DNA of 64,000 nt. Origin: a virus. Made by a program: the position numbers and the translations under genes. The notes under the pieces were generated by a model. It saw only the letters and a list, made by a program, of their open reading frames with translations. It ran no database searches and was not told the origin of the DNA. Numbering within the stretch: position 1 is the first letter of the stretch; the number at the start of each line of letters is the position of its first letter. Shown here piece by piece: positions 1 to 64,000 of this stretch. The stretch is from the IMG/VR virus record IMGVR_UViG_3300034122_002094, one strand, 5' to 3'.

Positions 1-900
1 CTTTTTACCCGTCAGAAAATAAACGATCCCAACCCAAAAGCCTGGCGGATTTTTAATGCGAAAGCAAAATAGCATAGAGATCTTAGATCAGAAAGCTCCG
101 CGCAAACACCAGGCGCTGCGCTTTAACCCCGTCAGAAAATTTCACTAATGAGTTCAAATAGTGGTAGAAATTTGATGACGCTAGTGTAATACCCTGGAGA
201 GGGCGAGCAGCCAAAGAGAGAGGGGGTAGTGTCGTAGAGCTGGTGAAGATAGAGGGGGAGAGGCCTGAGATGAGAGACCACTCTTATGGGCTCATCTTGA
301 GATCTTAGATTTTGGTCTAGTGAGACAAGGTGGCACAGTAAGAGTGAGACAGGATGTCACAGGATAGCTGCCAGACCTGATGGGCCAGTGGTGCTGGCAG
401 GGCTGATGGTCCAAACAGGTCTTGATCGGTTATTCATCGGTTTCAGCGAATTATAGACAAATTATGCACCTCTTTATATCACAATCACTTACAAAAAATC
501 AACTATTTATCGATCTGTTTTCGGGGTGTCCACCGTGGGAGCAAAGGTCACTTTCGATCTGGCCAGTGGCCTCTCTCGTGCTCGATCGTTCGGAAAATCC
601 CGCTGGTTTCTAGTTGACACCTCGGGCGCTGCATGATCCAGAAAGCTTCTGCACGCTATTTTTAGATTTCTAGTTGTGCCATTCTCTCGTCTGGAAGTCA
701 GACCTGTGGCATAAGAAGCCTTGAAGATTGACCAGACCTGGCGCAAAACGTAGCTCTAAAACTATTTTCAAGTTCCACTAAATAGTTCTTGACTTTTTGT
801 TAGTGATCGAGTAGTGTGATTCCACGAGCCAAAAGGTTCGGGGACAAGTCTGTGTAAAGCGCACAAGCCGTCCTCACTCATTCACCTGCCTCATACAGCA
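1..900. other. Long non-coding, compositionally distinct region with short direct repeats (possible genome end)
   Basis: No credible ORF. CCCGTCAGAAAAT at 8 and 128; GAGATCTTAGAT at 77 and 299; AGTGAGACA..TG.CACAG at 319 and 343; purine-rich tract ~195-280. Confidence 0.55.
789..817 (+). promoter_or_regulatory. sigma70-like promoter (class P)
   Basis: TTGACT-17 nt-TAGTGT with AGTG spacer box at the conserved offset. Confidence 0.7.
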
Positions 901-949
901 CCTAATACTGGGTCTGTATGTTGCGGGTGAGGTCTATGGAGTATGTGTC

Positions 950-2461
950 ATGTCTACTGTCAAGCGTGCTGGTCGTCGTATCGTTGCTCCTGTCGCTGTG
1001 TCTCCCTCTCTCCTCCATGTCAACTCTATCCCCACTACTCCTCTCCCCAGTGTTGAGGTCGAGGGCTTGTTCAAGACTGTCATGACCGAGGACAAGGAGA
1101 TCGTCGAGGTTCGTCATGTGGTGCCGGAGGTGGTGCCCATGCGTCATGGTTCGTCTCGTGGTGTCTCGTCACTGGAGCGAGTGCCTGTCGTGGGCGAGGG
1201 CGCCGATCGTGGCGCTTGGGTGTTGACGACTGACGTTCATGGTGATGTCGTGAGGGAGCGTGTGGCGGGTGGCGTTGACAAGAGCGCCTCTGCTCTCTCT
1301 GACCTCAATGGTCGCAGCGCTTCGCTGCGTGATGTTGCTGGTCGTGAGGCGACTCGTATCGTCGATGGGGCCGGGAATAAGACCGGGCGCGATGCGCTCG
1401 TGACCACTGGTGTCAAGGCTTCGCTCCTGAGCATCGAGAAGCACTCTGTGCCGAGTGACGATCCTTCTGTGCCATCGCTCAGGGCTGACGGCTTCTTGTG
1501 CTGGTTCGACCAGCCTGACAAGGTTCGTGAGAAGGTCGCGAGCGCGCTCCGCAAGGCTCGTAAGAGCATCGACCTGAGGTCATCGAGCAATGCCACAAGC
1601 TATGCTCAGAATGAGATCCTCATCGGCGATAGCATGGCTGGGATGCTGCTCAACACCATCGCTCAGAACAAGGCTGCATACTTCCAGTGTGGAGTCTTCG
1701 GCGAGCAGTGCATCGTTGCTCTGCATGGGAGCAAGCAGTTCTTCCGCTTCGGCATGAAGGTTCTGGAACGGCTCGCGGCTGCTCGGTTCGTCAATGTCGA
1801 GTTCGTCAATGCGACCTCGATCGACAAGGACATCTATGAGGCGAAGCTTGCCAAGGCGGGCGTTGGTAAGATGAAGGACCATGCTTCATCGGCCAAGAAC
1901 CTCGCTACCAGTCGCCTCAACAAGGTCGAGGCTGTCCAGGATGCGGTGGTTCGCAGGATGGACCGCAAGCGCTTGCAGGGTACGCCTCAAGAGATGATGG
2001 CTCTTGAGAACTACTGTCCTCCTGTCAATGTGCTGGCCGCCTTCTGTGACATGGCGCTCACCCACAACAGCGACAAGGTCGGTCACCATGTTGACCACAT
2101 GCTGATCGCCAAGAGCGCCATCATCTGGATGAACGATGGTCCGATCGAGCAGATGCGTGAGCTGCTCTATGAGAACGCCCGGCAGGCTATCCAGCGCCTC
2201 TCCGAGGGGGGCGGCTTCGCTGGTGTCCTGTCGATGCTTGAGCGCTGTCTTGAGAGGGCATGGCATCATCGCCACCACGGCCTCCTCGACCTGTTCGAGG
2301 ACGTCGAGAACTACTCGACGTTCGAGGCCTGTGTGGCCGAGGGTGGGCTCACCGACACGTTGATCGAGGTGTTGAAGGAGCACAAGGTCTATGCCAAGCA
2401 GGGCCACCTTGACTATCCTGTCAAGGGCGATGCGATCGATGGTGTGGAGTTCGATGACTGA
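950..2461 (+). CDS. hypothetical protein, 503 aa (first gene)
   Basis: Long ORF, GGAG RBS, downstream of promoter; no motif recognised. Confidence 0.85.
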   Translation: MSTVKRAGRRIVAPVAVSPSLLHVNSIPTTPLPSVEVEGLFKTVMTEDKEIVEVRHVVPEVVPMRHGSSRGVSSLERVPVVGEGADRGAWVLTTDVHGDVVRERVAGGVDKSASALSDLNGRSASLRDVAGREATRIVDGAGNKTGRDALVTTGVKASLLSIEKHSVPSDDPSVPSLRADGFLCWFDQPDKVREKVASALRKARKSIDLRSSSNATSYAQNEILIGDSMAGMLLNTIAQNKAAYFQCGVFGEQCIVALHGSKQFFRFGMKVLERLAAARFVNVEFVNATSIDKDIYEAKLAKAGVGKMKDHASSAKNLATSRLNKVEAVQDAVVRRMDRKRLQGTPQEMMALENYCPPVNVLAAFCDMALTHNSDKVGHHVDHMLIAKSAIIWMNDGPIEQMRELLYENARQAIQRLSEGGGFAGVLSMLERCLERAWHHRHHGLLDLFEDVENYSTFEACVAEGGLTDTLIEVLKEHKVYAKQGHLDYPVKGDAIDGVEFDD

Positions 2462-2488
2462 GTCCTGACAAAAAGTGTTCGGTAGTAC

Positions 2489-2528
2489 GTTATACAGCCG
2501 TATAGGATCTCCTATACGGCTGTATAAC
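2489..2528. repeat. 40-bp palindrome (19-bp perfect arms, 2-nt centre)
   Basis: GTTATACAGCCGTATAGGA-TC-TCCTATACGGCTGTATAAC. Confidence 0.95.
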
Positions 2529-2750
2529 TAGTGTGGGTTGCTTTATCGTTGTGCTGTGTCATACATATCAAGCAGTGGTCAAGTGACTATGTGCTTGATC
2601 TGTATAGCATCCTAGCATAACGCATCGTGCGTTGTAGTGTGAGATGAAAGTAGGTTCGGTTTGAGAGACCCGATCCAATCCAAAAACAGAGGCTGCCTAT
2701 ACGCGGATATAAGATCCGCGTGTGAGCTTTGCCCCCAATTGAGGTCTATC

Positions 2751-3491
2751 ATGAGCAACTATGGTGAGTATCGTTCGGCGAGGGAAGAAGCCAAGACGAA
2801 CGGCAACTGGGATCGTGCGTTCTGGTTGGCTATCAAGATGCCAAGGGGTGAGGAGAGAGACGCCGCGTTGCGAGACTGGTGGTTGACCGAGACCAGCGCT
2901 TATCTCTCGCCCTGCGATCTGAGGATCGAGAAGAACGGGACGAGGAGCGGAGGCTATCGTTTCGGAGCTGCTCGCAGGATCTCTCACCTCACCATGACAG
3001 ACGACTGTTGTGAGATCAGCTACCATGAGGAGCGCGTGTTTCGCGGCTCCGATGTCGAGCTGCCGAAGCTCGCTCACAAGTTTGGTCGGCTCCTCGTTGA
3101 GCGCTTGCTTGAGAGCTTCGAGGCTGAGATCAAGCAGGACATCATCCTGTGGCAGCTCCTGGACCAGTACAGAGAGTCTATCCAGTCGCCCAAGGACAGC
3201 CTGGAGAGGCGCTGGGACATCCATCTGTTGTCGAATGTCTACCTCAGGATCTCTCCCGACGACATCGACGAGCGCCAGCAGCACTCCCTTCTGGAGTCGA
3301 TCGCTTATGCGATGCTCGTCTGCCTTCTGGAGTACGACTACTATCTGGAAGGGGTCGCGCTCCACTATCAGAACGCCTACAATGCGGAGCGCCGCAGCAA
3401 GGGCGAGCAAGAATACTGGGACACAATTGAGGATGTCGGCAGTGAGTACATGACGATCATCCTTCAGGCATACAAGCAGACTCTGCGCTAA
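2751..3491 (+). CDS. hypothetical protein, paralog of 3523
   Basis: GAGG RBS; shares NYGEYRSAREEA..N.NW..MP.G.ERDAALRDWW with the next gene. Confidence 0.85.
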   Translation: MSNYGEYRSAREEAKTNGNWDRAFWLAIKMPRGEERDAALRDWWLTETSAYLSPCDLRIEKNGTRSGGYRFGAARRISHLTMTDDCCEISYHEERVFRGSDVELPKLAHKFGRLLVERLLESFEAEIKQDIILWQLLDQYRESIQSPKDSLERRWDIHLLSNVYLRISPDDIDERQQHSLLESIAYAMLVCLLEYDYYLEGVALHYQNAYNAERRSKGEQEYWDTIEDVGSEYMTIILQAYKQTLR

Positions 3492-3522
3492 TCAACAACA
3501 CTATAACCCACAGGAGCATATC

Positions 3523-4203
3523 ATGAACTACGGTGAGTATCGTTCGGCGAGAGAAGAGGCCTTCATCAGCAACAACTGGAGAGAACCGCTGCGCATCCTC
3601 AAGCAGATGCCAGTAGGCGATGAGCGCGACGCAGCGCTGCGTGACTGGTGGATCAATGTTGACATCGACAGCCTCTTGAAGGCAGGCGTACAGTGGATCA
3701 GCGCTTTTGACTCGTATCCTACGGTCGATGCCGCTCGTCACGTCGCGTGGCGATGGGAGATCGGTCAGTGGCACCTGATGATCCTGTCGTATCGTGATAT
3801 GGACCTTGAGAAGATGTCGCATCGTTGGTGCGAGGAGATCATCGAGGAGGCGCTTGTTCAGTATAATGCGGACATTGCTCTGGCAGCGCCCCAAGTGTTT
3901 GACCTGATCGCACAGTACAGGCTTGCGATCAAGACTGAGCCTCGTAGCAAGGAGATGCTCGCTTGCAAGCAAGCCTTGAGAGCGGCCACTCTCAGTCAAC
4001 GCTGGTGGCCCTGGGTTAACAAGCTGCTGATGGCGATGTCAGCGAGGGTGGATCTGGAGATCGGGATTCAGAAAGCAGTGCAGGGGTTCCTCGCTTCTGC
4101 TCGTAACAACTTCTCGTCTCATGACTATGAGGAGACCTACCAGCAATACAACGACAGGTTCACAAAGAAGGTCCTCGTGGCCTACAAGGATACAGTGAAA
4201 TAA
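3523..4203 (+). CDS. hypothetical protein, paralog of 2751
   Basis: AGGAG RBS; shared N-terminus and similar C-terminus (AYKQTLR/AYKDTVK). Confidence 0.85.
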   Translation: MNYGEYRSAREEAFISNNWREPLRILKQMPVGDERDAALRDWWINVDIDSLLKAGVQWISAFDSYPTVDAARHVAWRWEIGQWHLMILSYRDMDLEKMSHRWCEEIIEEALVQYNADIALAAPQVFDLIAQYRLAIKTEPRSKEMLACKQALRAATLSQRWWPWVNKLLMAMSARVDLEIGIQKAVQGFLASARNNFSSHDYEETYQQYNDRFTKKVLVAYKDTVK

Positions 4204-4264
4204 TCGTCAGGCAAGCGGCATCATGACAGGCAGTCGTGGTGTCGCTCGCATCGCTGATGATGCG
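4201..4264 (+). repeat. class A intergenic hairpin element, copy 1
   Basis: ATCGTCAG/CTGATGAT lower stem, 14-bp GU-containing upper stem, CGCATC-N6-GATGCG. Confidence 0.9.
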
Positions 4265-4295
4265 GTATCTCAACTCTCAACTCAAGGAGTCTATC

Positions 4296-5432
4296 ATGAT
4301 CAATCTCAATGAAATGTCAGTAGAAAACATCAATCAGATCAAGCTGTTGGCCAAGATCTATGACACAAAGTCAGACGACGCTCAGCCGATTATCAACATG
4401 TTCCTTGACATGTTCGGTCGGGACTACTTGATCGAGGACCACTTCGAGCTGTGCTGGTGGCTGTTTCATCTGGAGCACGCGGAGCACAGAGATGCTCTTG
4501 ACATTATCACCAACATCTACAACGAGAAGAAGCACCGAGCGTGGGGATCGCTATTTGCGCCCACTGAAAACCTGATCGAGCTGCCTCAGTTCATCGGCGA
4601 TGCTTACAGTGCTGCTGATGTCGAGAGCTTCCTGATGACAGCTTCAAAGCTCGGGCATCGCTTCTTTGATCATCCCTCACTGCCGAAGCTGCGCAGATCT
4701 ATCATCCTCGACTTCGATGACGAGCAGGCGCAGAGGATCAACTACTTCTCGGCAGGGCACCATCTACCGCTGCGCTACTGTGGAGCAGGCATCCTCGTGC
4801 CTCACGTCAGAGACTATATGCCGTGGACCCTCATGCCAAAGCAGAATGTCCACAGGGCCATCCTGGACGTCAACGTCGCTGAGATCAACCAAGATCCGCT
4901 GGTTGATGAAGGTGACTCGGTCAGTCAGGCTGTCCATGATATGGACTGTTTGTGTGACATGGAGTTTCGTGATGGTCGCGTCGACAGTCGCAAGAGTGCT
5001 GTGATCGACCATCGACTCGCCGCTCTGGCTGAGAAGTTCTTTCCCCATCGCGATCCTTATGACGTGATGGTGCGCATCTCCCCGATCACTGATGGTGCTG
5101 TGTCGAAGACCTACCGCTCAAAGAGCATGAAGCTGACCTTCAGTCACAAGGAGGACCGTGTCAGGATCTCTTCTCGCTACTATGTAGCAGAGGGTAACGA
5201 TGACCCGATCTCTTATGCGAAGGTCATGGCCAGGGTTCGGCTGTGGGCTGCCGAGGACGGCGCAAACAACGTCGTGATGTCCGGCGTCGACACACATGCC
5301 GAGTTCACTGTCTGGCCCTCTGTGCAAACTCAAGAGCCTTTTGACTATTTTGACACGCTCTTGGAGTCAGGCGCGACTGTCTGTCTTCGTCAAATCGTCC
5401 CGCGTCTCACGCTCAGGCGTTATCCTGTCTGA
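4296..5432 (+). CDS. hypothetical protein, paralog of 7008
   Basis: AAGGAG RBS; GR.Y.IEDH, KKHRAWG and LP.FIGD shared with 7008. Confidence 0.85.
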   Translation: MINLNEMSVENINQIKLLAKIYDTKSDDAQPIINMFLDMFGRDYLIEDHFELCWWLFHLEHAEHRDALDIITNIYNEKKHRAWGSLFAPTENLIELPQFIGDAYSAADVESFLMTASKLGHRFFDHPSLPKLRRSIILDFDDEQAQRINYFSAGHHLPLRYCGAGILVPHVRDYMPWTLMPKQNVHRAILDVNVAEINQDPLVDEGDSVSQAVHDMDCLCDMEFRDGRVDSRKSAVIDHRLAALAEKFFPHRDPYDVMVRISPITDGAVSKTYRSKSMKLTFSHKEDRVRISSRYYVAEGNDDPISYAKVMARVRLWAAEDGANNVVMSGVDTHAEFTVWPSVQTQEPFDYFDTLLESGATVCLRQIVPRLTLRRYPV

Positions 5433-5493
5433 TCGTCAGGCAAGTGGTATCATCCACTCATGTGGTGGTATCACTCGCATCGCTGATGATGCG
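5430..5493 (+). repeat. class A intergenic hairpin element, copy 2
   Basis: Same flanks; upper stem AGTGGTATCA/TGGTATCACT plus CCAC/GTGG. Confidence 0.9.
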
Positions 5494-5509
5494 TTCACAG
5501 GAGTCTCAA

Positions 5510-6130
5510 ATGTCCGCCGATAACAACACCGTCGCTCCCATTGCCCGCCCGACTCCCTACTACACCCACAGCACCAACTCCTCGCGCAACGAGGAGACTG
5601 GCCACAACACCGACATCCGATTCGGCAAGCAGATCGGTCCTCGCTACATCGATCTCCAGCTCTACCGTCGAAACGGCGGCACCGAGCTGTATGTGAGCAG
5701 CTATGTCAGCTACGATGCGATGGTGGTGCTCAACGCTCCGAGCATCCACGCCAGCAAGTGGCACCTCTATGACAGCATGGACCAGCAGCGATGCAAGGCC
5801 TATGGCATCAAGGGCAGCCAGTTTGAGGATCTGGTGGCTGCGATCAAGGAGGAGATCCCCGAGGATGTTGCGGACGTGTGGCAGGAGGTGATGTACCTCG
5901 TCTGCCTCATCACTGAGGAGCCGCTCTATAACCTCATCTCGCCGCATCGCGAGAACGCCTACAACAGCCACAAGAAGGCGATCTTCGGGCCGTGGGGCGC
6001 CGAGTACAAGCCCTTTGTACCCGTCAAGCCGGACATGGGTGATCTGTCGCCGATCCAGTGGTTGCAGCGCAACTGGTGGATCGATGGTGTTGGTCGTGTC
6101 TGCGTCGGCGATGGCCCCTGCTACTTCTGA
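5510..6130 (+). CDS. hypothetical protein
   Basis: AGGAG RBS after class A element. Confidence 0.85.
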   Translation: MSADNNTVAPIARPTPYYTHSTNSSRNEETGHNTDIRFGKQIGPRYIDLQLYRRNGGTELYVSSYVSYDAMVVLNAPSIHASKWHLYDSMDQQRCKAYGIKGSQFEDLVAAIKEEIPEDVADVWQEVMYLVCLITEEPLYNLISPHRENAYNSHKKAIFGPWGAEYKPFVPVKPDMGDLSPIQWLQRNWWIDGVGRVCVGDGPCYF

Positions 6131-6145
6131 TCTGGAGGCCGACTC

Positions 6146-6188
6146 GGCATCACAAGATGCGCATTTTTCGTGTGCGTTTTGTGGTGCT
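6146..6188 (+). other. 18-bp GU-rich RNA hairpin (terminator or processing site)
   Basis: GGCATCACAAGATGCGCA pairs with TGTGCGTTTTGTGGTGCT using G-U pairs; T tract shortly after. Confidence 0.65.
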
Positions 6189-6271
6189 GTGTCGCGCGTT
6201 TTTCAGGAACGTGTCGATCTGGTCCAGTCAAGTCTTACTGGTCCAGAAATTTTAGTGCATCAACCCAAAAG
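6189..6271 (+). repeat. class B intergenic element
   Basis: GTGTCG-N3-GTTTTTCAGG ... AAATTTT ... AACCCAAAAG; alignable with 14730 and 32340. Confidence 0.65.
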
Positions 6272-6286
6272 CCTCAAGGAACTCTT

Positions 6287-6979
6287 ATGGAGCCCAACAA
6301 ACTCAAAATCGCGAGCATGAACACCGCCATTGAACAGGCGCGGCTTATCCGGGAAGACATGCTCCGCAACCCCAGACCACACCAGGATCTCAGCAAGAGA
6401 GTCGACTGGAAGGTCGTCGCTCGCGCATGTGTGACAGACACTCGCGGGTCTTCCCTTCTGAGGATCGACTCTTGGCGCTACTTCGATAACAAGTCGATGG
6501 GAATTGACAAGACAGATGCTGATCAAGCGCCAGAGATCTTCAAGATCGTCTCGGGTATCCTTGCCCCGCAAGGTATCCGTTGGGATAAGCGCTCTTATTA
6601 TAAAGTGAAACAGATTGACTATGAGACACCTGACATCAGATGGGTGATCCCTGACCGCTTCTCAGAAGACGGTCTCATCGGCGCCATGCGGTTGTTCTGG
6701 CCTGTCGAGGTTGAGACAGCTTGGCGAGAGCGTTATGCTCTCTGCTACAACACCATCAGAAAGACCACCATTGGAGCTGAAGCCTACCAATTGGCCCAGT
6801 ATCTGATCGGCAATGCTCACGACTGGCGCTACAACTCGGAGGACCCCTATCCTGGCATCCCGACGCAATGCGTGAGCATCGCTGAGAAGATCCACGAGTG
6901 CAACAGAAACTACTGGACGCATACGCGCGGCGCTCGCAGCGGTCGCAAGCTCATCTCCGAACTCAAGAAGATCATCTGA
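6287..6979 (+). CDS. hypothetical protein
   Basis: AAGGA RBS. Confidence 0.8.
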   Translation: MEPNKLKIASMNTAIEQARLIREDMLRNPRPHQDLSKRVDWKVVARACVTDTRGSSLLRIDSWRYFDNKSMGIDKTDADQAPEIFKIVSGILAPQGIRWDKRSYYKVKQIDYETPDIRWVIPDRFSEDGLIGAMRLFWPVEVETAWRERYALCYNTIRKTTIGAEAYQLAQYLIGNAHDWRYNSEDPYPGIPTQCVSIAEKIHECNRNYWTHTRGARSGRKLISELKKII

Positions 6980-7007
6980 TCTGTCAACAGCCTCATAAGG
7001 AAGCATC

Positions 7008-8114
7008 ATGGTCACGTTCAATGCACCAAACATCGCAGAAGAGTACATCCGCCGCTGGGGCCGCGAGTATCGCATCGAAGATCATCTCTCGATCTCAAAG
7101 TTCATGTTCCTCATGGAGGAGCACAAGGACAAAGAGGTCGTAGCCGAAGTTGTGGCGATGCTCACGAACATGGTCCTCGACAAGAAGCATCGCGCTTGGG
7201 GGCCGCTCTATGGCAAGACAACTGCTGTCGAGCAACTACCTCCTTTCATCGGCGACATGAATGATCCGGCTCAAGTTCAGGATCTGCTCGACAAGGTCGT
7301 CGCCTTCTGTAAGCCCTACAAGAAGCCTTTTGCGGTCGAGGACATCGCAGACGAGATCCTCTATGGTGACAAGCCCATCTCTGAGCGCGAGAACACACTA
7401 GTCCATGCGCTCGCTCGCCTCACAGAAGATCAGTCTCGTCGGATCAACTGCTTGTCAGCAGAGTATCGAGAGGGGCTGTGCTACGGCGCTGTCGGCTTCT
7501 TTCAGTTTGACCACAAGGCGCCTCTCAAGCGTCGCTTCGTCAGAAGCACCAGTCCAGCGATGCTCAGTCTGGCTCAGGTCGAGAAGGTATCAATCTCGGA
7601 TAAGCCGACAGATGAGCAGAACACCAACGCCAAGATCGTCCTCCAGTTCTTCATGGAGCACAGCGAATCGGTCGAGAGCATGATCGACAACACTCATGAC
7701 TACACTGTGCTCACAGGTTCAGCGCTTGTTGAGCAGATCTGTAACGCAATCTCTCATGCAAGAGGTAGAGGTCCGCTGCCGATCTCGCCGGTCAATGGAT
7801 GGATGCTTGACCAGCACACCATCATTGAGCACAGCATGGTCACTATCCTGGCTGGCGGTGATGGCTCTCAGCAGATGACCTCTCTTTGCTCCATGTACAA
7901 AGGCCCGAGCGTGTCATCGATCTGCGGCTTGGAGTTTGAGCTCTTGGAGTATGACGGCAGCAGCTCAGACATCGCGACCCAGCTACGCATGGATCATGTC
8001 ATCGCAAGCTATCAGACCAAGAGCATCACCACCAAAGCTGCTGATACAGCGATGGCAGCGAAGCTCATGTGTCTGCCAGCGCCGGATCTCAACGCCTCAA
8101 AGAGCGATCGCTAA
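7008..8114 (+). CDS. hypothetical protein, paralog of 4296
   Basis: TAAGGA RBS; shared motifs with 4296. Confidence 0.85.
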   Translation: MVTFNAPNIAEEYIRRWGREYRIEDHLSISKFMFLMEEHKDKEVVAEVVAMLTNMVLDKKHRAWGPLYGKTTAVEQLPPFIGDMNDPAQVQDLLDKVVAFCKPYKKPFAVEDIADEILYGDKPISERENTLVHALARLTEDQSRRINCLSAEYREGLCYGAVGFFQFDHKAPLKRRFVRSTSPAMLSLAQVEKVSISDKPTDEQNTNAKIVLQFFMEHSESVESMIDNTHDYTVLTGSALVEQICNAISHARGRGPLPISPVNGWMLDQHTIIEHSMVTILAGGDGSQQMTSLCSMYKGPSVSSICGLEFELLEYDGSSSDIATQLRMDHVIASYQTKSITTKAADTAMAAKLMCLPAPDLNASKSDR

Positions 8115-8121
8115 AATATCG

Positions 8122-8150
8122 TTGCATCAAATTTAATGATGCAGCATGAA
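8122..8150 (+). promoter_or_regulatory. class P promoter
   Basis: CTAAAATATCG-TTGCAT-17-CATGAA, then GGAATGGT..ACCATTCC hairpin. Confidence 0.7.
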
Positions 8151-8207
8151 GGAATGGTGCAGCGCTCGCTGCGCGGAACCATTCCACTCTACATGGAAGA
8201 CGTCATC

Positions 8208-8552
8208 ATGAATCTGACCAAGCTCTCTCAAGACATGTCTCGCGATCGCATCTACGACCGCATGGGCCGGACCCAGTTCTCTGGCACACTCCCCTACTCG
8301 AAGGGACACGATGATGCGCGCCGCCGTATGGCTGTCATCATCCAGACCCGCAAGCTTGCGAGAAAGCTTGATGCGGTGGCTCGCAAGACCGCTGACATCC
8401 GAGCTCGCTCGCTCAACGACAGAAGCTATGCCAAGCAGCTCTTGGAGCTGGAGCGCACCATGTCCGTTCTGCAAGAGAAGATGTGGGCGGTGCGCAGTCA
8501 CTACACCTGCCGCGAGAACAGAGGCCGTCGCTCTCGCAAGAGCGATCGCTAA
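8208..8552 (+). CDS. hypothetical basic protein
   Basis: ORF between two class P promoters. Confidence 0.7.
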   Translation: MNLTKLSQDMSRDRIYDRMGRTQFSGTLPYSKGHDDARRRMAVIIQTRKLARKLDAVARKTADIRARSLNDRSYAKQLLELERTMSVLQEKMWAVRSHYTCRENRGRRSRKSDR

Positions 8553-8559
8553 AATATCG

Positions 8560-8588
8560 TTGCAACAAAATTAGTGATGCCCTATAAA
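8560..8588 (+). promoter_or_regulatory. class P promoter
   Basis: CTAAAATATCG-TTGCAA-17(TAGTG)-TATAAA. Confidence 0.85.
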
Positions 8589-8640
8589 AAAATGGTGCCG
8601 CAACCCATGCCGCAAGGCAAAACAACAAATGGAGAATCCG

Positions 8641-8988
8641 ATGCCCCTCTCTATCGTCATGCCTCTGCTTGAGAACTGCTCCGACTATCAGTGCCACTGT
8701 GTCAAGACATGCGAGCCAGGCTCAGCTCTCGCTCTGTGCTTCGCTCGCAATCGCACGACCATGCTTCGGCGAGAGCTGGCATGGGCCGAACAAGCGGAGG
8801 CCCGCGCTGCTCGTCTGGCATCTGCTGAGACTGTGCTCGGTCACTATGCCCGAGGCTACAACGGATCTGATTTTTATGAGGGTTACATCCTCGGCTATGA
8901 TGGTGAGTCAGACGAGTATGAGCTGACGCAAGAGGACGACAGCTCTATCTGGATCGAAGCCAAGACGATGATTCTTCAGATCAACTGA
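8641..8988 (+). CDS. hypothetical protein
   Basis: GGAG RBS. Confidence 0.75.
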   Translation: MPLSIVMPLLENCSDYQCHCVKTCEPGSALALCFARNRTTMLRRELAWAEQAEARAARLASAETVLGHYARGYNGSDFYEGYILGYDGESDEYELTQEDDSSIWIEAKTMILQIN

Positions 8989-9051
8989 TCGTCAGGCAAG
9001 CGGCATCATCACTCTAGCTGTGGTGGTGTCGCTCGTATCGCTGATGATACG
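8986..9051 (+). repeat. class A intergenic hairpin element, copy 3
   Basis: Same flanks; CGTATC-N6-GATACG variant. Confidence 0.9.
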
Positions 9052-9067
9052 CTAACAGGAGTCCATC

Positions 9068-9412
9068 ATGCCCCTCAAGCAGTTCACTGTGTCTGGTCTC
9101 AACACTGACATCGCTTCGCGCGACGGCATCTATCGTCTCGCTGAGCGTGGCGACGCCAACGATCAGGGCCTCACCTTCGAGGAGTGGGCGTGCGCTGTCT
9201 GCTGCGATATGCAGTTTGACCGCAGCAACACCGCCTACAACTCTATGCTGCTCAAGCTCCGCTATGGCGGTGAGCTTTATAAGCGTTCTGAGCAGCTCTT
9301 TGGCATGGCCTCTGAGGCTGTCCGCAAGATCCTCCTGCACGAGTGGTATGAGGGCGTTGATCCCTCCGAGCTGCGCGTCAAGTTCTCCAAGATCAATAGC
9401 GAGGTGGCATGA
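9068..9412 (+). CDS. hypothetical protein
   Basis: AGGAG RBS. Confidence 0.8.
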   Translation: MPLKQFTVSGLNTDIASRDGIYRLAERGDANDQGLTFEEWACAVCCDMQFDRSNTAYNSMLLKLRYGGELYKRSEQLFGMASEAVRKILLHEWYEGVDPSELRVKFSKINSEVA

Positions 9413-9609
9413 TGAACAAGCATCAGCATGTCTTCAAGAGCGAGAAGCCTTCCTGCCCCTGCTGTGGCGAGTCACTCTCCCTCGTGGCGGCCAACATCGA
9501 CGGCGTGACCTTCACGCTCGGCTGCATCAACTGCAACCCTGAGTCTGACTGGGATCAGGTCGAGGCCCAGATCGCTGCGGCTGTGGCTGTCTGTTCGGGG
9601 AGGGACTGA
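9409..9609 (+). CDS. small zinc-ribbon-like protein
   Basis: CPCC..CINC; coupled start. Confidence 0.7.
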   Translation: MMNKHQHVFKSEKPSCPCCGESLSLVAANIDGVTFTLGCINCNPESDWDQVEAQIAAAVAVCSGRD

Positions 9610-10043
9610 TGTACTACATGCCCCACTTCTGCCTCGGTATGCGCTGGAAGCTGTTCGATATTGCTCGGCAGCTCCCAGATCATACCAAGCATGGCCTGTC
9701 TATCTCAGAGGCGATCTTCACATGGCCGATCGGCTATGTGCTGGGTGATGAGCGCACAGGTGAGATGCGCTTTCACTTCGACGGTCCTCATCTGCGGATC
9801 GTCAACACCCTCACTCGCAAGGAGATCATCGTCGAGAAGGTCAAGGTATCTGACTTTGTTGATCTCGGCCATACGCTGCTAAGTCGTCATGGTCTCTCTG
9901 ATCACGAAGAGAAGATGATCGGCATCGTTGATCGCGCTTTGCAGGATACCTACTGGGATAACATCAAGGATTATCTCAAGTGGAGCAAAGACTTTTACTC
10001 AAAAGGTCGGCTTGAACAGCAAGGCTACGAGTTCGCATACTGA
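9609..10043 (+). CDS. hypothetical protein
   Basis: TGATG coupling. Confidence 0.8.
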   Translation: MYYMPHFCLGMRWKLFDIARQLPDHTKHGLSISEAIFTWPIGYVLGDERTGEMRFHFDGPHLRIVNTLTRKEIIVEKVKVSDFVDLGHTLLSRHGLSDHEEKMIGIVDRALQDTYWDNIKDYLKWSKDFYSKGRLEQQGYEFAY

Positions 10044-10104
10044 TCGTCAGGCAAGTGGAGCTGCTACGCATGGTAGCAGCTCCACTCGTATCGCTGATGA
10101 TACG
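10041..10104 (+). repeat. class A intergenic hairpin element, copy 4
   Basis: Perfect 14-bp upper stem AGTGGAGCTGCTAC/GTAGCAGCTCCACT. Confidence 0.9.
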
Positions 10105-10120
10105 TCAACAGGAGTATATC

Positions 10121-10651
10121 ATGCTCATCGAGGATAGAAGTGCTCAACACACTTCTTATCACGAGATCTATGCTCGTGCTCAGAGATTTGGCGCCAGTGT
10201 ATCTGATCGGAATCGGCTGGCCAAACTCGATGAAGATCGACTCGCGCATGGGCGCGCAGTTCTGGCCAAGGCTTTGCCTCTGGGTCGGGGCTCCACCTCG
10301 TGGTTACTCGCAGTCGCCCTCACGCCCATCATCCATCCGAAAGGAGACGCAATCTCCAAGATGGATCGCACACCACGCTTGCTCGCTGCTCTTGAGGCCG
10401 TGAATCTGAAGCCTTCAGGTCCTCTGGCCGAATGGGCTGGCGAAGACTCAGCGTGGACATCGGCGACGATTGATCTAGAAGATGGATCGGCGCTGTCTCT
10501 TGTCGTGGGATGGCACAAGGGATGGCATCGTCAGCCCAGTCCGTGGGTTTACGACTACGCCCAGATCAGCGTGATGCAGCCAGCTATCCTTGGTGGTGGC
10601 TGGCACTTGATGGATGAATGCACCCTCGATAACAAAGGCAATCGACGGTAG
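10121..10651 (+). CDS. hypothetical protein
   Basis: AGGAG RBS. Confidence 0.8.
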   Translation: MLIEDRSAQHTSYHEIYARAQRFGASVSDRNRLAKLDEDRLAHGRAVLAKALPLGRGSTSWLLAVALTPIIHPKGDAISKMDRTPRLLAALEAVNLKPSGPLAEWAGEDSAWTSATIDLEDGSALSLVVGWHKGWHRQPSPWVYDYAQISVMQPAILGGGWHLMDECTLDNKGNRR

Positions 10652-10680
10652 CTAGCATATAACGCTCATAGGAGGATCTC

Positions 10681-10968
10681 ATGTCAGAAAACAAGTGGCA
10701 CAAGCATGATCGGCCAGACAACACCACCATCCCTCTGTCTTGGTACAGTGATGTCGTGATTCATGGCTATACGTTCTCAGCTCAGATCATCGCGTACAAT
10801 TCTCGTGGCAATGGCCCGTACACGATCAGGACTGGCTTCATCGGATCTGTGCTGCAAGACGAGTGGTCATATGAGTACCATGACCAGCCTGAGCGAGTGC
10901 TCAAGGATGCGATGGATCTCGCTATCGTTCTGCGCGATAGCCTCGCTGGAGCAATCATCCAATCATGA
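10681..10968 (+). CDS. hypothetical protein
   Basis: AGGAGG RBS. Confidence 0.8.
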   Translation: MSENKWHKHDRPDNTTIPLSWYSDVVIHGYTFSAQIIAYNSRGNGPYTIRTGFIGSVLQDEWSYEYHDQPERVLKDAMDLAIVLRDSLAGAIIQS

Positions 10969-11219
10969 TCAGGCGCTACACTGAGAAGTTTCCGCAAGGC
11001 AGCTTACAACCTGAGGACGTCAACCTCTCGCATATGAGTGCCCTCGCCAAGAGAGACGGCAAAGATCTCTGGTTCGCCTGTTGGAAGACAGACGAAACTG
11101 GCCGGATTGCGGCGTGGTCTCTTGGCAACACAGAAGCCGAGGCTCTTCAAAATCTGGCACTCAAGTGCCGAGATCGGCATGAAGCAATTCAGCTAGCTCA
11201 CAAACAGAACCTGTTCTAA
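10965..11219 (+). CDS. hypothetical protein, paralog of 11244
   Basis: TEK.PQGS..NLS..SA.A..DG..LW.A.W..AW. Confidence 0.8.
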   Translation: MIRRYTEKFPQGSLQPEDVNLSHMSALAKRDGKDLWFACWKTDETGRIAAWSLGNTEAEALQNLALKCRDRHEAIQLAHKQNLF

Positions 11220-11243
11220 CCAATATCTGAGAGGGGCTCTGAA

Positions 11244-11480
11244 ATGGTGAACAGAATCACTGAGAAGTACCCACAGGGCAGCCGCGACGGTATCAACCTC
11301 TCTCTGCTGAGCGCGTGGGCGCAACAAGACGGCGAAGAGCTTTGGATCGCCTATTGGCAAGCATACGCCCCACCTCACGCTGTTGCGTGGGCGATTGCTG
11401 ACACAGAAGAGAAGGCGATCGCCAAGCTCTCGCGCCGCTGCTCAGAGAGCGATGCAGTTCTGAGAGCTAAACACCGCTAA
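11244..11480 (+). CDS. hypothetical protein, paralog of 10965
   Basis: Shared motifs with 10965. Confidence 0.8.
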   Translation: MVNRITEKYPQGSRDGINLSLLSAWAQQDGEELWIAYWQAYAPPHAVAWAIADTEEKAIAKLSRRCSESDAVLRAKHR

Positions 11481-11507
11481 AACAAACCAACCTGACAGGA
11501 GTTCCCC

Positions 11508-11729
11508 ATGACCGGATGCAAGTTCACTGTGACCAAGACGCGCGGCGGATGCTGCCTCAAGATCGAGCGCACAACCAAAGGCTTCTTTGGTAACGATGTG
11601 ATGTCAGACCAGCGCAACTTCCAGGACCGTACTCCCGCCGAGGTAAATCAGCTCAAGCGCATGGTCGCTCAGGCTGGTGACGATCTCAACAAGCTCGATG
11701 ATCTGTTGGCCGCTGCTGGCTGGCACTAA
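11508..11729 (+). CDS. hypothetical protein
   Basis: AGGAG RBS. Confidence 0.8.
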   Translation: MTGCKFTVTKTRGGCCLKIERTTKGFFGNDVMSDQRNFQDRTPAEVNQLKRMVAQAGDDLNKLDDLLAAAGWH

Positions 11730-11746
11730 CAACCGAGGAGAATCTC

Positions 11747-12178
11747 ATGAAAACAATTATGACCCCAGTGGTCCTCGCCCTCGACTTCGTGAACCTCAAG
11801 ACGACAGAGCACGCCCTGTTCTTTGTCACTGATGAAGATCCTGGCGACGAAGAGCCGCCAGAGAGCGCAGTCAAGAATCACAAAGAGCTATGCTACCAAG
11901 TCGGCATGTGGGTGATCGGCATGATGGCCCCATCTCTCTCCAATGAGGGGCGACACAGTCGCATCAGGCCGCTGTGGGAAGAGAAGATTGGTAGCACCGC
12001 CACCAGCGACTACGACCTCCACGACGAGAACTGGGATGAGATCCTTCGCTCATGGATCTGCGCTTTGGAAGCAGACATGCTCAAGACCAGCGCCGCCAAG
12101 TTCTCCATCTCCCACAAGATCGGCACCAAGTTCACCGGCAACGGCACTATCGGTGTCGATATGACCGACCTCTACTGA
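11747..12178 (+). CDS. hypothetical protein
   Basis: GAGGAG RBS. Confidence 0.8.
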   Translation: MKTIMTPVVLALDFVNLKTTEHALFFVTDEDPGDEEPPESAVKNHKELCYQVGMWVIGMMAPSLSNEGRHSRIRPLWEEKIGSTATSDYDLHDENWDEILRSWICALEADMLKTSAAKFSISHKIGTKFTGNGTIGVDMTDLY

Positions 12179-12202
12179 ACAACAGCGATCTCTAAAATAT
12201 CG

Positions 12203-12231
12203 TTGCGATAAATTTAGTGATCGCATATCAC
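12203..12231 (+). promoter_or_regulatory. class P promoter
   Basis: CTAAAATATCG-TTGCGA-17(TAGTG)-TATCAC, then AATGGT hairpin. Confidence 0.8.
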
Positions 12232-12292
12232 AAAATGGTGCGCGGCATCACGCCGCCATCATGAATCAAACCCAAGCATCAAGGAACGCATC

Positions 12293-12919
12293 ATGTCCAT
12301 CTCCCTCGACAAGCATCTCAAAGTCACCTACCGCCTCAATGACATCACATGTCACTTCACGAGCAAGCCCATCTATGTGGATCGCATCTTCGAGGTCCTT
12401 GCGCTCAACGAGAAGCTCAGCGTTCACTGCTGTTCAGGCACTGGTTCTGCTGAGTGCTGGCCCCGTGGGATCATCTGCTCGACCAACGAGAAGTACAACA
12501 GCGAGAAGCACGGTGAGAAGCTCTCTGATTTTGAGATGGATAACAGCACCGCTGGCGACGACGTCAGCTACTTCGGCTGGTCTGATCTGCACGCGATGCC
12601 TGTGGCAGAGGTGCAGGACTTCAAGGACTTCGCCGAAGACTTCCGCGACCTCGGGCATCGAGACATCGACAACAGCGACATGTACACGCCCTACCACTGG
12701 GACCTCGATGAGATCCTCGGCGTCAAGAAGAGCCTGAGCGAAGTGATCGCGCAAGTCGATCACACTGAGAGACACAGCTTTGTGGATGAGAATGGCCACA
12801 CGATCCTCGTCGCTATCTCCGCCCCTGAGGCTGGCACTCCCAAAGGCTATCTCGTCGATGACAAAGAGAAGTGGCAGGACGGCCAGTGGCTTGATCCCAA
12901 CCGCTATGACAAAAAGTAG
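12293..12919 (+). CDS. hypothetical protein
   Basis: AAGGA RBS. Confidence 0.8.
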   Translation: MSISLDKHLKVTYRLNDITCHFTSKPIYVDRIFEVLALNEKLSVHCCSGTGSAECWPRGIICSTNEKYNSEKHGEKLSDFEMDNSTAGDDVSYFGWSDLHAMPVAEVQDFKDFAEDFRDLGHRDIDNSDMYTPYHWDLDEILGVKKSLSEVIAQVDHTERHSFVDENGHTILVAISAPEAGTPKGYLVDDKEKWQDGQWLDPNRYDKK

Positions 12920-12984
12920 TAGATCGTGATGCGCTGGGAGCTATGAGCTGTCCTCGTAGCTTCCGCCGTATCAATCACGATACG
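12920..12984 (+). repeat. class A intergenic hairpin element, copy 5 (diverged, compensatory changes)
   Basis: Lower stem ATCGTGAT/ATCACGAT; CGTATC-N6-GATACG; same length and spacing to AGGAG. Confidence 0.8.
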
Positions 12985-13000
12985 CCAACAGGAGTCTTTC

Positions 13001-13576
13001 ATGAAGCATCAGATCGGACTCACCTCTGCGATGAATCTCATCCGCATCATCCAGGATCAGCCAGACCTGAACATCGAGCATCGCGAGACCTGCTGCGCAA
13101 CGGCGCTGCTCGATGCGCTCGATTGGCGAGACACCTGCTACACCGAGGCACACAAGCGGTCCTTTGAGTACAAGCAGAAGCGCGCCAAGGACTACGCCTA
13201 CCACATTCAGGCGCTTCGCGACAAGTACACCGCCTACATGGTCTGGCCACAGTATGTCCGCGATCAGTACCGCCGCAACCTGGCCGCTCACGACAACATC
13301 ATCCGGCTCGACAAGATCCTGGAAGATGCGCGTGCTGCTGGCTGGCTGGTGGACAAGGGTACCTCCATCTTCGGCACTGAGGCGACTCTCACCAGCGAGG
13401 CGGGAGACCTGATCTTGCTCAAGTGGGACTGTGCTCGCTCCGCTGGCCCGGGTATCCTCGGGACGACTGGCTACATCGCTCGGCTGTACATCGCCAAGAA
13501 CAAGATCGAGGGAATCGTGAACAACGACTTCACCGAGATCAACACGTTCGCCGATGCACTCGCCGCGCTCAATTAA
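13001..13576 (+). CDS. hypothetical protein
   Basis: AGGAG RBS. Confidence 0.8.
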   Translation: MKHQIGLTSAMNLIRIIQDQPDLNIEHRETCCATALLDALDWRDTCYTEAHKRSFEYKQKRAKDYAYHIQALRDKYTAYMVWPQYVRDQYRRNLAAHDNIIRLDKILEDARAAGWLVDKGTSIFGTEATLTSEAGDLILLKWDCARSAGPGILGTTGYIARLYIAKNKIEGIVNNDFTEINTFADALAALN

Positions 13577-13600
13577 CAAAAAACACAAGAGAGGTCCGTT

Positions 13601-13867
13601 ATGGAAGAGTGTCCCAAAGAGATCGCTGAGCTGGCATCCGAGCATGACTTCAATCGAGTGATGCACGGCTTCCCCAGCGATCAAGCCGCAGAGGCCTACT
13701 TCGCAGGTGAACTGCTGCGCAACAGCGACATCGTAAGCTGCCCAGAGATCGTCACGTTCAATGGAGAGATCTATCTGATCTACTTCGACGATACCAATGA
13801 GGAAGACGACATCCCTCTGGTATTCGTCAAGTATGAACCACCCCTCATCGGCAGGATCAGTCTCTGA
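13601..13867 (+). CDS. hypothetical acidic protein
   Basis: GAGGT RBS. Confidence 0.75.
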   Translation: MEECPKEIAELASEHDFNRVMHGFPSDQAAEAYFAGELLRNSDIVSCPEIVTFNGEIYLIYFDDTNEEDDIPLVFVKYEPPLIGRISL

Positions 13868-13890
13868 CTTCGACGACCTCCCAACTCCCT

Positions 13891-14291
13891 TGACATCGTC
13901 TGCCCTTCGCGGTAGGTGGTGTCAGTGGTTCGTTGTGAAAGAGGCACGATGACCCGTTCAAGATCTCCTCTCAGGTGGCACCGCACCTTCGCCACCGCGA
14001 CAACATCCACCCGAACATTAAAGCCATGAAGGCCAGCCAATATGTGTAGAGACCCGCCCTGATCAGTCGCTCAGCCCATATTTATACCGAGCCAAGATAC
14101 TCAAGACCTCGCTGTGAGGCGTCAAATAGCCCCGTAGAGGCTTTCTACGACCGAGCGTGAGTACAATCATGTAACAGACCCAAAGCTCTCAACCAAGACG
14201 CTCGTTAGAGGTCTGGCCACAGAGCATCGGTGCCCCATTTTCCAGTAGTAATAAAAATGGCAACGAGGCCTAAAAATCTCGTTGCCATTTT
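13891..14291. other. ~400-nt structured intergenic region (candidate ncRNA or regulatory region)
   Basis: 14-bp GU hairpin 13891-13924; nested stems 14104/14214 and 14152/14204; 14-bp perfect inverted repeat 14254-14291. Confidence 0.45.
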
Positions 14292-14310
14292 AACAGTGTC
14301 ACGCTATCAA
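14282..14310 (+). promoter_or_regulatory. class P promoter
   Basis: CTAAAAATCTCG-TTGCCA-17(CAGTG)-TATCAA. Confidence 0.75.
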
Positions 14311-14371
14311 GAGACATCAGCAAACAAGCTGACCCAGGACATGTCGTCCTGCTCATCCAAAGGTATCAGTC

Positions 14372-14719
14372 ATGGCCCGTTCATTGAGCCCCATCCTGTT
14401 CGAGTTCGCAAACAACAACGCCGAGTTCCTCACGTCGTGGTGGCAGCGCCACCGGGCGACGAGCGATGCTGGCACGCCGGAGAAGAATCCCGGTCTCGAC
14501 GCGATCCTTCTCCGCTTCGCTGATGCGATGGCGTCCCCATGTCCGGCCTATCCGCAGGAGAAGCCAGAGGTCACGAACGAGCAGTTCGCCGCCTCAAGCG
14601 AGGCGTTCAAGGAGGCGTGTGAGCTGGCAGGTGTGAAGAACACCGCTCGTCAGGCCTCGAAGTTCCGCCGCAAGATGGGTGCGGCCTACAAGGTCCATCG
14701 CGAGCTGAAGCGCGCCTAA
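14372..14719 (+). CDS. hypothetical protein
   Basis: AAGGT RBS; basic C-terminus (TARQASKFRRKMGAAYK). Confidence 0.75.
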   Translation: MARSLSPILFEFANNNAEFLTSWWQRHRATSDAGTPEKNPGLDAILLRFADAMASPCPAYPQEKPEVTNEQFAASSEAFKEACELAGVKNTARQASKFRRKMGAAYKVHRELKRA

Positions 14720-14729
14720 CTGCGGCAGT

Positions 14730-14813
14730 GTGTCGTGTGTTTTTCAGGTAGTGTCGCAAATATCAAGTGAAGTTTGATACTACCTGAAAATTTTGTATCT
14801 CAACTCAAAAGGT
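14730..14813 (+). repeat. class B intergenic element
   Basis: 84 nt; internal inverted repeat TTTTCAGGTAGTGTC/GATACTACCTGAAAA. Confidence 0.7.
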
Positions 14814-14819
14814 TTCAAG

Positions 14820-15635
14820 ATGAGCAATCAGAACAAGAATACCGATCGCCCCGCCTTCAAGAAGGCAAGCGACCTCTCCATGTTCCTCTACTGGCTGGAG
14901 CGTGCGGCTGCGCAAGGTGCGCAGATCAAGCATATCTTTCTGCCAGAAGATGGCGATGTCAACCGCATCCATGTGACATGGTATGCTGACGAGGTCGATC
15001 CCAAGGTCAACCGAGTCATCTCGGCGCAGCTCACCGAGCTGCACAACCTGCCGAAGGAAGAGAGTGTCGCGCGTATCAAGCGGGCGATCGAAGCTGTGCC
15101 CCAGCTCTACTCTGTGTACTCGCAGAAGAAGGGCCTGGGTACGACGGTGAGCGGCATGTGTCTGCGAGACAACCGCTTCAAGCCTGACCAGAAGGCGCTG
15201 GTGATCTTCGCGCTCACCTACTTCTGCGAGGACATGGGCGTCGACTACTTTGACCTCAAGGTCGTCGATGATCGAGTGTCTGTCAGTCTGCCGCCCGACA
15301 AGGCCTACGATGTCGGCAGGCGTCCTGCGCTCGTCTCTGCGCTGCTGGAGTTCCTCAATGACACCAGCGCCGCCAACCCTGGCTTCTGGGACGAGAAGGA
15401 CGATGCAAAGCGCGTCGCGCGCTACATCAAGTCCTTCCAGCGCTTCGATCCCAAGACAGCTTGTCTGCGCATCTCTCGCAAGGCGAAGACCAAGACTGAC
15501 AATCGCCCCGTCATCGCCAAGCCCAAGCCCCAGCGTCAGCCGAAGCCGACGCAGAGTGAGCGTGTGAAGGCTCAGGTCGTCGCGGATCGTCGTCCAGCGA
15601 GCATCACAAGCGGCGAGGATCAGCCCAACGGCTGA
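14820..15635 (+). CDS. hypothetical protein
   Basis: AAAAGGT RBS; long ORF. Confidence 0.8.
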   Translation: MSNQNKNTDRPAFKKASDLSMFLYWLERAAAQGAQIKHIFLPEDGDVNRIHVTWYADEVDPKVNRVISAQLTELHNLPKEESVARIKRAIEAVPQLYSVYSQKKGLGTTVSGMCLRDNRFKPDQKALVIFALTYFCEDMGVDYFDLKVVDDRVSVSLPPDKAYDVGRRPALVSALLEFLNDTSAANPGFWDEKDDAKRVARYIKSFQRFDPKTACLRISRKAKTKTDNRPVIAKPKPQRQPKPTQSERVKAQVVADRRPASITSGEDQPNG

Positions 15636-15675
15636 TCAGTTCTCTCAAGCGCCAGAGCCTCTCTCTGGCGCGTCA

Positions 15676-15749
15676 GCAGCGTTAGCATAATTGGATAATG
15701 CAAGGATCTTCTAAGTCCTACCATGTGGGTTCAAGTCCCTCACGCTGTT
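15676..15749 (+). tRNA. tRNA-Arg(TCT)
   Basis: Acceptor GCAGCGT/ACGCTGT, D arm GCAT/ATGC, anticodon arm AGGAT-CTTCTAA-GTCCT, T loop TTCAAGT; T:T mismatch in T stem; no encoded CCA. Confidence 0.85.
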
Positions 15750-15782
15750 CTGGTGCCATAACCTCAAGCAGGAGTGTCAGTG

Positions 15783-16013
15783 ATGGAAGACTACAAGCGC
15801 CAAATCAATCAGTGCGGACCATTTAACAACGAGCGCGAGGCCAAGTTCTGGATCTGCGGTGTCGAGCATGGCAATCCTGACGACTGCACCGACTACGGTG
15901 TGATCGAGATCGATGGGCAGTGGTATGCCTGCTATACGCGGATCATCGAGATCCGCTACCCTGACGAGCACGACCAGTACGAAGATGTCGTGCGCTTCAC
16001 CTCTCCCATCTAA
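15783..16013 (+). CDS. hypothetical protein
   Basis: AGGAG RBS. Confidence 0.75.
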   Translation: MEDYKRQINQCGPFNNEREAKFWICGVEHGNPDDCTDYGVIEIDGQWYACYTRIIEIRYPDEHDQYEDVVRFTSPI

Positions 16014-16030
16014 GCTGTCAAGGAGACAAT

Positions 16031-16300
16031 GTGTACGTCTTCATCGCTGTGATCGTTATGTTCGGATTTATGTTGATCTTCGCTGTGGTGAGCGCTGCTC
16101 GCCAAGAGCGTGAGTCTCGATTGATGATCGAGAAGCACATGGATCGAAAACATCGAGAGATGTCTGATGCTCAGAAGATCCTGAACGTCTCGAACATCGA
16201 ATACTTCGACAATATCGAGACACCTCTGTCCTGTGATGTCTCGTGTGACTCAACGTCCTGTGACGCTGGCTGCGATGGCGGCTCAGGCGGCGGGGACTGA
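16031..16300 (+). CDS. small membrane protein with SCD/G-rich tail
   Basis: N-terminal hydrophobic helix; SCDVSCDSTSCDAGCDGGSGGGD tail; AAGGAG RBS. Confidence 0.75.
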   Translation: MYVFIAVIVMFGFMLIFAVVSAARQERESRLMIEKHMDRKHREMSDAQKILNVSNIEYFDNIETPLSCDVSCDSTSCDAGCDGGSGGGD

Positions 16301-16321
16301 TCTCTACGGGGGGGGGATCGA

Positions 16322-16394
16322 GGCGTTGTCTGCTAATGGTCAGGCGGTCGGACTTTCAATCCGAAGGTGCTGGGTTCAAATCCCGCCAACGCTA
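16322..16394 (+). tRNA. tRNA-Glu(TTC)
   Basis: Acceptor GGCGTTG/CAACGCT, anticodon arm TCGGA-CTTTCAA-TCCGA, T loop TTCAAAT; irregular T stem; no encoded CCA. Confidence 0.8.
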
Positions 16395-16455
16395 CTGCGC
16401 GCAAGCGCCCTCAGAGTGTCTCCAGTGTCAAACCTCAAGCATCAAGAGAAGTATC

Positions 16456-17529
16456 ATGAAGCAGCGCTACAATGCTCCCAGCCCCTACACCGTCGCCGTC
16501 TGTCTCGCCTTCCTCGCCAAGGACTACACCCTCTATGGCTTCGAGGCCGAGGTCCAGGACAAGGCGATCACCCCCAGGTTCGTCGATCTGCATCCGCTCG
16601 CGCGTCGTCTGGGTGACAATCAAGCAGCCTGCGTCGCTGCGCGCGACAATCTCATCAAGCGCGTCAAGCGTCGCGCGCTCAAGAACAACCAGATGTACGT
16701 CGTCGTGACCACGCAGTCTGTCTCTGGTCGCGCCTACGACTACATGATCAAGCGCGGCGAGGCCACGATCAACCTCGCATGGATCGATGTGGTCAAGGAG
16801 GGCGAGGACCAGACCCCCAAGGCTCGCTACATGAACGAGCATGTCGAGGTCACCAACTACCCACAGCCGAGCACTCACAAGCGCGAGATCGAGCTGGCAC
16901 AGGTCGCCCAGAAGGTCGGCGTCAACAAGAGCGATCTCAAGAAGGCCATCAAGGCCTTGCGGACGTTCGATGACCCGCGTCCCGGTCATGGCAGGCATCA
17001 GGACTTCTTCTCGATCCCCATCGGCGACTGGAACCAGATCCCGCTGTTCGACAAGCTCGGGCTCGCCAACAAGATCCAGTGTCGCTGCGAGCCTGATAGC
17101 CATACTGCCTACAACGGCGAGTGCCCCATCTGCTCTCATCGCGCCCTCGAAGGCATGATCGACTGTCTCGATGAGTTCATCGAGAGCCCTGAGTATCACT
17201 TCGAGCGTTCTGAGGATGAGATCAAGCAGCTCAATGGCCGCTATACTCTGCTGGATCTGATGGGCTATGAGTACAACGGTGGTGACTTCGGCGCCTACTG
17301 GGACTGCGTCAGCTTCTGCTGGCATGACTCGATGTATAGCATCGTCTACCGCGTCGAGAGCACCTTGACCGCTGGTTCTGTCGGTGGCGGCGTCTCTCTC
17401 GACAACCTGCGCGAGTATCGCGATGAGCTGAAGCGCTGTGTGCTGCTCAGCGAGCGTGGCTTGCAGCGCTTCAAGGTGGCCGACGTGGATCATCTCCAGA
17501 GCGATGACGCCGCCGTCTACCAGAAGTGA
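16456..17529 (+). CDS. hypothetical protein (CxC..CxxC)
   Basis: Long ORF; start moved past the tRNA. Confidence 0.8.
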   Translation: MKQRYNAPSPYTVAVCLAFLAKDYTLYGFEAEVQDKAITPRFVDLHPLARRLGDNQAACVAARDNLIKRVKRRALKNNQMYVVVTTQSVSGRAYDYMIKRGEATINLAWIDVVKEGEDQTPKARYMNEHVEVTNYPQPSTHKREIELAQVAQKVGVNKSDLKKAIKALRTFDDPRPGHGRHQDFFSIPIGDWNQIPLFDKLGLANKIQCRCEPDSHTAYNGECPICSHRALEGMIDCLDEFIESPEYHFERSEDEIKQLNGRYTLLDLMGYEYNGGDFGAYWDCVSFCWHDSMYSIVYRVESTLTAGSVGGGVSLDNLREYRDELKRCVLLSERGLQRFKVADVDHLQSDDAAVYQK

Positions 17530-17543
17530 TCGCTAAAAAATCG

Positions 17544-17572
17544 TTGCATCATTATTAGTGATGCACTATAAA
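17544..17572 (+). promoter_or_regulatory. class P promoter
   Basis: TTGCAT-17(TAGTG)-TATAAA, then perfect hairpin AAATGGTCGGGGC/GCCCCGACCATTT. Confidence 0.85.
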
Positions 17573-17629
17573 AAATGGTCGGGGCAGTGTGGCCCCGACC
17601 ATTTCAACATCAAGCCTCAAGGTGACGTC

Positions 17630-18022
17630 ATGAATCTCAAGTTCTCCGAATACTATCTGCAACAACTTTGTGCTGACATGATGTCCGCGATGATGCGGGC
17701 GGCCCCGCACGACCCCGAACTGTCAAAGCAGATCCCCTCTCTCTACGACTACCTGTGTTCTGGCCACATGATCTCGACCTTCCTGGACATGTATCCTCAT
17801 GTCTCGCGCGTGGGGTCGATCACGCCTGAGAAGATGCAAGCTCGACATCTTGTCGTGCTCGCTATGGCTCATGTCCTCGATCAAGAAGTGGCGATCTGCC
17901 ATGATGATCTCTGGGATGACGCCGATAGCGACCGCAAGAACGACTGGGACTACAAAGACTTCTTCACCGAAGACGGAGAGCCGCTCACGCCAGAAAACTA
18001 TCCGACTGGCGATGAAGACTGA
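17630..18022 (+). CDS. hypothetical protein
   Basis: AAGGTGA RBS. Confidence 0.75.
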   Translation: MNLKFSEYYLQQLCADMMSAMMRAAPHDPELSKQIPSLYDYLCSGHMISTFLDMYPHVSRVGSITPEKMQARHLVVLAMAHVLDQEVAICHDDLWDDADSDRKNDWDYKDFFTEDGEPLTPENYPTGDED

Positions 18023-18063
18023 GCTGTGGCCACGTTATATAACAAAAAACTAAAGGTGACGTC

Positions 18064-18549
18064 ATGCTGTTCACTGGTGTGCAGAAGAAAGAGCTGCCTC
18101 AATCTGTCCTCATCTCTCTCCTCTCCTTCCATCTCCGCATCGAGAGCTGCGATGGGGCCTTCATCTCGCTGGCCCCATCCAAGACCCTGGCTGCTGCTCG
18201 GGAGATCGAAGGCGAGATCTACACCCAGCTCCTCGCTGAGCGCTCATACAGGAACGCGACTGAGACGATCTCCTGTGCCGTCGAGATCTACGATACTGTG
18301 GTCGATGTCGAGTTCACGACCAACAACCTCTCTGGTCCTGACGAGCAAGACATCCTGCCTGAGCCTGAGCCGATCGAGGGCGCGCTGTATGTAGCCTCTC
18401 AGGCTGTCTGTGAGGTCATGTGGGGCAAGGGTCGCATCGACTTTGTCTGTCCCGGCGATCTCCTCGGCTTCGAGACGACGAGAGCCAAGCTCCCCAACGG
18501 CACATGGGTGCCGATCCTCCGCTGCCTCGGGCTGCGCAGGAACAAGTAA
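18064..18549 (+). CDS. hypothetical protein
   Basis: AAGGTGA RBS. Confidence 0.75.
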   Translation: MLFTGVQKKELPQSVLISLLSFHLRIESCDGAFISLAPSKTLAAAREIEGEIYTQLLAERSYRNATETISCAVEIYDTVVDVEFTTNNLSGPDEQDILPEPEPIEGALYVASQAVCEVMWGKGRIDFVCPGDLLGFETTRAKLPNGTWVPILRCLGLRRNK

Positions 18550-18577
18550 GATCTAAAGCTATGGAGCTAAACGCCTA

Positions 18578-18842
18578 GTTAGACTTGGCTATGGCTCGGC
18601 AAGGGTGCAGTAAAGTCTAACATTTCATGAGTCAGAAATCACCCGGACAGTTGAGCCTCGCTCCTGTCTACACCTCCGCTGATTGCATGAGACAGATTGT
18701 GGTAGATCCACAACGGACTGAGACCAGTGCTACATGGTCTTTCCAAGCCGTGGCTCGCGGTGTCCAACGAGTAGACAGATCCAAGCACAGGGCTTGGCGG
18801 CAGCGCGAACTGCCGGAGCGGTTCAACTCCGCTATCTGTCTT
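18578..18842 (+). ncRNA. putative structured ncRNA with 3' tRNA-like domain
   Basis: T arm AGCGG-TTCAACT-CCGCT; 8-bp acceptor-like stem AGACAGAT/ATCTGTCT; two 6-bp arms; multiple upstream stems and pseudoknot-compatible pairings. Confidence 0.65.
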
Positions 18843-18871
18843 TGGCAATAGTGCCAGTCAAGGAGTCGCAA

Positions 18872-19123
18872 ATGTTAAAGGATCTGTTCAAGGATAAGAT
18901 CAAGGGTCGCATGACGTCAGTGCTCACCTTCAAGCTCGCGCCAGATCTGGCTCAGCGTCTTGAGGATCTTGTGCAGAAGTCTGGCGATGGTTCTCTCGTG
19001 CAGACGTTCAAGATGGCCCTGACCCTCTATGAGAAGGCGATCGACAACAGGATCGCAGGCGGCGAGCTGCACATGGTCAGGATGGTCGATGGTGAGCGTG
19101 TGCTCACCATCATTGAGCTCTAA
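18872..19123 (+). CDS. ribbon-helix-helix (CopG-like) DNA-binding protein
   Basis: LTFKLAPDLAQRLEDLVQKSG..SLVQTFKMAL pattern; AAGGAG RBS. Confidence 0.65.
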   Translation: MLKDLFKDKIKGRMTSVLTFKLAPDLAQRLEDLVQKSGDGSLVQTFKMALTLYEKAIDNRIAGGELHMVRMVDGERVLTIIEL

Positions 19124-19151
19124 CAAAACGACCTATCTCAAGGAAAGTATC

Positions 19152-19544
19152 ATGACGCATATCGAGTTCGAGAATCTGATCCGTTCCCTCGCGAGAGAGT
19201 CCGACGACACTCGCATCGCAGATCTGCTCCAGGGCTACGAAGAGCTGTATGAGATCCACGCCATCACTGAGCGCACGATCGCCAACTTCAAAGACGTCGA
19301 GCAGCTCAAGAAGATCGCTGCGGGCTATGGCGTGGATCTGGACGATCGTCTCTCGCTAGAGAGCGCCTTCGAGGACGAGTTTGGCGGCGGCACCAACATG
19401 ACGGCGATCGCTGCGATTCAGCTCGACGGCGAGGGCGACGGCTACCTCGACTGCGTCGATCGCTTCATGTTCGATCGCAAGCACGATCTCCAGTACAAGA
19501 TGGTCAGAAATGCGCTCAAGCTGATCGACGAGGACATGAAGTGA
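19152..19544 (+). CDS. hypothetical protein
   Basis: AAGGA RBS. Confidence 0.8.
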   Translation: MTHIEFENLIRSLARESDDTRIADLLQGYEELYEIHAITERTIANFKDVEQLKKIAAGYGVDLDDRLSLESAFEDEFGGGTNMTAIAAIQLDGEGDGYLDCVDRFMFDRKHDLQYKMVRNALKLIDEDMK

Positions 19545-19924
19545 CACCCCAACTCTTTGTGCGCCACTGGGATAGCTGGGTCGCTCACGAGAGCCCGCTA
19601 GGTCAGTACCAAAACCTCATTGGTAGCGTGCCTTGCGCTGTCATGTCTGAGCAGGCTGTGATGCAGCGGCTTGCAAAGTATGTGTCGCTCGGCCTGCGCT
19701 ACACTGATGTCATCCAAGGGCATCAGCCCTACCGTGAGATCTCCGACGCGATCTGTCGAAACATCCGCGATCACAAGATCGAAGAAGGTGTTCTCATGCT
19801 CGACTGGGTAGTGTTCAGGCCCAACCGAGACCCAGACCAAGACGACGATGAGATCATTGTCGCCCAACTCGTCCTCGACATCGAGGACATCATCAGAATG
19901 TCAGAACAGGAGTATCAGCCATGA
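19541..19924 (+). CDS. hypothetical protein
   Basis: GTGA coupling. Confidence 0.75.
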   Translation: MTPQLFVRHWDSWVAHESPLGQYQNLIGSVPCAVMSEQAVMQRLAKYVSLGLRYTDVIQGHQPYREISDAICRNIRDHKIEEGVLMLDWVVFRPNRDPDQDDDEIIVAQLVLDIEDIIRMSEQEYQP

Positions 19925-20322
19925 AGACGATGGACAGCATCGACATCACCCTCTGGATCAACAACCTCAAGCAGGGAGAGAGCATCCCTCAGTATATCAA
20001 GGAGCAGGCGGACAGGCTCACTTATCTGGGTGGTGGTGTGGTACTCTGGAATCAGCCTAACGATGAGGGCGGTGAGCTGGTGATCGTCAGCGGCTCGATC
20101 AAGGAGGCAGGTCGTATGCCAGGGTTTGCCGATGTAAATGCTGCTGGTCGCGCAGACGACAACCTCAAGTTCCTGTGCAAGTGCTGGCACGACCGCAAGG
20201 ACGATCAGTCGTTCAACCTCTACGACCCGTCTTCTTATCTCGGAAGACATGACAGACTCGTTCATGTCACTGGTACGTTCGGTGACATCAAGAGCTGGTT
20301 CATCAACAACGACAAGGTGTGA
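19921..20322 (+). CDS. hypothetical protein
   Basis: ATGA coupling; AGGAG RBS. Confidence 0.8.
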   Translation: MKTMDSIDITLWINNLKQGESIPQYIKEQADRLTYLGGGVVLWNQPNDEGGELVIVSGSIKEAGRMPGFADVNAAGRADDNLKFLCKCWHDRKDDQSFNLYDPSSYLGRHDRLVHVTGTFGDIKSWFINNDKV

Positions 20323-20330
20323 GGCACAAC

Positions 20331-21503
20331 ATGTCAGAAGAACTCGATCTCCTCATCCTGAGCGTCAAGAACGGTCAGGATGAGTTCACAGAATACTTCA
20401 AGCGCCAAGTGCAGGCTCGCATGAGCGAGCACCAGCCCCCGGTGACTGTCGCCGCTCCTGTCGCGCCAGCAGCAACTGCTGAGATCGATATGGGCACCAA
20501 CTGGGATCGGCAGGCAAGCATCGTCGAGAAGGCCCCAAAGAGCGCTGCTGAGGCGTTCCGTTCAAGTGAGACCCCAAGGGTTCGCACCGGCACGTTCTCG
20601 CCCGTTGTAGACGATCCTGCGCAGTACAAGACGATTTCTCGCCGGTCGCTCCCAGGGTTCACGCCGCAGCTTCGCATCAGCGGAGACAACCTGATCGAGG
20701 ACTGCCTGCATCACTCGGCGCTGCGCAACATCGACACCGATACGCTGCTGCTGGCCCTGTCTGTGCCCGAGCCGACCAAAGAGGTCATGAAGATCAGGCA
20801 GGCCATCATCGACAACCTCCAGTATCCCAAGCAGATGCTTGCTGGTCTGCTGTTCGCGGTATGTGGCCTGAGCGAGGAAGAGATCACCAAGCGGCTTGAC
20901 CTCAAGTTCTCTGCTGTGTCTTCCTATCTGAGCACCACCCGCAAGTCAGCAGATCTGATGACGCTGACCAAGCGTCGGCTCTCCACGTCTCCCGAGCATG
21001 ATCATCGCAGCATCGTCGGTCGTGACACTGGCGCGGCGCTCAACGGGCAGCTCCTGCCCAAAGAGATCGCATTGGCCAACAAGTGGCGGCGGGCGCCTGA
21101 GCACATGAGAAAGACAGGGCCGAACAGCTTTGTCATCTCACAGATCGTCGAGTCGGCGCCGTTCAAGATGCTCCACGACATGTGGCCGCTGATCAGCGCC
21201 AAGAAGATCGAGGGCGGCATCCGCCAGCGCTTCCGTCCGCGCGTCACGAACAACCAGTTCGCTATGGCTGTCATGTACAGGGCGCATGGATTCTCGATGA
21301 CTGACTATCGCTCCATGCACACCAAGATGCTCAACAAGTTCCCAGATCTGTTCATCAGCGTTCGTCAGATGGAGAACCTGTTCTCGATCTATGACTGCGC
21401 CATGTGGAACGGTATCAGGAACATGATCAACGAGCACCAGCTCTACATCACCTATCCTGGCTTCGCGCTCCTCGTGGATCGCGCTGAAGACTATCAGGGC
21501 TAA
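20331..21503 (+). CDS. hypothetical protein with sigma region-4-like HTH
   Basis: GLSEEEITKRLDLKFSAVSSYLSTTRK. Confidence 0.6.
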   Translation: MSEELDLLILSVKNGQDEFTEYFKRQVQARMSEHQPPVTVAAPVAPAATAEIDMGTNWDRQASIVEKAPKSAAEAFRSSETPRVRTGTFSPVVDDPAQYKTISRRSLPGFTPQLRISGDNLIEDCLHHSALRNIDTDTLLLALSVPEPTKEVMKIRQAIIDNLQYPKQMLAGLLFAVCGLSEEEITKRLDLKFSAVSSYLSTTRKSADLMTLTKRRLSTSPEHDHRSIVGRDTGAALNGQLLPKEIALANKWRRAPEHMRKTGPNSFVISQIVESAPFKMLHDMWPLISAKKIEGGIRQRFRPRVTNNQFAMAVMYRAHGFSMTDYRSMHTKMLNKFPDLFISVRQMENLFSIYDCAMWNGIRNMINEHQLYITYPGFALLVDRAEDYQG

Positions 21504-21547
21504 AACAACACTCGGGGCCGCAAGGCCCTTTCTCAAGGCAACGTATC

Positions 21548-21886
21548 ATGACGTATCGTGAACTGCTCGAAAAGATCTCCAAGATGGACCCGACCTTCCT
21601 CGATCACAAGGTGACGCTCTGCACTGATGATGACGAGTACAGCCTCATCACAAGCACATGGATCGCTGACGGCGCAGAAGAAGCTGGCCCTGAGTCTCGC
21701 CGACCTGTCAAGGGCCAGCTTGTCTTGTGTCAAGAAGAGTTCTGCGATGAAGATGAAGATGACGAAGATGACGACTATGGTGAGGAGCAGGCGGAGCGGG
21801 CCATGCTCGCTGGCATGTCTCATGGGACCGCTGGCTACAACGAGGCAATGGGCTACGATCTCTTCGAGGGCGATGACGACTACTGA
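21548..21886 (+). CDS. hypothetical acidic protein
   Basis: MTYRELLE start; acidic tract. Confidence 0.8.
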   Translation: MTYRELLEKISKMDPTFLDHKVTLCTDDDEYSLITSTWIADGAEEAGPESRRPVKGQLVLCQEEFCDEDEDDEDDDYGEEQAERAMLAGMSHGTAGYNEAMGYDLFEGDDDY

Positions 21887-21899
21887 GGTCTAGCCTCTC

Positions 21900-21940
21900 A
21901 AACATCCGACACAGATTTGCGGTCTGTGTCGGATGTTTTT
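21900..21940 (+). terminator. intrinsic terminator-like hairpin (overlaps a partial class B element)
   Basis: 16-bp perfect stem AAACATCCGACACAGA/TCTGTGTCGGATGTTT ending in a T run. Confidence 0.75.
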
Positions 21941-21977
21941 CAAGTATAGTCGCAATTTAGTGATCAGTTTTATCTCG

Positions 21978-22007
21978 TTGTAAATTTTTTAGAGATCGAG
22001 CTAAATA
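21978..22007 (+). promoter_or_regulatory. degenerate class P promoter
   Basis: TCTCG-TTGTAA, AGAG at the AGTG position, weak -10. Confidence 0.5.
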
Positions 22008-22061
22008 GTATCCACGCAGCGCATACCGCGCAACATCCTCAACACAAACTCGGAGCATACA

Positions 22062-22439
22062 ATGCAGCCCGCTTCGCAGACCTTCAAAAATATAAGCTCT
22101 CTTGTGATGGCGCAGGGACGCTATCATGAGTTTGCTCATGTGGTGACGTGCGAGGCAGCCTACTGGCTTCAGTGGCCAGAGTATCCAAACACCTGCCTTG
22201 TCCCTTTTGTCTTCGAGTGGTATCGAGTCATGAGGTGCAAGTTAGCGGAGAGATACGACCTGTGCCGAGCGAAGGGTTGCTCTGGCAGCAAGTATTCTTT
22301 CTATTATATGTTGAATGGCAAGCCGAGCTACGATTACACGACGTGGGAGAAATTCTACGTCGCAAAAAGCGTTGTCGTCTGTCAGTCTATCACAGACTCA
22401 ACGCCGAACGTCTGTGCGCCCTCAATCGACGTCGACTGA
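22062..22439 (+). CDS. hypothetical protein
   Basis: GGAG RBS. Confidence 0.7.
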   Translation: MQPASQTFKNISSLVMAQGRYHEFAHVVTCEAAYWLQWPEYPNTCLVPFVFEWYRVMRCKLAERYDLCRAKGCSGSKYSFYYMLNGKPSYDYTTWEKFYVAKSVVVCQSITDSTPNVCAPSIDVD

Positions 22440-22483
22440 GAAGTCACGTCAACATTCTCAACAAATCATCTCAAGGTATCATC

Positions 22484-23095
22484 ATGTACGGATCGAAGAC
22501 TGTCCTCATCTCTCAGCTCCCCGCCATCATCGCCCCGCTGCTGCGCGCTGGCAAGATCAACACGCCTGACATCCGGCTCACTGGCAACGATGAGCCCTAC
22601 GTCGCTCCCATCTCGAACGATGGTCAGCGCTGTACGCAGCATCACGTCAACGTCGCGACGGGCGAGGTCAAGACGTTCGTCGGTTCCTGGGGTGGCGCCA
22701 ACATGTTCGAGCGCACCATCGATCATGTGAAGAGCAAGATCACGCTCGGCGATGACGAGTACATCGTCCGCTGCTACACTGGCTATCCTCGCGCCAGCGC
22801 CGTCGTCGAGTGCAACATGAAGACGTTTGAGACCTACAAGACCGACAGCGTCGACATGACCGACAAGGAGGCCAAGGGGCTGTCTATCGTCTGCCACTGC
22901 TCCAGCTCATACCGCAAGGAGAGCTGGCGTCGTGACGTCGGCGGCGCCTATGACGCAGCTCATGCTGTCGTCGTGTCTCTCGTCGAGAAGGGCCTCGTCA
23001 AGGTCGCCAAGAACGGCTCTATCTCGGCCACCGTCGCTGGCAAGATGGCGCTCGACCAGCGCGAGCTTGAGAAGCGCTCAGTCTCTCACTACTGA
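22484..23095 (+). CDS. hypothetical protein (C-terminal winged-helix-like segment)
   Basis: LVEKGLVKV..NG.ISATVAGK; AAGGT RBS. Confidence 0.75.
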   Translation: MYGSKTVLISQLPAIIAPLLRAGKINTPDIRLTGNDEPYVAPISNDGQRCTQHHVNVATGEVKTFVGSWGGANMFERTIDHVKSKITLGDDEYIVRCYTGYPRASAVVECNMKTFETYKTDSVDMTDKEAKGLSIVCHCSSSYRKESWRRDVGGAYDAAHAVVVSLVEKGLVKVAKNGSISATVAGKMALDQRELEKRSVSHY

Positions 23096-23331
23096 TGATC
23101 ACCTTCGAGATCCAGTATATCAAGCAGGACGGCGTTGAACACGCCTACTTGCTTGGCCACAGGATCGTCAAGAGAGATCAGCAGCAGCCTCTCTCGGCTG
23201 CGCTATTTAGTGTTCTGTGTCAAGAGCTTGAGCGAATCGGCCTCAACCTATCCAGACAGAAGATCTGGGCGCTGGCCGAGCAGCTCGAAGAAAAGTCAAC
23301 AGCAAGCCTCAGTCTGGAGTCTCAAAAATGA
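23095..23331 (+). CDS. hypothetical protein
   Basis: TGATG coupling. Confidence 0.7.
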   Translation: MITFEIQYIKQDGVEHAYLLGHRIVKRDQQQPLSAALFSVLCQELERIGLNLSRQKIWALAEQLEEKSTASLSLESQK

Positions 23332-24221
23332 ATGAGCAGCATCCTCTATTCAACGTCGCCATCGAGAAGCATGGATCGTCCTACCTCGAAGCGGTCCAGG
23401 ATCGGGTAAACAAGTACCATCAGATGTTCCGCTCGATGGAAGCCATGAAGTGGCCATTCTTTGGTCCTGGCTTCTCGCGCGATGAAGAGCGCATCCTGTA
23501 CGATCACTGCATCTACAACGCTGCGGGCATCCCATCACGGATGTTCGACGTCTACTCAGATGCTCGGCGCTACTTGATGGAGGGCAGCGCTGATCCGGCA
23601 CTGTGCGCCGAGTTTATGCGAAAGGCTCGCGCTCTCGCGCCAGAGATCGCGACACTTGAGCAGAAGTTCGAGAAGATCGCAAGCTGGATCACTGACGAGC
23701 CTGACTTCGAGGCTGACGCTTTTGATAAGCTCGTCAAAGATGAGCGCTCACTTGAGGGCGCCCTTGAGCATGTCAGAGAGAACTCCTGGACCGAGAACAC
23801 TCTTGAGTCGTATAAGATCTTCTTCTCAAAGAACCTTTACGACAAAGAGAACGACCTATGCGAAGGCGTTGACTATTTGAGAGAGATCGGCGACACCATC
23901 CGATCGAACGACACCCTCGATGACATCATCATGCGTGCTGTCAACGCCTATATGGAACAACAGCTCTGCGCAGCCATTCGGACACTCGCAAAAGAGCGCG
24001 TGGAAGAGTTCGATCTGGACTTTCGTCGCTACGACGAGGACGAAATCCTTGAGCACTGGATTCAGGCGCAGCTTCATGAGCAGAACCGACTGCACAAGTA
24101 TGACCGCTCCTTGTCGTGGGCCGCCTTCGATCTGTATCCCAAAGACTTTGATCTGCTCGTAGAGCGCACCAACTGGATTCGCGAGAACACCGTCGAGGAC
24201 GATGATGCACAAGAGTCGTGA
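23328..24221 (+). CDS. hypothetical protein
   Basis: ATGA coupling; GGAG RBS. Confidence 0.8.
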   Translation: MNEQHPLFNVAIEKHGSSYLEAVQDRVNKYHQMFRSMEAMKWPFFGPGFSRDEERILYDHCIYNAAGIPSRMFDVYSDARRYLMEGSADPALCAEFMRKARALAPEIATLEQKFEKIASWITDEPDFEADAFDKLVKDERSLEGALEHVRENSWTENTLESYKIFFSKNLYDKENDLCEGVDYLREIGDTIRSNDTLDDIIMRAVNAYMEQQLCAAIRTLAKERVEEFDLDFRRYDEDEILEHWIQAQLHEQNRLHKYDRSLSWAAFDLYPKDFDLLVERTNWIRENTVEDDDAQES

Positions 24222-24588
24222 GAGTGTTCGCGCCAATCGTGGGACCGCCAGTGGCTGCCGAAAGAGGCTCTACAAGCTCGGGCTGAGCCATCTGGAGCGC
24301 TACGGCGATGACGACAATGATCCAGACCCACAGGCGTTCATCGACCACTGGGAAGCGCCTTCCGATCATCATCGCTTCAAGGGATACTGGCCTTGCGGCC
24401 AGCCTTGGCGAGGCCTCAAGCGTCAAGCCAACAAAGAGATCCGCCGCTGCTACGATCAAGAGCTGGGGCGCATCTGCAAGCTCTCTGCTGGCGCGCTGGA
24501 ATCTCAAGCTGAGATGTTCGATGAAGAGTTCGATCCGTATCGTTTGATGCGCGTCGAGCGCATCAAGTATGTCAACAAGTTCACTTGA
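24202..24588 (+). CDS. hypothetical protein
   Basis: GAGGA RBS; short overlap with upstream gene. Confidence 0.7.
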   Translation: MMHKSRESVRANRGTASGCRKRLYKLGLSHLERYGDDDNDPDPQAFIDHWEAPSDHHRFKGYWPCGQPWRGLKRQANKEIRRCYDQELGRICKLSAGALESQAEMFDEEFDPYRLMRVERIKYVNKFT

Positions 24589-24591
24589 GCA

Positions 24592-24629
24592 AAGAGCTGG
24601 ATCGAGAGGTCCAGCTCTTATTTTATTTT
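24592..24629 (+). terminator. intrinsic terminator
   Basis: AAGAGCTGGATC-GAGA-GGTCCAGCTCTT then ATTTTATTTT. Confidence 0.8.
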
Positions 24630-24633
24630 CTCG

Positions 24634-24662
24634 TTGCGAAATAAATAGTGATATAGCATAAA
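24634..24662 (+). promoter_or_regulatory. class P promoter
   Basis: TCTCG-TTGCGA-17(TAGTG)-CATAAA. Confidence 0.8.
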
Positions 24663-24708
24663 GAAAGTGTGCAGCGACGAGGCTGCCAACATCATAAGGA
24701 GGCGCATC

Positions 24709-25077
24709 ATGGATGACAGTGAGAAGCTCGCAAAGATCATCGAGAGCATCAAGGGCAAGACATACGAGGAGACTGCTCAGATCATCCTGAACCTGGCTCA
24801 GAATGCTGAGAAGCTGATGGACCTCAACAAGCAACTCGACAAGATGACGAAGGAGCTACTGGACGATCTGACCGTCACTGAACCAACGGAGTTCCAACGC
24901 GCTCACTGGAGCGACCAAGCTCTTGAGCAGCTCTTCAACGATCTGCTGAAGAGGACTGAGCGGTCCATGACTCACACAAAGAAGCTCACCGGTGTCCTGA
25001 ACAAGGTACAGCGAGAGCGCAAGCGGAGACGCGATCATGTTGACGCGGTGCGAGCAGCGAGAGGCAGTGATGAGTGA
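24709..25077 (+). CDS. hypothetical coiled-coil protein
   Basis: TAAGGAGG RBS. Confidence 0.8.
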   Translation: MDDSEKLAKIIESIKGKTYEETAQIILNLAQNAEKLMDLNKQLDKMTKELLDDLTVTEPTEFQRAHWSDQALEQLFNDLLKRTERSMTHTKKLTGVLNKVQRERKRRRDHVDAVRAARGSDE

Positions 25078-25609
25078 GCAAAAGTATGTGAAGATCGATG
25101 TACGCATCGATCACTGGCAGACGATCCTCGTGCCCGTGGATGAGCGCAAGTTTGAGATCCTCAGCGAGCTTGATGCGCCGCCTGATGCGCTGGACGAGTC
25201 TGCCCAGTTTGAAGCCAGTGAAGTCTACGGCGAGGTCTATGACATCTGGAAAGGCATGAGCGATGCCGAGCGAAGTCAGCGCTGCTTTGTGATCAAGGAT
25301 CACATCGAAGACGATTTTGGCTTTGATGTCGCCAAAGACAACGCTGTGAACGATGTAGCCGATCGAGATCCAGCTCTCTTCATGGGAGTGATCCCGACCA
25401 GCGCTGAGCTGGCTATCGTCGATCACCCCAGGCTGGATGAGCTATCGATCAGTGAGCTTCGGAGCATTGAAGCTGATCAGTCCTGCGACAGGATCAAGCT
25501 GCTCATCGAAGACCTGATCGCCAAGCGTAACGAGATGCTCCCAGAAGATCCAGGCCAAGCTATCGAGCTGCTGCTCAGGACGCTTCGCCTTGCAAGAAGG
25601 CTCTACTGA
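25070..25609 (+). CDS. hypothetical protein
   Basis: Overlapping start; GAGG RBS. Confidence 0.8.
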   Translation: MSEQKYVKIDVRIDHWQTILVPVDERKFEILSELDAPPDALDESAQFEASEVYGEVYDIWKGMSDAERSQRCFVIKDHIEDDFGFDVAKDNAVNDVADRDPALFMGVIPTSAELAIVDHPRLDELSISELRSIEADQSCDRIKLLIEDLIAKRNEMLPEDPGQAIELLLRTLRLARRLY

Positions 25610-25893
25610 TGCAAGAAGAACTGAAAGAGGTTGAAGAGCTGTGTCGCGCCTTCCCAAAGCTCGAAAACGGCAAGACTCGGTTCGATGTCTTCGTGCCGCA
25701 GACAAGCGGTAGAAGCAAAGATCCGGCGCTTCTGTGTGTCAGCGACTATGCCAAGGACCATGCGTGGGTCTTCCGATTCCATGCACGCGGCGCTGGCGGC
25801 AAGTGGTTTGTCGCCTGCATGGCCACCCAACAACGCTTCGGCTGCTCCGCTGGTGAGCTGCTGGAGACCTTCAAGACCAAACTGGAGATCTGA
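25609..25893 (+). CDS. hypothetical protein
   Basis: TGATG coupling. Confidence 0.7.
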   Translation: MQEELKEVEELCRAFPKLENGKTRFDVFVPQTSGRSKDPALLCVSDYAKDHAWVFRFHARGAGGKWFVACMATQQRFGCSAGELLETFKTKLEI

Positions 25894-25895
25894 CG

Positions 25896-26687
25896 ATGAA
25901 GACCTATGCTCTGACCGCTGTCTGCCGCCAACTGTGCAAGCTCGATCCGAATCACCCCTACCAAGGCAGTGATCTGGAGGCCCACATCATCCGAGACGAG
26001 ATCGAGCAGTACAAGCCGATCATCGAGGCTCACTTCCCTCCTGGGACCGTCGATGTCTTCGGCCTGCGCGCTGAGTGGTCGCACACAATGATCCTCGGCA
26101 GTGGTGCTGATCAAGTGGTCCTGCTTGGTGCCGGACTGGATCTGCTGGCCCACCGCTACTACATGCGCCCTGTCACCTTCTTCGAGGTCGATCTGGCCTC
26201 AACGATCGCTGTCAAGCGCCTGAAGCTCTTGAGCACACCTGATGACATCGACCTGCACGAGCACCATATCACCTATGTGCCCTGTGACTTCGAGTCTGAT
26301 GACTTCGCTGCGCTGCTCATTGAGCACGGCATCGATCTCACGAAGCCCACCATGTTCGTCTGGCTGGGGGTTTCCTACTATCTGGAGCGTCAGACCGTCC
26401 TCAACACGCTGCGCAAGATCAAGTCGATGGGCTTCCCCGAGGTCATGATCGCGATGGACTATGCGCTTGAGACCGGATCTCCCACCAGCGAGGCAGAGAT
26501 CAAGCTCGCTCAGATGGGCGAGCCGATCAAGACCAAGTTCAAGTCGATCATCCCTGACATCGCCAAGATCGGCTTCAACGTGTTCAACGAGTGCTCAGTC
26601 TTGAGCGAGGCGCTCAACTATGGCCTGCCCATCTACGATGGTGATGCGCGCCAGCTCATGTTCGCGTACATCAGCCACCAGAGCTGA
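25896..26687 (+). CDS. class I SAM-dependent methyltransferase (LCM/YktD-like family)
   Basis: QVVLLGAGLD, FFEVDL, YVPCDF, PTMFVWLGVSYYL. Confidence 0.85.
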   Translation: MKTYALTAVCRQLCKLDPNHPYQGSDLEAHIIRDEIEQYKPIIEAHFPPGTVDVFGLRAEWSHTMILGSGADQVVLLGAGLDLLAHRYYMRPVTFFEVDLASTIAVKRLKLLSTPDDIDLHEHHITYVPCDFESDDFAALLIEHGIDLTKPTMFVWLGVSYYLERQTVLNTLRKIKSMGFPEVMIAMDYALETGSPTSEAEIKLAQMGEPIKTKFKSIIPDIAKIGFNVFNECSVLSEALNYGLPIYDGDARQLMFAYISHQS

Positions 26688-26752
26688 GCAAGGCCCTCAA
26701 GCAATACAACGGGCGATCAACTCGCCCTGAATCTCAACTGCAAGGAAGTATC

Positions 26753-27487
26753 ATGCTGCCAGAAGACCGTCTCGATCTCAACGACGCCGTTGCCAAGAAC
26801 CGTCACCGGTCGCTCATCATCAAGGGCGTTCGCTTCCACCTCACCGCCGAGATCTTCGGCACCTACGAAGACCCTGTCGCGGGCTGCCTCGGCTACCACG
26901 ACAACACCGGCTTCTCTGAGCATCTCTGCACGGCCAATCTCTCCAGTCCGATCGTCGTCGACAACATGGTCTCCTTTGATCCTGAGCAAGGTTTTCAGGC
27001 TCTGCTCATGTCGAGCATCTACCAAGACACCATCGACTCGCCAGCCAATCTCGAAGAGAAGATCGGCAAGGTCTGCGATCGGATCTGTGCTATGATGAAT
27101 CAGCTCGCGGATGATCAGGACCAGAAGATCCAGGTCTCGGTGCCAGTGCGCGCGACGCGGGTCTATGACGTGATGGTGCCGATGGAGATGTCGACGCGAG
27201 AGTACGCCAAGATCCTTTTGAGCACGCAGGACGATCAAGAGCGCAGCGAGGAGCTAACGCGCCATCTCCTCGATCAGAATACGCTCGACGTGCAAGTCGA
27301 TGCCATGCTCGCTGGTGGCGAGGTCTCGTATGAAGAGTACGACAAGGATCTCTCCACCGACAAGATCTTGATCGGTCATGCTCATCTTGGAGGCGCAGAT
27401 GAGCATGACGAGGGCATCCTTGTGAAGACACGTTCCCTCGCACTCAACGCACTCAAGCTCAAGATGCTCGCCAAGTCCAAGGGCTGA
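26753..27487 (+). CDS. hypothetical protein (weakly similar to 27549)
   Basis: AAGGA RBS; GVR..L.A..and .PV..V motifs shared with the next gene. Confidence 0.8.
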   Translation: MLPEDRLDLNDAVAKNRHRSLIIKGVRFHLTAEIFGTYEDPVAGCLGYHDNTGFSEHLCTANLSSPIVVDNMVSFDPEQGFQALLMSSIYQDTIDSPANLEEKIGKVCDRICAMMNQLADDQDQKIQVSVPVRATRVYDVMVPMEMSTREYAKILLSTQDDQERSEELTRHLLDQNTLDVQVDAMLAGGEVSYEEYDKDLSTDKILIGHAHLGGADEHDEGILVKTRSLALNALKLKMLAKSKG

Positions 27488-27548
27488 GCTGTTCTGCTGA
27501 TGACAACAACGGGCGACAGGTTCGCCCCAACCAAAAGAGAGTATCAAG

Positions 27549-28223
27549 ATGGACGAGACCGAAGAGAATATCGTGTTCGATGATGACACCCTGGATCTGG
27601 CCGATGGCGATCTCGATGGCAAGCGCTTCAAGCTTGTGGGTGTCCGGCTGCGCCTCGTCGCACAGCTCATCGTGGAAGACACCACGGCTGGCGCCGATGA
27701 CTTCACCCATCATCTTGACGACCGTGTCGTGACGCTCATGACTCACGATCAGATGCTGCCGCTCCATGAGGTCGCCTTCCTCGGCGAGCTGGTCAACGAT
27801 CCCAATATGGGCTTCAAGATCGACACATCGATCCATGATCTGGCTCTGGCCCCCAATAAGAGCCTGAGCGAGCGCGTAAACGAGATCGCTGACTCCTTCG
27901 ATGAGATGGTCGAGATCGACGTGCCTGTGACGGTCGAGTACCACAAGGAGGACGTCTTGACCGTCAAGGTGCCCAAGGGTGCGCTGCTCCGCGCCGCCAA
28001 GGCTGATGTGGATCGCACAGGTGATGAGTCTAACTCCTCATCCATCAACAAGCTCGTGTATGACTACAACGATGTCGAAGATCTGTATGACGCTCAGAAC
28101 ATGCGGATCTCTCCTGACGTGTTCTGCCAGGTCTCACAACCCCGAGCTGTCAAGTCAGTGAGTGATCCCGAGACCAACGAGAAGTTCCACGAGATCACCA
28201 AGCGCAAGGTCAACAAGCGCTGA
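27549..28223 (+). CDS. hypothetical protein
   Basis: ORF in the + strand gene train. Confidence 0.8.
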   Translation: MDETEENIVFDDDTLDLADGDLDGKRFKLVGVRLRLVAQLIVEDTTAGADDFTHHLDDRVVTLMTHDQMLPLHEVAFLGELVNDPNMGFKIDTSIHDLALAPNKSLSERVNEIADSFDEMVEIDVPVTVEYHKEDVLTVKVPKGALLRAAKADVDRTGDESNSSSINKLVYDYNDVEDLYDAQNMRISPDVFCQVSQPRAVKSVSDPETNEKFHEITKRKVNKR

Positions 28224-28281
28224 TCTGTTGTGGTTCAATAGGTGCTGTGATACACTCGCAGCACCTTCTGACCCCATAACA
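28221..28281 (+). other. long intergenic hairpin with internal loops (class A-like position, different sequence)
   Basis: TGTTGTGG/CCATAACA and AGGTGCTGTGA/TCGCAGCACCT between TGA and GGAGG. Confidence 0.65.
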
Positions 28282-28293
28282 AACGGAGGCGTC

Positions 28294-28689
28294 ATGGAGA
28301 CCAAGGTGTGTGAAGTTGAGATCGGTCGCGAGAAGTATGAAGCCTTGTTGGAGGCGTTCAAGACGCCTGCAACAGAATGGCCGAACCACGACTATCTCTC
28401 ACAGTATGATGAGGGCGACATCGTCTGGGATGTCACGGCGACGTTCGATGACGGTTTTGATCTTGATCTGTTCGTGCGTGCGCCCTGTGACTTCGAGGAT
28501 GAAGATCCTGATGAGGTTGCGTGGGGTGAGCTCGTGCTCTGGTCGCCAGGCATGAACGGGGGCGAGATGATCGAGTTGGATTCTGATCAGATCGACGACT
28601 TCAAGGAGCAGGCATACCTGTTCCAGTATGGCGACGTCGTTTACCAGATGACCTTGCGGGTCGTGAATGACCTGCCCGAGGAGGACTGA
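28294..28689 (+). CDS. hypothetical acidic protein
   Basis: GGAGG RBS. Confidence 0.8.
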   Translation: METKVCEVEIGREKYEALLEAFKTPATEWPNHDYLSQYDEGDIVWDVTATFDDGFDLDLFVRAPCDFEDEDPDEVAWGELVLWSPGMNGGEMIELDSDQIDDFKEQAYLFQYGDVVYQMTLRVVNDLPEED

Positions 28690-28690
28690 G

Positions 28691-29509
28691 ATGCAGCTCA
28701 ACATTACCGACAAGCCGCTCAAGGGCAAAGAGATCTGGCTCTGGAGCGATCCGCATCTGTGGCATGGCGCCGATGACGGTAGTACCGGCATCATCAAGAT
28801 GGGCAAGAGGCCATTCTCAAGCCTCGCGCACATGCAGCAGTCGATGATCGAGAACATGCTGGAGCACATGCCAGACAATGCCATCATCATCTGCAATGGC
28901 GACCTGTGCATGGGCAAGAACGACAAGCTCACAGAGTTCTTGTCGAAGTGCCCCTTCCAGATCATCTGTGTTCGTGGCAACCACGATCCAGACCTCCGCG
29001 TCCTGACCATCATGAAGCCTGATGGGACGCTTGAGCATCGCGACCAGACCTACTACCTCAACAAGCCTCTGCTCTTCCCTGACAACTGGAAGGTCTGGTA
29101 TGTTGACAAGCTGTGTCTGCGTGGCCTTGTCTACCAGTCAAGGTCTGGCATGACTGTGAGCCGCATCAACTTTGACCACTATCCAGCCGAGGAGTGGCAC
29201 GGATGTGAGAAGAGTGGCATCCTGTTCCACGGTCATGTTCATCACAACGATCCGGCTGATCGGATGCAGGGACGGTTCAACATCTGCGCTGATGTGGTCG
29301 CAGCCCGACACCGTGATGCCCTGACCGCTCTCGGCGCCGACCTGGCCGATCCTGTCTACCAGTACATGCAGCAGCGCTGCTATGCGCCCTATCCCATCGA
29401 CTACTTCATCACCGCGCTGGAGCTTGACCGTGAGAGCGTGGCGCGGCGTCCGAGTGACCGCTGGCCAAACGGTGGAGTGATCTTCGGTGAGCGAGAAGAC
29501 GAGTCGTAA
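28691..29509 (+). CDS. calcineurin-like metallophosphoesterase
   Basis: SDPHLWH, NGD, GNHD, HYP, HGHVH. Confidence 0.9.
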   Translation: MQLNITDKPLKGKEIWLWSDPHLWHGADDGSTGIIKMGKRPFSSLAHMQQSMIENMLEHMPDNAIIICNGDLCMGKNDKLTEFLSKCPFQIICVRGNHDPDLRVLTIMKPDGTLEHRDQTYYLNKPLLFPDNWKVWYVDKLCLRGLVYQSRSGMTVSRINFDHYPAEEWHGCEKSGILFHGHVHHNDPADRMQGRFNICADVVAARHRDALTALGADLADPVYQYMQQRCYAPYPIDYFITALELDRESVARRPSDRWPNGGVIFGEREDES

Positions 29510-29516
29510 AAACTCG

Positions 29517-29545
29517 TTGCATCAAAATTAGTGCTGCTGTATAAA
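29517..29545 (+). promoter_or_regulatory. class P promoter
   Basis: TTGCAT-17(TAGTG)-TATAAA. Confidence 0.85.
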
Positions 29546-29596
29546 ATATGTATGGCAGCGCTGATGCTTTCCACAACAACAAAATAGAGGCATGTC

Positions 29597-29971
29597 ATGG
29601 GTTTGAGTGATAGAAAAACGGTCGAACATAAGCCTCGTCGGTTTGTATGCACTGGAGAAGGCTTTTTGCTCTGTGCTCGCCCCTACATCGGAGAGCCGGA
29701 TCTTGTTCGCATCCCAGAAGATCGCCCCCGACGCATAAGCGACGAGGTCGGTCGCACTGGAGATCACATCTTTATGATGCTCGTCGGTCAAAAGATCGAT
29801 GCTGAGACTCTACGGCAGCGCGTCATCAAGTATCAAGACGAGTTCAAGATCATCGGTGCTTATTACAAAGGGCACTTTGACCTCGCACTCCAAAGAGCGA
29901 TCGATGAGGGACGAGTGTTCAAGGATGGTGATCTTTATCACCTCGCAGACAAGTACAACCCAAAGAAATAA
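29597..29971 (+). CDS. hypothetical protein
   Basis: GAGG RBS. Confidence 0.75.
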   Translation: MGLSDRKTVEHKPRRFVCTGEGFLLCARPYIGEPDLVRIPEDRPRRISDEVGRTGDHIFMMLVGQKIDAETLRQRVIKYQDEFKIIGAYYKGHFDLALQRAIDEGRVFKDGDLYHLADKYNPKK

Positions 29972-29983
29972 AAGGAGGATCTC

Positions 29984-30322
29984 ATGCCAAAAGTATCAGA
30001 GAATGTAAGACGACTGTCGCGCGACACAGGGCTCTCTCAGGCGATCGTCAAGCGGTTCGAGAAGATCAACCCTGAGACCAAGGCCCTGAACCTGGCGGTC
30101 TACCAGCACTGTGATCCAGAGGGCATTGGCGCGTGTCAGTGTCCCGTCTGTGGCGGTGCTCCTCGCGTGTGCCTTGACATGAACGGGATGCCGATGAAGT
30201 CTCCTGTCAGTCAAGGCACAAGCCCCGAGGCCCATTCTCGGTTCGGTGGCTTGCTCCACAGTCTCGGCGCAAACAGCGCTGTCCTCGCACTTCGCGACCG
30301 CTCACAACGTGACCCACGCTAG
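29984..30322 (+). CDS. hypothetical protein (CPVC)
   Basis: AAGGAGG RBS. Confidence 0.75.
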   Translation: MPKVSENVRRLSRDTGLSQAIVKRFEKINPETKALNLAVYQHCDPEGIGACQCPVCGGAPRVCLDMNGMPMKSPVSQGTSPEAHSRFGGLLHSLGANSAVLALRDRSQRDPR

Positions 30323-30331
30323 GAGATCATC

Positions 30332-30664
30332 ATGTCAATCAAAGTCACGATCAACCTCGTACCCTACTATGATCGTCGGGCGATGAGCGAGTCTGGCAAG
30401 AGCCATTATCTCGACTACCACACCTACGTCAAGCAGGTCGACCAACAGCGCGAGGACTATCTCGCTTCGCTGTGTGAAGAAGAGCGTGAGCTTGTGACTG
30501 GACTGTTCGAGAAGGTGGACGAACAGATCGCCAGCATCGAGCAGTACCTCGCCAAGCTCAAGATGATGCGCCAAGGGTATGAACAGCAGTACCTGCCAGC
30601 GCCAGATAAAACTGCGCCGCTCAAGCGCCCTGTCAAATTTGAGATGGGGAAAGACAATGGCTGA
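30332..30664 (+). CDS. hypothetical protein
   Basis: AGGAG RBS. Confidence 0.8.
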   Translation: MSIKVTINLVPYYDRRAMSESGKSHYLDYHTYVKQVDQQREDYLASLCEEERELVTGLFEKVDEQIASIEQYLAKLKMMRQGYEQQYLPAPDKTAPLKRPVKFEMGKDNG

Positions 30665-30896
30665 ATATATCTTCTTTATCGTATCTGATAAACCTGGCCA
30701 TATGACTCAAGGCCTGACAATTCAGGCTCATAATGATCAAGATGCGATCTCGACGAGGCCTCAGTCTGTCACTGTGGAGAGAAAAGGTGCCGCTGGCGTA
30801 CAACGCGAAGTGGCCCGCATCGATCACCTGCGCCAGGAGATCTGGCAATTCAAGGATGGCGAGGCGCCGCGCTGCGTCTGGACATCCATCCCCTGA
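30657..30896 (+). CDS. hypothetical protein
   Basis: Overlapping start. Confidence 0.65.
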   Translation: MAEYIFFIVSDKPGHMTQGLTIQAHNDQDAISTRPQSVTVERKGAAGVQREVARIDHLRQEIWQFKDGEAPRCVWTSIP

Positions 30897-30920
30897 CATA
30901 TCGCAATCAAGGCAAGCATC

Positions 30921-31712
30921 ATGGCTGACACCAGCAAGCTCAAGCTCGAACTGTACTCCACCAACAACAGCAAGATCCTCAAGGGCGCTGACCGCTACAC
31001 GCCCATCGTCTTGCACCTCGCACCTGCCGACCTGTCTGGTTATAACACCTGTCAGGCTGCGTCTGCTGGCTGCAAGAAGGCCTGTCTCAACACGACGGGC
31101 AACGCCCGCTTTCAGACAGTGCAAGCGGCTCGCGTCCGGCGCACCAAGATGTTGTTCGAGGAGGGTCAGCGGTTCGCGCGCATCGCTCGTCGAGACATCG
31201 ATCGCGCTGCCGAGTACGCCGCAGATCATGGTGACAAGCTCGCTGTGCGCAACAACGGCACCAGCGACTTCCCCTGGCATCAGATGCGACACTATGATGC
31301 GTTCGACGGCATGAGCCTCATCGAGTACATCCACAGCATCGGCGGCATCGTGTACGACTACACCGCCCGCATCCAGTCGCTCAAGTCTGCGCCTTCCTAC
31401 TATCATCTGACGTTCTCCCGCAAGGAGGACAATGATCACAAGGTCGCAGAAGCCATTCAGCTCGGGTTCAACGTCGCAGTGGTCGTCAACAAGGCTCTCA
31501 AGCAGCGGCTGCTCTGCGAGGGCGTCGACGGCTTCCCTGTGATCGATGGTGACATCGACGATCTGAGGTTTGAGGATCGCCAAGGCGCGCTCGTACTGCT
31601 CTCATCCAAGGGTCGCGCGCAGACTGACGACAGTGGCTTCACTATCCAGAAGATGCACCACTTCGACAGCTTCATCCACAACCTATCTCGCAACATCCGA
31701 GGCCTCAAGTGA
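30921..31712 (+). CDS. GP88-family phage protein
   Basis: LAPADLSGYNTC..AS.GC..ACL, RNNGTSD, YDYT, YHLTFS, DGD..DLRF.D. Confidence 0.8.
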   Translation: MADTSKLKLELYSTNNSKILKGADRYTPIVLHLAPADLSGYNTCQAASAGCKKACLNTTGNARFQTVQAARVRRTKMLFEEGQRFARIARRDIDRAAEYAADHGDKLAVRNNGTSDFPWHQMRHYDAFDGMSLIEYIHSIGGIVYDYTARIQSLKSAPSYYHLTFSRKEDNDHKVAEAIQLGFNVAVVVNKALKQRLLCEGVDGFPVIDGDIDDLRFEDRQGALVLLSSKGRAQTDDSGFTIQKMHHFDSFIHNLSRNIRGLK

Positions 31713-32059
31713 ACATCAAGACAATCGTCACCCGTCTGCTGGCCCTCAGGAGCAACGACATCCGCAGGGCCAGCGATGCGCTGGAGCGCATCCGCGTCGT
31801 CACAGCCTTCAAGGCGCATCGCAACAAGCTCGACGCCAAGGAGTTCGAGGATGCGACCAGAGAGCTCCTGTCGGTTGTCTTTGGTCCTGACTGGGAACAT
31901 GCAACCTCAGAGACGGTGCGCCGCATCGCAATGATCGATGGCTACGATGAAAGCGTGGCGGTCATCAGGCTCGACCACTGGGGCGTCAATCTGCACCCGT
32001 CTGTCGGGGCAATCCCTGACTTGACAGAAGAAGCAATGGCCGTCGTCACAGGCGCCTGA
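31709..32059 (+). CDS. hypothetical protein
   Basis: GTGA coupling. Confidence 0.7.
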   Translation: MNIKTIVTRLLALRSNDIRRASDALERIRVVTAFKAHRNKLDAKEFEDATRELLSVVFGPDWEHATSETVRRIAMIDGYDESVAVIRLDHWGVNLHPSVGAIPDLTEEAMAVVTGA

Positions 32060-32075
32060 ACAACTGGAGATCAAA

Positions 32076-32333
32076 ATGTCATCGTTCATCTACGAGCTGT
32101 TCAAGATCTGGAAGCCAGATCTTGACTGGCTGTGCAATGAGACGGCTTACGAGTTCAGCAGCGGCCCCATCTCTATCCGTTGTGAACAACTGCCGGGTCA
32201 TGGTCGCTACAAAACCACCATCGCAGGGCTCCCAGAGAATCCTGATGTATGTGCTGTCGGCGCGAGCTGCTATGAGGCGATCTGCAACGCTATTGAGCTG
32301 GCACAGAAGGCTGTCGAAGACCCAGCAAAATAG
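32076..32333 (+). CDS. hypothetical protein, paralog of 32429
   Basis: W.PDL.WL.NE..Y....G.I...C.QL.GHGRYK..I.G..SCY.A. Confidence 0.85.
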   Translation: MSSFIYELFKIWKPDLDWLCNETAYEFSSGPISIRCEQLPGHGRYKTTIAGLPENPDVCAVGASCYEAICNAIELAQKAVEDPAK

Positions 32334-32339
32334 CGCGGT

Positions 32340-32423
32340 GTATCGAATGTTTTTTGAGACTGTCCCTGATTGCTGATGCAGTTTGTGATAGTCTCAAAAA
32401 TTTGCAGCATGAACCAAAAAGGT
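32340..32423 (+). repeat. class B intergenic element
   Basis: 84 nt; internal inverted repeat TTTTTGAGACTGTC/GATAGTCTCAAAAA. Confidence 0.65.
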
Positions 32424-32428
32424 AAATC

Positions 32429-32707
32429 ATGACTCAAACTATCCTGCCTTTGCTCAAGCGTTGGCGACCCGATCTCCAGTGGCTCGGCAACGAAATCTGC
32501 TATCATTATACTGGCGGCTCGATCAAGGTCGACTGTGTGCAGCTCGCAGGACATGGCCGCTACAAAGCGGTGATTACTGGCGTTGAAGACAGGGCTGAGG
32601 CTGTCGAAAGTATCGGCCCAAGCTGTTACGATGCGGTGCGCAATGCACTCATCGTATCCGGCCTCCATTATGACACCAACGTCGATCACCTCAAGGATTC
32701 AAGATGA
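32429..32707 (+). CDS. hypothetical protein, paralog of 32076
   Basis: Shared motifs with 32076. Confidence 0.85.
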   Translation: MTQTILPLLKRWRPDLQWLGNEICYHYTGGSIKVDCVQLAGHGRYKAVITGVEDRAEAVESIGPSCYDAVRNALIVSGLHYDTNVDHLKDSR

Positions 32708-33315
32708 AGATCACCGAGAACATGGGTAAGGATGAGAAGATGGCACGCGCGTTCATGTACCTTGAGCGCAATGATGGTGTAGGCGATCCGATCTGGGAGG
32801 ACAAGGACTTCGAGCGAGCTGTGTTCGACAACTACCCGTCGCCTCTCATCGAGATCACCGCCAACGCGATGGGAGCGCTCTGCGCCAACCACACAGGCCA
32901 GACTGTTCGTGGCTGGCGCGGCGCGAGCGGCTGGACCAAGATGACTCGGGACATGGTCAAGAAGGCTGAGAACAATGGCTTCAAGCCCTATGAGCCATCT
33001 GAAGACAACACTGTCTGGCCGATCTTGGTCGATGGCCGGTGGGTCGTTGATCCCTACACTCAGCTCATCAATTTTGCCTTCCGCAAAGACTGGCCTCACT
33101 CGCACCTGATCGAGATCCTGCTGCTCCAGATCTGGGACTTGCAGTATCGCTCGCACCTCATGGGCAACTCCGACTCCTGTCGAGAGGCCGCTCAGAAAGC
33201 TGCGACGATGTACAGTGGGTTGATGCCGATCTCAGCGGTCGCGCAAGGTCAAATCGTGACCAACTACAACTTCGGTCGCGACATCGCGCGCAGCATCCTG
33301 TTGCTCGCTGAGTGA
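32704..33315 (+). CDS. hypothetical protein
   Basis: ATGA coupling. Confidence 0.8.
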   Translation: MKITENMGKDEKMARAFMYLERNDGVGDPIWEDKDFERAVFDNYPSPLIEITANAMGALCANHTGQTVRGWRGASGWTKMTRDMVKKAENNGFKPYEPSEDNTVWPILVDGRWVVDPYTQLINFAFRKDWPHSHLIEILLLQIWDLQYRSHLMGNSDSCREAAQKAATMYSGLMPISAVAQGQIVTNYNFGRDIARSILLLAE

Positions 33316-33333
33316 TCGATCTCTAAAATCTCG

Positions 33334-33362
33334 TTGCAAAAATAATAGTGCTCGACGATAAA
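33334..33362 (+). promoter_or_regulatory. class P promoter
   Basis: CTAAAATCTCG-TTGCAA-17(TAGTG)-GATAAA. Confidence 0.8.
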
Positions 33363-33371
33363 GGATAGGCG

Positions 33372-33593
33372 ATGTCTGAAAACACCGCGATGATCAAGAA
33401 AGTTCTGGCTCAGCATCTCAATGACAAAGACACTCCCAAAGAATGGGACATCACTGGAAGCTGCGACCTGTTCAAGGCCGTCAATCAGTGGGAGAGGCTG
33501 TCTGGCATGGTCGCTCGCTCCTATGGCTTCACCGACAAGCCCGGCCAGATCTTCATCAAGTGGATCTGGCCGAACGACAAGAGAGCTCGGTGA
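33372..33593 (+). CDS. hypothetical protein (nearly leaderless mRNA predicted)
   Basis: ATG 9 nt after the -10 box. Confidence 0.7.
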   Translation: MSENTAMIKKVLAQHLNDKDTPKEWDITGSCDLFKAVNQWERLSGMVARSYGFTDKPGQIFIKWIWPNDKRAR

Positions 33594-33604
33594 GCTCCTC
33601 AAGA

Positions 33605-33763
33605 ATGGAGTGGCGGCGAGCTGCTCGCAACTCCTATCTCAAAGAACCGTCAAGATGGCAGCCACTGTGGATTGTGGCTGCCATCTTGTTTCTTTTTGGG
33701 TGCTGTCAGCTAGAATGTTGCCAGCCTCCACCTCACGAGATCGTAACCAGTCGAAACATCTAG
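33605..33763 (+). CDS. small membrane protein
   Basis: Hydrophobic LWIVAAILFLFG; fills the gap between genes. Confidence 0.5.
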   Translation: MEWRRAARNSYLKEPSRWQPLWIVAAILFLFGCCQLECCQPPPHEIVTSRNI

Positions 33764-33770
33764 GATAATC

Positions 33771-34220
33771 ATGAAGCGCTACCTGACCCTGTGGCTGCTC
33801 CTGAGTGCCCTCGGGCCAGGATGCGCCGATCCCTCTTCCGATACGGAGGAGATCCGCTTTCGCCTCGTCAACTACAACTTCAAGTCTGGCTGGATCGAGC
33901 TGCCAGAGCTTGGCACTGGGAGGGTCTACGCTGGCGAGCAGACAGACCTTCTCATGGCTGATGTCTCTGGCTCGACAGTCAAGGTCCACATGGAGCTGTG
34001 TGTCGACGAGGTGTGCTCCAGCGGACAGCCAAGAACCTTCATCGCTGACGTCGAGCTCTCGAAGCTGCGCTCTGGGCCAGGTCTCATCGTGGCTCGCGGT
34101 GCTCTGACCAGCAATCTCAACTCATTCGACGTCTTGATCGATCAGGTAGACCGCGACCAGTGGTGCGATGAGCGTCAAGGCGATCAAGACTATCTCAAGT
34201 ACAGCATCTGCCAGAGGTGA
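33771..34220 (+). CDS. putative lipoprotein or exported protein
   Basis: Signal peptide MKRYLTLWLLLSALGPGC. Confidence 0.7.
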   Translation: MKRYLTLWLLLSALGPGCADPSSDTEEIRFRLVNYNFKSGWIELPELGTGRVYAGEQTDLLMADVSGSTVKVHMELCVDEVCSSGQPRTFIADVELSKLRSGPGLIVARGALTSNLNSFDVLIDQVDRDQWCDERQGDQDYLKYSICQR

Positions 34221-34223
34221 AAG

Positions 34224-35417
34224 ATGTTCGAGAAGCGCATTGGTTGGACGACAGCACCCAAAGACTATGATTATGGCTGCTCCAAAGAGCTGGCTGTTGT
34301 CGAGGTCGATCTTGATGGCAACGGGAGGATCAAGACCTACCGCCAGATCGAGATCGAAGACATCCCTGCGCGGGTGGAGTATCAGATCAGCCGATACTTC
34401 TCGGGCCTGCACGGCTTCATGCAAGAAGATCCCAGACAGCTCGCCGAGGAGTGGGCTGCCATGCGCGCCAAAATCGCGCTGGAGAACAAGGTCTTCAGAG
34501 AGGCTACTCAGAGAAACTCAATTGTTGAGCTGGAGAGCTTGCTTGGTATCGGTGAGCGCCATGAGAGCGGCGTCGTCTTCGAGGGTCTCAACGCCTCCTG
34601 CATCAGGACCAACTTGAAGTCTTTGAAGCTGCGAGAGCGGCTGAACAAAGAAGAGGCTGAGTTCCTGGCTCGCACCGCTGCGGCGAACCTTGGCCCTCAA
34701 GTGATCGTGTTCCAGACACCGGGCAAGCAGGCCGTGCCAAACGAGCTCCTGCATCCTGTGACGACCTTTGTGGAGCCCGACAGGTCTTCCCCAGAGGCGC
34801 TGGAGCAGCACTACCAAGAGCTCAAGAGCGATGAATCCGACTGGTTCGGTGGCAAGAAGGTCCGACCGCTCTTCATGCGCTTGGTGAAGATGCCCGTTGA
34901 TGTCGAGTGGTCGGATCACGGCGACTATCTGCTTGTCAATTTTGATGGCAAGAGCATCAGACTGGATGAGTGGTATGATCTGCTTGACAGCGGCGCCCTG
35001 CTGCCCTATCAAGGGGAAGCGCTGCCCGAGGCTGTGCTCGCCCAGATGGACCTTGCTCTTCAGGGCAAGAGCCGCAACAAGACGGGCCTTGATTGGCTAG
35101 ACTGTGGGCGTGTTACTGTGAAGGGAGAGGTCTACTGGTGTAACATCCGCGACATTCGGTGCCCTTGGTCATCGCATGACAAGTGGGGCTTCTGGTCTGT
35201 CGAAGGCAACTCTCTCACCAAGGTTCGCACTGGATCGAAGCTGCACAAAGAGATCCTGGAGGCGATCTCGCTTGTCCCAAGCTGTGTCGAGTCGATCGGT
35301 CACGTTCTGCTGGGCGATAGACGTCCGCTCAACACTGGCTATCGTCTCAACGCCTGGGACTGGCCCATCGACAGGATCAATCACGTCATCAAGTGGTACG
35401 GCGAGGTTATCCCATGA
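34224..35417 (+). CDS. hypothetical protein
   Basis: GAGGTG RBS; long ORF. Confidence 0.85.
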   Translation: MFEKRIGWTTAPKDYDYGCSKELAVVEVDLDGNGRIKTYRQIEIEDIPARVEYQISRYFSGLHGFMQEDPRQLAEEWAAMRAKIALENKVFREATQRNSIVELESLLGIGERHESGVVFEGLNASCIRTNLKSLKLRERLNKEEAEFLARTAAANLGPQVIVFQTPGKQAVPNELLHPVTTFVEPDRSSPEALEQHYQELKSDESDWFGGKKVRPLFMRLVKMPVDVEWSDHGDYLLVNFDGKSIRLDEWYDLLDSGALLPYQGEALPEAVLAQMDLALQGKSRNKTGLDWLDCGRVTVKGEVYWCNIRDIRCPWSSHDKWGFWSVEGNSLTKVRTGSKLHKEILEAISLVPSCVESIGHVLLGDRRPLNTGYRLNAWDWPIDRINHVIKWYGEVIP

Positions 35418-35581
35418 TCATCATCATCCGCTCAAGTAAGCAGCTCGGCAAGCCCAAGGCGCTCTGGTCAGCCGCTTACATCCAAAAGAAGACAGACGTT
35501 CTCAAGATGAAGATCAGCATCGCAGAAGAACGTCTGGCCTCTCTCTACCGTGAACTCAAAGCACTGGATCAAACACCATGA
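35414..35581 (+). CDS. hypothetical protein
   Basis: ATGA coupling at both ends. Confidence 0.65.
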   Translation: MIIIIRSSKQLGKPKALWSAAYIQKKTDVLKMKISIAEERLASLYRELKALDQTP

Positions 35582-36450
35582 AGATCATCATCCCCGAGAC
35601 CAAACACTTCGTCTTCAGCCTGCACAGTTGCTCCGAGGTCAACTCGAAGTCAGAGCGCTACCTCGCCACCGCGAAGGCTTCGCATGGCAAGAACATCTCA
35701 AAGTATGAGAGGCTCGCCGACTATAAAGTTGAGCTGCTCCCTGTGACACTGAACTATTCGCCTCAGCAGAATGAGCGGAGCGAGCAGTACAAGGTCGGAG
35801 GTAAGATCCGCATTGAACTGGAGGCTGCCCGCGCGCTCGTGACTGGATCGCCATTGTATGGCGTGGTCACTGAGGTCGTGGATCACGTCATCGACTTCAC
35901 GCCGATCGCTGAGACGATCGACAAGATGATGTCGAAGCTGAAGATCCCTGATGGCGTGACTGTGTTGGTCTACCCGTCAGCCTGGTACTTTGACATGAGC
36001 AAGTGGCGCAATGTCGAGCAGCTCCATCGGTTCGATTTTGATATGAACGTCATGTTTGTCTATGAGGACAAAAACGGCGTCGAGCATACCGAGCTCGGGG
36101 CAAAGAACTCTCAGGACAAGATCGAGTTCTCTGGCAGTCTCTCAAGACACAAGACATCTGCGGGAATCCTCGTGTCTCATCAGCTCGGCACGATCACCCA
36201 GAAGATGGTGGACTACTCGCTTCGCAGCATGGAGATGACGAGGGCTGGCTTCATCGAAGGTCTGACACCGAAGCAGGTCGCTGGGCTTGAGAGAAAGCTC
36301 AGCGCAGCTCAGGACAGGGTCAGCGTCATGCTGGAGCAGATCCGTGAGCAGTACCAGGCTCTCTACGGCAAGGCACCGACTAACGAGATCCTGCTGGAGC
36401 TGCTGGGCATCGAGCTGGATGAAGAAGACAGCGAAGACGACCAAGACTGA
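35578..36450 (+). CDS. hypothetical protein, paralog of 36469
   Basis: MKII, KVG.K..LE, KNSQ, GT..QK.VD.SL, LYG.AP shared. Confidence 0.85.
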   Translation: MKIIIPETKHFVFSLHSCSEVNSKSERYLATAKASHGKNISKYERLADYKVELLPVTLNYSPQQNERSEQYKVGGKIRIELEAARALVTGSPLYGVVTEVVDHVIDFTPIAETIDKMMSKLKIPDGVTVLVYPSAWYFDMSKWRNVEQLHRFDFDMNVMFVYEDKNGVEHTELGAKNSQDKIEFSGSLSRHKTSAGILVSHQLGTITQKMVDYSLRSMEMTRAGFIEGLTPKQVAGLERKLSAAQDRVSVMLEQIREQYQALYGKAPTNEILLELLGIELDEEDSEDDQD

Positions 36451-36468
36451 TAAACTGAAGGAGCACCT

Positions 36469-37332
36469 ATGAAGATCATCGTAAACAGCGTTGCCACCAA
36501 CTTCACGTTCCTGTTCGCTCACCCACCGACTGATCGCTGGTCGCCGCCCATGACCCTCGATGCAGAAGAGATCGAGACAGTCAAGAAGTGGAATCAGGAG
36601 TTTATGCAGACGCTGCGGAAGATCTCTCGCGTCGATCTGAGGCCCCTCTCCAAAGAGTTCTCAGTGATCGGCAGGCCAGGGACAAGATGCTCCACGGCCA
36701 AGGTGGGAGCCAAGTTCGAGCTTGAAGGTGCTGGCGAGCAAAAATACGACATGGGAGCTCGCCAGGTCGAACTGATCGCTCGCCATGAGATGACGCTCGA
36801 TCTGACGCCACTCTACCAGTACCTCGAAGAGCTGTTTGCCAGTATCGTGTTGCCAGAAGGTGTCAGACCGCTTGTAATGTTTGAGCGCGATCCCTTTGAT
36901 AGCTACAAGATCATCGATCAGATCTGCAATAACAATGGCGTCAGGGGCTGCCATGAGCCTTTGTTGTTGTTCTATCTCTCCGAGAAAGATGGGCGAGCGG
37001 TGGCTGTCAGAGCGATGAAGAACTCACAGAACCCTGTGAAGCTCGTCTGTTCGGTAAACAGTGGCGCCGATGAGGATTCTATCAAGATGACGATGCCATC
37101 GAATGGTACGTTGTCACAGAAAGGCGTCGATCTCTCGCTCAAGCCGCTGGCCTCGTTCTTTCAAGGCTTTGCTCAGGGGCTCGATCCTCACTCGATCGAG
37201 CGCATCAAGAAACAGTACGAGGCTTCCAGGCAAGCCTATATCGAAGCTCACAAAAATCTCTATGGAACAGCTCCTGAGGCTCTGACAAGTCAGGCGTCTG
37301 AGCCTCATGATGATGAAGCTGACGATGAATAA
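36469..37332 (+). CDS. hypothetical protein, paralog of 35578
   Basis: AAGGAG RBS; shared motifs. Confidence 0.85.
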   Translation: MKIIVNSVATNFTFLFAHPPTDRWSPPMTLDAEEIETVKKWNQEFMQTLRKISRVDLRPLSKEFSVIGRPGTRCSTAKVGAKFELEGAGEQKYDMGARQVELIARHEMTLDLTPLYQYLEELFASIVLPEGVRPLVMFERDPFDSYKIIDQICNNNGVRGCHEPLLLFYLSEKDGRAVAVRAMKNSQNPVKLVCSVNSGADEDSIKMTMPSNGTLSQKGVDLSLKPLASFFQGFAQGLDPHSIERIKKQYEASRQAYIEAHKNLYGTAPEALTSQASEPHDDEADDE

Positions 37333-37525
37333 CACCCTGACGAGACCCGAGCGCAAGATGCTGCGCTCGGAGAAGAAGCGAGCAGGAGCTGAGCGGCGCG
37401 CTGAACGACTTGAGATCGAGGTTGCCTCACTCAAGGAACAGCTCGAAGCCGCTCAGCGCAAGATCAAACAACTTGAATGGGAGGTCCACAACCTGGAGTT
37501 CCCACCAGAGCCGGAGAGATGGTGA
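37325..37525 (+). CDS. hypothetical coiled-coil protein
   Basis: Overlapping start. Confidence 0.7.
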   Translation: MNNTLTRPERKMLRSEKKRAGAERRAERLEIEVASLKEQLEAAQRKIKQLEWEVHNLEFPPEPERW

Positions 37526-37893
37526 TGAGTGATGAGACTGAAGAGATGGAAGGTGAGGAGGAGCTGTGCTGGGGCTGCCAGCGCGAACCTGTCGGCCCCT
37601 ACAAGGACGATCAAGGATGCCCTGTGTGCATCGACTGCTATCGTGAGAAGCATGACGAGGAGGTGACAAGAGAGGTCATCACTGAACGGCAGGAGCAACG
37701 CCGCCACTTCTACGATGAAGACCATGACGATACCCAGGGCGATGTTCAGTGGAGCGAAGATCTGAGGCTCTACCATCGCAAGCTCAACGATGCGCTGGTG
37801 CGGTCTGACTATGAGCAGCTCAGGCGCAGGGCCATCCAACTGGCGGCAATGTCTGTGGCGCTCGTACAACATCTGGATAGAAAAGACAGATAA
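37525..37893 (+). CDS. CxxC-containing protein with MazG-like helical C-terminus
   Basis: V..ERQ.Q....D..HDD ... LRRRAIQLAAMSVALVQHLDR. Confidence 0.55.
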   Translation: MSDETEEMEGEEELCWGCQREPVGPYKDDQGCPVCIDCYREKHDEEVTREVITERQEQRRHFYDEDHDDTQGDVQWSEDLRLYHRKLNDALVRSDYEQLRRRAIQLAAMSVALVQHLDRKDR

Positions 37894-37908
37894 CTCAAGG
37901 ATAGCATC

Positions 37909-38071
37909 ATGGATCTGATCGAAGAGATCTCTCGTGCCTCAGCGTTTGATGAAGCCTTTGTCCGGCTCGATGAGCGCTGAGACCATCGGTGTGTTGGTCA
38001 AGCTCCTTGGTCATGTCATCAGGCTCGAAGGCCTTGGTGACTCCTGCCACGAGGTCGCACATGGAAGATAG
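37909..38071 (+). pseudogene. small gene with apparent frameshift
   Basis: RBS and ATG at 37909, stop at 37980; the +1 frame continues to TAG at 38071, overlapping the next start. Confidence 0.45.
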
Positions 38072-38453
38072 ACAGTGGGCGATTCTGATGAAGCTGCGTG
38101 ATGGCTTTACCGCCGAGACAGCTCATCCGAATTGGCCTTTTGACCCTGCCTGCCCAGCCTATGGACAGTGCGGGGCGGCGGCGCTGGCCTCACAGTTGAT
38201 CGCTCCAGACGTCGAGATCTACAAGGGTCGAGTGGGTCCTTGGACCCACTACATCTGCAAGCTCGGCGAGCACTGGTTCGACCTGACGGCTGATCAGTTT
38301 GAGATCAGACCGTTCTGCGGCTGCGATCATCCCTACTCTGGCAAGTGGAAGCTCGTCAAGATCAAAGACAAGGGCACGCGAGAGCGCGCTGAGCAAATCC
38401 TTGTCAATGCTTTTGATAATCTTCTTGGTAAAATCCTCTCAGGAGAAGTATAG
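38061..38453 (+). CDS. YunG-like protein (papain-like C..H..D triad)
   Basis: PAYGQCGAAAL, HY, FDLTADQF. Confidence 0.7.
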   Translation: MEDRQWAILMKLRDGFTAETAHPNWPFDPACPAYGQCGAAALASQLIAPDVEIYKGRVGPWTHYICKLGEHWFDLTADQFEIRPFCGCDHPYSGKWKLVKIKDKGTRERAEQILVNAFDNLLGKILSGEV

Positions 38454-38457
38454 CACC

Positions 38458-38736
38458 ATGAACTATGAAACGCAAAAGAAAAATCACGCTGGTTACATCC
38501 TGATCATGACGACGATGTCTGGCGAGCGGTTCTATGCTGGAAAGAAGAAGGTCATGACCAAGGCGCTCCCCGCCACAGAGTTCCTCTTCGAGACGGTCGA
38601 GGAGGCCCGAGCGTTCGACAGGGAGCTCCAGAGGCGCTGGGCGCAGCCTGGCTTCTGCGGCCTGAGCTGCTTCGTCTCGATCCACGAGGTCGTCCAGAAG
38701 GGCCAGAAGAGGCAGGTGTGCCATGAAGAGGTCTGA
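38458..38736 (+). CDS. hypothetical protein
   Basis: AGGAG upstream. Confidence 0.7.
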   Translation: MNYETQKKNHAGYILIMTTMSGERFYAGKKKVMTKALPATEFLFETVEEARAFDRELQRRWAQPGFCGLSCFVSIHEVVQKGQKRQVCHEEV

Positions 38737-38747
38737 CGACACCAGTT

Positions 38748-39187
38748 GTGTACCGGCTGAATCCATCGACCCCTCCAGACAGCCGGTACACCCTTAAACC
38801 TTTGCACTGCTTTTATTTTCATTGGTGGATCATGGAGCGTGTACAAGCGTGTGTCGGCAAGACCCGGTACACGCTTTTCCTTTTGTTTATCAGTCGTTTA
38901 ATACAGAAAACAAGGGCGTGTACCGCCACTCTGGGCTCTTTCTTTATATTTTCTAAGAGAGCACAAGAAAAGAGCACGGCCCCCCGGTACACGCACTGTT
39001 GAGCATACAGAAACTATTTACACTGTGACACTTTAGGTGTGTACCGGGCCAGCTTGCACACAGTCGGTACACAGCCCGATTTGCCCGGCACACACCTTTC
39101 TGTTGACACAAGCTATCGAAGCGATCTATAAAGTAAAAAGCGTGTACCGGCGTTAAAAACCACCGTGTACCGCCCCACCCGGTACAC
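38748..39187. repeat. array of GTGTACCG motifs in both orientations (candidate origin or iteron array)
   Basis: + copies at 38748, 38918, 39039, 39142, 39165; - copies at ~38784, 38865, 38985, 39065, 39180; AT-rich spacers; non-coding. Confidence 0.85.
39103..39132 (+). promoter_or_regulatory. sigma70-like promoter inside the repeat array
   Basis: TTGACA-18-TATAAA. Confidence 0.6.
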
Positions 39188-39202
39188 ACCATAGGAGCTA
39201 CC

Positions 39203-39469
39203 GTGTCGAATCTGCAAGTGATGACGATCGAGAAGACCCGCAACCTTGCTGGGGTCGATGCTGAAGCGTTATGCGCCAAGCACCCAGACGAGTACAAGAT
39301 GATCTACGACGCGATCTTTCAGAGCATTTTTGCCAAACGACGCAGGGCCATGATCGCTGTTCCCTTCGTGCAGCTCGCGATCGTTGAAGAGCTGCTCAAA
39401 GAGCTGGGCTTCACCTCTGATCGTCATGTCGTGAAGGACAACAAGCAGTGCGTCATCTGGGAGTGGTGA
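39203..39469 (+). CDS. hypothetical protein
   Basis: AGGAG RBS; GTG start. Confidence 0.75.
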   Translation: MSNLQVMTIEKTRNLAGVDAEALCAKHPDEYKMIYDAIFQSIFAKRRRAMIAVPFVQLAIVEELLKELGFTSDRHVVKDNKQCVIWEW

Positions 39470-39471
39470 CC

Positions 39472-39687
39472 ATGAAATACTATGACGGCAAGAACTTTTT
39501 AACTGGCGAGCTCTACGACTTCAGCGTCGCCGCCCTCGATAGTGACGAGGCCGAGTCGATCTTCGCCTACTTCACTGACCAGCCGATCAGCCAGGTCTCT
39601 GTCAGTCGGATCGACCTGACGAGCCTGGACGATGAAGGTCGGAGAGACGCTCTGGAGCGTCGTGACACCTTCCTCGAAGAAAGCTAG
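39472..39687 (+). CDS. hypothetical protein
   Basis: GGAG RBS. Confidence 0.7.
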   Translation: MKYYDGKNFLTGELYDFSVAALDSDEAESIFAYFTDQPISQVSVSRIDLTSLDDEGRRDALERRDTFLEES

Positions 39688-39763
39688 ACCAACACACATA
39701 CCACAGTAACAAACGCCTCTGCGTCGCTCTACGGAGCTCGTGGAGGCCATTATGAGGTGCCTT

Positions 39764-40768
39764 ATGAGCGAGATTGTACTGATTGACTTCCGAACCAGCC
39801 ATGCGTCGCTGTTCGAGAGCGTGCGCCTGCTGAACTCAAACGAGAGCGCGTGGTGGATGACCTCTTTGTTGTTTCCTGCGGCAGTCGCGGCAGGCTCCAA
39901 CGGCAAGAAGGACAAGTCCCAGCCCAAGCAACCTGTCCAGTTCCCGAGGATGCTCGGCGCCAAGGGTCAGATCCCGTTCGACGCTCTGATCGAGCAGCAG
40001 ATCCTCGATCGTGAATCTCAGGAGCCTCGCTATCAAGCTCACCGAGCAGAGAGTGAGGCGATGCTGACTCAGTTGTTGGCCGAACGCTTCATCGGTGATG
40101 GGCTTGTCATGCTGGAAGAGGCAATGGTGCTCATCCAGAGCCAGATCCGCCAGACCGAGCATTCGGTGGTCACAAGACTCCTGCGCCGCCCCGGTCGTCC
40201 GACTGTGGCCGTGTATCAAGAGGTGGATCTGGCCAATCCGCTTGGCCCTCTGATCTCAAAGCTCAAGCTGCGCGATCTGAGCGACGAAGATGTCAGGTTT
40301 GAGAACCTGCCAGAGAAGACGCGAAACGCCCTGATCGGCGTGGCGGCGAGACATCGCTACGCCATGTCGCAAGGTCTTGAGAAGCTTCTGGAGGCCAAGC
40401 TGTTGATGGAGGTGCCGCACCGTCTGGTGGGCTTTCAGGACAGCGTCTCAGCGAACACTGAGTTCATGACGAGTCTCTTCAGCTTTGCGAGGGATGAGCG
40501 TGAGTGGTGCTCCGCTCTCATCGACAGCATCCGTCAGATGCTTGATCTCACAGACGAGGACATCGTCCGACGTGTGCTGTTCAAGCTGGAGTGGCGCCGG
40601 TGTATGCTTGTGACCCTGGCGAACGCTTGCCAGCTCAAGGTCGACACTGAGACTCAGACCTCAGCTCATTCCTGGCCCATCGAGGTCATCTCGGAGGTTG
40701 GTGAAGACCTTGTGTATCGAGGCACCATCTATCAGAGCTGGATCGACTTCCGACCAGACACACTATAA
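39764..40768 (+). CDS. hypothetical protein
   Basis: GAGGTG RBS. Confidence 0.8.
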   Translation: MSEIVLIDFRTSHASLFESVRLLNSNESAWWMTSLLFPAAVAAGSNGKKDKSQPKQPVQFPRMLGAKGQIPFDALIEQQILDRESQEPRYQAHRAESEAMLTQLLAERFIGDGLVMLEEAMVLIQSQIRQTEHSVVTRLLRRPGRPTVAVYQEVDLANPLGPLISKLKLRDLSDEDVRFENLPEKTRNALIGVAARHRYAMSQGLEKLLEAKLLMEVPHRLVGFQDSVSANTEFMTSLFSFARDEREWCSALIDSIRQMLDLTDEDIVRRVLFKLEWRRCMLVTLANACQLKVDTETQTSAHSWPIEVISEVGEDLVYRGTIYQSWIDFRPDTL

Positions 40769-40773
40769 TGTCG

Positions 40774-40802
40774 TTGACAAATAAATAGTGCTGCGCTATC
40801 AA
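40774..40802 (+). promoter_or_regulatory. class P promoter heading the AAA-vWA-Hen1-ligase gene train
   Basis: TCG-TTGACA-17(TAGTG)-TATCAA, then AATGGTCGGTG/CACCGACCATT hairpin. Confidence 0.85.
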
Positions 40803-40853
40803 TGAATGGTCGGTGGGAAAGCTCACCGACCATTGCTTTATCTGGAGTTCATC

Positions 40854-41114
40854 ATGATAAGCTGGTGTGAGCTCGTCCCCGGATGCACCTACCTCAAGAG
40901 CGCTGAATATGATCTCAGCTACTGCGAAGAGCAGATCCTTGACTGTCTCGCGGATAATTGCGCAGCGCACCTCTGGAGGATTTCTCGGGCTCTTGAGACC
41001 ATCTACATCTTGTCTGCTCGCAAAGCCAACAGAGCTGGTCACAGGCTGGAGGCCCTGCGCCTGTCAAAGAAGGCTCAAGCCGAAAGAGAGCGAAGACAAG
41101 TATGTGCAGGATAA
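40854..41114 (+). CDS. hypothetical protein
   Basis: GGAG RBS. Confidence 0.65.
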   Translation: MISWCELVPGCTYLKSAEYDLSYCEEQILDCLADNCAAHLWRISRALETIYILSARKANRAGHRLEALRLSKKAQAERERRQVCAG

Positions 41115-41115
41115 C

Positions 41116-41355
41116 ATGAAAGATCATCACACTGAGAAGACTCAAGGATACGCGATCGTCTACAAGAAGACGCCCTGGGTCAATGTCGGCTGGTTCAATC
41201 TATACGAAACAAAAGCTCAGGCTCAAGCTGAACTTGAGAGACAGGCCAAGACAGAACGACACACAGGCCGCAACGAGCAGAAGTGGCGCGATGCCGTCAT
41301 GATCGTCAGGGTCACAAGAACAGTCACAGCACACGTTGAAGAGGAATCCGATTGA
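41116..41355 (+). CDS. hypothetical protein
   Basis: AGGA RBS. Confidence 0.7.
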   Translation: MKDHHTEKTQGYAIVYKKTPWVNVGWFNLYETKAQAQAELERQAKTERHTGRNEQKWRDAVMIVRVTRTVTAHVEEESD

Positions 41356-42527
41356 GCACAACGACAAAGTCAGATGTCATCCGCGCCCTACTGGGCAACC
41401 TTGAGAGCTTCTTGAACGAGATCAGCTATGAGCGGTCTCGCGAGATCGAGCTCATCATCGCTGTCATCGTGGCACGACAGCACATGTTCATGCTGGGACC
41501 ACCGGGTGTCGCCAAGTCCTACATCCTTGAGGAGCTGTCTCGCTGCGTCGAAGGCCGCTGCTTCAAGAAGCTGTTCTCGGCGATGACCGAGCTCTCAGAG
41601 GTCCTCGGTCCGATCGACCTCAAGGCTTTCGAGCAGGAAAACGAGCTGCGCTTCAACTACAAGGACATGCTCCCTGATGCGCACTTCTTCCTCGCTGACG
41701 AGGTCTTCAAGGCCAACTCCGTGCTGCTGAACGCGCTGCTGGAGCTGCTGAACGAGCGCCGCTTCACCAACGGCAGCCAGCGCGTCAACACAGCCCTTGT
41801 CTCTGCCTTCGGCGCCTCGAATGAGCTCCCACAGGAGGGCCTTGAGGCCTTCTATGACCGCTTCCTCGTTCGCACCCAGGTGCTACCCATCCAGGACCCG
41901 CTGATGTTTGCCGAGTATGCTCGGGGCGGGCATATCGCAGCCAAGCGGCGGTGGGAGAACGGGGAGGATGGTCGCACCATGCCGAAGCTCACGCTCAAGA
42001 TGCTGGAGTATGCGGCTGAAGAAGCATCGAAGGTCCTGGTGACTCCCGAGTTTGCCAACCACCTCTCCAAGCTGCGCCAGACGTTCAACCTCAAGCACGG
42101 CGACGTCCAGATCTCTGACCGTCGCTGGGGTCAGGCCGTCCAATTTGCCAAGGCAAGCGCATGGATTGCCGGACGTGAGAAGCTCGTGCGTAACGACCTC
42201 TTCTACCTGCGCGACTGCCTGTGGGATGAGCCTTCGCAGCGTGGGCCGATCCAGAACACAATCGCTCAGGCTTGCGACCACTCGCTGGCCGACTTCCAGA
42301 CAACGCTCAATGACATCAGAGCTGCCATCGCCACAGCTCGTCAGGCCTCTCGATACGCTGATGCCATGAAGCATCAGACTGCAATCAATGAGCTTGACAA
42401 GATCATGCTGGCGATGCTAGAGAACGACCCGTCGCTCGGACTGTACTGCCGAGCTGCAATGCAGCAGCTCCAGTCAGATCGCAGACAGCTCAAAGAGCAT
42501 ATCGAGACACTCGTCCAGAGGAAGTAA
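41352..42527 (+). CDS. MoxR-family (RavA-like) AAA+ ATPase
   Basis: Walker A GPPGVAKS, Walker B FLADEVFKAN, GASNELP, AFYDRF, ISDRRW. Confidence 0.9.
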   Translation: MSTTTKSDVIRALLGNLESFLNEISYERSREIELIIAVIVARQHMFMLGPPGVAKSYILEELSRCVEGRCFKKLFSAMTELSEVLGPIDLKAFEQENELRFNYKDMLPDAHFFLADEVFKANSVLLNALLELLNERRFTNGSQRVNTALVSAFGASNELPQEGLEAFYDRFLVRTQVLPIQDPLMFAEYARGGHIAAKRRWENGEDGRTMPKLTLKMLEYAAEEASKVLVTPEFANHLSKLRQTFNLKHGDVQISDRRWGQAVQFAKASAWIAGREKLVRNDLFYLRDCLWDEPSQRGPIQNTIAQACDHSLADFQTTLNDIRAAIATARQASRYADAMKHQTAINELDKIMLAMLENDPSLGLYCRAAMQQLQSDRRQLKEHIETLVQRK

Positions 42528-42528
42528 C

Positions 42529-42921
42529 ATGGCAGACATGAGCGCCGAGGCACTCGGCATCTACAACAAGCTCTCTCGCTTGCTGGTCGCTGCGGCGGTC
42601 CGCACTGGATATACAACAGAGGCGGATCTCTACTTCTCGATCGACGAGGCCAGCCAAAACAAGAAGGCGTCCAGTGGCGCCAGCGTGATCCTTGTCGTGG
42701 ATGTCCGCAAGGTCGGCGCTCAGCGCTTCTTCAAGGTACTGGAGTCGCTGCTCGACGAAGATCTCGTGCTCGACTATCGCATCGAGTACCAGGCTTATGC
42801 CAAGAGCCCGTTCGTCGGCGGCCTCTCGTTTGATCCCATCCGCGCTGCCGTCGAGTCTGAGCGCCGCACATACGCACTCTTCACCGAGCGCCAAGATAAG
42901 GAGGCTCCCGATGCTGATTAA
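42529..42921 (+). CDS. hypothetical protein
   Basis: GAGGA RBS. Confidence 0.75.
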   Translation: MADMSAEALGIYNKLSRLLVAAAVRTGYTTEADLYFSIDEASQNKKASSGASVILVVDVRKVGAQRFFKVLESLLDEDLVLDYRIEYQAYAKSPFVGGLSFDPIRAAVESERRTYALFTERQDKEAPDAD

Positions 42922-43315
42922 AAGCCTGAACACATGGCAGTTCAAAGCCCTGAACATCTCGCTGCTCGTCATGGCTTTCATCACACATGTGATGGGTGTG
43001 CCAGAGATCTCTCGGCTGTTTGTCCTCAGCTTCGCGCTGACCAACGCCTTCGAGATCGGCGTGCAAGCTGGTAGTGTCAAAGCCAGCGGTGCATTGAATG
43101 CCTCAGAGATCAATAAAATCCATCGACATGTGATAAAGATCCATGTCGTCGGCCTCCTGGGCATTGCTTCGCTGGTCGTGACGCTCGTCATTGCTGCTCA
43201 CATGACGGCGAATACGCCGTACCAGAACTTCTGGGACTTTGTCTTCAGCGGAGTATGCGTCGCTCACTACTGCTTGTTTGGCATCTATGCCATTCAGAGA
43301 GAGGAGCTCAATTGA
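42911..43315 (+). CDS. multi-pass membrane protein
   Basis: About four hydrophobic segments; TAAGGAGG RBS. Confidence 0.75.
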   Translation: MLIKSLNTWQFKALNISLLVMAFITHVMGVPEISRLFVLSFALTNAFEIGVQAGSVKASGALNASEINKIHRHVIKIHVVGLLGIASLVVTLVIAAHMTANTPYQNFWDFVFSGVCVAHYCLFGIYAIQREELN

Positions 43316-43893
43316 CTCAGTCAAAGTTGACGGTGATCGAGGGCGGCACAGATTGTACCCGGCTGCTCTACTACAACTGCCCTGTTCGTCATCCATCGCT
43401 CAAGGTCGAGATCGTCACAGATGAGCGCCACCAGCTTCTCTGTGAGATGATCTGGGCCTCTGGGCTGTTCGACGTCGAAGCGCTGGTTGGCCTGAAGATC
43501 ATGCCAGGTCCGTTCGAGCCGTCTGTCAGCAACGGGACAAGATCTCCCTGGAAGGTTGTCAGCCATCTCAAGTCTGACATCGTCTGGGGACCCACAGGCA
43601 ACCCAGCAGCCGCAGTCGGTGAACGGCAGAACTATGATGGTCGTGCTGGCCTGACTTACTCGGCTGAGCTGGCCGCACAGCCTGTCGTTGTTGCGCTGGA
43701 AGGCCAGGAAACAGGCTATGCCTGCATCAACGTACTCGCCAATGAGAAATATGTTGGCAGGCTGGTTTATAGCTGGGACAACCTGGCTGATCCGCCTGTA
43801 AGCTTTGGTCTCAAGGCGCTCAAGACCGGTCTGCAAGAGTACAACGACAACGCCCTCAAACAGCGCCAAGCCTTCTTGCTGGAGAATCCATGA
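43312..43893 (+). CDS. hypothetical protein, paralog of 43890
   Basis: KLTVIEGGT..LLYY..HPS..RHQLLCEM..RSPW..YSW.NL.DPP. Confidence 0.85.
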   Translation: MTQSKLTVIEGGTDCTRLLYYNCPVRHPSLKVEIVTDERHQLLCEMIWASGLFDVEALVGLKIMPGPFEPSVSNGTRSPWKVVSHLKSDIVWGPTGNPAAAVGERQNYDGRAGLTYSAELAAQPVVVALEGQETGYACINVLANEKYVGRLVYSWDNLADPPVSFGLKALKTGLQEYNDNALKQRQAFLLENP

Positions 43894-44519
43894 AAGAAAA
43901 ATTAACCGTCATCGAAGGTGGGACAGAAGACCCCCTGCTGCTCTACTACAAACATGTCGTCATTCATCCATCGCCCTCCTACCAGATCATGTCTGATGAT
44001 CGTCATCAGCTCCTCTGCGAGATGGTGATCCAGAAAGGGATCTTCGAGATCGAGGCGATGGTCGGCAAAATGATGGACCCCAGCAAGCCATTCAAGCCCT
44101 GGGTTTGCAATGGCTTACGCAGTCCCTGGCGCCTCGTATGTCACAAAGTCGAGGAGGCTGGCGTCGACAACATCATCATCGCCAGGCCTCCAGCCCAGAT
44201 TGGTGATACCACTGTCCTGATCAGCATGGGCGGCATCACTGTCAAAGCTCGCATGGGCACCTCATGCGTCGCGATGCTTGTTGGCGTTGGCCAGATCTGT
44301 GGCGCCGCCATCGAAGTGTTGGTGAACGAGGATGTAGTGGGTGAGATCCATTACAGTTGGAACAACCTTGTAGATCCGCCCTTCGAGAAAGGCGATCTCA
44401 TGGTAAGTAACGATGCCGCTCTTTACAATGCCTCGATCATCAAAGAGAGGTCCGACTTGATCGCTGCTGAGCGCTCCAAAATGAGACTTCCTTACAAGCA
44501 GTCCAAGAGACCCCTATGA
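43890..44519 (+). CDS. hypothetical protein, paralog of 43312
   Basis: Shared motifs; ATGA coupling. Confidence 0.85.
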   Translation: MKEKLTVIEGGTEDPLLLYYKHVVIHPSPSYQIMSDDRHQLLCEMVIQKGIFEIEAMVGKMMDPSKPFKPWVCNGLRSPWRLVCHKVEEAGVDNIIIARPPAQIGDTTVLISMGGITVKARMGTSCVAMLVGVGQICGAAIEVLVNEDVVGEIHYSWNNLVDPPFEKGDLMVSNDAALYNASIIKERSDLIAAERSKMRLPYKQSKRPL

Positions 44520-45802
44520 ATGAATGGATGGCTGAGATGGACAGGGATGTGTTTCTGCACTACGGCGCGAAGCACCTCTTTGTCGACGAATACAAAAAAG
44601 CTGAGCCTGCTATCCAAGAGCAAATCGTGGATCTGTACGGCTCTCTCTATCGTGGCAGGTCTCACGAGCTGATCGATGCAGCCAGGCATTCCAGCCACTA
44701 CTTCGACACCCACGTCGAGCTCAGTCGCGGAGATCCTTTCCACTCACTCTACATGAGTTATCTCGTCCACAAGTACGTCGATGAGCCCTATCAGGAGGCC
44801 AAAAAGAAAGGCTGCAAAGGCAATGAGCTTGGCGACTTGATGTCTGGCCTGATCAACGAGAAGGTCAAGCCAGAGCTCGATGCAGCGCTTGAGGCTCATG
44901 CAGATCTCATGGACCTGCTTCAGTCTGAGAGAGGCGATCAGCCTGGCAACAGGGTCGATCAGATCACCGGCCAGACCCTGGAGGATCTCCAGCGGATCGT
45001 GGGTCTGTGCAGCGAGCCCAACTTTGCCGCTGTCATGAAGCTCATGGGCCGCTTCTTTCGCAGCTACTCTGCCATGTTCAAGACGCAGGTGTTCCCGAGC
45101 AACACGGTGCCGGTCGATGTCAAGTTCGGCAGGCAGATCTCTCATGTGTTGTCAAGTGAGCTCCTGGCGCTGGCCAATCCCTCTCTGCGCCGCCTGTTCC
45201 GTCTGAAGTTCGTCACTGGACGCCTGCTCCAATTCGACAAGGAGCACAAGGAGGGTAGCAATCGTGGACCGCTGTACCTGGCGCTTGACATCTCTGGCTC
45301 GATGAGCGCTGAGCTCAAACTTGATCAAGGCCTTCACGTCCATCGCTACCAGCTCGCCGCAGCGCTCATCCTCGTGCTCATGCGCATCTGCTACAAAGAG
45401 AAGCGTGAGTTTGAGATGTTCCTGTTTGGCAGCTCGACAAGGCACCTCTTCTCGTCGAAGGACTACCCGAGGTTGATCGATGCGATGGAGAAGCTCGTGA
45501 AGAGCTGCAAAGGCACAGATGGAACAGACATCAAAAGGTGCTTCAAATCACTGGTAGATTTCAAAGCCAGGGCTGGAGATACCATTCAGCCCGACTTTGT
45601 CATCATCTCTGACCTCGAAGACCAGTGTCCCATGACGACAGTTCAAGAGATCAATAATATGATCGGCGAAACTCGTTGCCATGCGCTCATCGTTCATGAT
45701 AGTCTTGATAGTGAGTGGAACAAGGTCTTTACGACCGTCACCGCTACCACCAACCCCGCCAACATGACCCAGTTCCTGGTCGACTCCACAAGGAAAAGAT
45801 AA
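44516..45802 (+). CDS. vWA-domain protein (ViaA-like)
   Basis: MIDAS DISGSM, GTD, ISD; G..ISHVLSSEL upstream motif. Confidence 0.85.
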   Translation: MNEWMAEMDRDVFLHYGAKHLFVDEYKKAEPAIQEQIVDLYGSLYRGRSHELIDAARHSSHYFDTHVELSRGDPFHSLYMSYLVHKYVDEPYQEAKKKGCKGNELGDLMSGLINEKVKPELDAALEAHADLMDLLQSERGDQPGNRVDQITGQTLEDLQRIVGLCSEPNFAAVMKLMGRFFRSYSAMFKTQVFPSNTVPVDVKFGRQISHVLSSELLALANPSLRRLFRLKFVTGRLLQFDKEHKEGSNRGPLYLALDISGSMSAELKLDQGLHVHRYQLAAALILVLMRICYKEKREFEMFLFGSSTRHLFSSKDYPRLIDAMEKLVKSCKGTDGTDIKRCFKSLVDFKARAGDTIQPDFVIISDLEDQCPMTTVQEINNMIGETRCHALIVHDSLDSEWNKVFTTVTATTNPANMTQFLVDSTRKR

Positions 45803-45803
45803 T

Positions 45804-47552
45804 ATGATCATCAGCATCGACATGTTCATGACTCAGCCCGATCTGGATCGTCACGATCTGAAGGACGCCTCCGAGATCGGCTATGTGCTCCAGAAGAACC
45901 CTGCCAACACCCATACCAAGGATCTCTCGTTTGGCAAAGCCCACCTGATGTTCGACATGGTGACAAAGCCTGATTTCATTCAGGACTTTCGCTGCGCCGA
46001 CTACATCGAGCCTGGAGATCATCTGGGGCTCATGAGCTTCACGCTCATCCCTGTCATCGACGAGAACAAGATCGTGCGTGGTTCGGGCAGCTACAAGACT
46101 CACCCTCTGGAGGCGTTCGTCAACGACACCGCGTTCACATTCGGCACGCACACAGCCACAGCGCTGGTCAAGATGTTCTCGAAGACCATGAACCGTGGTG
46201 TCGAGCATCCTCTGGCCGATGCGATCTTCAACTTCGTGGTTGACATCAGCAACGTCGTCATCGAAGACGAGAGCGACGTTCGTTATCTGAGGAGTCTGTT
46301 CAACCATATGGGCGCGCTGGCTGTCAAAGATCCCGAGGGCGATCACGGCATCCATTACTCCTACCTCCACTTTCAGTCTGACGATCATGTCCATCGGACG
46401 CTGTACAGCCAGCGCGACAAAGCCGTCATGTTCGCCAAGGGTTCGCTCCCAGCGCATGGCCTGACAAACATGGTGCTTGAGTATCGTGGCACCACTGCTG
46501 ATCTGCTCTCGTTCGTGTATCTGCTCGGGCACCTGCTCGACAGGAACAAGCACTACTACATGGGCGCCGATGAGATGGAGCGCTTCGATCGGTTCTGTCG
46601 CCCTGTGTTGTTCCCGAGTCAGGAGCGTCTGGACGCGGTCTTCGGTCACGAGGGCAAGCGCTTTGTGGCGGATGTCATCCGCGAGAGCTGTGACAGGTTC
46701 TTCGCAGGCAACAAGCAGCTCGCCAATGCAGCGTTCGACTCCTTCTCTGACTACCTGGCCGTCAAAGCCGATGCAGAAGAGGTCGAGGAGGCCCCAAAGA
46801 GCTCTTCTGAGACCACCGAAGAGCTCTCCCTTCATGAGCGTCGGCACAAGGCGATCCTGTCGCTCCTGGACCGTGTGAAGCTGCCTCAGCCATACACCAT
46901 CGTCGATGCTGGCTGCTCGACTGGTCAGCTCATGAAGAAGCTCGCGAAGTGGGGCGAGGATCAGCCCAAGCGTCCGAACCTGATCGGCATTGATCCAGGA
47001 ATGAAGAACGTCGGCATCGTCAAGCGCAAGCTCGCGCGCACCGGAGCGCCCGGCGCTGTCTATCAGAGCTCGATTCGCCACCGCGACTCCCGGCTGCGCG
47101 ATCTGTGTGACGTCATGATCTTATCGGAGGTCATCGAGCACCTGGATCTGTCCGACGTCAGCCAGGCCATCGAGGTCATCAAGTGGTATGCTCCCGAGGT
47201 GCTGATCGTGACGACGCCCAACAAGGCATACAACTCTGTGCTGCATGAGAAGTATGCTGCTCCAGGCACCCCCAAGCGCGAGTTCCGTCACTGGGACCAT
47301 CGTTGGGAGATGGAGTTTGATGGTGAGATGTCGCCTCAGAAGTTCTGCGACATGATGCTCGCCCGCAGCAAGGCTGAGCCCGATCTGCCGCCTCTGTTTG
47401 AGGGCGTTCGCTTCGGCATGGTCGGTGATCCTGTTGCGATCAACGACAAAGCCCAGGCCGCCTCGTTCCTGTTCGTGTTCTTCACTCACCGTGCTGCACC
47501 CATGTTCGCCGGTGAGTCTGCTATCCTGTCTCTCAACCCCACCTGGAAGTGA
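45804..47552 (+). CDS. hen1: 3'-terminal RNA ribose 2'-O-methyltransferase Hen1
   Basis: N-terminal ligase-activating motif ASEIGYVLQKNP..FGKAH; methyltransferase motifs VDAGCSTG, QSSIRHRD.RL, EVIEHL, TTPNKAYN, FRHWDHRWE. Confidence 0.92.
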   Translation: MIISIDMFMTQPDLDRHDLKDASEIGYVLQKNPANTHTKDLSFGKAHLMFDMVTKPDFIQDFRCADYIEPGDHLGLMSFTLIPVIDENKIVRGSGSYKTHPLEAFVNDTAFTFGTHTATALVKMFSKTMNRGVEHPLADAIFNFVVDISNVVIEDESDVRYLRSLFNHMGALAVKDPEGDHGIHYSYLHFQSDDHVHRTLYSQRDKAVMFAKGSLPAHGLTNMVLEYRGTTADLLSFVYLLGHLLDRNKHYYMGADEMERFDRFCRPVLFPSQERLDAVFGHEGKRFVADVIRESCDRFFAGNKQLANAAFDSFSDYLAVKADAEEVEEAPKSSSETTEELSLHERRHKAILSLLDRVKLPQPYTIVDAGCSTGQLMKKLAKWGEDQPKRPNLIGIDPGMKNVGIVKRKLARTGAPGAVYQSSIRHRDSRLRDLCDVMILSEVIEHLDLSDVSQAIEVIKWYAPEVLIVTTPNKAYNSVLHEKYAAPGTPKREFRHWDHRWEMEFDGEMSPQKFCDMMLARSKAEPDLPPLFEGVRFGMVGDPVAINDKAQAASFLFVFFTHRAAPMFAGESAILSLNPTWK

Positions 47553-48877
47553 CCAACATGCTCGACATCAAGAACCTGCTGACCCCGAATCGCTTCACCA
47601 CTCCGAGCCCCATCGCTGGGGCCGCCCCCCTCGAATACCGCCTCACCGCCGACCAGCTTGAGAGCGCGTTCGAGCAGTTGGAGACCTCTGTCTGCAAGGA
47701 GTGCAGCTTCATCGCTCCCACCATCTCCCCGCCCGACACCTCTGATGCGACCCATTCGATGGGCTACCTGGAACACCCCAGGGATGTCTTCGCCTACTAC
47801 CGCGCCAAGCGTGTCGACTTCCTGTTCGCTCAGGAGAAACTCATGGGTTCGAGAGCGACGATCCTGGCTGTGCGCGATGAGCCAGAGAAGAGCCAGATCT
47901 GGAGCCGCTCTGGCAGGCCCTTCTTCGACCGCCAGACGACGACCGAGATCATGAAGGACGTGCTGGCAGACCTTCGCTACATGATGCCTCACAACTACGC
48001 CACATGCCTCCTTGATACTGAGGCGATGCCGTGGAGCCTCAAGTCTGGCAAGCTCGGCAACAAGGTCTTCCGTCGCTCGGCGCTGTCCGCCAAGAACTAC
48101 TACGATCGGCTGGCGTATCGCCTCGGGACTCAGGCCAAGTTTGTGGCAGCTCCCGATGGTGATGTCAAGCCATGTCTGTTTGATCCGCAAGACATCAACC
48201 AGCGTGAGCACAACGCATCTCAGATGCTCCAGCTCATCGACTGGTATCTGCCAGACAATCAGTCTGCTCTCAAGGACGCACAGTTCAACGTGTTAGACAT
48301 CCTCGCGATCTCGCTTGAGGGTGAAGGCGCTCCGGCAGACCACTACGAGGTGCAGCAGCCCGCCTTTAGCGTGCAGTTCATCATCAACCAGATGTCGATG
48401 CACAAGATGCGGCGTCTGGTGCCCGTCAAGACCCATCTGGTCGACCTCAATGACGAGGAGAGCTGTGAATATGTCACTGACAAGTGGCTTGCCTACACAG
48501 GCTGTGGTGGAGAAGGCTTTGTCTTCAAGACGCGAGAGTACAGGACCGACCCTGCGACCAAGCAGTTCATCATCCCGGCGATGAAGTGCCGTGGTCGTGA
48601 GTACATGCGCCTGACCTATGGTGTGAACTACACCGAGCCTGAAAGCTTCAAGCTGTTCAAGGGCCGCTCGACCGCCAGGAAGCGCATGTTGTCGGCTGTC
48701 GAGTATCAGCTTGCCCTCGGTGGTCTGCTGGCCCGCCAGCGCCTCTCTGACATCCAGTTCGAGGAGTGGTCAAGCGGCAACGAGCGAGAGCTTGAGTCTT
48801 TGGAGGACACGATGTACCTCTCGAAGCTCCATGTGCTCGCGTGTGAGCAAGACAAGAAGATCGACATCAGACTGTGA
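47549..48877 (+). CDS. stand-alone Pnkp-type RNA ligase (adenylyltransferase) domain
   Basis: APTISP, LEHP, motif I QEKLMGSR, SRSGRPFF, LDTEAMPWS, EGFVFK, KCRGREY, terminal DIRL; no kinase or phosphatase domain. Confidence 0.9.
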   Translation: MTNMLDIKNLLTPNRFTTPSPIAGAAPLEYRLTADQLESAFEQLETSVCKECSFIAPTISPPDTSDATHSMGYLEHPRDVFAYYRAKRVDFLFAQEKLMGSRATILAVRDEPEKSQIWSRSGRPFFDRQTTTEIMKDVLADLRYMMPHNYATCLLDTEAMPWSLKSGKLGNKVFRRSALSAKNYYDRLAYRLGTQAKFVAAPDGDVKPCLFDPQDINQREHNASQMLQLIDWYLPDNQSALKDAQFNVLDILAISLEGEGAPADHYEVQQPAFSVQFIINQMSMHKMRRLVPVKTHLVDLNDEESCEYVTDKWLAYTGCGGEGFVFKTREYRTDPATKQFIIPAMKCRGREYMRLTYGVNYTEPESFKLFKGRSTARKRMLSAVEYQLALGGLLARQRLSDIQFEEWSSGNERELESLEDTMYLSKLHVLACEQDKKIDIRL

Positions 48878-48884
48878 GGTTGCT

Positions 48885-49199
48885 ATGGCAGAGGGCGGAT
48901 TCTTCCTGATCTTCAATATCGAAGGCGTCTACAAATACACAGACGGCGATTATCACGGCACGAAAGTGAAACCCCGCATCTTCGACAACTACGAAGAAGC
49001 CTATCATGCTTGCATGACATGGGGCGGGATCAGACTGAGTGACTATGAAAAATCCAAGTCATCCCGGTTCATCGCTCGCGTTGGCGAAAAGGTCTGCGCC
49101 GAGTTCGTTGACAAGGAGGGCCGTCGCATCGTATGGTCAGATCATCCTGGCTTCCCTGCGACGGCTGGATATGGCGAATCAGCGATGAGGATCAAGTGA
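48885..49199 (+). CDS. hypothetical protein
   Basis: GAGGT RBS. Confidence 0.75.
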   Translation: MAEGGFFLIFNIEGVYKYTDGDYHGTKVKPRIFDNYEEAYHACMTWGGIRLSDYEKSKSSRFIARVGEKVCAEFVDKEGRRIVWSDHPGFPATAGYGESAMRIK

Positions 49200-49786
49200 T
49201 CGACAAGCTACTACCCAAGACATTCCGAAGACTTACGACGCCAGCCGATGAACAGCTCTACATCGGTTTGGTGCCACCCACCGATCTGTGGTCGACCAAG
49301 TTCCAGTGGATCCTGCTGGAGTACGGTCGGCTGCTCATGCAGTCCTTGCAATCGCAGGGACACAACGTCAAGTGGGCACCCTTCAAGCTGCACGATCTCG
49401 ATGGCGTGATGATCAACTTCCGAGATCAGAACAACGTGCGCTACCTCTATGTCGCTCAGCAGACCGACCTCTTCAATGCGGAGAACAAGGTCTACTCGGA
49501 GACCCGTCGCGTTCAGAAGTGTGACCGCAAGAACAGAAAGACCAAGAAGGTGGCCGAGTACGCTCGCGTCATCCTTGAGGGTCGTATTCTGCGGCTGGTT
49601 GGCCTGAACCTCGGGGAAGACTACGACGTGAACGTCTACCAGAGCGAGGGTGGTAAGCCCTACATCATGATCGTCCCTGGCGCGACGATGTCCGTGAATA
49701 TCAAAGAGGTCCTCGCCGAAGAGATCGAGGATGATGAAGACGAGTGGATCGAGCTCCCAGCCAAGAAGACAAAGGACGAAGAATGA
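49196..49786 (+). CDS. hypothetical protein
   Basis: GTGA coupling; GAGGA RBS. Confidence 0.75.
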   Translation: MIDKLLPKTFRRLTTPADEQLYIGLVPPTDLWSTKFQWILLEYGRLLMQSLQSQGHNVKWAPFKLHDLDGVMINFRDQNNVRYLYVAQQTDLFNAENKVYSETRRVQKCDRKNRKTKKVAEYARVILEGRILRLVGLNLGEDYDVNVYQSEGGKPYIMIVPGATMSVNIKEVLAEEIEDDEDEWIELPAKKTKDEE

Positions 49787-50493
49787 GCGCCATCTCCCAG
49801 ACAACCACCGCTCAGGCGGTCAGGATCATCCATAAGATGCTCAAGCTCGCCTCACTCCAGGAAGGTGGCGAGGATTATGCGAAGATGGTCGACGGCTTGG
49901 TTCAGATCAAGGTCAACCTTCATGTCAAAGACATGACGCAGACAACAAGCTATGGTGTGTTCGCTCAGCAGGGGCGCGACATCACGCTCAGTCATCCTAC
50001 GACCCACGTCGACTGCGGCGAGGTGTTCGTCAAGGTCATTGAGCTGACCAACATCTCTGGGGCAAAGCACAAGATTTCGCTCGATCCCAAGCTGAACTTC
50101 AGGGTGACGCCTCTGGGGGTAGGCTGCTGGACAGCGACGCTCGCTGAGCTGCTGGCTGTGGATGAGGCCTCGATCGAGGCAAAGATCCAGCTCCTTGAGG
50201 CCAAGGCGGTGGTAGCCTCCACCAGCATCGAGAAGATCGACCTCGACTCCAAGATGAAGCAGGCTGCGATGCAGGCGTGGTGCAAGAGCATCGAGCCTGA
50301 GATCGTGCAGATCATCGAGCAGACCGTGCCCAAGCGCCAGTTCAGCCCACAGGCTGCTGCCGACTATGCCAAAGCCTGGTGCTTCGAGCAGCTCAGCGTC
50401 CCCGGCTGGAAACCAGTTGACATCAGGGCAGAGCAGATGCTAGGCATCACAGAAGGCTACCGCAAGTGGGTTATCCCAAGTTATTTTCGGTAG
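49783..50493 (+). CDS. hypothetical protein
   Basis: ATGA coupling. Confidence 0.8.
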   Translation: MSAISQTTTAQAVRIIHKMLKLASLQEGGEDYAKMVDGLVQIKVNLHVKDMTQTTSYGVFAQQGRDITLSHPTTHVDCGEVFVKVIELTNISGAKHKISLDPKLNFRVTPLGVGCWTATLAELLAVDEASIEAKIQLLEAKAVVASTSIEKIDLDSKMKQAAMQAWCKSIEPEIVQIIEQTVPKRQFSPQAAADYAKAWCFEQLSVPGWKPVDIRAEQMLGITEGYRKWVIPSYFR

Positions 50494-50570
50494 CGCTTGC
50501 TTTTTATGAACAACATCAAATACCTGGATCAGATTGTTGGTCTGGGTATTTTTTTAGTGACGAGGCAAAA

Positions 50571-51383
50571 ATGTACAAGATCAAGGACCAGTGGGCGCAA
50601 GTACGCTGGATGGACGTCCCGATCCTCTACTTCGACTTCGAGACGACGTCGCTGCTTGAGGACGAAGATGATCCCGAGAGCCTGGATGAGCAGGATGTGA
50701 AAGACTGGCTGACTCGTAACGAGGCGTGTCACGTCGTGCAGGTCGCTGCTGACCTCTACCATCGGGGCGAGCTCATCGCTTCTGTCTATGAGTACGTCAA
50801 GCCGAGCCTCCCTGAGTTCTATGACATTCCGCCCGAGGCGTCAGCCATTCACGGCATCACCCGCCCAATGATCGAGGGAGAGGACGTCAAGACCTTTGAA
50901 CAGGTCTGGGAAGTCTTCGGTGAGCTCATCGGCATGGCTGGTTGCTGCGTGGCCTACAACGGCCTTGGCTTCGACAAGAAGGTGCTGGAGCTTGAGTTTG
51001 CCAGGATGACAGGCAACTTCCGCAAGTTCAACGTCCCGCTCCTCGATCCGATGATCTGGAACAAGATGAAGAACAAGAAGGGTAAGAGCCGCAACAGCGT
51101 GAAGCTCATCGACGCTGCCAAGGACCGTGGCTGCGCCCATGCGCGTCGTGTTGTCCAGGGCCATGAGAAAGCCCACAACGCCAAGGTCGACATCGACATG
51201 CTGCGAGAGGTCACAGTGGCGATGTCTGTCAGCGACATCCACACCTGGACGCTGCAAGACACTATTGAGAAGCAGACAGAGTATCGCGCTCAGCTCCTCG
51301 CCTCCTCGACGAACGAGAAGAAGAAGCGCAAAGACCAGGCTGCAAAGAAGAAGGCCCGCAACGAGGCAAAGAAGGCAACATGA
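50571..51383 (+). CDS. DEDDh 3'-5' exonuclease (DNA Pol III epsilon-like)
   Basis: DFETT, IHGIT, AYNGLGFD, AHNAKVD. Confidence 0.9.
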   Translation: MYKIKDQWAQVRWMDVPILYFDFETTSLLEDEDDPESLDEQDVKDWLTRNEACHVVQVAADLYHRGELIASVYEYVKPSLPEFYDIPPEASAIHGITRPMIEGEDVKTFEQVWEVFGELIGMAGCCVAYNGLGFDKKVLELEFARMTGNFRKFNVPLLDPMIWNKMKNKKGKSRNSVKLIDAAKDRGCAHARRVVQGHEKAHNAKVDIDMLREVTVAMSVSDIHTWTLQDTIEKQTEYRAQLLASSTNEKKKRKDQAAKKKARNEAKKAT

Positions 51384-51736
51384 CCGACATCATCGTGCGA
51401 GTCCCCAAGAAAGAGGTCGACCACTTCTGGGAAGACACCCTTCACGCTTATGAGTTCTGGGCTCTTGGCAGAACACCTGAGCACCTCAGCCCAGGTGACT
51501 TCATCTGGTTTCAGATCGATGACAAGATCGTCGCCCGAGCGCCAGTAGACAGCATCGACAGTCTGTCTAAAAATCTCGTTGACAAAAAAGAAGAGTCGGT
51601 GCAGACTATTACCTGTGAAACGACGGGCCGCTCTTATAGTGGCTGCATCGTCATGTGGCGCTCAGAGAGCTTCGAGCAGCTCAATACGCCACTTCCTGGC
51701 ACAAACCTCAAGCGTGGCTTTTGCTACAAGAAGTAG
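51380..51736 (+). CDS. hypothetical protein (possible PUA/EVE-like fold)
   Basis: FW...RTP.HLSPGDFIWF pattern; ATGA coupling. Confidence 0.6.
   Translation: MTDIIVRVPKKEVDHFWEDTLHAYEFWALGRTPEHLSPGDFIWFQIDDKIVARAPVDSIDSLSKNLVDKKEESVQTITCETTGRSYSGCIVMWRSESFEQLNTPLPGTNLKRGFCYKK
51579..51607 (+). promoter_or_regulatory. class P-like promoter inside a CDS
   Basis: CTAAAAATCTCG-TTGACA-17-CAGACT. Confidence 0.55.
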
Positions 51737-51738
51737 AT

Positions 51739-52698
51739 ATGGCAAAGATTACAACGACAAAGACAAAGCAGCCGCGACGCAAGAAAGACAAATACTACAC
51801 CGAGGTCTTGACTGACTCGGTGGTGTTCTTTGGTCTGGCTCACGAGCTTGAGCGCATGGTTGTTGACTGCGAGCTCGGTGATACGCGGCGGACAGTCTTT
51901 GTGGAGCCGTGTGCTGGCGGTGGTGCGATGGCAGTTAGCCTCCAGAAGATCCTCACTCGCATCGAGGATCGTCTGGATCGTACCGACTTCAACTTCAAGA
52001 AGCTCCCTGTTCGCCTGGTCTCCTACGACATCGAGCCCACCGGTCCAGGCATCATCACCCAGGATCTGTGGCGGCTGACGCCTGAACAGGTGCTCATGGA
52101 CGCAGGCCTCGCCAAGACCGACCTTCGCAAGATCGTGTTCTACTCCAACCCGCCGTTCCAGATCATCCCCAATCCTCCTGTGCCAGAGCACGTCAAGAAG
52201 AAGACCGTCAACGTCATGGCCGCGCTCGATGAGCTGCTGTTCAAGCTCGCACAGTTTGATCGTGACATGGCCATCGACCTCCACGACAATCACGGCCAGA
52301 TCCGGAATGAGCCGAGCAGCATCAACATGCTGCTCAGACTCACTCAGCTTGAGCTCACCGAGAAGGCGATCGTGATGAACTCTCTGCTGGAGCGTCTCTG
52401 CGTGCTCAAGCGCATCTCGTTCACTGGCGATGGTCACAATGACATGGCGACTACCGCATGGTTCGGCTGGAACACTGTCTGGCTTCAGCAGCTCTGGGAC
52501 GAGCTGATGAAAGACGTTCGACTGCCTGACGGCACAAGCGAAGCAGACGTCCTGCGCTCCCAGTGGGAGAAGTTCTCGAAGACGTGGCACTCAACAGCGA
52601 CAGTCGGACTCATGACCCCGTTCATCCATCCCGATCGATTCGTCAACTTCGATCTCGACAAAGAGATCGACATCATTCTCGGCATCAGCAATGATTGA
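51739..52698 (+). CDS. putative amino-DNA methyltransferase (N6-adenine type)
   Basis: DKYYT, EPCAGGG, DIEP, SNPPF. Confidence 0.75.
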   Translation: MAKITTTKTKQPRRKKDKYYTEVLTDSVVFFGLAHELERMVVDCELGDTRRTVFVEPCAGGGAMAVSLQKILTRIEDRLDRTDFNFKKLPVRLVSYDIEPTGPGIITQDLWRLTPEQVLMDAGLAKTDLRKIVFYSNPPFQIIPNPPVPEHVKKKTVNVMAALDELLFKLAQFDRDMAIDLHDNHGQIRNEPSSINMLLRLTQLELTEKAIVMNSLLERLCVLKRISFTGDGHNDMATTAWFGWNTVWLQQLWDELMKDVRLPDGTSEADVLRSQWEKFSKTWHSTATVGLMTPFIHPDRFVNFDLDKEIDIILGISND

Positions 52699-53122
52699 CA
52701 CAAGCCAGGCCCTCGGCCTCTTCAACACCACAGTCAACAGGCTCTTCAAGAGAATGAGAGACATCGAGGCCAGTCCTGGCATCGAACAGGATCTCGTTGA
52801 GCTGCTCACACGGTGCATCGTTGAGCACTACAAGCAGCAGCCGGATAATCTGCTGGCCATCGTGAAGGACACCAGCAACACTGTCGATGAGCGCTCAGCA
52901 GCAGCCTATCACCTCTCTGCTCTTGTCAGAGAGGCTCCCGAGCTTCGCCCCCTGCTCTCAAAGGTCGTCGATCCTGACGCGCCCATCGGGGACGTTCAGA
53001 TCCGCTTCATGTTCGCCTCTGGCCTCTACCGCTATGGCTTCTATCAGGAGCTCAAGCAGTTCGAGAATGACCCATCCATCATCGTGCGCGGCGTCGCAAC
53101 GGAGTTCGTCACCAATGTCTAA
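52691..53122 (+). CDS. hypothetical protein (HEAT-like helical)
   Basis: Overlapping start; ND.S..VR..A motif. Confidence 0.7.
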   Translation: MIDTSQALGLFNTTVNRLFKRMRDIEASPGIEQDLVELLTRCIVEHYKQQPDNLLAIVKDTSNTVDERSAAAYHLSALVREAPELRPLLSKVVDPDAPIGDVQIRFMFASGLYRYGFYQELKQFENDPSIIVRGVATEFVTNV

Positions 53123-53417
53123 TCTCATCAACAAGACCATCCCTGTCACAAGCCTCGTCTCTGCTGCGCGTGAGCTCGTCAAGCCCACCAATGGTCAAAC
53201 CCTCCTGGAGCGCGAGTACGATCTGCTGGCTCGCCGCTCCCGTCGTGGCGACAAGCGCCTGAGCCTCAAGGTCGAGTTCCTCGACGGCGACGTCATCAAC
53301 CCCGAGCTCAGCGACGAAGAGTCGGTCACGATCGTCTCCTCGTACCACGATGCCAAGAGTGGCGAGCATCTCGTGACCATGCAGCACAGCACAACTGGCA
53401 CTCGCTATGTTCGATAG
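53115..53417 (+). CDS. hypothetical protein
   Basis: GGAG RBS. Confidence 0.7.
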   Translation: MSNLINKTIPVTSLVSAARELVKPTNGQTLLEREYDLLARRSRRGDKRLSLKVEFLDGDVINPELSDEESVTIVSSYHDAKSGEHLVTMQHSTTGTRYVR

Positions 53418-53682
53418 ATACAAGCGATGGCGGATGATCAGGCGCCTCAAAAAGCGCTGGAAGACCAGCGACGACGAGCTCATCGAGATGGAGCCGTATA
53501 TCTTTATGATCATCGCCACGCTCTTCTTCATCGCCTTCTGGTTCGGCATGATCATGATCGTGGCTTCTCAACCGAAGCGCAGCATCGCACCCGCAACCCC
53601 AAAAGCATCAGGAGCAGACGCATGTCTGATGACACCTCAGTCCGATCTCTCGCCGTCTTCGGCATCGTTGTGTCAACCATAA
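53407..53682 (+). CDS. small membrane protein
   Basis: Hydrophobic helix IFMIIATLFFIAFWFGMIMIV. Confidence 0.65.
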   Translation: MFDRYKRWRMIRRLKKRWKTSDDELIEMEPYIFMIIATLFFIAFWFGMIMIVASQPKRSIAPATPKASGADACLMTPQSDLSPSSASLCQP

Positions 53683-53957
53683 GCATTGCGGCTATCATGG
53701 GTTTTCTGCTGACCATACAGGTGGCTGACTGGTACGCCCAAAGACCATCCACACTCATTCAGCCGATCGAGCCCACGGATCCTGTCAAGGGTACGGCCTG
53801 TGTCGTCCTCAGTGAGGCTGACATGATGGCTGGCAGGACGATGGCCAAGATGCAGCCCTACTTCGACCAGAACCTGGAGACCTGCCTCGCGCTCTACCGG
53901 CCCAACACAGCAGACTACCTTGTCTGCTTCTGCGAACAAAAGACAGCGAGGCCATGA
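53622..53957 (+). CDS. membrane-anchored protein
   Basis: AGGAG RBS; N-terminal TM helix. Confidence 0.7.
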   Translation: MSDDTSVRSLAVFGIVVSTISIAAIMGFLLTIQVADWYAQRPSTLIQPIEPTDPVKGTACVVLSEADMMAGRTMAKMQPYFDQNLETCLALYRPNTADYLVCFCEQKTARP

Positions 53958-54035
53958 TAGAACAAGGCAAAGCGGCTCTTGATGATGGTCTGCTTTGCCT
54001 TTATTCCAATGCAACCAATGACTTGTGAGGTCGGT

Positions 54036-54548
54036 TTGCCGACATTTTATCTGCTGTTTCTGCTGAGCTTCTTTGAACCATCCCTCACACAGCCCGAGCG
54101 GCTCACCCCAGAAGGTATCGCTCGGGCTGTGTCGTATCATGCCTCTGTGAGCGCCGCAGCTCGACGCTGGGACGTTCCTGAGTGGGTCTTGATGGGAGTG
54201 CTGTATGCCGAGACAAACGCGCTTCCAATCGTCTCCAAGAGCGGCAAAGACTGGGGTGTGATGCAGATCCGTTGCAGGGTCTGGATCAAACTCCTCAAAA
54301 AAGAATCACTAATTTCTAGTTGCGAAGATTTAAGAGACACTCATAATGGAATCATGGCTGGCGCTTATGTGCTGGCTCATGTAAGATCCGTCTCGCGCAA
54401 CAAGAGCTGGCCTTACATCCTGACGCTGTACAGACACGGCTATCGAGGGCCGAAGGTCAACAAAGGCTACGTCTCTCGGGTCTACTTCTACGGCAAGACC
54501 ATCATGGCCCACAACATCTACCGCCAAACTCCGTGGTGCAAAATATGA
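54036..54548 (+). CDS. lytic transglycosylase (SLT domain) with N-terminal hydrophobic segment
   Basis: VLMGVLYAET (catalytic E), DWGVMQI, GAYVL, Y..G....YV.RV; start uncertain. Confidence 0.85.
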   Translation: MPTFYLLFLLSFFEPSLTQPERLTPEGIARAVSYHASVSAAARRWDVPEWVLMGVLYAETNALPIVSKSGKDWGVMQIRCRVWIKLLKKESLISSCEDLRDTHNGIMAGAYVLAHVRSVSRNKSWPYILTLYRHGYRGPKVNKGYVSRVYFYGKTIMAHNIYRQTPWCKI

Positions 54549-55084
54549 TCGATCGTCCAAAGCTCTCTACGTTTACAAAGCCAGGCCGCTACTTCATCGG
54601 CGATCCATGTCAGGTCCTCAATGCGCTGACGCCCGAGCAGCAAGCAGAAGGCTTGTTCAGGACCAAGGAGTGGGGCGAGCTGCTTGAGCTGGTATTCACA
54701 GCCAACGGTGATCCTGTGCTGAGCGGCACCGACTTTGTCGGCAAGCCCTCTCGCTACGACAAGTCGGTCATCTTCGCTGTGTGTGTCGGCGAGGATGGAG
54801 CCTATCAAGATGAGCAGGGCAGCCAATACCTGGTTGACAGCGGCCTGCTGGCCGTGGTACACGAGTCCCTGTGGTCGGATGGCTGCGTCCTTGAGGTCAA
54901 GTACGGCTCAGAGGATGCGCTGAAGGGTGAGATGGTCGTCGGCAAGATCATCGAGCTGACCGACGAGAGCGGTTATTTGAGCGTCGGTCTTCGTAAGAAC
55001 CGATGCGAGTTCTATGTCAATGACGGGCAAGACCTGCCAATCCACATCAACGTGGCGCCGGATCGCTACGACAACGGAGAGTGA
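54545..55084 (+). CDS. hypothetical phage protein
   Basis: GRYFIGDPC..DG.Y.D..G..Y.VDSG. Confidence 0.8.
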   Translation: MIDRPKLSTFTKPGRYFIGDPCQVLNALTPEQQAEGLFRTKEWGELLELVFTANGDPVLSGTDFVGKPSRYDKSVIFAVCVGEDGAYQDEQGSQYLVDSGLLAVVHESLWSDGCVLEVKYGSEDALKGEMVVGKIIELTDESGYLSVGLRKNRCEFYVNDGQDLPIHINVAPDRYDNGE

Positions 55085-55085
55085 A

Positions 55086-55391
55086 GTGAAGATTGTAGAC
55101 AACAACAAAGGAAGCGGGCAGGATAGCCTGGTGCTCAACGTCTCCTCCCAGATCGCAAGCCAGGTTCAGAAGACGCCTGGTATCGAGGCCGTCGAGCTCA
55201 AGAAGCTCTGCTCATCGTACATGATGACGCTGCCTGTCGAGAGCACGATGATCAAGGACATGATCTGGGCGCAGGCCATCAGCCATGCCACTGTCAACCG
55301 CCAGATCATCCTGTCCGATGACTGTCGCTATTACCCGGCCAACCCTGCTCCGGGTGAGATCCACGTCTTCATCAAGAACGGAGTGTGCTGA
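55086..55391 (+). CDS. hypothetical protein
   Basis: GGAG RBS; GTG start. Confidence 0.65.
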   Translation: MKIVDNNKGSGQDSLVLNVSSQIASQVQKTPGIEAVELKKLCSSYMMTLPVESTMIKDMIWAQAISHATVNRQIILSDDCRYYPANPAPGEIHVFIKNGVC

Positions 55392-56527
55392 TGCGCTACC
55401 ATTTCGTCGTGTGCTTTCACTGGGGTGAGATCAACCCTCTCCAAGCCAATCCATTGTGGTATTGCTACGATGAAGCTCGGACTCAGATGAAGAAGGACCT
55501 GGCTGACAACAATGTGGCCTGGGATGCGACAGAAGAGTGGCTGTGGCTGAGCCTGGACTCAATGCGTCAGAATGCTGAGCGGTCAGGTCTGTATGTGCCA
55601 ACCGACAACGAGTTCAGTCATCGCTACTCGTTCAGCGCAACGCCTGACATGATCTCTGGAGCCTTTGAGGCCGTGGAATACGGCAACTCCTCAGATGCTC
55701 GCGTGATCATGCTGGCTCGCTACAACACCTGGCCGTGGAACCACGCCAAGGGCTCCATGAGGGCGATCGCTGCGGCAATGGGCGCTGAGTCTTCGACCGT
55801 CGAGCAGATGATCACGTCGTTCAAGGAGACCTACTACGATGGAGGCTGGTACGACCAGCTCGTCAAGGCAGGTATCCCGACACCAGTGACGTACATCTGG
55901 CGTGATGGGCCTGCTCTGATGAACCTGTCGGCCAACTTCCAAGATGCCTGTCTCTTCTTCGAGCAGAATCGCGACTCCTGGAGCACCAACCCAGACGGCA
56001 TCCACGATCCACACTACTTCCTCAAGACCTATAAGGCTCTGAACGGCAAGTGGATGGGCGGCAAGCTCCCATACAAGGACCTGTATGAAGGCGTGATGGA
56101 GGCTCTTCGCTGGATCGATCGTGATGAGACCCTGATGATCCGGGAGTTCGTGCCCATCATGACCACCGGTGCAGCGCTCGGGCTCACCCCGCTCGATGCT
56201 GACTACATCGAGGATCCCGTTGAGTGGCGCTACATCTTCCACAACGGCAATCTGATCGCCAAGGGTCCCAATCGCAACTACCTGCCCGCAGACATTCTGC
56301 GGCGGCTCAATGAACGTACAGACGAGTTCCTGGCGCTGGCTGTCAAGGCCAATAGCGCGCTCGCCACTGACTGGAACTGCCTCGACATCGCGCTGACTGC
56401 AACAGGCATCCCGTTCGTCGTCGAGGTCAACGCTGGCATCTCCAGTGGCCTTCCGTGGAACTCTGCTCCGAACTACTACGAGAACCTGTTCGCTTCCATC
56501 ATCAAGAGAGAGGATAGCAAGCTATGA
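55391..56527 (+). CDS. ATP-grasp domain protein (R2K-like)
   Basis: FLK, LMIREFV, EWRYIFHNG, DIA...G..VVEVN.G.SSG. Confidence 0.75.
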   Translation: MRYHFVVCFHWGEINPLQANPLWYCYDEARTQMKKDLADNNVAWDATEEWLWLSLDSMRQNAERSGLYVPTDNEFSHRYSFSATPDMISGAFEAVEYGNSSDARVIMLARYNTWPWNHAKGSMRAIAAAMGAESSTVEQMITSFKETYYDGGWYDQLVKAGIPTPVTYIWRDGPALMNLSANFQDACLFFEQNRDSWSTNPDGIHDPHYFLKTYKALNGKWMGGKLPYKDLYEGVMEALRWIDRDETLMIREFVPIMTTGAALGLTPLDADYIEDPVEWRYIFHNGNLIAKGPNRNYLPADILRRLNERTDEFLALAVKANSALATDWNCLDIALTATGIPFVVEVNAGISSGLPWNSAPNYYENLFASIIKREDSKL

Positions 56528-58410
56528 CGCAGTATAACATCCCCAGCATGATCAAGACGGCCTCCGGCCTCCGAGTCGACCCCCTCAATCCTCGCAAGGA
56601 GAACGTCAAGCTCAACGACGTGCTCGCTGCGCTCGGGCGACAGATCCGCTACAACGGCCATGTGGACTACTCTGTGCGTGACCACACGCTCGTCATGTAC
56701 AAGATCTTCAAGACGTTGTACCGCGAGCCCGTCGAGTACATCCAGCAGATCCCGAAGGATGGCCAGCTCGGCCAGATCAGCACAGCCCAGGTCCTGCGTG
56801 ATCTCATGGGCATCCTGATCCTCACACACGACATGCCCGAGGCATACATCGGCGACATGGTCCAGCCGCTCAAGCAGAACATGCCCGAGTTCAAGAAGGT
56901 GGACGACCGAATCCTGCCGATCGTGATGGAAGCCATCATCCAGAACGTGATCAGCTCTATCTTCGTCAACGACGGGATGGCCGATCGGTTCACCGATATG
57001 ATGCGCGATGGCGATGCCGAGACCTGGGCGGGCGTCATCATGCGTCTGTATAGAGGTGAGGGCGCTGTCGACTTCACAAACTATCTCACTCACACCCTCA
57101 CGCTGCTCGATCGCAACATCTGCGACCATCTGGAGATGCCGTGCCTGCATGGCAACGTCGATCGCTTCGCCCAGTGTCTGATCATGGGCGGGATGGAAGA
57201 GCGTATCGCCTACGAGCGGATCCTGTACTACCAGATCGAGAACTTCGCTCAGTCAACCAAGGCGACGCTCATCGACAAGATCGCCACGGCTGGCCCGACA
57301 CAGATGCTCGACTTCGTGGCAGCTCGCCTCTCCAAGCCTGGTCGCTCCGGCCTCGCCAAGATCTCTCAGGAAAACCAGTTCCTGCACGACTTCGCCATGT
57401 TCGACAGTGAGCTGACGGAGCACGTCTTCTCGTTGCTCGATGCGATCCGGATCGCTCGCAGCTTCGATCCGTCGCTGCCCGGCTATGTGCCCGAGACCCC
57501 CAAGGAGCGTGTGATGGTCGCATCTATGGGCCTGGACATGACCTTCAAGACCCCTGGCGAGCTGGTCGAACAGGGAGTCGCCGAGCTCGACGCCAAGATC
57601 GCAGAGGGTCTGAAGACACCTTTGAGGCCGTGGTCTGAAGCCCATCCTGAGCTCCTCGCAAAGCTGGCTGCGTGGCAGGAAGAGCAGGCCCGCGAAGAAG
57701 CAGAGCTCGGTCTGGATCTTATCCCAGAGCCAGGCCTGCGCAGTGTCATGCGTGAGCTGAAGATTCCGGCCTGGTCAATCCTGAAGCAGTTTGAGAGCGC
57801 TCGCGCAGATCAGGCTTCGGCAACCACGAGCCAGGATGTTCTGGCCACCAATGCCACCGCAGCCGTCACGGCTCCGTTCTCGATCGACTTCGATGTCATC
57901 TTCGAGATGAAGGGTGGTCAGTGGGTTGGCCCGAAGAACCCCTGGGGCAACAACCCTGACGAGAAGGTGCTGCTGGATCCGGATGGCTCAGGAGAGCATC
58001 GCCCTGATGGCCTCGCTATCGGTCAGTATATCTACCATAAGCTCGACGAGGACATCAAGTTCCCGATGAAGTGGGAGGTCGTTGATGTCGGGGTGGAGAC
58101 CAGATCTGCATCTGTCTCTCTGAGTATGCTCGTGCGGGCCTCGACCAACAGTGATCGTGAGCACAAGACGGTCGCTGAGCGTGTCGCAAAGACATTCATC
58201 TATCTGCGAGAGCTGCTGCTCCAGATGGCTGAGCAGTCCCAGTTGACGGGCTCCATCTACATCGCTGTTCGCAAGACCAAGCCTCAACTCAAGCGTGGCG
58301 ATGCAATCGTGAAGCCCGAGAGCTATCAGGTCGGCTTCATGGCTGGGAATATCACCAGCCAGTGCCCGCAGCCCCCGTTCATCTTCCTCAAGACCCAGAA
58401 CTGGAAGTAA
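56524..58410 (+). CDS. HD-domain nucleotide hydrolase (YfbR-like) with long unknown C-terminal extension
   Basis: RYNGH..YSV.DH, THDMPEAYIGDM.QPLK. Confidence 0.8.
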   Translation: MTQYNIPSMIKTASGLRVDPLNPRKENVKLNDVLAALGRQIRYNGHVDYSVRDHTLVMYKIFKTLYREPVEYIQQIPKDGQLGQISTAQVLRDLMGILILTHDMPEAYIGDMVQPLKQNMPEFKKVDDRILPIVMEAIIQNVISSIFVNDGMADRFTDMMRDGDAETWAGVIMRLYRGEGAVDFTNYLTHTLTLLDRNICDHLEMPCLHGNVDRFAQCLIMGGMEERIAYERILYYQIENFAQSTKATLIDKIATAGPTQMLDFVAARLSKPGRSGLAKISQENQFLHDFAMFDSELTEHVFSLLDAIRIARSFDPSLPGYVPETPKERVMVASMGLDMTFKTPGELVEQGVAELDAKIAEGLKTPLRPWSEAHPELLAKLAAWQEEQAREEAELGLDLIPEPGLRSVMRELKIPAWSILKQFESARADQASATTSQDVLATNATAAVTAPFSIDFDVIFEMKGGQWVGPKNPWGNNPDEKVLLDPDGSGEHRPDGLAIGQYIYHKLDEDIKFPMKWEVVDVGVETRSASVSLSMLVRASTNSDREHKTVAERVAKTFIYLRELLLQMAEQSQLTGSIYIAVRKTKPQLKRGDAIVKPESYQVGFMAGNITSQCPQPPFIFLKTQNWK

Positions 58411-58419
58411 GGAGTTATC

Positions 58420-59172
58420 ATGACGAAAGCGCTCAATGCTCGTGAGCGCTTCGATCTGGACCTCGCCGACTGGCGCAAGTCCTTTTCGGAGCACAAGATC
58501 CTCATCTGCGATCCTGACGGCTACCGTGTCCGCTTCGGTGTTCCTTATAACGAAAAGCTCGGCATCGCTGGTGGCTGTTCGTCGAACCACTACTATGAGT
58601 TCTCGCTGCTCATCGGCGGGAGTCATGTGGTCTTCGTTGGCGATGGAGAGCCTGCTGTGTTCTCCAGCTTCTGTGGTGTGCCCAACGCCATGAAGAAGGA
58701 GCTGCCCGAGTGGCCCTTCGCCGAGGCGCTCAAGTGGGTCGCTCACTTTGCTGTGTCTCCCGACTACGGCGCAAGCAAGTTGGAGGTTGGTCTCAAGTCC
58801 AGCTCCTCGAATCCCTTCTCTGACTTTGAGGTCGCGCAGGAAGATGCTCTCAGGCATGTGCGCGAGGACTTCGAGCAAGAGTGGCCCGAGCTCACGGAAG
58901 AAGACAAAGAGTTTCTTGGCGCAAAAAATATCGAATGTGCCGAGAAAGAGCGCGCTGAGGCTCTGGAGAAGCTCGAAGAAGTCGAAGAGCTCATCAACGA
59001 ATCTGGTGACATGAATGAGCTCCGCGAGGTTCTGAGAGAATACGATCAGGACTCGTGGGACTGGAGCTGTGGATCTGTGATCCCCTCTGTGGTCGCGCGA
59101 TCTGCGGCAATGGCTGAGAAGATGCTGGAGCTACTGAAGGAGATCCCCTATGAAGCTGTGCGCAGTCGGTGA
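58420..59172 (+). CDS. hypothetical protein
   Basis: TAAGGAG RBS. Confidence 0.8.
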   Translation: MTKALNARERFDLDLADWRKSFSEHKILICDPDGYRVRFGVPYNEKLGIAGGCSSNHYYEFSLLIGGSHVVFVGDGEPAVFSSFCGVPNAMKKELPEWPFAEALKWVAHFAVSPDYGASKLEVGLKSSSSNPFSDFEVAQEDALRHVREDFEQEWPELTEEDKEFLGAKNIECAEKERAEALEKLEEVEELINESGDMNELREVLREYDQDSWDWSCGSVIPSVVARSAAMAEKMLELLKEIPYEAVRSR

Positions 59173-60166
59173 TGTACATGGAGACTTTGCAGGTCTCTAC
59201 GACCTGATCGAGAAGATCAGGTCTCGCAACGAGGGTATCGACACCTTCTGTGTCGTCGGAGACATGGGCATCTACCCTCGCAAGAAAGACTGGGTCTGGC
59301 GTCTCCAGGAGCTCAAAGAGATCACGGCCTGCTGGCCTGAGTCACGCTTCGAGTTCATTGATGGCAACCACGATGACCACATCGCTCTCAACACGCCTGG
59401 TTTCGTCGAGGAGCTGCTGGAGCAGACAGGCTGGCACTTCCGTCGTAGAGGCGAATACGACGCCTCTACGGGCGTGCTGTACATCGGTGGAGCCGATAGC
59501 GTGTGGTTCGACATGGCCAGCAGGCTGGTTGACATCTGCTCTGCGAACGAGCTCACCGCGCACGCGCTGCTCAGAGAGATCGATACCTGGCCAGGCAACG
59601 GCAGCATCAAGCTGGCGATGAAGCCCAGAACGACCTCATACGGCATTCAGGACTCACTGGACCTGCTCAATGCCGTCCGAGTCAAGAAGGGCCGTAACGA
59701 GATCCTCAACTGGATCCATAACGATCATTTCAAGCGCGGCGAAAAAACCTTCAAGATGCTGAGGCGTATGCTTCTGCAAGTAGAAGGAATCAAAGACTTT
59801 CGCCACTGGTCTATCGGTGAGCAGATCAGCCGAGAAGACATCGATCGAGCGCTGGCAGTGAATGGCCCAGTCAAGCTCGTCATCTCGCACACGGCGCCAC
59901 AGCAGATCGTGATGGATAAATTCACGTTGCAAAATCAGGTGGCTTCGGTGTATGAGCCTTCTCGGCACCTGCTCGCAGAGCTCTACGAGAAGGTCAAGCC
60001 GCAGAAGTGGGTCATGGGTCACTGGCACAAGTATGGCCGGATCGACGATGACACCACGCGGTTCACAGTGCTCGATACGATCAGCAATCAAATCAATCAA
60101 GCCGGTCGGCTGCTCCCAGAAGGTCTGAGGCAGTTTGGCCTGTACTTCGAGGTGTATGAGTTATGA
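59150..60166 (+). CDS. calcineurin-like metallophosphoesterase
   Basis: GDVHG, VGDMG, DGNHD, GGA.S, SHTAP, GHWH. Confidence 0.9.
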   Translation: MKLCAVGDVHGDFAGLYDLIEKIRSRNEGIDTFCVVGDMGIYPRKKDWVWRLQELKEITACWPESRFEFIDGNHDDHIALNTPGFVEELLEQTGWHFRRRGEYDASTGVLYIGGADSVWFDMASRLVDICSANELTAHALLREIDTWPGNGSIKLAMKPRTTSYGIQDSLDLLNAVRVKKGRNEILNWIHNDHFKRGEKTFKMLRRMLLQVEGIKDFRHWSIGEQISREDIDRALAVNGPVKLVISHTAPQQIVMDKFTLQNQVASVYEPSRHLLAELYEKVKPQKWVMGHWHKYGRIDDDTTRFTVLDTISNQINQAGRLLPEGLRQFGLYFEVYEL

Positions 60167-61197
60167 GCGATGAACGTCCTGGCATGAGAGTCCTGCTCCT
60201 CGTTGATGGTCCCGGTGGTGTCGGCAAGACGACCTTCTGCAAGCACCTCTACTCCAAGCTCAACGGCTTGTCAGATGAAAGAGGCCTCGGGGCTCTGGCG
60301 ACCTACTACCACTTCCCGACCGAAGGGATCCCGAAGACCTTCGATGCCATGCTGCACGATCAGGTCAAGAAGATGTCTGGCTTCGTGCAGACACACGGCG
60401 ATCGCGATCACTACTACGTCTGCGATCGATGGGCTGCGTCGACCATCGTGTACCAAGGCGTTCAGTCCAAGAAAGCCGATCCGGTCAAGATGGCACTGAA
60501 CGCCTATGAAGGCGTCTTCAGGCTGTTCGACAAGGTGATCATCATCTGCATGAATGGTTCTGATCTGGCCATCAGGAAGTCTCGTCACCTGCGCGTGATC
60601 GAAGATGTCCTCTCAAGCGCCGAGAAGACCGCCGACATCTCGCCGAACGATCTGTTCGTGAAGCTGCTCAGCCTCAGCGAGAAATCTCACATCCCGGAGG
60701 AGTATCGCAAGCTCACTTCGCGGCTGGTCACTGCGCTGGCTGAGAAGCACTGTGATCGAGCTGAGCCTGCTTTGTACGGCATGGCTCGGGTTGCGCTCGG
60801 CATTCAGCCAATCAATCTGGCGAGCAATGGGATCGTCGTCGCTGAGCTGAGCAGCATCACCCGACATTCCAAGAAGAGCGTTGTATCCTTCGCGAAGCCT
60901 GGCGGAGGGCACATCTTCATGGTGACATCCTTCCTGGAGAACCACAGCGATGTCGGCTCCATGATGGAGCTCCTTGCCGACGATGTCGTCACTATGGCGG
61001 CGCATCAAAAGCAATACAACAGCATGGTGATCAGCCGTGGCAATTTTGCGAACGAAGTCAAAGATCTCTTACCCGCTCAATTCAAGGTGGCGGACGAACC
61101 GCGCCAATCGGGGACTGTCAAAGCAGATGCGCCTGGAGTGGAATCTGCCGTCGATGGAGCTGTGGCACAAGGAGCTGATGATGCAATCCCGTTCTGA
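60163..61197 (+). CDS. P-loop kinase, thymidylate-kinase-like, with C-terminal extension
   Basis: DGPGGVGKTT, HFP, CDRWAASTIVYQG. Confidence 0.8.
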   Translation: MSDERPGMRVLLLVDGPGGVGKTTFCKHLYSKLNGLSDERGLGALATYYHFPTEGIPKTFDAMLHDQVKKMSGFVQTHGDRDHYYVCDRWAASTIVYQGVQSKKADPVKMALNAYEGVFRLFDKVIIICMNGSDLAIRKSRHLRVIEDVLSSAEKTADISPNDLFVKLLSLSEKSHIPEEYRKLTSRLVTALAEKHCDRAEPALYGMARVALGIQPINLASNGIVVAELSSITRHSKKSVVSFAKPGGGHIFMVTSFLENHSDVGSMMELLADDVVTMAAHQKQYNSMVISRGNFANEVKDLLPAQFKVADEPRQSGTVKADAPGVESAVDGAVAQGADDAIPF

Positions 61198-61975
61198 GAT
61201 CGATGCTCTCGCCGATCTGCGCAAGCAACATGTGCGTGCTCTCAAGAACAAGCTGCACCGCAGCCTCGTCGTGCGGCACAAGCAGGACATGACCTGGATC
61301 CACTGGCTCATCTTCTGGCCCTTCTGGGCCATCGTCGGGCTCTTCTCGCCCGATCGTTCCTATGCCTTCTGGAACCACTACATCACTGTCGTCGCCTTCT
61401 TCGGCACGGTCATCTATGTGCCTGACAAGTGGCTGCGCAAGCTGGTGGACCAGTGGCCCGATGATGACATTCGGAATGCAGACCACATGCCTGACTGGTG
61501 GTACACGACGCTGGTCCACGAGCAGTGTCACATCAGTCAGCGCAAAGACGATGGCGCGTTCAAGTTCATCTACCGATATGCGCTGTCGAAGCAGGAGCGC
61601 TTCAACTATGAGCTCGAAGCCTACCTCACTGACTTCTTCATCCACGGCGTCCTCGGGAGCGCCTCGCTCAATCACATCGGCTCTATCGCTGACAAGCTCA
61701 GCAAGCCGACCTACATGATGAAGCCATCTCATCTGCATCAGGATGAGTGGGAGACTGTCTGCTTCGACTTGGTTGCAAAAGCCAACGAATTTATCAGAAC
61801 AGACAAGAACTTACACGACTCCATGAAGACCCACGGAGAGGGCGTGGAAAATATCGTTGCGCCGGAATCAGTGCTACTGTATACAAGATCTGGCGAGGCG
61901 TCAGCTCACTGCCGTCTCCCCCAAAGACTTCGCAGCCACCTGCGGCTCGCGGTCGCCTTCGCCTACAAGGAGTAG
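61178..61975 (+). CDS. membrane-anchored HExxH zinc metallopeptidase-like protein
   Basis: TM helix; LVHEQCH..Q; ELEAY. Confidence 0.7.
   Translation: MMQSRSEIDALADLRKQHVRALKNKLHRSLVVRHKQDMTWIHWLIFWPFWAIVGLFSPDRSYAFWNHYITVVAFFGTVIYVPDKWLRKLVDQWPDDDIRNADHMPDWWYTTLVHEQCHISQRKDDGAFKFIYRYALSKQERFNYELEAYLTDFFIHGVLGSASLNHIGSIADKLSKPTYMMKPSHLHQDEWETVCFDLVAKANEFIRTDKNLHDSMKTHGEGVENIVAPESVLLYTRSGEASAHCRLPQRLRSHLRLAVAFAYKE
61857..61885 (+). promoter_or_regulatory. class P promoter inside a CDS, upstream of the macrodomain gene
   Basis: AAAATATCG-TTGCGC-17(CAGTG)-TATACA. Confidence 0.7.
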
Positions 61976-61976
61976 C

Positions 61977-62465
61977 ATGATCCTGGAGAGTGTGTCGGGC
62001 GACTTGTTTGTCGCTCTGAATCAGATGGTCAAAGACAAGGCGCGAGCTCACGTCGCTCACGGCTGCAACGCACAGGGTGTGATGGGCGCCGGTTTCGCCA
62101 GGCAAGTGCGGGCTGCCTGGCCTCAAGGTGCCAGAGAGTACAAGGACTGGTGTGACGCCCATCCCAATGTGCTCGGCAAACTCCATGTCTACGAGCATCA
62201 TGACGCCAAAACCGGCGAGAACGTCGTCCTGCTGAACATGATCACCCAGCTCTTCCCAGGTCGCTATGCCAAAGAAGAGCTCGTGGCGATGGCGATCGAA
62301 GAGGTCGAGCAGTTCGTGCTCGACATGAGAGAGGCTGGAAGATGGGGTGACGAAGACTTCATCATGGCCCCTCGGATCGGCTGCGGTCTCGGAGGGCTGA
62401 AGTGGCGTGATGTCTCAAAGCTCTTCGATGGCTCATGCGCCCCCTTCAAGATCTACCATATGTGA
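61977..62465 (+). CDS. macrodomain protein (Poa1p/TARG1/DarG-like ADP-ribose hydrolase)
   Basis: GDLF, AHGCNAQGVMGAGFA, PRIGCGLGGLKW. Confidence 0.9.
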   Translation: MILESVSGDLFVALNQMVKDKARAHVAHGCNAQGVMGAGFARQVRAAWPQGAREYKDWCDAHPNVLGKLHVYEHHDAKTGENVVLLNMITQLFPGRYAKEELVAMAIEEVEQFVLDMREAGRWGDEDFIMAPRIGCGLGGLKWRDVSKLFDGSCAPFKIYHM

Positions 62466-62471
62466 CCCTGT

Positions 62472-62502
62472 GGCCTCCAGAGAACGCTCTGGAGGCCTTT
62501 CT
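62472..62502 (+). terminator. intrinsic terminator
   Basis: GGCCTCCAGAG-AACG-CTCTGGAGGCC-TTTCT. Confidence 0.75.
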
Positions 62503-62551
62503 ATAACCGACATGGCTCTGTGCTCACGATTACACAAAACGAGGCTCTCCG

Positions 62552-63886
62552 ATGAATCTGGCGCCCTTTTACGGCAAATTCCGATCCCTGCTCCCCACGC
62601 TCCGAGGTGACGTCACCAACGAGCTCATCTTCCTGATCCACGAGCTGTGCGAGGCCATCGAGCAAGTCGAAGACGTCTGGCAGATCGAAGAGGAGCTCAT
62701 CCCCTCGTTGCAAGACATGCTGGCGAGCTACCCGTTTGTCTTTCAGGAGCTCAAGAATGGGTTCGCGTTTGACAGCACCACCAGCAAGAGCGAGTATGTG
62801 GGCGATGATCTGCTGTTCTCCTTTATGCTGAAGGACGACGTCAAACATCGCACTCACGTCAAGAAAGTGCTTGGCAAGAAGGATAACGCAGGGCATCGAA
62901 CACCCAGGTGTCACGAAGCGTTCAGGCTTTGGGTGCTTTATCAGATCGGATTGCCTCTCCAGATCCACTCTTTGATGATGCCGCCTGTCGAGACCTACGG
63001 GGCGACCCCTCCTGGGGTGGTCGAGTGGATGCTGGCAAAATGCCCTGCGCTTGAGTTTGGGGTCCGTTCAGTCACTGAGTGCAACGCCGTCATTGAGAAG
63101 ATGGGCCTTAACAAGGCCATGCTCAACATCTGGGTGAAGAGCGTTGATACGAGTCATAACGAATTTGTCTATCGATCGACGGCTGGGCCTGCGCCTGGCA
63201 CACTAGATCTGAGCGCTTTTCAGCGCCTGACCTACCTCAGACTTGGTGATGGCGTCCTCGGCCCTGACCTCCTGCGAGGAGAACAAGCGTCTGACGCTGC
63301 GCAGATCTTGATCAGCGCTTCAGTCAGGGCTGGTAACGAGGGTCCGCTCTTCTCAAGGATCAAGCTCGCCAACGATGGTGAAAATATCACTGTCCTGTCT
63401 GTTGAGAACCATTCCGCGACGCACATCATGCGCTCCGTGCTGCGCTCTGTTCAGTTTCATGATACGAGAAGGCCTGGAGCGGTCGCGATGGCTCCTCGAC
63501 TCACCAAGCGTCTTGAGGACTTCAGATCGGCACATACTCATCTAAAGCTGTCAAGGGTCCAGATCTTCGTAGGTGATCCCTCCTGCTTCCCGGTCAAGAA
63601 TGCTCAAGCGTTGTTCGTAGGCTTCCCCGCTTCCTCCTGCTACGACCAGAGCGCTCGAATCAAAGCGACGAACCCCGAGATCAGCAATGCTGAGCTGATC
63701 ATTGAGACGCTCACGCTCGTCGTCGAAGACCTCGGGCTTACTCAGGTCAGGACCGTTTGGACAGACGACACTCACTTCCAATGGCGAGCCTCTCATCGCA
63801 CTGGAGGTATGATGTTGCGAGGCAAAGAGTACATGGGGCAGTTCCTTGCGAATAGAGAGCTGATGAACCGCTACTGGAGGCATTGA
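62552..63886 (+). CDS. hypothetical protein
   Basis: GAGG RBS; 444-aa ORF. Confidence 0.8.
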   Translation: MNLAPFYGKFRSLLPTLRGDVTNELIFLIHELCEAIEQVEDVWQIEEELIPSLQDMLASYPFVFQELKNGFAFDSTTSKSEYVGDDLLFSFMLKDDVKHRTHVKKVLGKKDNAGHRTPRCHEAFRLWVLYQIGLPLQIHSLMMPPVETYGATPPGVVEWMLAKCPALEFGVRSVTECNAVIEKMGLNKAMLNIWVKSVDTSHNEFVYRSTAGPAPGTLDLSAFQRLTYLRLGDGVLGPDLLRGEQASDAAQILISASVRAGNEGPLFSRIKLANDGENITVLSVENHSATHIMRSVLRSVQFHDTRRPGAVAMAPRLTKRLEDFRSAHTHLKLSRVQIFVGDPSCFPVKNAQALFVGFPASSCYDQSARIKATNPEISNAELIIETLTLVVEDLGLTQVRTVWTDDTHFQWRASHRTGGMMLRGKEYMGQFLANRELMNRYWRH

Positions 63887-64000
63887 TGAGACTCGAAAAA
63901 TACTTCGCTGAGTTCAGAAGCGAGATGGCTCGCTGCAAAGGCTATCTCTCGACAGATCTGATGCAGCTCTTCAAGAATCTATCAAAAGAGGTTAAGAGGG
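63886..64000 (+). CDS. hypothetical protein (partial; N-terminus resembles 62552)
   Basis: TGATG coupling; MRLEKYFAEFRS..G vs MNLAPFYGKFRS..G. Confidence 0.6.
   Translation, partial: MRLEKYFAEFRSEMARCKGYLSTDLMQLFKNLSKEVKR

Follow-up and report, generated by a model that had tools for sequence, protein, structure and literature searches.

An uncultured 177-kb lake phage carries, among its early genes, five copies of a conserved RNA hairpin of ~64 bases. Each copy fills the gap between the stop codon of the upstream gene and the strong ribosome-binding site (RBS) of the next. The element is a selected mRNA structure, intercistronic and on the sense strand, in the early mRNA of a novel tailed phage. 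Judged by architecture only, we put at about one half the probability that the elements are T7-style RNase III processing and stabilising signals. Intercistronic hairpins at which polycistronic messages are cut and capped are textbook knowledge for T7 and SP82/SPO1; to our knowledge, they have hardly been looked for among uncultured phages.

A hairpin family at early gene junctions

Positions refer to the window, i.e. the whole 64,000-nucleotide stretch of DNA analysed, and are given in Table 1. From the base upward, each hairpin comprises an 8-bp lower stem, a 4-nt 3′ bulge, 2 bp, a 1x1 mismatch and an upper stem of ~14 bp, closed by a loop of 4–7 nt. Sequence is invariant in the base, bulge, mismatch and 3′ tail, with near-identical blocks of 14–17 nt at the base of the copies, and the loop and upper-stem sequences are free to vary; the upper stem of copy 4 is unrelated in sequence and wholly Watson-Crick. 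The bulge reads AUCG, or AUCA in copy 5, whose lower stem (ATCGTGAT/ATCACGAT) carries two compensatory changes; compensation there had been reported in the initial annotation. In copies 1–4 the first base of the stem is part of the upstream stop codon, and in copy 5 a second in-frame TAG occupies this place. With orthologues included, the stop codon adjoins or sits inside the stem base in 11/11 instances, unrelated upstream genes included, its place ranging from 3 nt upstream of the stem to 6 nt within it. The distance from the GATRCG end to AGGAG is 5 nt in copies 2–5 and 20 nt in copy 1, and the RBS box, ACAGGAGT, is conserved. The positions and geometry first described thus held for all five copies.

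Table 1. Elements and associated features in the window. Bits are covariance model scores.
Feature	Position	Strand	Details
Copy 1 hairpin	4201..4266	+	stop TAA 4201-4203; 84.6 bits
Copy 1 small alternative hairpin	4247-4264	+	C:G type
Copy 1 downstream		+	20-nt spacer with duplicated CTCAACT; AGGAG 4285-4289; ATG 4296
Copy 2 hairpin	5430..5495	+	stop TGA 5430-5432; 80.8 bits
Copy 2 small hairpin	5476-5493	+	C:G type; AGGAG 5499-5503; ATG 5510
Copy 3 hairpin	8986..9053	+	7-nt loop; stop TGA 8986-8988; 83.7 bits
Copy 3 small hairpin	9034-9051	+	U:A type; AGGAG 9057-9061; ATG 9068
Copy 4 hairpin	10041..10106	+	stop TGA 10041-10043; 84.4 bits
Copy 4 small hairpin	10087-10104	+	U:A type; AGGAG 10110-10114; ATG 10121
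176-aa ORFan	10121..10651	+	directly 3′ of copy 4; missing from relatives L037 and L038
Copy 5 hairpin	12920..12986	+	gene stop TAG 12917-12919, second TAG 12920-12922; 76.3 bits
Copy 5 small hairpin	12967-12984	+	U:A type; AGGAG 12990-12994; ATG 13001
Separate stop-to-RBS hairpin	28221..28281	+	22 bp; overall layout similar to elements

A covariance model, proposed in the initial annotation, recovered exactly the five known copies from the complete 176.7-kb phage genome (76–85 bits, E 1e-17 to 1e-20), the next-best sense-strand match scoring 15.8 bits. The separate hairpin at 28221–28281 had been suggested as a diverged member; with filters off it scored 12.3 bits, against 61–85 bits for members, and is ruled out of the family. 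An Rfam search of the window returned two tRNAs only, with the elements unmatched even at E up to 1. Represented by 11 sequences that covary strongly, and absent from Rfam, the family is new, and in searches so far it is confined to this phage lineage.

Sense-strand folding and conservation

The plus-strand folds of the copies range from -30 to -38 kcal/mol (z -4.3 to -6.4), and none of 200 shuffles folded as well. Minus-strand folds are much weaker in four of the five copies, because ~16% of the pairs are G-U. When the five copies are aligned, the 24 pairs are 97.5% paired and 10 have changed on both sides (0/500 shuffles); with orthologues included, the 11 sequences are 97.7% paired (0/500 shuffles). 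In three diverged metagenome relatives the elements retain 76–98% identity, against 24–84% at four-fold sites of the flanking genes, and the changes between relatives keep pairing. The copy 1 orthologue (contig L033) is identical at 65/66 positions, and copy 2 has two orthologues (L033:2170-2233 and L041:3761-3825). That of copy 3 (L041:6635-6699) matches at 91% of positions, the flanking gene at 55% of its nucleotides. The copy 4 orthologue (L037:569-634) shows one compensatory and three G-U changes, and that of copy 5 (L038:1701-1766) has a different upper stem and an upstream stop, TGA, inside the lower stem. Action of the element as sense-strand RNA is supported by the G-U pairs, by the compensatory changes and by conservation that greatly exceeds that of neutral sites; plus-strand folding, claimed at the outset, agrees with the fold energies as well.

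A candidate processing signal with two folds

In its long fold, the element forms an interrupted helix of ~24 bp, or two turns, in which the conserved 4-nt 3′ bulge and the 1x1 mismatch lie close to the base; bacterial RNase III substrates are built in this way. For RNase III, a substrate of 22 bp is ideal; where a bulge or internal loop interrupts it, cutting is single-stranded and a stabilising 3′ hairpin is left behind (PMC3867540). A dsRNA enzyme would require just such a long duplex, whatever its sequence, together with a conserved imperfection, and this supports processing; strong conservation of the base would be just as expected if a sequence-specific protein bound there. The cut at the element would most likely be made by host RNase III, or by another host nuclease specific for double strands, and would split the polycistronic early message into units. 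A search of the phage genome for an RNase III gene found none. The upstream unit would retain a protective 3′ hairpin and, were the cut 5′ of C49, the new 5′ end of the downstream unit could refold as a small hairpin, CGYAUC-N6-GAURCG, just before a free Shine-Dalgarno. Within this reading, the cutting itself, the nuclease responsible, the place of the cut and the stabilising roles are our inference. Hairpin-capped message ends would fit the style of a phage whose sigma70-like promoters are followed by 5′-terminal hairpins (AAUGG...CCAUU). The cut position is unpredictable because the helix is longer than T7 sites and the bulge lies 17 positions below the loop. A cut inside the bulge, as in T7, would bar the small hairpin on the product.

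The palindrome that underlies the small hairpin, CGYATC-N6-GATRCG, is present in all five copies, as C:G in copies 1–2 and U:A in copies 3–5. Y51:R64 is never mixed among the 11 sequences (5 C:G, 6 U:A). The second palindrome, first described as covarying and incompatible with the lower stem, is real, but the covariation is limited to this one pair (59/500 shuffles with five sequences; 2/500 with 11, which are non-independent). The two folds are mutually exclusive, and the small-hairpin fold lies 3–6 kcal/mol above the long one. The two-state design is unusually explicit, the second fold pairing every conserved base that the first leaves unpaired. A 3′ fragment starting at CGYAUC forms the small hairpin in 8/9 copies, two of these being one pair short. 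Similarly, blocking the first 13–16 nt gives a predicted upper stem with the small hairpin directly adjacent in 8/9 copies.

These fold calculations are consistent with the ribosome-triggered switch of the initial annotation, which we regard as a possible but clearly less probable reading than processing. A terminating ribosome would unzip the lower stem of 8–10 bp, and the freed 3′ strand would form the small hairpin, stacked directly on the upper stem, so that toggling would couple something to upstream translation. The output might be re-initiation at the RBS close by, as stop codon and Shine-Dalgarno would be drawn together by the long stem, or protection from a dsRNA nuclease. The stop codon at or inside every stem base, even after an unrelated upstream gene, and the unmixed Y51:R64 pair would suit such a device. 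However, no translational output is evident, because the Shine-Dalgarno and AUG are calculated to be unpaired in both folds. Moreover, the single covarying pair comes from copies that are related or exchanged through recombination, and the geometry is not strict, given the variable place of the stop codon and the 20-nt spacer of copy 1. T7 RNase III sites also have the stop at the base, yet are not switches.

Somewhat less probable again is that a sequence-specific protein other than RNase III binds the invariant base, bulge and tail. Candidates would be an early protein of the phage or a factor of the host, either regulating translation or serving as a dedicated endoribonuclease. The clustering of invariant positions at the base, bulge, mismatch and 3′ tail beneath a variable top would be expected of such a site, the family is private to this phage lineage, and the ORFan neighbours could encode the factor. 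For the comparable SAS/ESAS motifs of cluster K mycobacteriophages, binding of an unidentified factor has been proposed (PMC3203893). However, homologues of RegB, Csy4 and Cas6 were sought in the genome and none found, no candidate protein emerged, and the small hairpin already explains all conserved unpaired bases.

We give slightly less weight still to a processing switch gated by translation. Terminating ribosomes may hold the lower stem open, leaving the 14-bp upper stem and stacked small hairpin, which may be too short or irregular for a dsRNA nuclease; when upstream translation ceases, the full two-turn helix may form and be cut. The fate of each cistron's mRNA would then be set by translation of its neighbour. 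If either cut-and-refold processing or this gated form is true, the element would explain how large phages set early mRNA stability gene by gene without a promoter for each, and could be a source of compact, natural insulators for building synthetic operons. As an RNase III site and nothing more, it would be an ordinary finding made in a new phage lineage.

Gene exchange and operon context

Comparison with relatives gives direct evidence that the elements are seams where early ORFan cassettes are swapped. In L037 and L038, which lack the 176-aa ORFan, the element and its RBS stand directly before the homologue of the 95-aa gene (10681–10968). The gene order of relative B is exactly that expected from recombination between copies 3 and 4, with deletion. 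Copy 2 has stayed with its downstream gene while the upstream gene was swapped, and assemblies break inside the element. An association with synteny breakpoints, raised in the initial annotation, was found at 4/5 element junctions (copies 1–4); however, 7/17 other junctions are broken too, making the association statistically inseparable from regional plasticity.

A DNA-level element with an incidental RNA fold could account for these rearrangements, whether as a recombination or cassette-shuffling site like PeSL (promoter-early stem-loop), an operator or a small mobile palindrome. We consider this improbable: the G-U pairs leave the minus strand and the DNA palindrome imperfect, all copies share one orientation and a fixed register to stop codon and RBS, and breakpoints are not clearly enriched over element-free junctions. 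An operator role, as first suggested, is unlikely because pairing rather than sequence is kept and the genome has just two further occurrences of the small palindrome. A REP/RAYT-type mobile palindrome was rejected on the same orientation and register, together with the lack of a Y1 transposase (PF01797) match in the genome. Under the preferred processing reading, exchange could be a by-product, with the 14–17 nt base blocks acting as homology patches.

The elements lie inside same-strand gene runs flanked by promoter cassettes and terminator-like hairpins; all five have same-strand genes on both sides and are presumably transcribed with them. The neighbouring genes are all ORFans. For copies 3 and 5, the gene just upstream is the first one behind a promoter cassette. 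This placing, with the high stability of the hairpins, would suit a transcription attenuator or factor-dependent terminator limiting read-through from the upstream gene, but we think this very improbable, as copies 1, 2 and 4 lie deep in gene runs and a strong RBS and conserved gene directly follow every element. No U-tract follows the stem in any of the five copies (the sequence there is RCGNNAACAGGAG) and the terminator scan lists none of them, whereas terminator-like sites elsewhere in the genome carry U-runs; intrinsic (Rho-independent) termination was rejected on these grounds.

Comparison with known phage elements

Three known systems resemble the elements. The SAS/ESAS motifs of cluster K mycobacteriophages and cluster EF Microbacterium phages consist of a conserved 13-bp start-associated motif and ESAS arms of 17 bp, sequence-conserved, with 4–13 bp spacers; their function was still not established in 2025 (PMC3203893, PMC7302621, PMC12699233). 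Like the elements, they are imperfect inverted repeats with a variable spacer, placed just ahead of an RBS motif that is conserved to an unusual degree; they precede some of the non-structural genes and are conserved across subclusters even where the gene differs. However, the elements have no similarity to the published consensus, GGGATAGGAGCCC, and have 24-bp arms conserved only at the base, with a covarying 14-bp top. The phages are also of a different type and presumably infect a different host. We therefore rejected an assignment to SAS/ESAS, despite the conserved RBS box.

PeSL cassettes of T4-type phages are defined by a sigma70-like promoter preceded by a short terminator stem-loop (PMC2839356, PMC4122927). 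Both they and the elements are repeated intergenic cassettes that end in a Shine-Dalgarno and start codon and are concentrated among the ORFans of a hyperplastic early region. PeSL cassettes sit at insertion, deletion and replacement breakpoints; breakpoints between the relatives here fall at 4/5 element junctions and at 7/17 others. Moreover, the deletion between two tandem element copies fits the PeSL mini-circle model. PeSL, however, has a promoter, whereas here the hairpin is the whole element: a search for -35/-10 matches in or beside each copy found none, and the elements are not PeSL cassettes. The promoters of this phage are a separate repeat family, D1/D2, whose repeats in the window are its PeSL-like cassettes.

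The closest parallel is with the RNase III signals of the T7 early and late mRNAs (R0.3, R0.5, R1, R1.1, R1.3 and others), which likewise form a family of hairpins repeated between the genes of a polycistronic message. Six T7 R-sites were built into a covariance model that recovers the untrained sites R6.5 and R18.5; it gave no match in the window at E up to 10, and there is therefore no sequence kinship between the two. The likeness is one of layout, which the T7 R-sites share when folded here. In R0.5 and R1 the stem base starts from the upstream stop codon, the helix contains an internal loop and the site finishes ~20 nt ahead of the start codon. The elements share the stem base at the stop codon, the internal imperfection with conserved flanks and variable loop, and the end shortly before the next RBS, and neither type needs a promoter or U-tract. 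They differ in helix (8+2+14 bp against about 6+10 bp), in imperfection (a one-sided 4-nt bulge and 1x1 mismatch against a two-sided internal loop) and in having a covarying alternative small hairpin, and RNase III cleavage, which occurs at the T7 signals, is putative in the elements. Nevertheless, at 24 bp with a bulge and a mismatch, the element helix is a two-turn interrupted hairpin of the T7 type.

Structure of the hairpin elements

The five elements that run from an upstream stop codon to the next ribosome-binding site lie exactly where the initial annotation had placed them, and they align over 66-68 nt (copies 1-5). On the plus strand each of the five folds as a single hairpin, with an 8-bp lower stem, a 4-nt 3′ bulge, 2 bp, a 1x1 mismatch, an upper stem of ~14 bp and a loop of 4-7 nt. 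Fold energies range from -30 to -38 kcal/mol (z -4.3 to -6.4). The annotated plus-strand folding was borne out as well: the fold bears G-U pairs, and as these make up about one sixth of all pairs, the reverse complement folds far more weakly in 4/5 copies. Among the five copies, both partners have changed in 10 of 24 pairs, and 97.5% of cells are paired, which was equalled by 0/500 shuffles. As a control on this alignment, sliding the partner columns abolished the pairing signal.

A covariance-model scan of the complete genome, proposed together with the elements, scored the five copies at 76-85 bits and the next sense-strand match at 15.8 bits. No further copies were found in the genome, and the elements had no match in Rfam. 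The hairpin at 28221-28281, suggested earlier to be a sequence-diverged member, reached only 12.3 bits with filters off and was rejected, as it resembles the family in layout only. Stop-codon readthrough, or N-terminal extension across the element, was dropped because reading frames differ among copies 1-5. For the gene that follows copy 4, public gene calls take an ATG within the hairpin loop as the start (193 aa). A later ATG has the conserved AGGAG in front of it (176 aa), and in the longer call the element has probably led to a wrongly assigned start site.

Features of the window and their counterparts in related contigs
Feature	Window position	Remarks
Copy 1	4201-4266
Copy 2	5430-5495
Copy 3	8986-9053
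Copy 4	10041-10106
Copy 5	12920-12986
D1/D2 promoter cassettes	8112, 8550, 12193, 17534, 24624, 29507, 33324, 40764, 61847	~44-64 nt each; in relative B L041:5753-5868, L041:6190-6289, L038:1118-1247
Gap with palindrome	2459-2751	289 nt; comparable gap at L041:1542-1968
Gap after 206-aa gene	6128-6287	156 nt; L041:4446-4618
Paralogous genes	2751-3491, 3523-4203
378-aa ORFan	4296-5432
368-aa ORFan	7008-8114
ATG in copy 4 loop	10070	L034:9362
176-aa gene	10121-10651
95-aa gene	10681-10968
tRNA genes	15676-15749, 16322-16394	RF00005, 54 bits each
Repeated boxes	38734-39200, -22667	the latter at genome 62018

Orthologous elements in relatives

When JGI metagenome contigs and 185,579 prokaryote genomes were scanned for the pattern, only chance matches resulted (≤34 bits, without hairpins), and an exact-pattern scan of IMG/VR gave nothing above chance. 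Protein searches with the flanking genes recovered L034-L036, contigs of the identical strain, as well as three diverged relatives, namely L033 (84% amino-acid identity), L037 (81%) and relative B, which consists of L041 and L038 from one sample (SRR15709929). The end of L041 (6707) and the start of L038 (1) both fall within one element, where the two contigs overlap; short-read assemblies break at this repeat, and copy numbers in the relatives may therefore be under-counted. Searching outward from the relatives' end genes yielded no new contigs, and L042, which encodes a distant homologue of the 378-aa protein, contains no element.

The annotation had also proposed scanning relatives, and orthologous elements were present in all three diverged ones, with identities of 98, 94, 85, 91, 91 and 76%. 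At four-fold degenerate sites the flanking genes reach, in the same order, only 68-84, 68, 44, 59, 24 and 43% identity. Changes between orthologues are mostly compensatory or G-U: the L037 orthologue carries one U-A to C-G change and three G-U changes, and the upper stem of the L038 orthologue is wholly different yet paired. Across eleven sequences the long fold is 97.7% paired (0/500 shuffles). The element is a sense-RNA structure under selection.

Proposed function and the second fold

The element fits a dsRNA-specific processing signal, in that it provides a two-turn duplex of any sequence whose loop varies and whose imperfection near the base is conserved, leaves Shine-Dalgarno access unaffected and occupies an intercistronic site. 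The ideal RNase III substrate is 22 bp, and bulges direct cutting to a single strand, leaving 3′ hairpins that are stabilising (PMC3867540). On the strength of these features, the plan of the T7 intercistronic RNase III hairpins (R-sites) and the RNase III literature, we favour processing by host RNase III, at roughly even odds (probability about 0.5). The enzyme would cut at the element and leave the upstream mRNA unit capped by a hairpin, and the new 5′ end of the downstream unit would possibly refold. The phage itself encodes no RNase III, RegB, Csy4, Cas6 or Y1 transposase.

A second palindrome had been described, CGYAUC-N6-GAURCG, whose small hairpin is mutually exclusive with the lower stem. 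It is present in 11/11 sequences and pairs in every one. Position 51:64 is C:G in five, U:A in six and mixed in none; the claimed covariation is limited to this one pair (59/500 shuffles for the five paralogues, 2/500 for the eleven non-independent sequences). Copy 3 has the upper stem of copies 1-2 and the 51:64 state of copies 4-5, which implies either two changes or an exchange between copies. Conserved bases left unpaired in the long hairpin (C49, bulge AUC, tail RCG) are all paired in the small one. Moreover, when the first 13-16 nt were blocked to mimic a terminating ribosome, RNAfold predicted the upper stem with a directly abutting small hairpin in 8/9 copies. Both observations favour the second fold. 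A switch reset by the ribosome, for which this blocked fold would provide the second state, is possible though unlikely. The small-hairpin state lies only 3-6 kcal/mol above the long fold (RNAfold). The Shine-Dalgarno and AUG are unpaired in both predicted states. Shine-Dalgarno sequestration is absent from every predicted state. Recognition by another sequence-specific RNA-binding protein, for which the invariant base, bulge and tail would form the binding site, is improbable.

Rearrangements at the elements

Breakpoints were sought by gene-by-gene comparison of the window with its relatives. Copy 2 and its orthologue in relative B (E1) keep the same downstream 206-aa gene (77% identity). Upstream of the element the two differ: the window has the 378-aa gene, and relative B has an unrelated gene of 117 aa, its 378-aa homologue standing further downstream without elements. 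In L037 the only gene missing is the 176-aa one that follows copy 4. In relative B the 95-aa gene homologue comes immediately after the copy 3 orthologue, and the segment 114-66-144-[copy 4]-176 (product lengths in aa) is missing, the outcome expected of recombination between copies 3 and 4 in an L037-like genome. DNA similarity downstream of copy 5 does not extend past the element, and identity drops to only 24% in the gene that follows.

The suggestion that synteny breaks at elements thus holds for 4/5 element junctions, but enrichment is not established because 7/17 other junctions are also broken, some of them at promoter cassettes. A primarily DNA-level recombination site, to which the outcome in relative B might be ascribed, is very unlikely given pairing selected in the sense RNA. 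The DNA operator role put forward in the annotation was rejected as unlikely, as the changes maintain base pairs and not the sequence itself, and outside the elements the palindrome is rare.

Neighbouring promoters and terminators

The same region contains the D1/D2 cassette family, nine sigma70-like promoters that each begin at the upstream stop codon and read TAAAATATCG, then TTGCA-N17-TATAAA. The spacer of several holds an inverted repeat, TGCATCA...TGATGCA, and at least four have a hairpin, AAUGG...CCAUU, at about +1. Cassettes are kept in relative B. Other gaps contain U-tract terminators. At the five hairpin elements, which are positioned inside gene runs, neither promoter nor U-tract was found. 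Lacking a U-tract, the element was rejected as a terminator, and an attenuator is barely credible.

The window has the order gene-copy 1-gene-copy 2-gene-terminator-like gap, and relative B keeps gene-E1-gene-terminator-like gap. Two or three strong hairpins with T-runs lie in the gap after the 206-aa gene. This gap is conserved in relative B and probably terminates the operon holding copies 1 and 2. A perfect 18-bp palindrome (ACGTTATACAGCCGTATAGG...CCTATACGGCTGTATAAC) occurs in another gap, together with more long hairpins (-116 kcal/mol overall). GTGTACCGG / CCGGTACAC boxes are repeated across several gaps.

Genomic setting

The window represents the minus strand of a virus record that is complete at 176,695 bp, carries direct terminal repeats and has a G+C content of 56.5%. 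Its genes include those for a large terminase of the T4 type, a Mu-like portal and a tape-measure-like protein of 3,492 aa, besides Hen1 and an RNA ligase, MoxR and numerous ORFans. All five elements lie within the first 14 kb of a long plus-strand gene run. The flanking proteins (9/9) and other early genes had no Pfam or PHROGs match, and DNA, flanking-protein and terminase searches of INPHARED and IMG/VR found no close relatives. Two tRNA genes lie amid the early ORFans. The 378-aa and 368-aa ORFans are paralogues: homologues of the former in L033 and relative B match the 368-aa gene at 39% over 88 aa and 28% over 182 aa, respectively. The relative B homologue keeps the N-terminal half of the 378-aa protein (48%), the C-terminal half being replaced. 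A further paralogue pair precedes copy 1.

Comparison with known systems

When folded in this analysis, the T7 R-sites showed the same plan as the element, and in R0.5 and R1 the stem base is likewise at the upstream stop codon. Kinship was excluded, since a covariance model trained on six T7 sites recovers two further T7 sites outside its training set and nothing here. By analogy, the element may work like processing signals of the T7, T3 and SP82 type. PeSL cassettes show similar genomic behaviour, but the elements are without the PeSL-defining promoter (PMC4122927); it is the D1/D2 promoter cassettes that resemble PeSL. SAS/ESAS are likewise hairpins fused to a conserved RBS, of function not known (PMC3203893, PMC12699233). 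Processing signals of this kind are already known; the element, whose processing role is putative, represents a new RNA family, and its two-state design is explicit.

Follow-up and report, generated by a model that had tools for sequence, protein, structure and literature searches.

The window, a stretch of 64,000 nucleotides of viral DNA, is taken from an IMG/VR record (IMGVR_UViG_3300034122_002094) that is listed as a complete phage genome of 176,695 bp with 127-bp direct terminal repeats and a CheckV value of 100%. Genes for a large terminase, DnaB/DnaC and RNR are present on the contig, and both the terminal repeats and this gene content bear out the premise of an earlier sequence-only reading that the DNA is viral and not bacterial. 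At least 30 tRNA genes (28 clustered and two more) were found in the phage genome. The locus and the genes leading up to it comprise the following features:

41352-42527, plus strand: MoxR-type AAA+ ATPase (Pfam bpMoxR, 9.9e-47)
43255-43893 and 43890-44519, plus strand: two open reading frames without family match
44516-45802, plus strand: vWA-like protein (weak match to VWA_CoxE, 4.9e-4)
45804-47552, plus strand: Hen1 homologue, 582 aa, predicted RNA 3′-terminal ribose 2′-O-methyltransferase (Hen1_L, TIGR04074, PDB matches, invariant catalytic columns)
45804-46808, plus strand: N-terminal domain of Hen1, approximately residues 1-335, predicted to contact and activate the ligase (Hen1_L, 4DQZ, KNP motif, complex model)
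46809-47552, plus strand: SAM-dependent methyltransferase domain of Hen1, approximately residues 336-510, and C-terminal tail (3JWH/3JWG alignment)
47549-48877, plus strand: stand-alone Pnkp-type (Rnl4-like) ATP-dependent RNA ligase, 442 aa (PNKP_ligase, CthPnkp ligase domain, motifs)

The vWA-like gene stops 1 nt ahead of the Hen1 start, and the genes from 41352 to 45802 belong to the same tightly packed plus-strand gene train. A functional link of these upstream genes to the Hen1-ligase pair is putative, and the MoxR/vWA neighbourhood was not found at the other Hen1-ligase loci examined.

The Hen1 homologue matched the Pfam domain Hen1_L (PF12623) in three stretches (E 2.3e-16, 60.1 bits; cut-off 23) as well as Pfam SAM-methyltransferase families. 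The NCBIfam model bacter_Hen1 (TIGR04074) was matched with an E-value of 7.8e-45, yet the score of 153 bits stayed below the equivalog cut-off of 340, and by this measure the protein is a divergent relative and not an equivalog of TIGR04074. Residues 339-503 aligned to the Hen1 structures from Anabaena and Clostridium (3JWH/3JWG, E 3e-11), and residues 21-55 gave a weak match to the N-terminal domain of CthHen1 (4DQZ); compared to relatives, this domain is enlarged by big insertions. The motifs VDAGCSTG (367), EVIEH (442-446; E442/E445/H446), TPN (471-473) and RHWDHRWE (495-502; R495/H499/E502) were all found. In an alignment of 15 Hen1 sequences the columns of E442, E445, H446, P472, N473, R495, H499 and E502 were invariant, as were two residues of the KNP motif, K31 and P33; T471 and, with the exception of G374, the residues of VDAGCSTG lay outside the invariant columns. 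The metal-binding residues of Hen1, namely ExxEH and the RHxDH histidine, are among those conserved. Judged by its motifs, the protein is a catalytically complete, though divergent, Hen1, in agreement with the sequence-only reading that a full Hen1 is encoded here.

The downstream gene product was matched by the Pfam family PNKP_ligase (PF16542) over residues 52-393 (E 4.1e-52, 178 bits; cut-off 28.2), and its closest solved structure was the ligase domain of C. thermocellum Pnkp (3TY9/4DRF, E 1e-28). Conserved motifs of the adenylyltransferase fold (I, IV and V) include EKLMGSR with the motif I lysine K97 (codon 47837-47839), GGEGFVFK (320) and AMKCRGREY (344). Of the 851 positions of the Pnkp model (TIGR04075), only positions 484-819 were covered, and neither a kinase nor a phosphoesterase domain was found in the 442-aa protein with Pfam and this model, which confirms the earlier description as a Pnkp reduced to its ligase. 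The two profile searches proposed along with that description, Hen1_L and PNKP_ligase, thus both gave matches far past chance. With respect to the translation start, GTG 47549 (442 aa) would overlap the Hen1 gene by 4 nt (GTGA), while ATG 47558 (439 aa) lies 5 nt past the Hen1 stop, is preceded by GGAAG at a distance of 8 nt and also begins the database copy P0001 (439 aa). From the sequence, ATG 47558 appears to be the more likely start; the tight coupling of both genes stands with either one, whereas the GTGA overlap that had been taken as its form is not favoured.

An exhaustive search over 1.84 billion proteins was performed, from which the best 150 representatives and further database matches were examined. 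About 80 of the sequences examined were single proteins with an N-terminal Hen1 and a C-terminal ligase, an architecture that was verified by Pfam on the IMG/VR loci L003, L007 and L010 and is also given by precomputed Pfam families (methyltransferase plus PNKP_ligase) for P0063 and P0044. A phylogeny of 178 ligase domains, calculated with FastTree only, placed the window ligase inside a clade of 85 members (SH-like support 98) made up of 70 fusions, 12 ligase-only proteins, 2 others and the query, with canonical Pnkp outside. Behind two close homologues, its nearest kin were Hen1-ligase fusions, and relatives with 54% and 37% identity (57% and 42% by phmmer) retain the motifs. Like the window genes, the fusions (for example P0037, P0044 and P0063 as well as L003, L007 and L010) combine the two activities, are devoid of healing domains and occur in phage-like contexts; they are single polypeptides of 800-975 aa, whereas the window encodes two coupled genes. 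None of ten fusion-clade proteins that were looked up is named or present in NCBI and UniRef, all of them being metagenomic. These sequences make up a clade, new in this study, of at least 80 sequence clusters of Hen1-ligase fusions, together with several coupled two-gene forms, from phage-like metagenomic contigs. The earlier notion of a split Pnkp holds only in comparison with bacterial Pnkp, since phage fusions and coupled pairs as nearest kin indicate the form of a phage family and not a broken Pnkp.

Two phage-like contigs of 107 and 76 kb (L061/L062) showed the same overlap of Hen1 followed by ligase as the window, and no kinase was found within 8 kb of either pair. At L059 and in phage XacN1, a kinase stands first in the locus, and at L057 a kinase-phosphatase gene lies between Hen1 and ligase. 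By gene content, kinase and phosphatase genes are optional neighbours in the Hen1-ligase family.

The fusion of Hen1 and ligase in relatives is itself evidence for a physical partnership. A model of the complex of the two window proteins reached an ipSAE of 0.77, compared to 0.00 for the best of three controls; 58 of 80 solved complexes came up to this mark, as did 2 of 110 mismatched pairs. The runs shared at least 78% of contacts, with a partner pLDDT of at least 68. As similar complexes have already been solved (4DRF/4E6N, 4XRU), the model shows likeness and may reflect recall. Based on the fusions and on this model, the N-terminal domain of Hen1 is predicted to bind the ligase.

The pair resembles the bacterial Pnkp/Hen1 system in its ligase family (3TY9/4DRF, E 1e-28), in a Hen1 whose methyltransferase has its metal-binding motifs and is accompanied by a ligase-associating domain at the N-terminus, and in the adjacency of the genes. 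In contrast to bacterial Pnkp, which has an additional N-terminal kinase and a central metallophosphatase, the window ligase is a separate 442-aa protein that branches with phage fusions and not with bacterial Pnkp; further differences are the order of Hen1 followed by ligase, the 582-aa Hen1 with its insertions and the phage host. A stand-alone ligase working with Hen1 was reconstituted in 2015 from Capnocytophaga as a Pnkp1-Rnl-Hen1 heterohexamer, in which healing comes from another protein (PMC4411300; 4XRU/4XRP). There, rnl shares an operon with the gene for a T4-like Pnkp1 (kinase and HAD phosphatase) and hen1 is distant, whereas in the window hen1 and the ligase gene are coupled and the genome contains no AAA_33 kinase; Capnocytophaga Rnl was not among the sequence matches of the window ligase at E ≤ 0.01.

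Phage-borne Hen1 together with ligase-only proteins was also found in cultured phages, namely Xanthomonas jumbo phage XacN1 (ORF199-ORF198-ORF197), for which PNKP and Hen1 were reported in 2018 (PMC5852040), the Stenotrophomonas phages CM1 and RAS14 and the Vibrio phages RYC and sm033. The order of Hen1 followed by ligase is shared with the window in XacN1 and RAS14. These cultured phages carry a small Pnk-type kinase directly upstream or, in the case of RYC and sm033, as a fusion with Hen1, whereas the window phage has none nearby. Their sequences are too distant to be reached by tblastn with the window ligase, and the 404-aa ligase-only XacN1 ORF197 was connected to the ligase alignment by hhalign (99.6%) and is 47% identical to P0176. 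The survey of viral genomes for Hen1 with a ligase-only Pnkp that had been suggested earlier thus yielded the fusion clade, the coupled loci and such a ligase in only 5 of 50,697 GenBank phage records. With Capnocytophaga (2015) and XacN1 (2018) as precedents, the arrangement is not unprecedented, while the clade of fused and coupled phage forms is new.

The complete genome was also searched for further enzymes of RNA repair. The window ligase was its sole recognizable RNA ligase, and PF09414, RtcB and 2H phosphoesterase were not found in it. A Pfam profile search detected no AAA_33 (Pnkp-type kinase) anywhere in the complete genome, phmmer with three viral Pnkp proteins recovered the ligase only, without a kinase or phosphatase, a pattern search for HAD motif I gave no convincing match among the open reading frames, and the three metallophosphoesterases of the genome showed no similarity to the Pnkp phosphatase. 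The search for a Pnk kinase elsewhere in the genome, as proposed previously, therefore revealed no Pnkp-type kinase or phosphatase. Three genes in the window had been considered in this context:

28667-29509, plus strand: calcineurin-like phosphoesterase, 280 aa (Pfam Metallophos 5e-6; phrog_547 7.9e-23)
59150-60166, plus strand: calcineurin-like phosphoesterase, 338 aa (Pfam Metallophos 1.1e-9; phrog_1649 6e-21)
60163-61197, plus strand: P-loop kinase, 344 aa, dNMP/thymidylate-kinase-like (Thymidylate_kin 2.7e-5, below cut-off; phrog_761 1.8e-12)

Homologues of the first phosphoesterase are found in G002 and G003, and one adjoins a ligase fragment in L011; the second lies in a nucleotide-metabolism-like cluster and has no similarity to the Pnkp phosphatase. 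Both represent common phage phosphoesterase families unlinked to the pair, and with L011 as the sole hint, the idea that they provide healing in trans (proposed for 28691 and 59150) is not favoured. The kinase at 60163, whose atlas neighbours are viral thymidylate/dNK-like clusters and whose family phrog_761 is labelled ‘thymidylate kinase’, resembles a viral dNMP/thymidylate kinase, as had been supposed from its sequence, and is an unlikely RNA 5′-kinase.

Outside the window, a coupled pair at genome position C1:8655-10582, some 35 kb away from the genes for Hen1 and ligase and kept in a relative, encodes a 206-aa P-loop protein overlapping a metallophosphoesterase gene. The top six Foldseek matches of the P-loop protein model (pLDDT 66) were C. 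thermocellum polynucleotide kinase (E 6.5e-5, TM 0.48/0.56). The model is middling, being derived from 5 sequences, and its scores are nearly tied with those of unrelated P-loop kinases: Z-scores of 9.2-9.8 were shared by PSTK, Trl1 kinase, Pnkp1 and PFK-2, with adenylate and gluconate kinases at 8.4-8.6. Profile comparisons were likewise weak (hhalign probability 19-42%), and the phosphoesterase of the cassette gave generic fold matches only (LpxH, PolD DP1, GpdQ, SbcD). On these structural models, the cassette is a weak candidate for end-healing, although a better one than those named before.

Taken together, the pair belongs to a large phage family that probably reseals and protects cut tRNAs, and we consider it reasonably likely that it acts as a two-subunit enzyme which seals and marks, most likely rescuing tRNAs cut by host anticodon nucleases. 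In characterized systems, the Pnkp ligase is switched on by Hen1 and sealing follows methylation, and the natural substrates of Pnkp/Hen1 are undetermined even in bacteria (PMC4411300). By analogy, binding of the Hen1 N-terminal domain would switch the ligase on, the methyltransferase domain would place a 2′-O-methyl group on the 3′-terminal ribose of the broken RNA, and the ligase would join the methylated 3′-OH end to the 5′-phosphate end via a K97-AMP intermediate, leaving a junction that would resist fresh cutting by transesterifying ribonucleases. Targets could be host tRNAs as well as the 30 or so of the phage itself, cut by host anticodon nucleases during infection. As no Pnkp-like kinase or phosphatase was detected in the complete genome, substrates with 2′,3′-cyclic phosphate and 5′-OH ends would not be repairable by the pair alone, and their healing would have to come from separate proteins, possibly from the C1:8655-10582 cassette. 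The proposed role, a phage undoing anticodon-nuclease damage inflicted by its host, is that of T4 Pnkp and Rnl1 against PrrC (PMC7824862). T4, however, uses a ligase of the Rnl1 family and not of the Pnkp type, and has its own kinase-phosphatase and no junction methylation, whereas the window pair is devoid of healing and predicted to methylate.

The requirement for healing may itself not hold for some defence nucleases, since P2-OLD leaves 5′-phosphate and 3′-OH ends on tRNA, and T4 ligases reseal a single nick of this kind without healing (PMC12445682). It is therefore conceivable, if rather unlikely, that the pair repairs 5′-phosphate/3′-OH nicks made by metal-dependent nucleases (Toprim enzymes such as OLD and PARIS AriB, or PIN toxins) independently of healing, with methylation hindering renewed recognition. 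The lack of a Pnkp-type kinase in the complete genome, the L061/L062 pairs without a kinase within 8 kb, and the absence of AAA_33 from the fusion-bearing G001, G003, G004 and G005 and from the complete ligase-only phage G002 fit such a role equally well. The records searched for kinases are, however, mostly incomplete (CheckV 17-87%), and a kinase accompanies the pair in XacN1, RAS14, L059 and L057 or is fused to Hen1 in RYC and sm033; that many relatives keep an adjacent or fused kinase suggests that the family is often used with healing. Moreover, a 2′-O-methyl group chemically blocks only nucleases with a 2′-OH nucleophile, whose ends do need healing. The wider proposition, that large phages harbour a distinct, undescribed family in which Hen1 is joined to a Pnkp-type ligase by fusion or gene coupling and which, devoid of end-healing, directly reseals 5′-phosphate/3′-OH tRNA nicks from Toprim and PIN nucleases and 2′-O-methylates the junction against re-cleavage, is likewise doubtful.

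Eukaryotic HEN1 protects the 3′ ends of small RNAs, and together with the 28 clustered and two further tRNA genes this might suggest that the pair serves the phage's own RNA in tRNA or tRNA-like maturation, joining, circularization or 3′-end protection. However, the module recurs in phages that are unrelated and differ strongly in their genes, and a Hen1 N-terminal domain combined with a ligase is the architecture of characterized repair complexes, making such a role distinctly improbable. That the genes are decaying, non-functional remnants of a captured bacterial Pnkp/Hen1 operon, as the Hen1 score below the equivalog cut-off, the disrupted-looking Hen1_L match in three stretches and the missing healing domains could imply, is very improbable given two intact reading frames, the preservation of all checked catalytic residues, motifs retained in relatives at 54% and 37% identity and a large clade whose members likewise have no healing domains, a pattern that speaks for selection.

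The Hen1-ligase core, as a modular set of genes that is widespread in phages, would place this repair system in the conflict between phages and tRNA-cutting host defences, which is genetically testable because five cultured phages (XacN1, CM1, RAS14, RYC, sm033) carry relatives. If a family resealing directly did exist, it would constitute a new anti-defence class and offer, for the first time, a natural setting for finding the in vivo substrates of Hen1-type repair. A Hen1-activated ligase that places a 2′-O-methyl group at the junction might also be a possible tool enzyme. Finally, the annotations in the five cultured phages, which read “metallophosphoesterase”, “hypothetical protein” or “polynucleotide kinase”, can be corrected, as illustrated by XacN1 ORF197, which is annotated as ‘metallophosphoesterase’ and was published as PNKP.

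Two open reading frames on one strand occupy positions 45804-48877, and the sequence-only reading had taken them for a Hen1 gene followed by a ligase-only relative of Pnkp. This assignment proved correct on the basis of Pfam, NCBIfam and PDB matches together with conserved motifs:

45804-47552, + strand: Hen1 homologue, 582 aa (Pfam, NCBIfam, PDB alignment, motifs)
47549-48877, + strand: Pnkp-type RNA ligase, 442 aa (Pfam PNKP_ligase, PDB match)

The first protein matches the Pfam family Hen1_L (E 2.3e-16), split over three stretches, along with several SAM-methyltransferase families, and the NCBIfam model bacter_Hen1 (E 7.8e-45, 153 bits, below the equivalog cut-off of 340). A PDB search aligned its residues 339-503 with the methyltransferase domain in the solved Hen1 structures from Anabaena and from Clostridium thermocellum. 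The protein keeps its SAM-binding motif, its metal ligands (ExxEH and RHxDH) and TPN; with the exception of T471 and most of the SAM-binding motif, these residues are invariant in an alignment of 15 Hen1 sequences, in which the N-terminal domain shows several insertions relative to its relatives. For the 442-aa open reading frame the sole Pfam match is PNKP_ligase (E 4.1e-52, residues 52-393), and of the 851 positions in the Pnkp model the protein covers 484-819 alone. Among solved structures its best match is the Pnkp ligase domain of C. thermocellum (E 1e-28), and the adenylylation lysine K97 as well as motifs IV and V are kept. Judged from the sequence, both genes look functional.

The ligase probably starts at ATG 47558, which lies 5 nt beyond the Hen1 stop and has a GGAAG 8 nt upstream, rather than at GTG 47549, which overlaps that stop; the two genes are coupled with either start. 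A model of the complex between the ligase and Hen1 residues 1-335 scored 0.77, with a best control of 0.00; of 80 solved complexes 58 reached that mark, as did 2 of 110 mismatched pairs. Contact agreement between runs was at least 78%, with a partner pLDDT of at least 68. Since like complexes have already been solved, this model indicates likeness and is no proof of binding by this particular copy. Strong comparative evidence that the two proteins act together comes from their recurrent fusion, described below. By analogy with characterised complexes, the N-domain of Hen1 would bind and switch on the ligase, Hen1 would methylate the 3′-terminal nucleotide at its 2′-OH, and the ligase would then seal the nick, which is the most likely function of the pair.

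The bacterial origin that had been considered for the contig does not apply, as terminal repeats, a CheckV rating of the IMG/VR record as complete and a large terminase identify it as a phage. The genome comprises 176,695 bp with direct terminal repeats of 127 bp and a G+C content of 56.5%, and additionally codes for DnaB and DnaC homologues, ribonucleotide reductase (RNR) and SbcC. It contains 30 tRNA genes, 28 of which are clustered at L020:6007-11594 (whole-genome positions of about 132,000-137,600) and cover 19 of the 20 amino acids. The RNR (L016:4535-7747, 1070 aa) appears to bear an intein; its counterpart in L063, a related 52-kb contig, is one 1010-aa product with both LAGLIDADG and RNR Pfam matches. 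Directly upstream of the pair lie genes for an AAA+ ATPase of the MoxR type and for a vWA-like protein (41352-45802); they are part of a tightly coupled series of genes whose last members are Hen1 and the ligase, a neighbourhood not found at other Hen1-ligase loci.

An exhaustive phmmer search with the ligase against 1.84 billion representative proteins yielded 875 hits, the best of which, beyond two close homologues, were proteins of 800-975 aa. Sorted with Hen1 and Pnkp-N queries, the matches listed included about 80 fusions, 46 canonical Pnkp proteins and about 50 short proteins, many of these partial. In the fusions the ligase forms the C-terminal part, and Hen1 (N-domain and methyltransferase) extends from residue 1 to about 450, an architecture borne out by Pfam on the IMG/VR loci L003/L006, L007 and L010; precomputed Pfam families likewise place a methyltransferase and PNKP_ligase on two representative fusions (P0063, P0044). 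Ten top fusions that were looked up are all metagenomic and absent from NCBI and UniRef. In a FastTree phylogeny of 178 ligase domains, the ligase is sister (support 99) to P0003, its closest full-length relative, whose gene begins 20 nt from a contig end. Both lie inside an 85-member clade (support 98) that includes 70 fusions and 12 stand-alone ligases, with the canonical Pnkp ligases falling outside. One 415-aa ligase-only clade member (P0036) comes from a Rhizamoeba saxonica transcriptome assembly and may be viral, a contamination or a true eukaryotic gene.

A scan of IMG/VR with a single protein as query gave no match; an alignment-based scan gave nine loci. The contexts of the fusions are phage-like, with ThyX, Rnl2-type ligase, DNA ligase, SbcCD, homing endonucleases and a baseplate protein. 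At L007:5536-9577 the fusion has as neighbours a small NT5C-like (HAD) protein on one side and, on the other, an RNA ligase of the Rnl2 type that carries a PHA02142 OB domain, a grouping that looks like a denser RNA-repair island. A clade-tuned pattern scan (8-row alignment) of 185,579 species genomes found only two contigs, both from candidate-phyla-radiation MAGs, and a single fusion, from a Candidatus Falkowbacteria MAG. This 848-aa protein (L068:1504-4050) lies on a 24-kb contig and may be cellular or belong to a mis-binned phage. The stand-alone ligases of the clade, and those of GenBank phages, occur in several arrangements:

L061/L062: arranged like the window, with a ligase gene that follows Hen1 in a 4-nt overlap and no kinase in the vicinity
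L059/L060: a small kinase gene, followed by Hen1 and the ligase in this order
L057/L058: three overlapping genes, with a kinase-metallophosphatase protein between Hen1 at the front and the ligase at the end
L066:4610-6763 (RYC) and L067:4646-6826 (vB_VpaM_sm033): Hen1-kinase fusions, Hen1 at residues 1-420, then a Pnk-type kinase
G002, a complete 188-kb phage: ligase only, without Hen1

Compared all against all, this phage and four further Hen1-ligase phages had almost no genes in common and no shared kinase; apart from the module, the phages that bear it are unrelated to the present one. The pair represents one version of a modular family of RNA seal-and-mark genes in phages, a family that occurs commonly in large-phage metagenomes.

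Among 50,697 GenBank phages (blastn, tblastn), the ligase had no match and the sole match of Hen1 was a methyltransferase in XacN1. The missing ligase match is due to divergence, since a nearer query, the relative P0176, found such a ligase in only five of these phages, namely XacN1, CM1, RAS14, RYC and sm033. The XacN1 paper mentions a "PNKP (ORF197)" and a Hen1-like methyltransferase, ORF198 (PMC5852040). ORF197 (L064:4519-5733), annotated as a metallophosphoesterase, is a 404-aa ligase-only PNKP_ligase protein (hhalign 99.6% to the ligase alignment) and, with ORF198 and the upstream 164-aa kinase ORF199, forms a three-gene module. The same order of kinase, Hen1 and ligase is found in Stenotrophomonas phage RAS14, with all three genes labelled "hypothetical"; the record of Stenotrophomonas phage CM1 is without annotation. 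In the Vibrio phages RYC and sm033 the gene after the ligase codes for the Hen1-kinase fusion (717-726 aa), which is labelled "polynucleotide kinase" in the records. That a ligase-only relative of Pnkp can work with Hen1 was already known from the reconstituted Capnocytophaga complex of Wang et al. (2015), whose ligase (Rnl) is a protein of its own; Pnkp1 there is T4-like and hen1 is unlinked (PMC4411300). To describe the pair as a unique split system goes too far in view of Capnocytophaga, XacN1 and the metagenomic phage family. A survey of RNA repair in jumbo phages covers Rnl1, Rnl2 and RtcB and leaves Hen1 and this ligase family unmentioned (PMC7824862). In the literature searched, neither the fusion family nor a counter-defence role of phage Hen1 was found, and an earlier description elsewhere is possible; the Hen1-ligase arrangement in phages had been noticed once only, and loosely.

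Searches of the whole genome with the full Pnkp model and with AAA_33, the family of the Pnkp and T4 Pnk kinases, found nothing besides the ligase, which was also the sole match when three full-length viral Pnkp proteins were compared with all open reading frames (phmmer, maximum sensitivity); a Pnkp-type kinase is thus absent by these criteria. Rnl1/Rnl2-type ligases, RtcB and 2H phosphoesterases were likewise not found, and no RNA ligase other than that of the pair is recognisable in the phage. No more than five open reading frames have a classical Walker A motif, two of them DnaB and DnaC. The phosphoesterases at 28667 (28691 in the sequence-only reading) and 59150, which that reading named as candidates for end-healing, come from families that are common in phages; neither is linked to the pair or similar to the Pnkp phosphatase. 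The sole hint for the former is a homologue adjoining a ligase fragment in L011, with further homologues in G002 and in G003, another of these phage records. In L011:3349-4730, a 185-aa open reading frame that corresponds to no more than the C-terminal third of the ligase precedes the homologue of 28667-29509, and the space upstream is insufficient for the missing N-terminal part.

It may be that the pair requires no end-healing. Toprim defence tRNases give 5′-phosphate and 3′-OH ends that ligases can seal directly (PMC12445682), and several Hen1-ligase phages are without any AAA_33 kinase; however, many relatives retain a kinase beside the pair, and 2′-O-methylation chemically blocks only nucleases whose products need healing. 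Supply of end-healing in trans by a cassette near the RNR gene of the same genome is suggestive only:

L016:7771-11103, outside the window, just after the RNR gene: cassette of coupled genes
first gene of the cassette: 295-aa protein, no family match
whole-genome 8655-9275: P-loop protein, 206 aa, predicted polynucleotide-kinase-like fold
whole-genome 9239-10582: metallophosphoesterase, 447 aa
within L016:7771-11103: SLOG/YAcAr-like protein

The cassette is also present in L063. For the model of the 206-aa protein (pLDDT 66, five sequences), the top six Foldseek hits were C. thermocellum polynucleotide kinase (E 6.5e-5); VIA-align gave near-ties (Z 9.2-9.8) with PSTK, Trl1 kinase, Pnkp1 and PFK-2, and lower values (8.4-8.6) for adenylate and gluconate kinases. 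After strand 2 the protein has an invariant Asp, where polynucleotide kinases have their catalytic Asp. Profile comparisons with Pnk-type kinases of phages gave weak matches. By fold, the 447-aa metallophosphoesterase had generic matches only (LpxH, PolD DP1, GpdQ, Rv0805, SbcD), and the hits listed did not include the Pnkp phosphatase.

Within the window, an enzyme run at 55385-62465 comprises an R2K ATP-grasp protein (380 aa), a 628-aa protein, the metallophosphoesterase, a 344-aa P-loop protein and a macrodomain, and looks like a set of genes for nucleotide metabolism, for DNA modification or for degrading signals, rather than for RNA healing. The 344-aa protein at 60163 is similar to thymidylate/dNMP kinases of viruses, in agreement with its earlier description as dTMP-kinase-like; neither it nor the 338-aa phosphoesterase at 59150 had an informative sequence match in the PDB. 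The 628-aa protein at 56524 was considered as a HAD phosphatase and rejected, being HD-type and dNMP-phosphatase-like with a long C-terminal extension. In two IMG/VR phages a NADAR-domain gene directly follows the Hen1-ligase fusion (L003:9147-9635, L017:4784-5392), and the present genome, too, codes for a NADAR protein and for a macrodomain, away from the pair.
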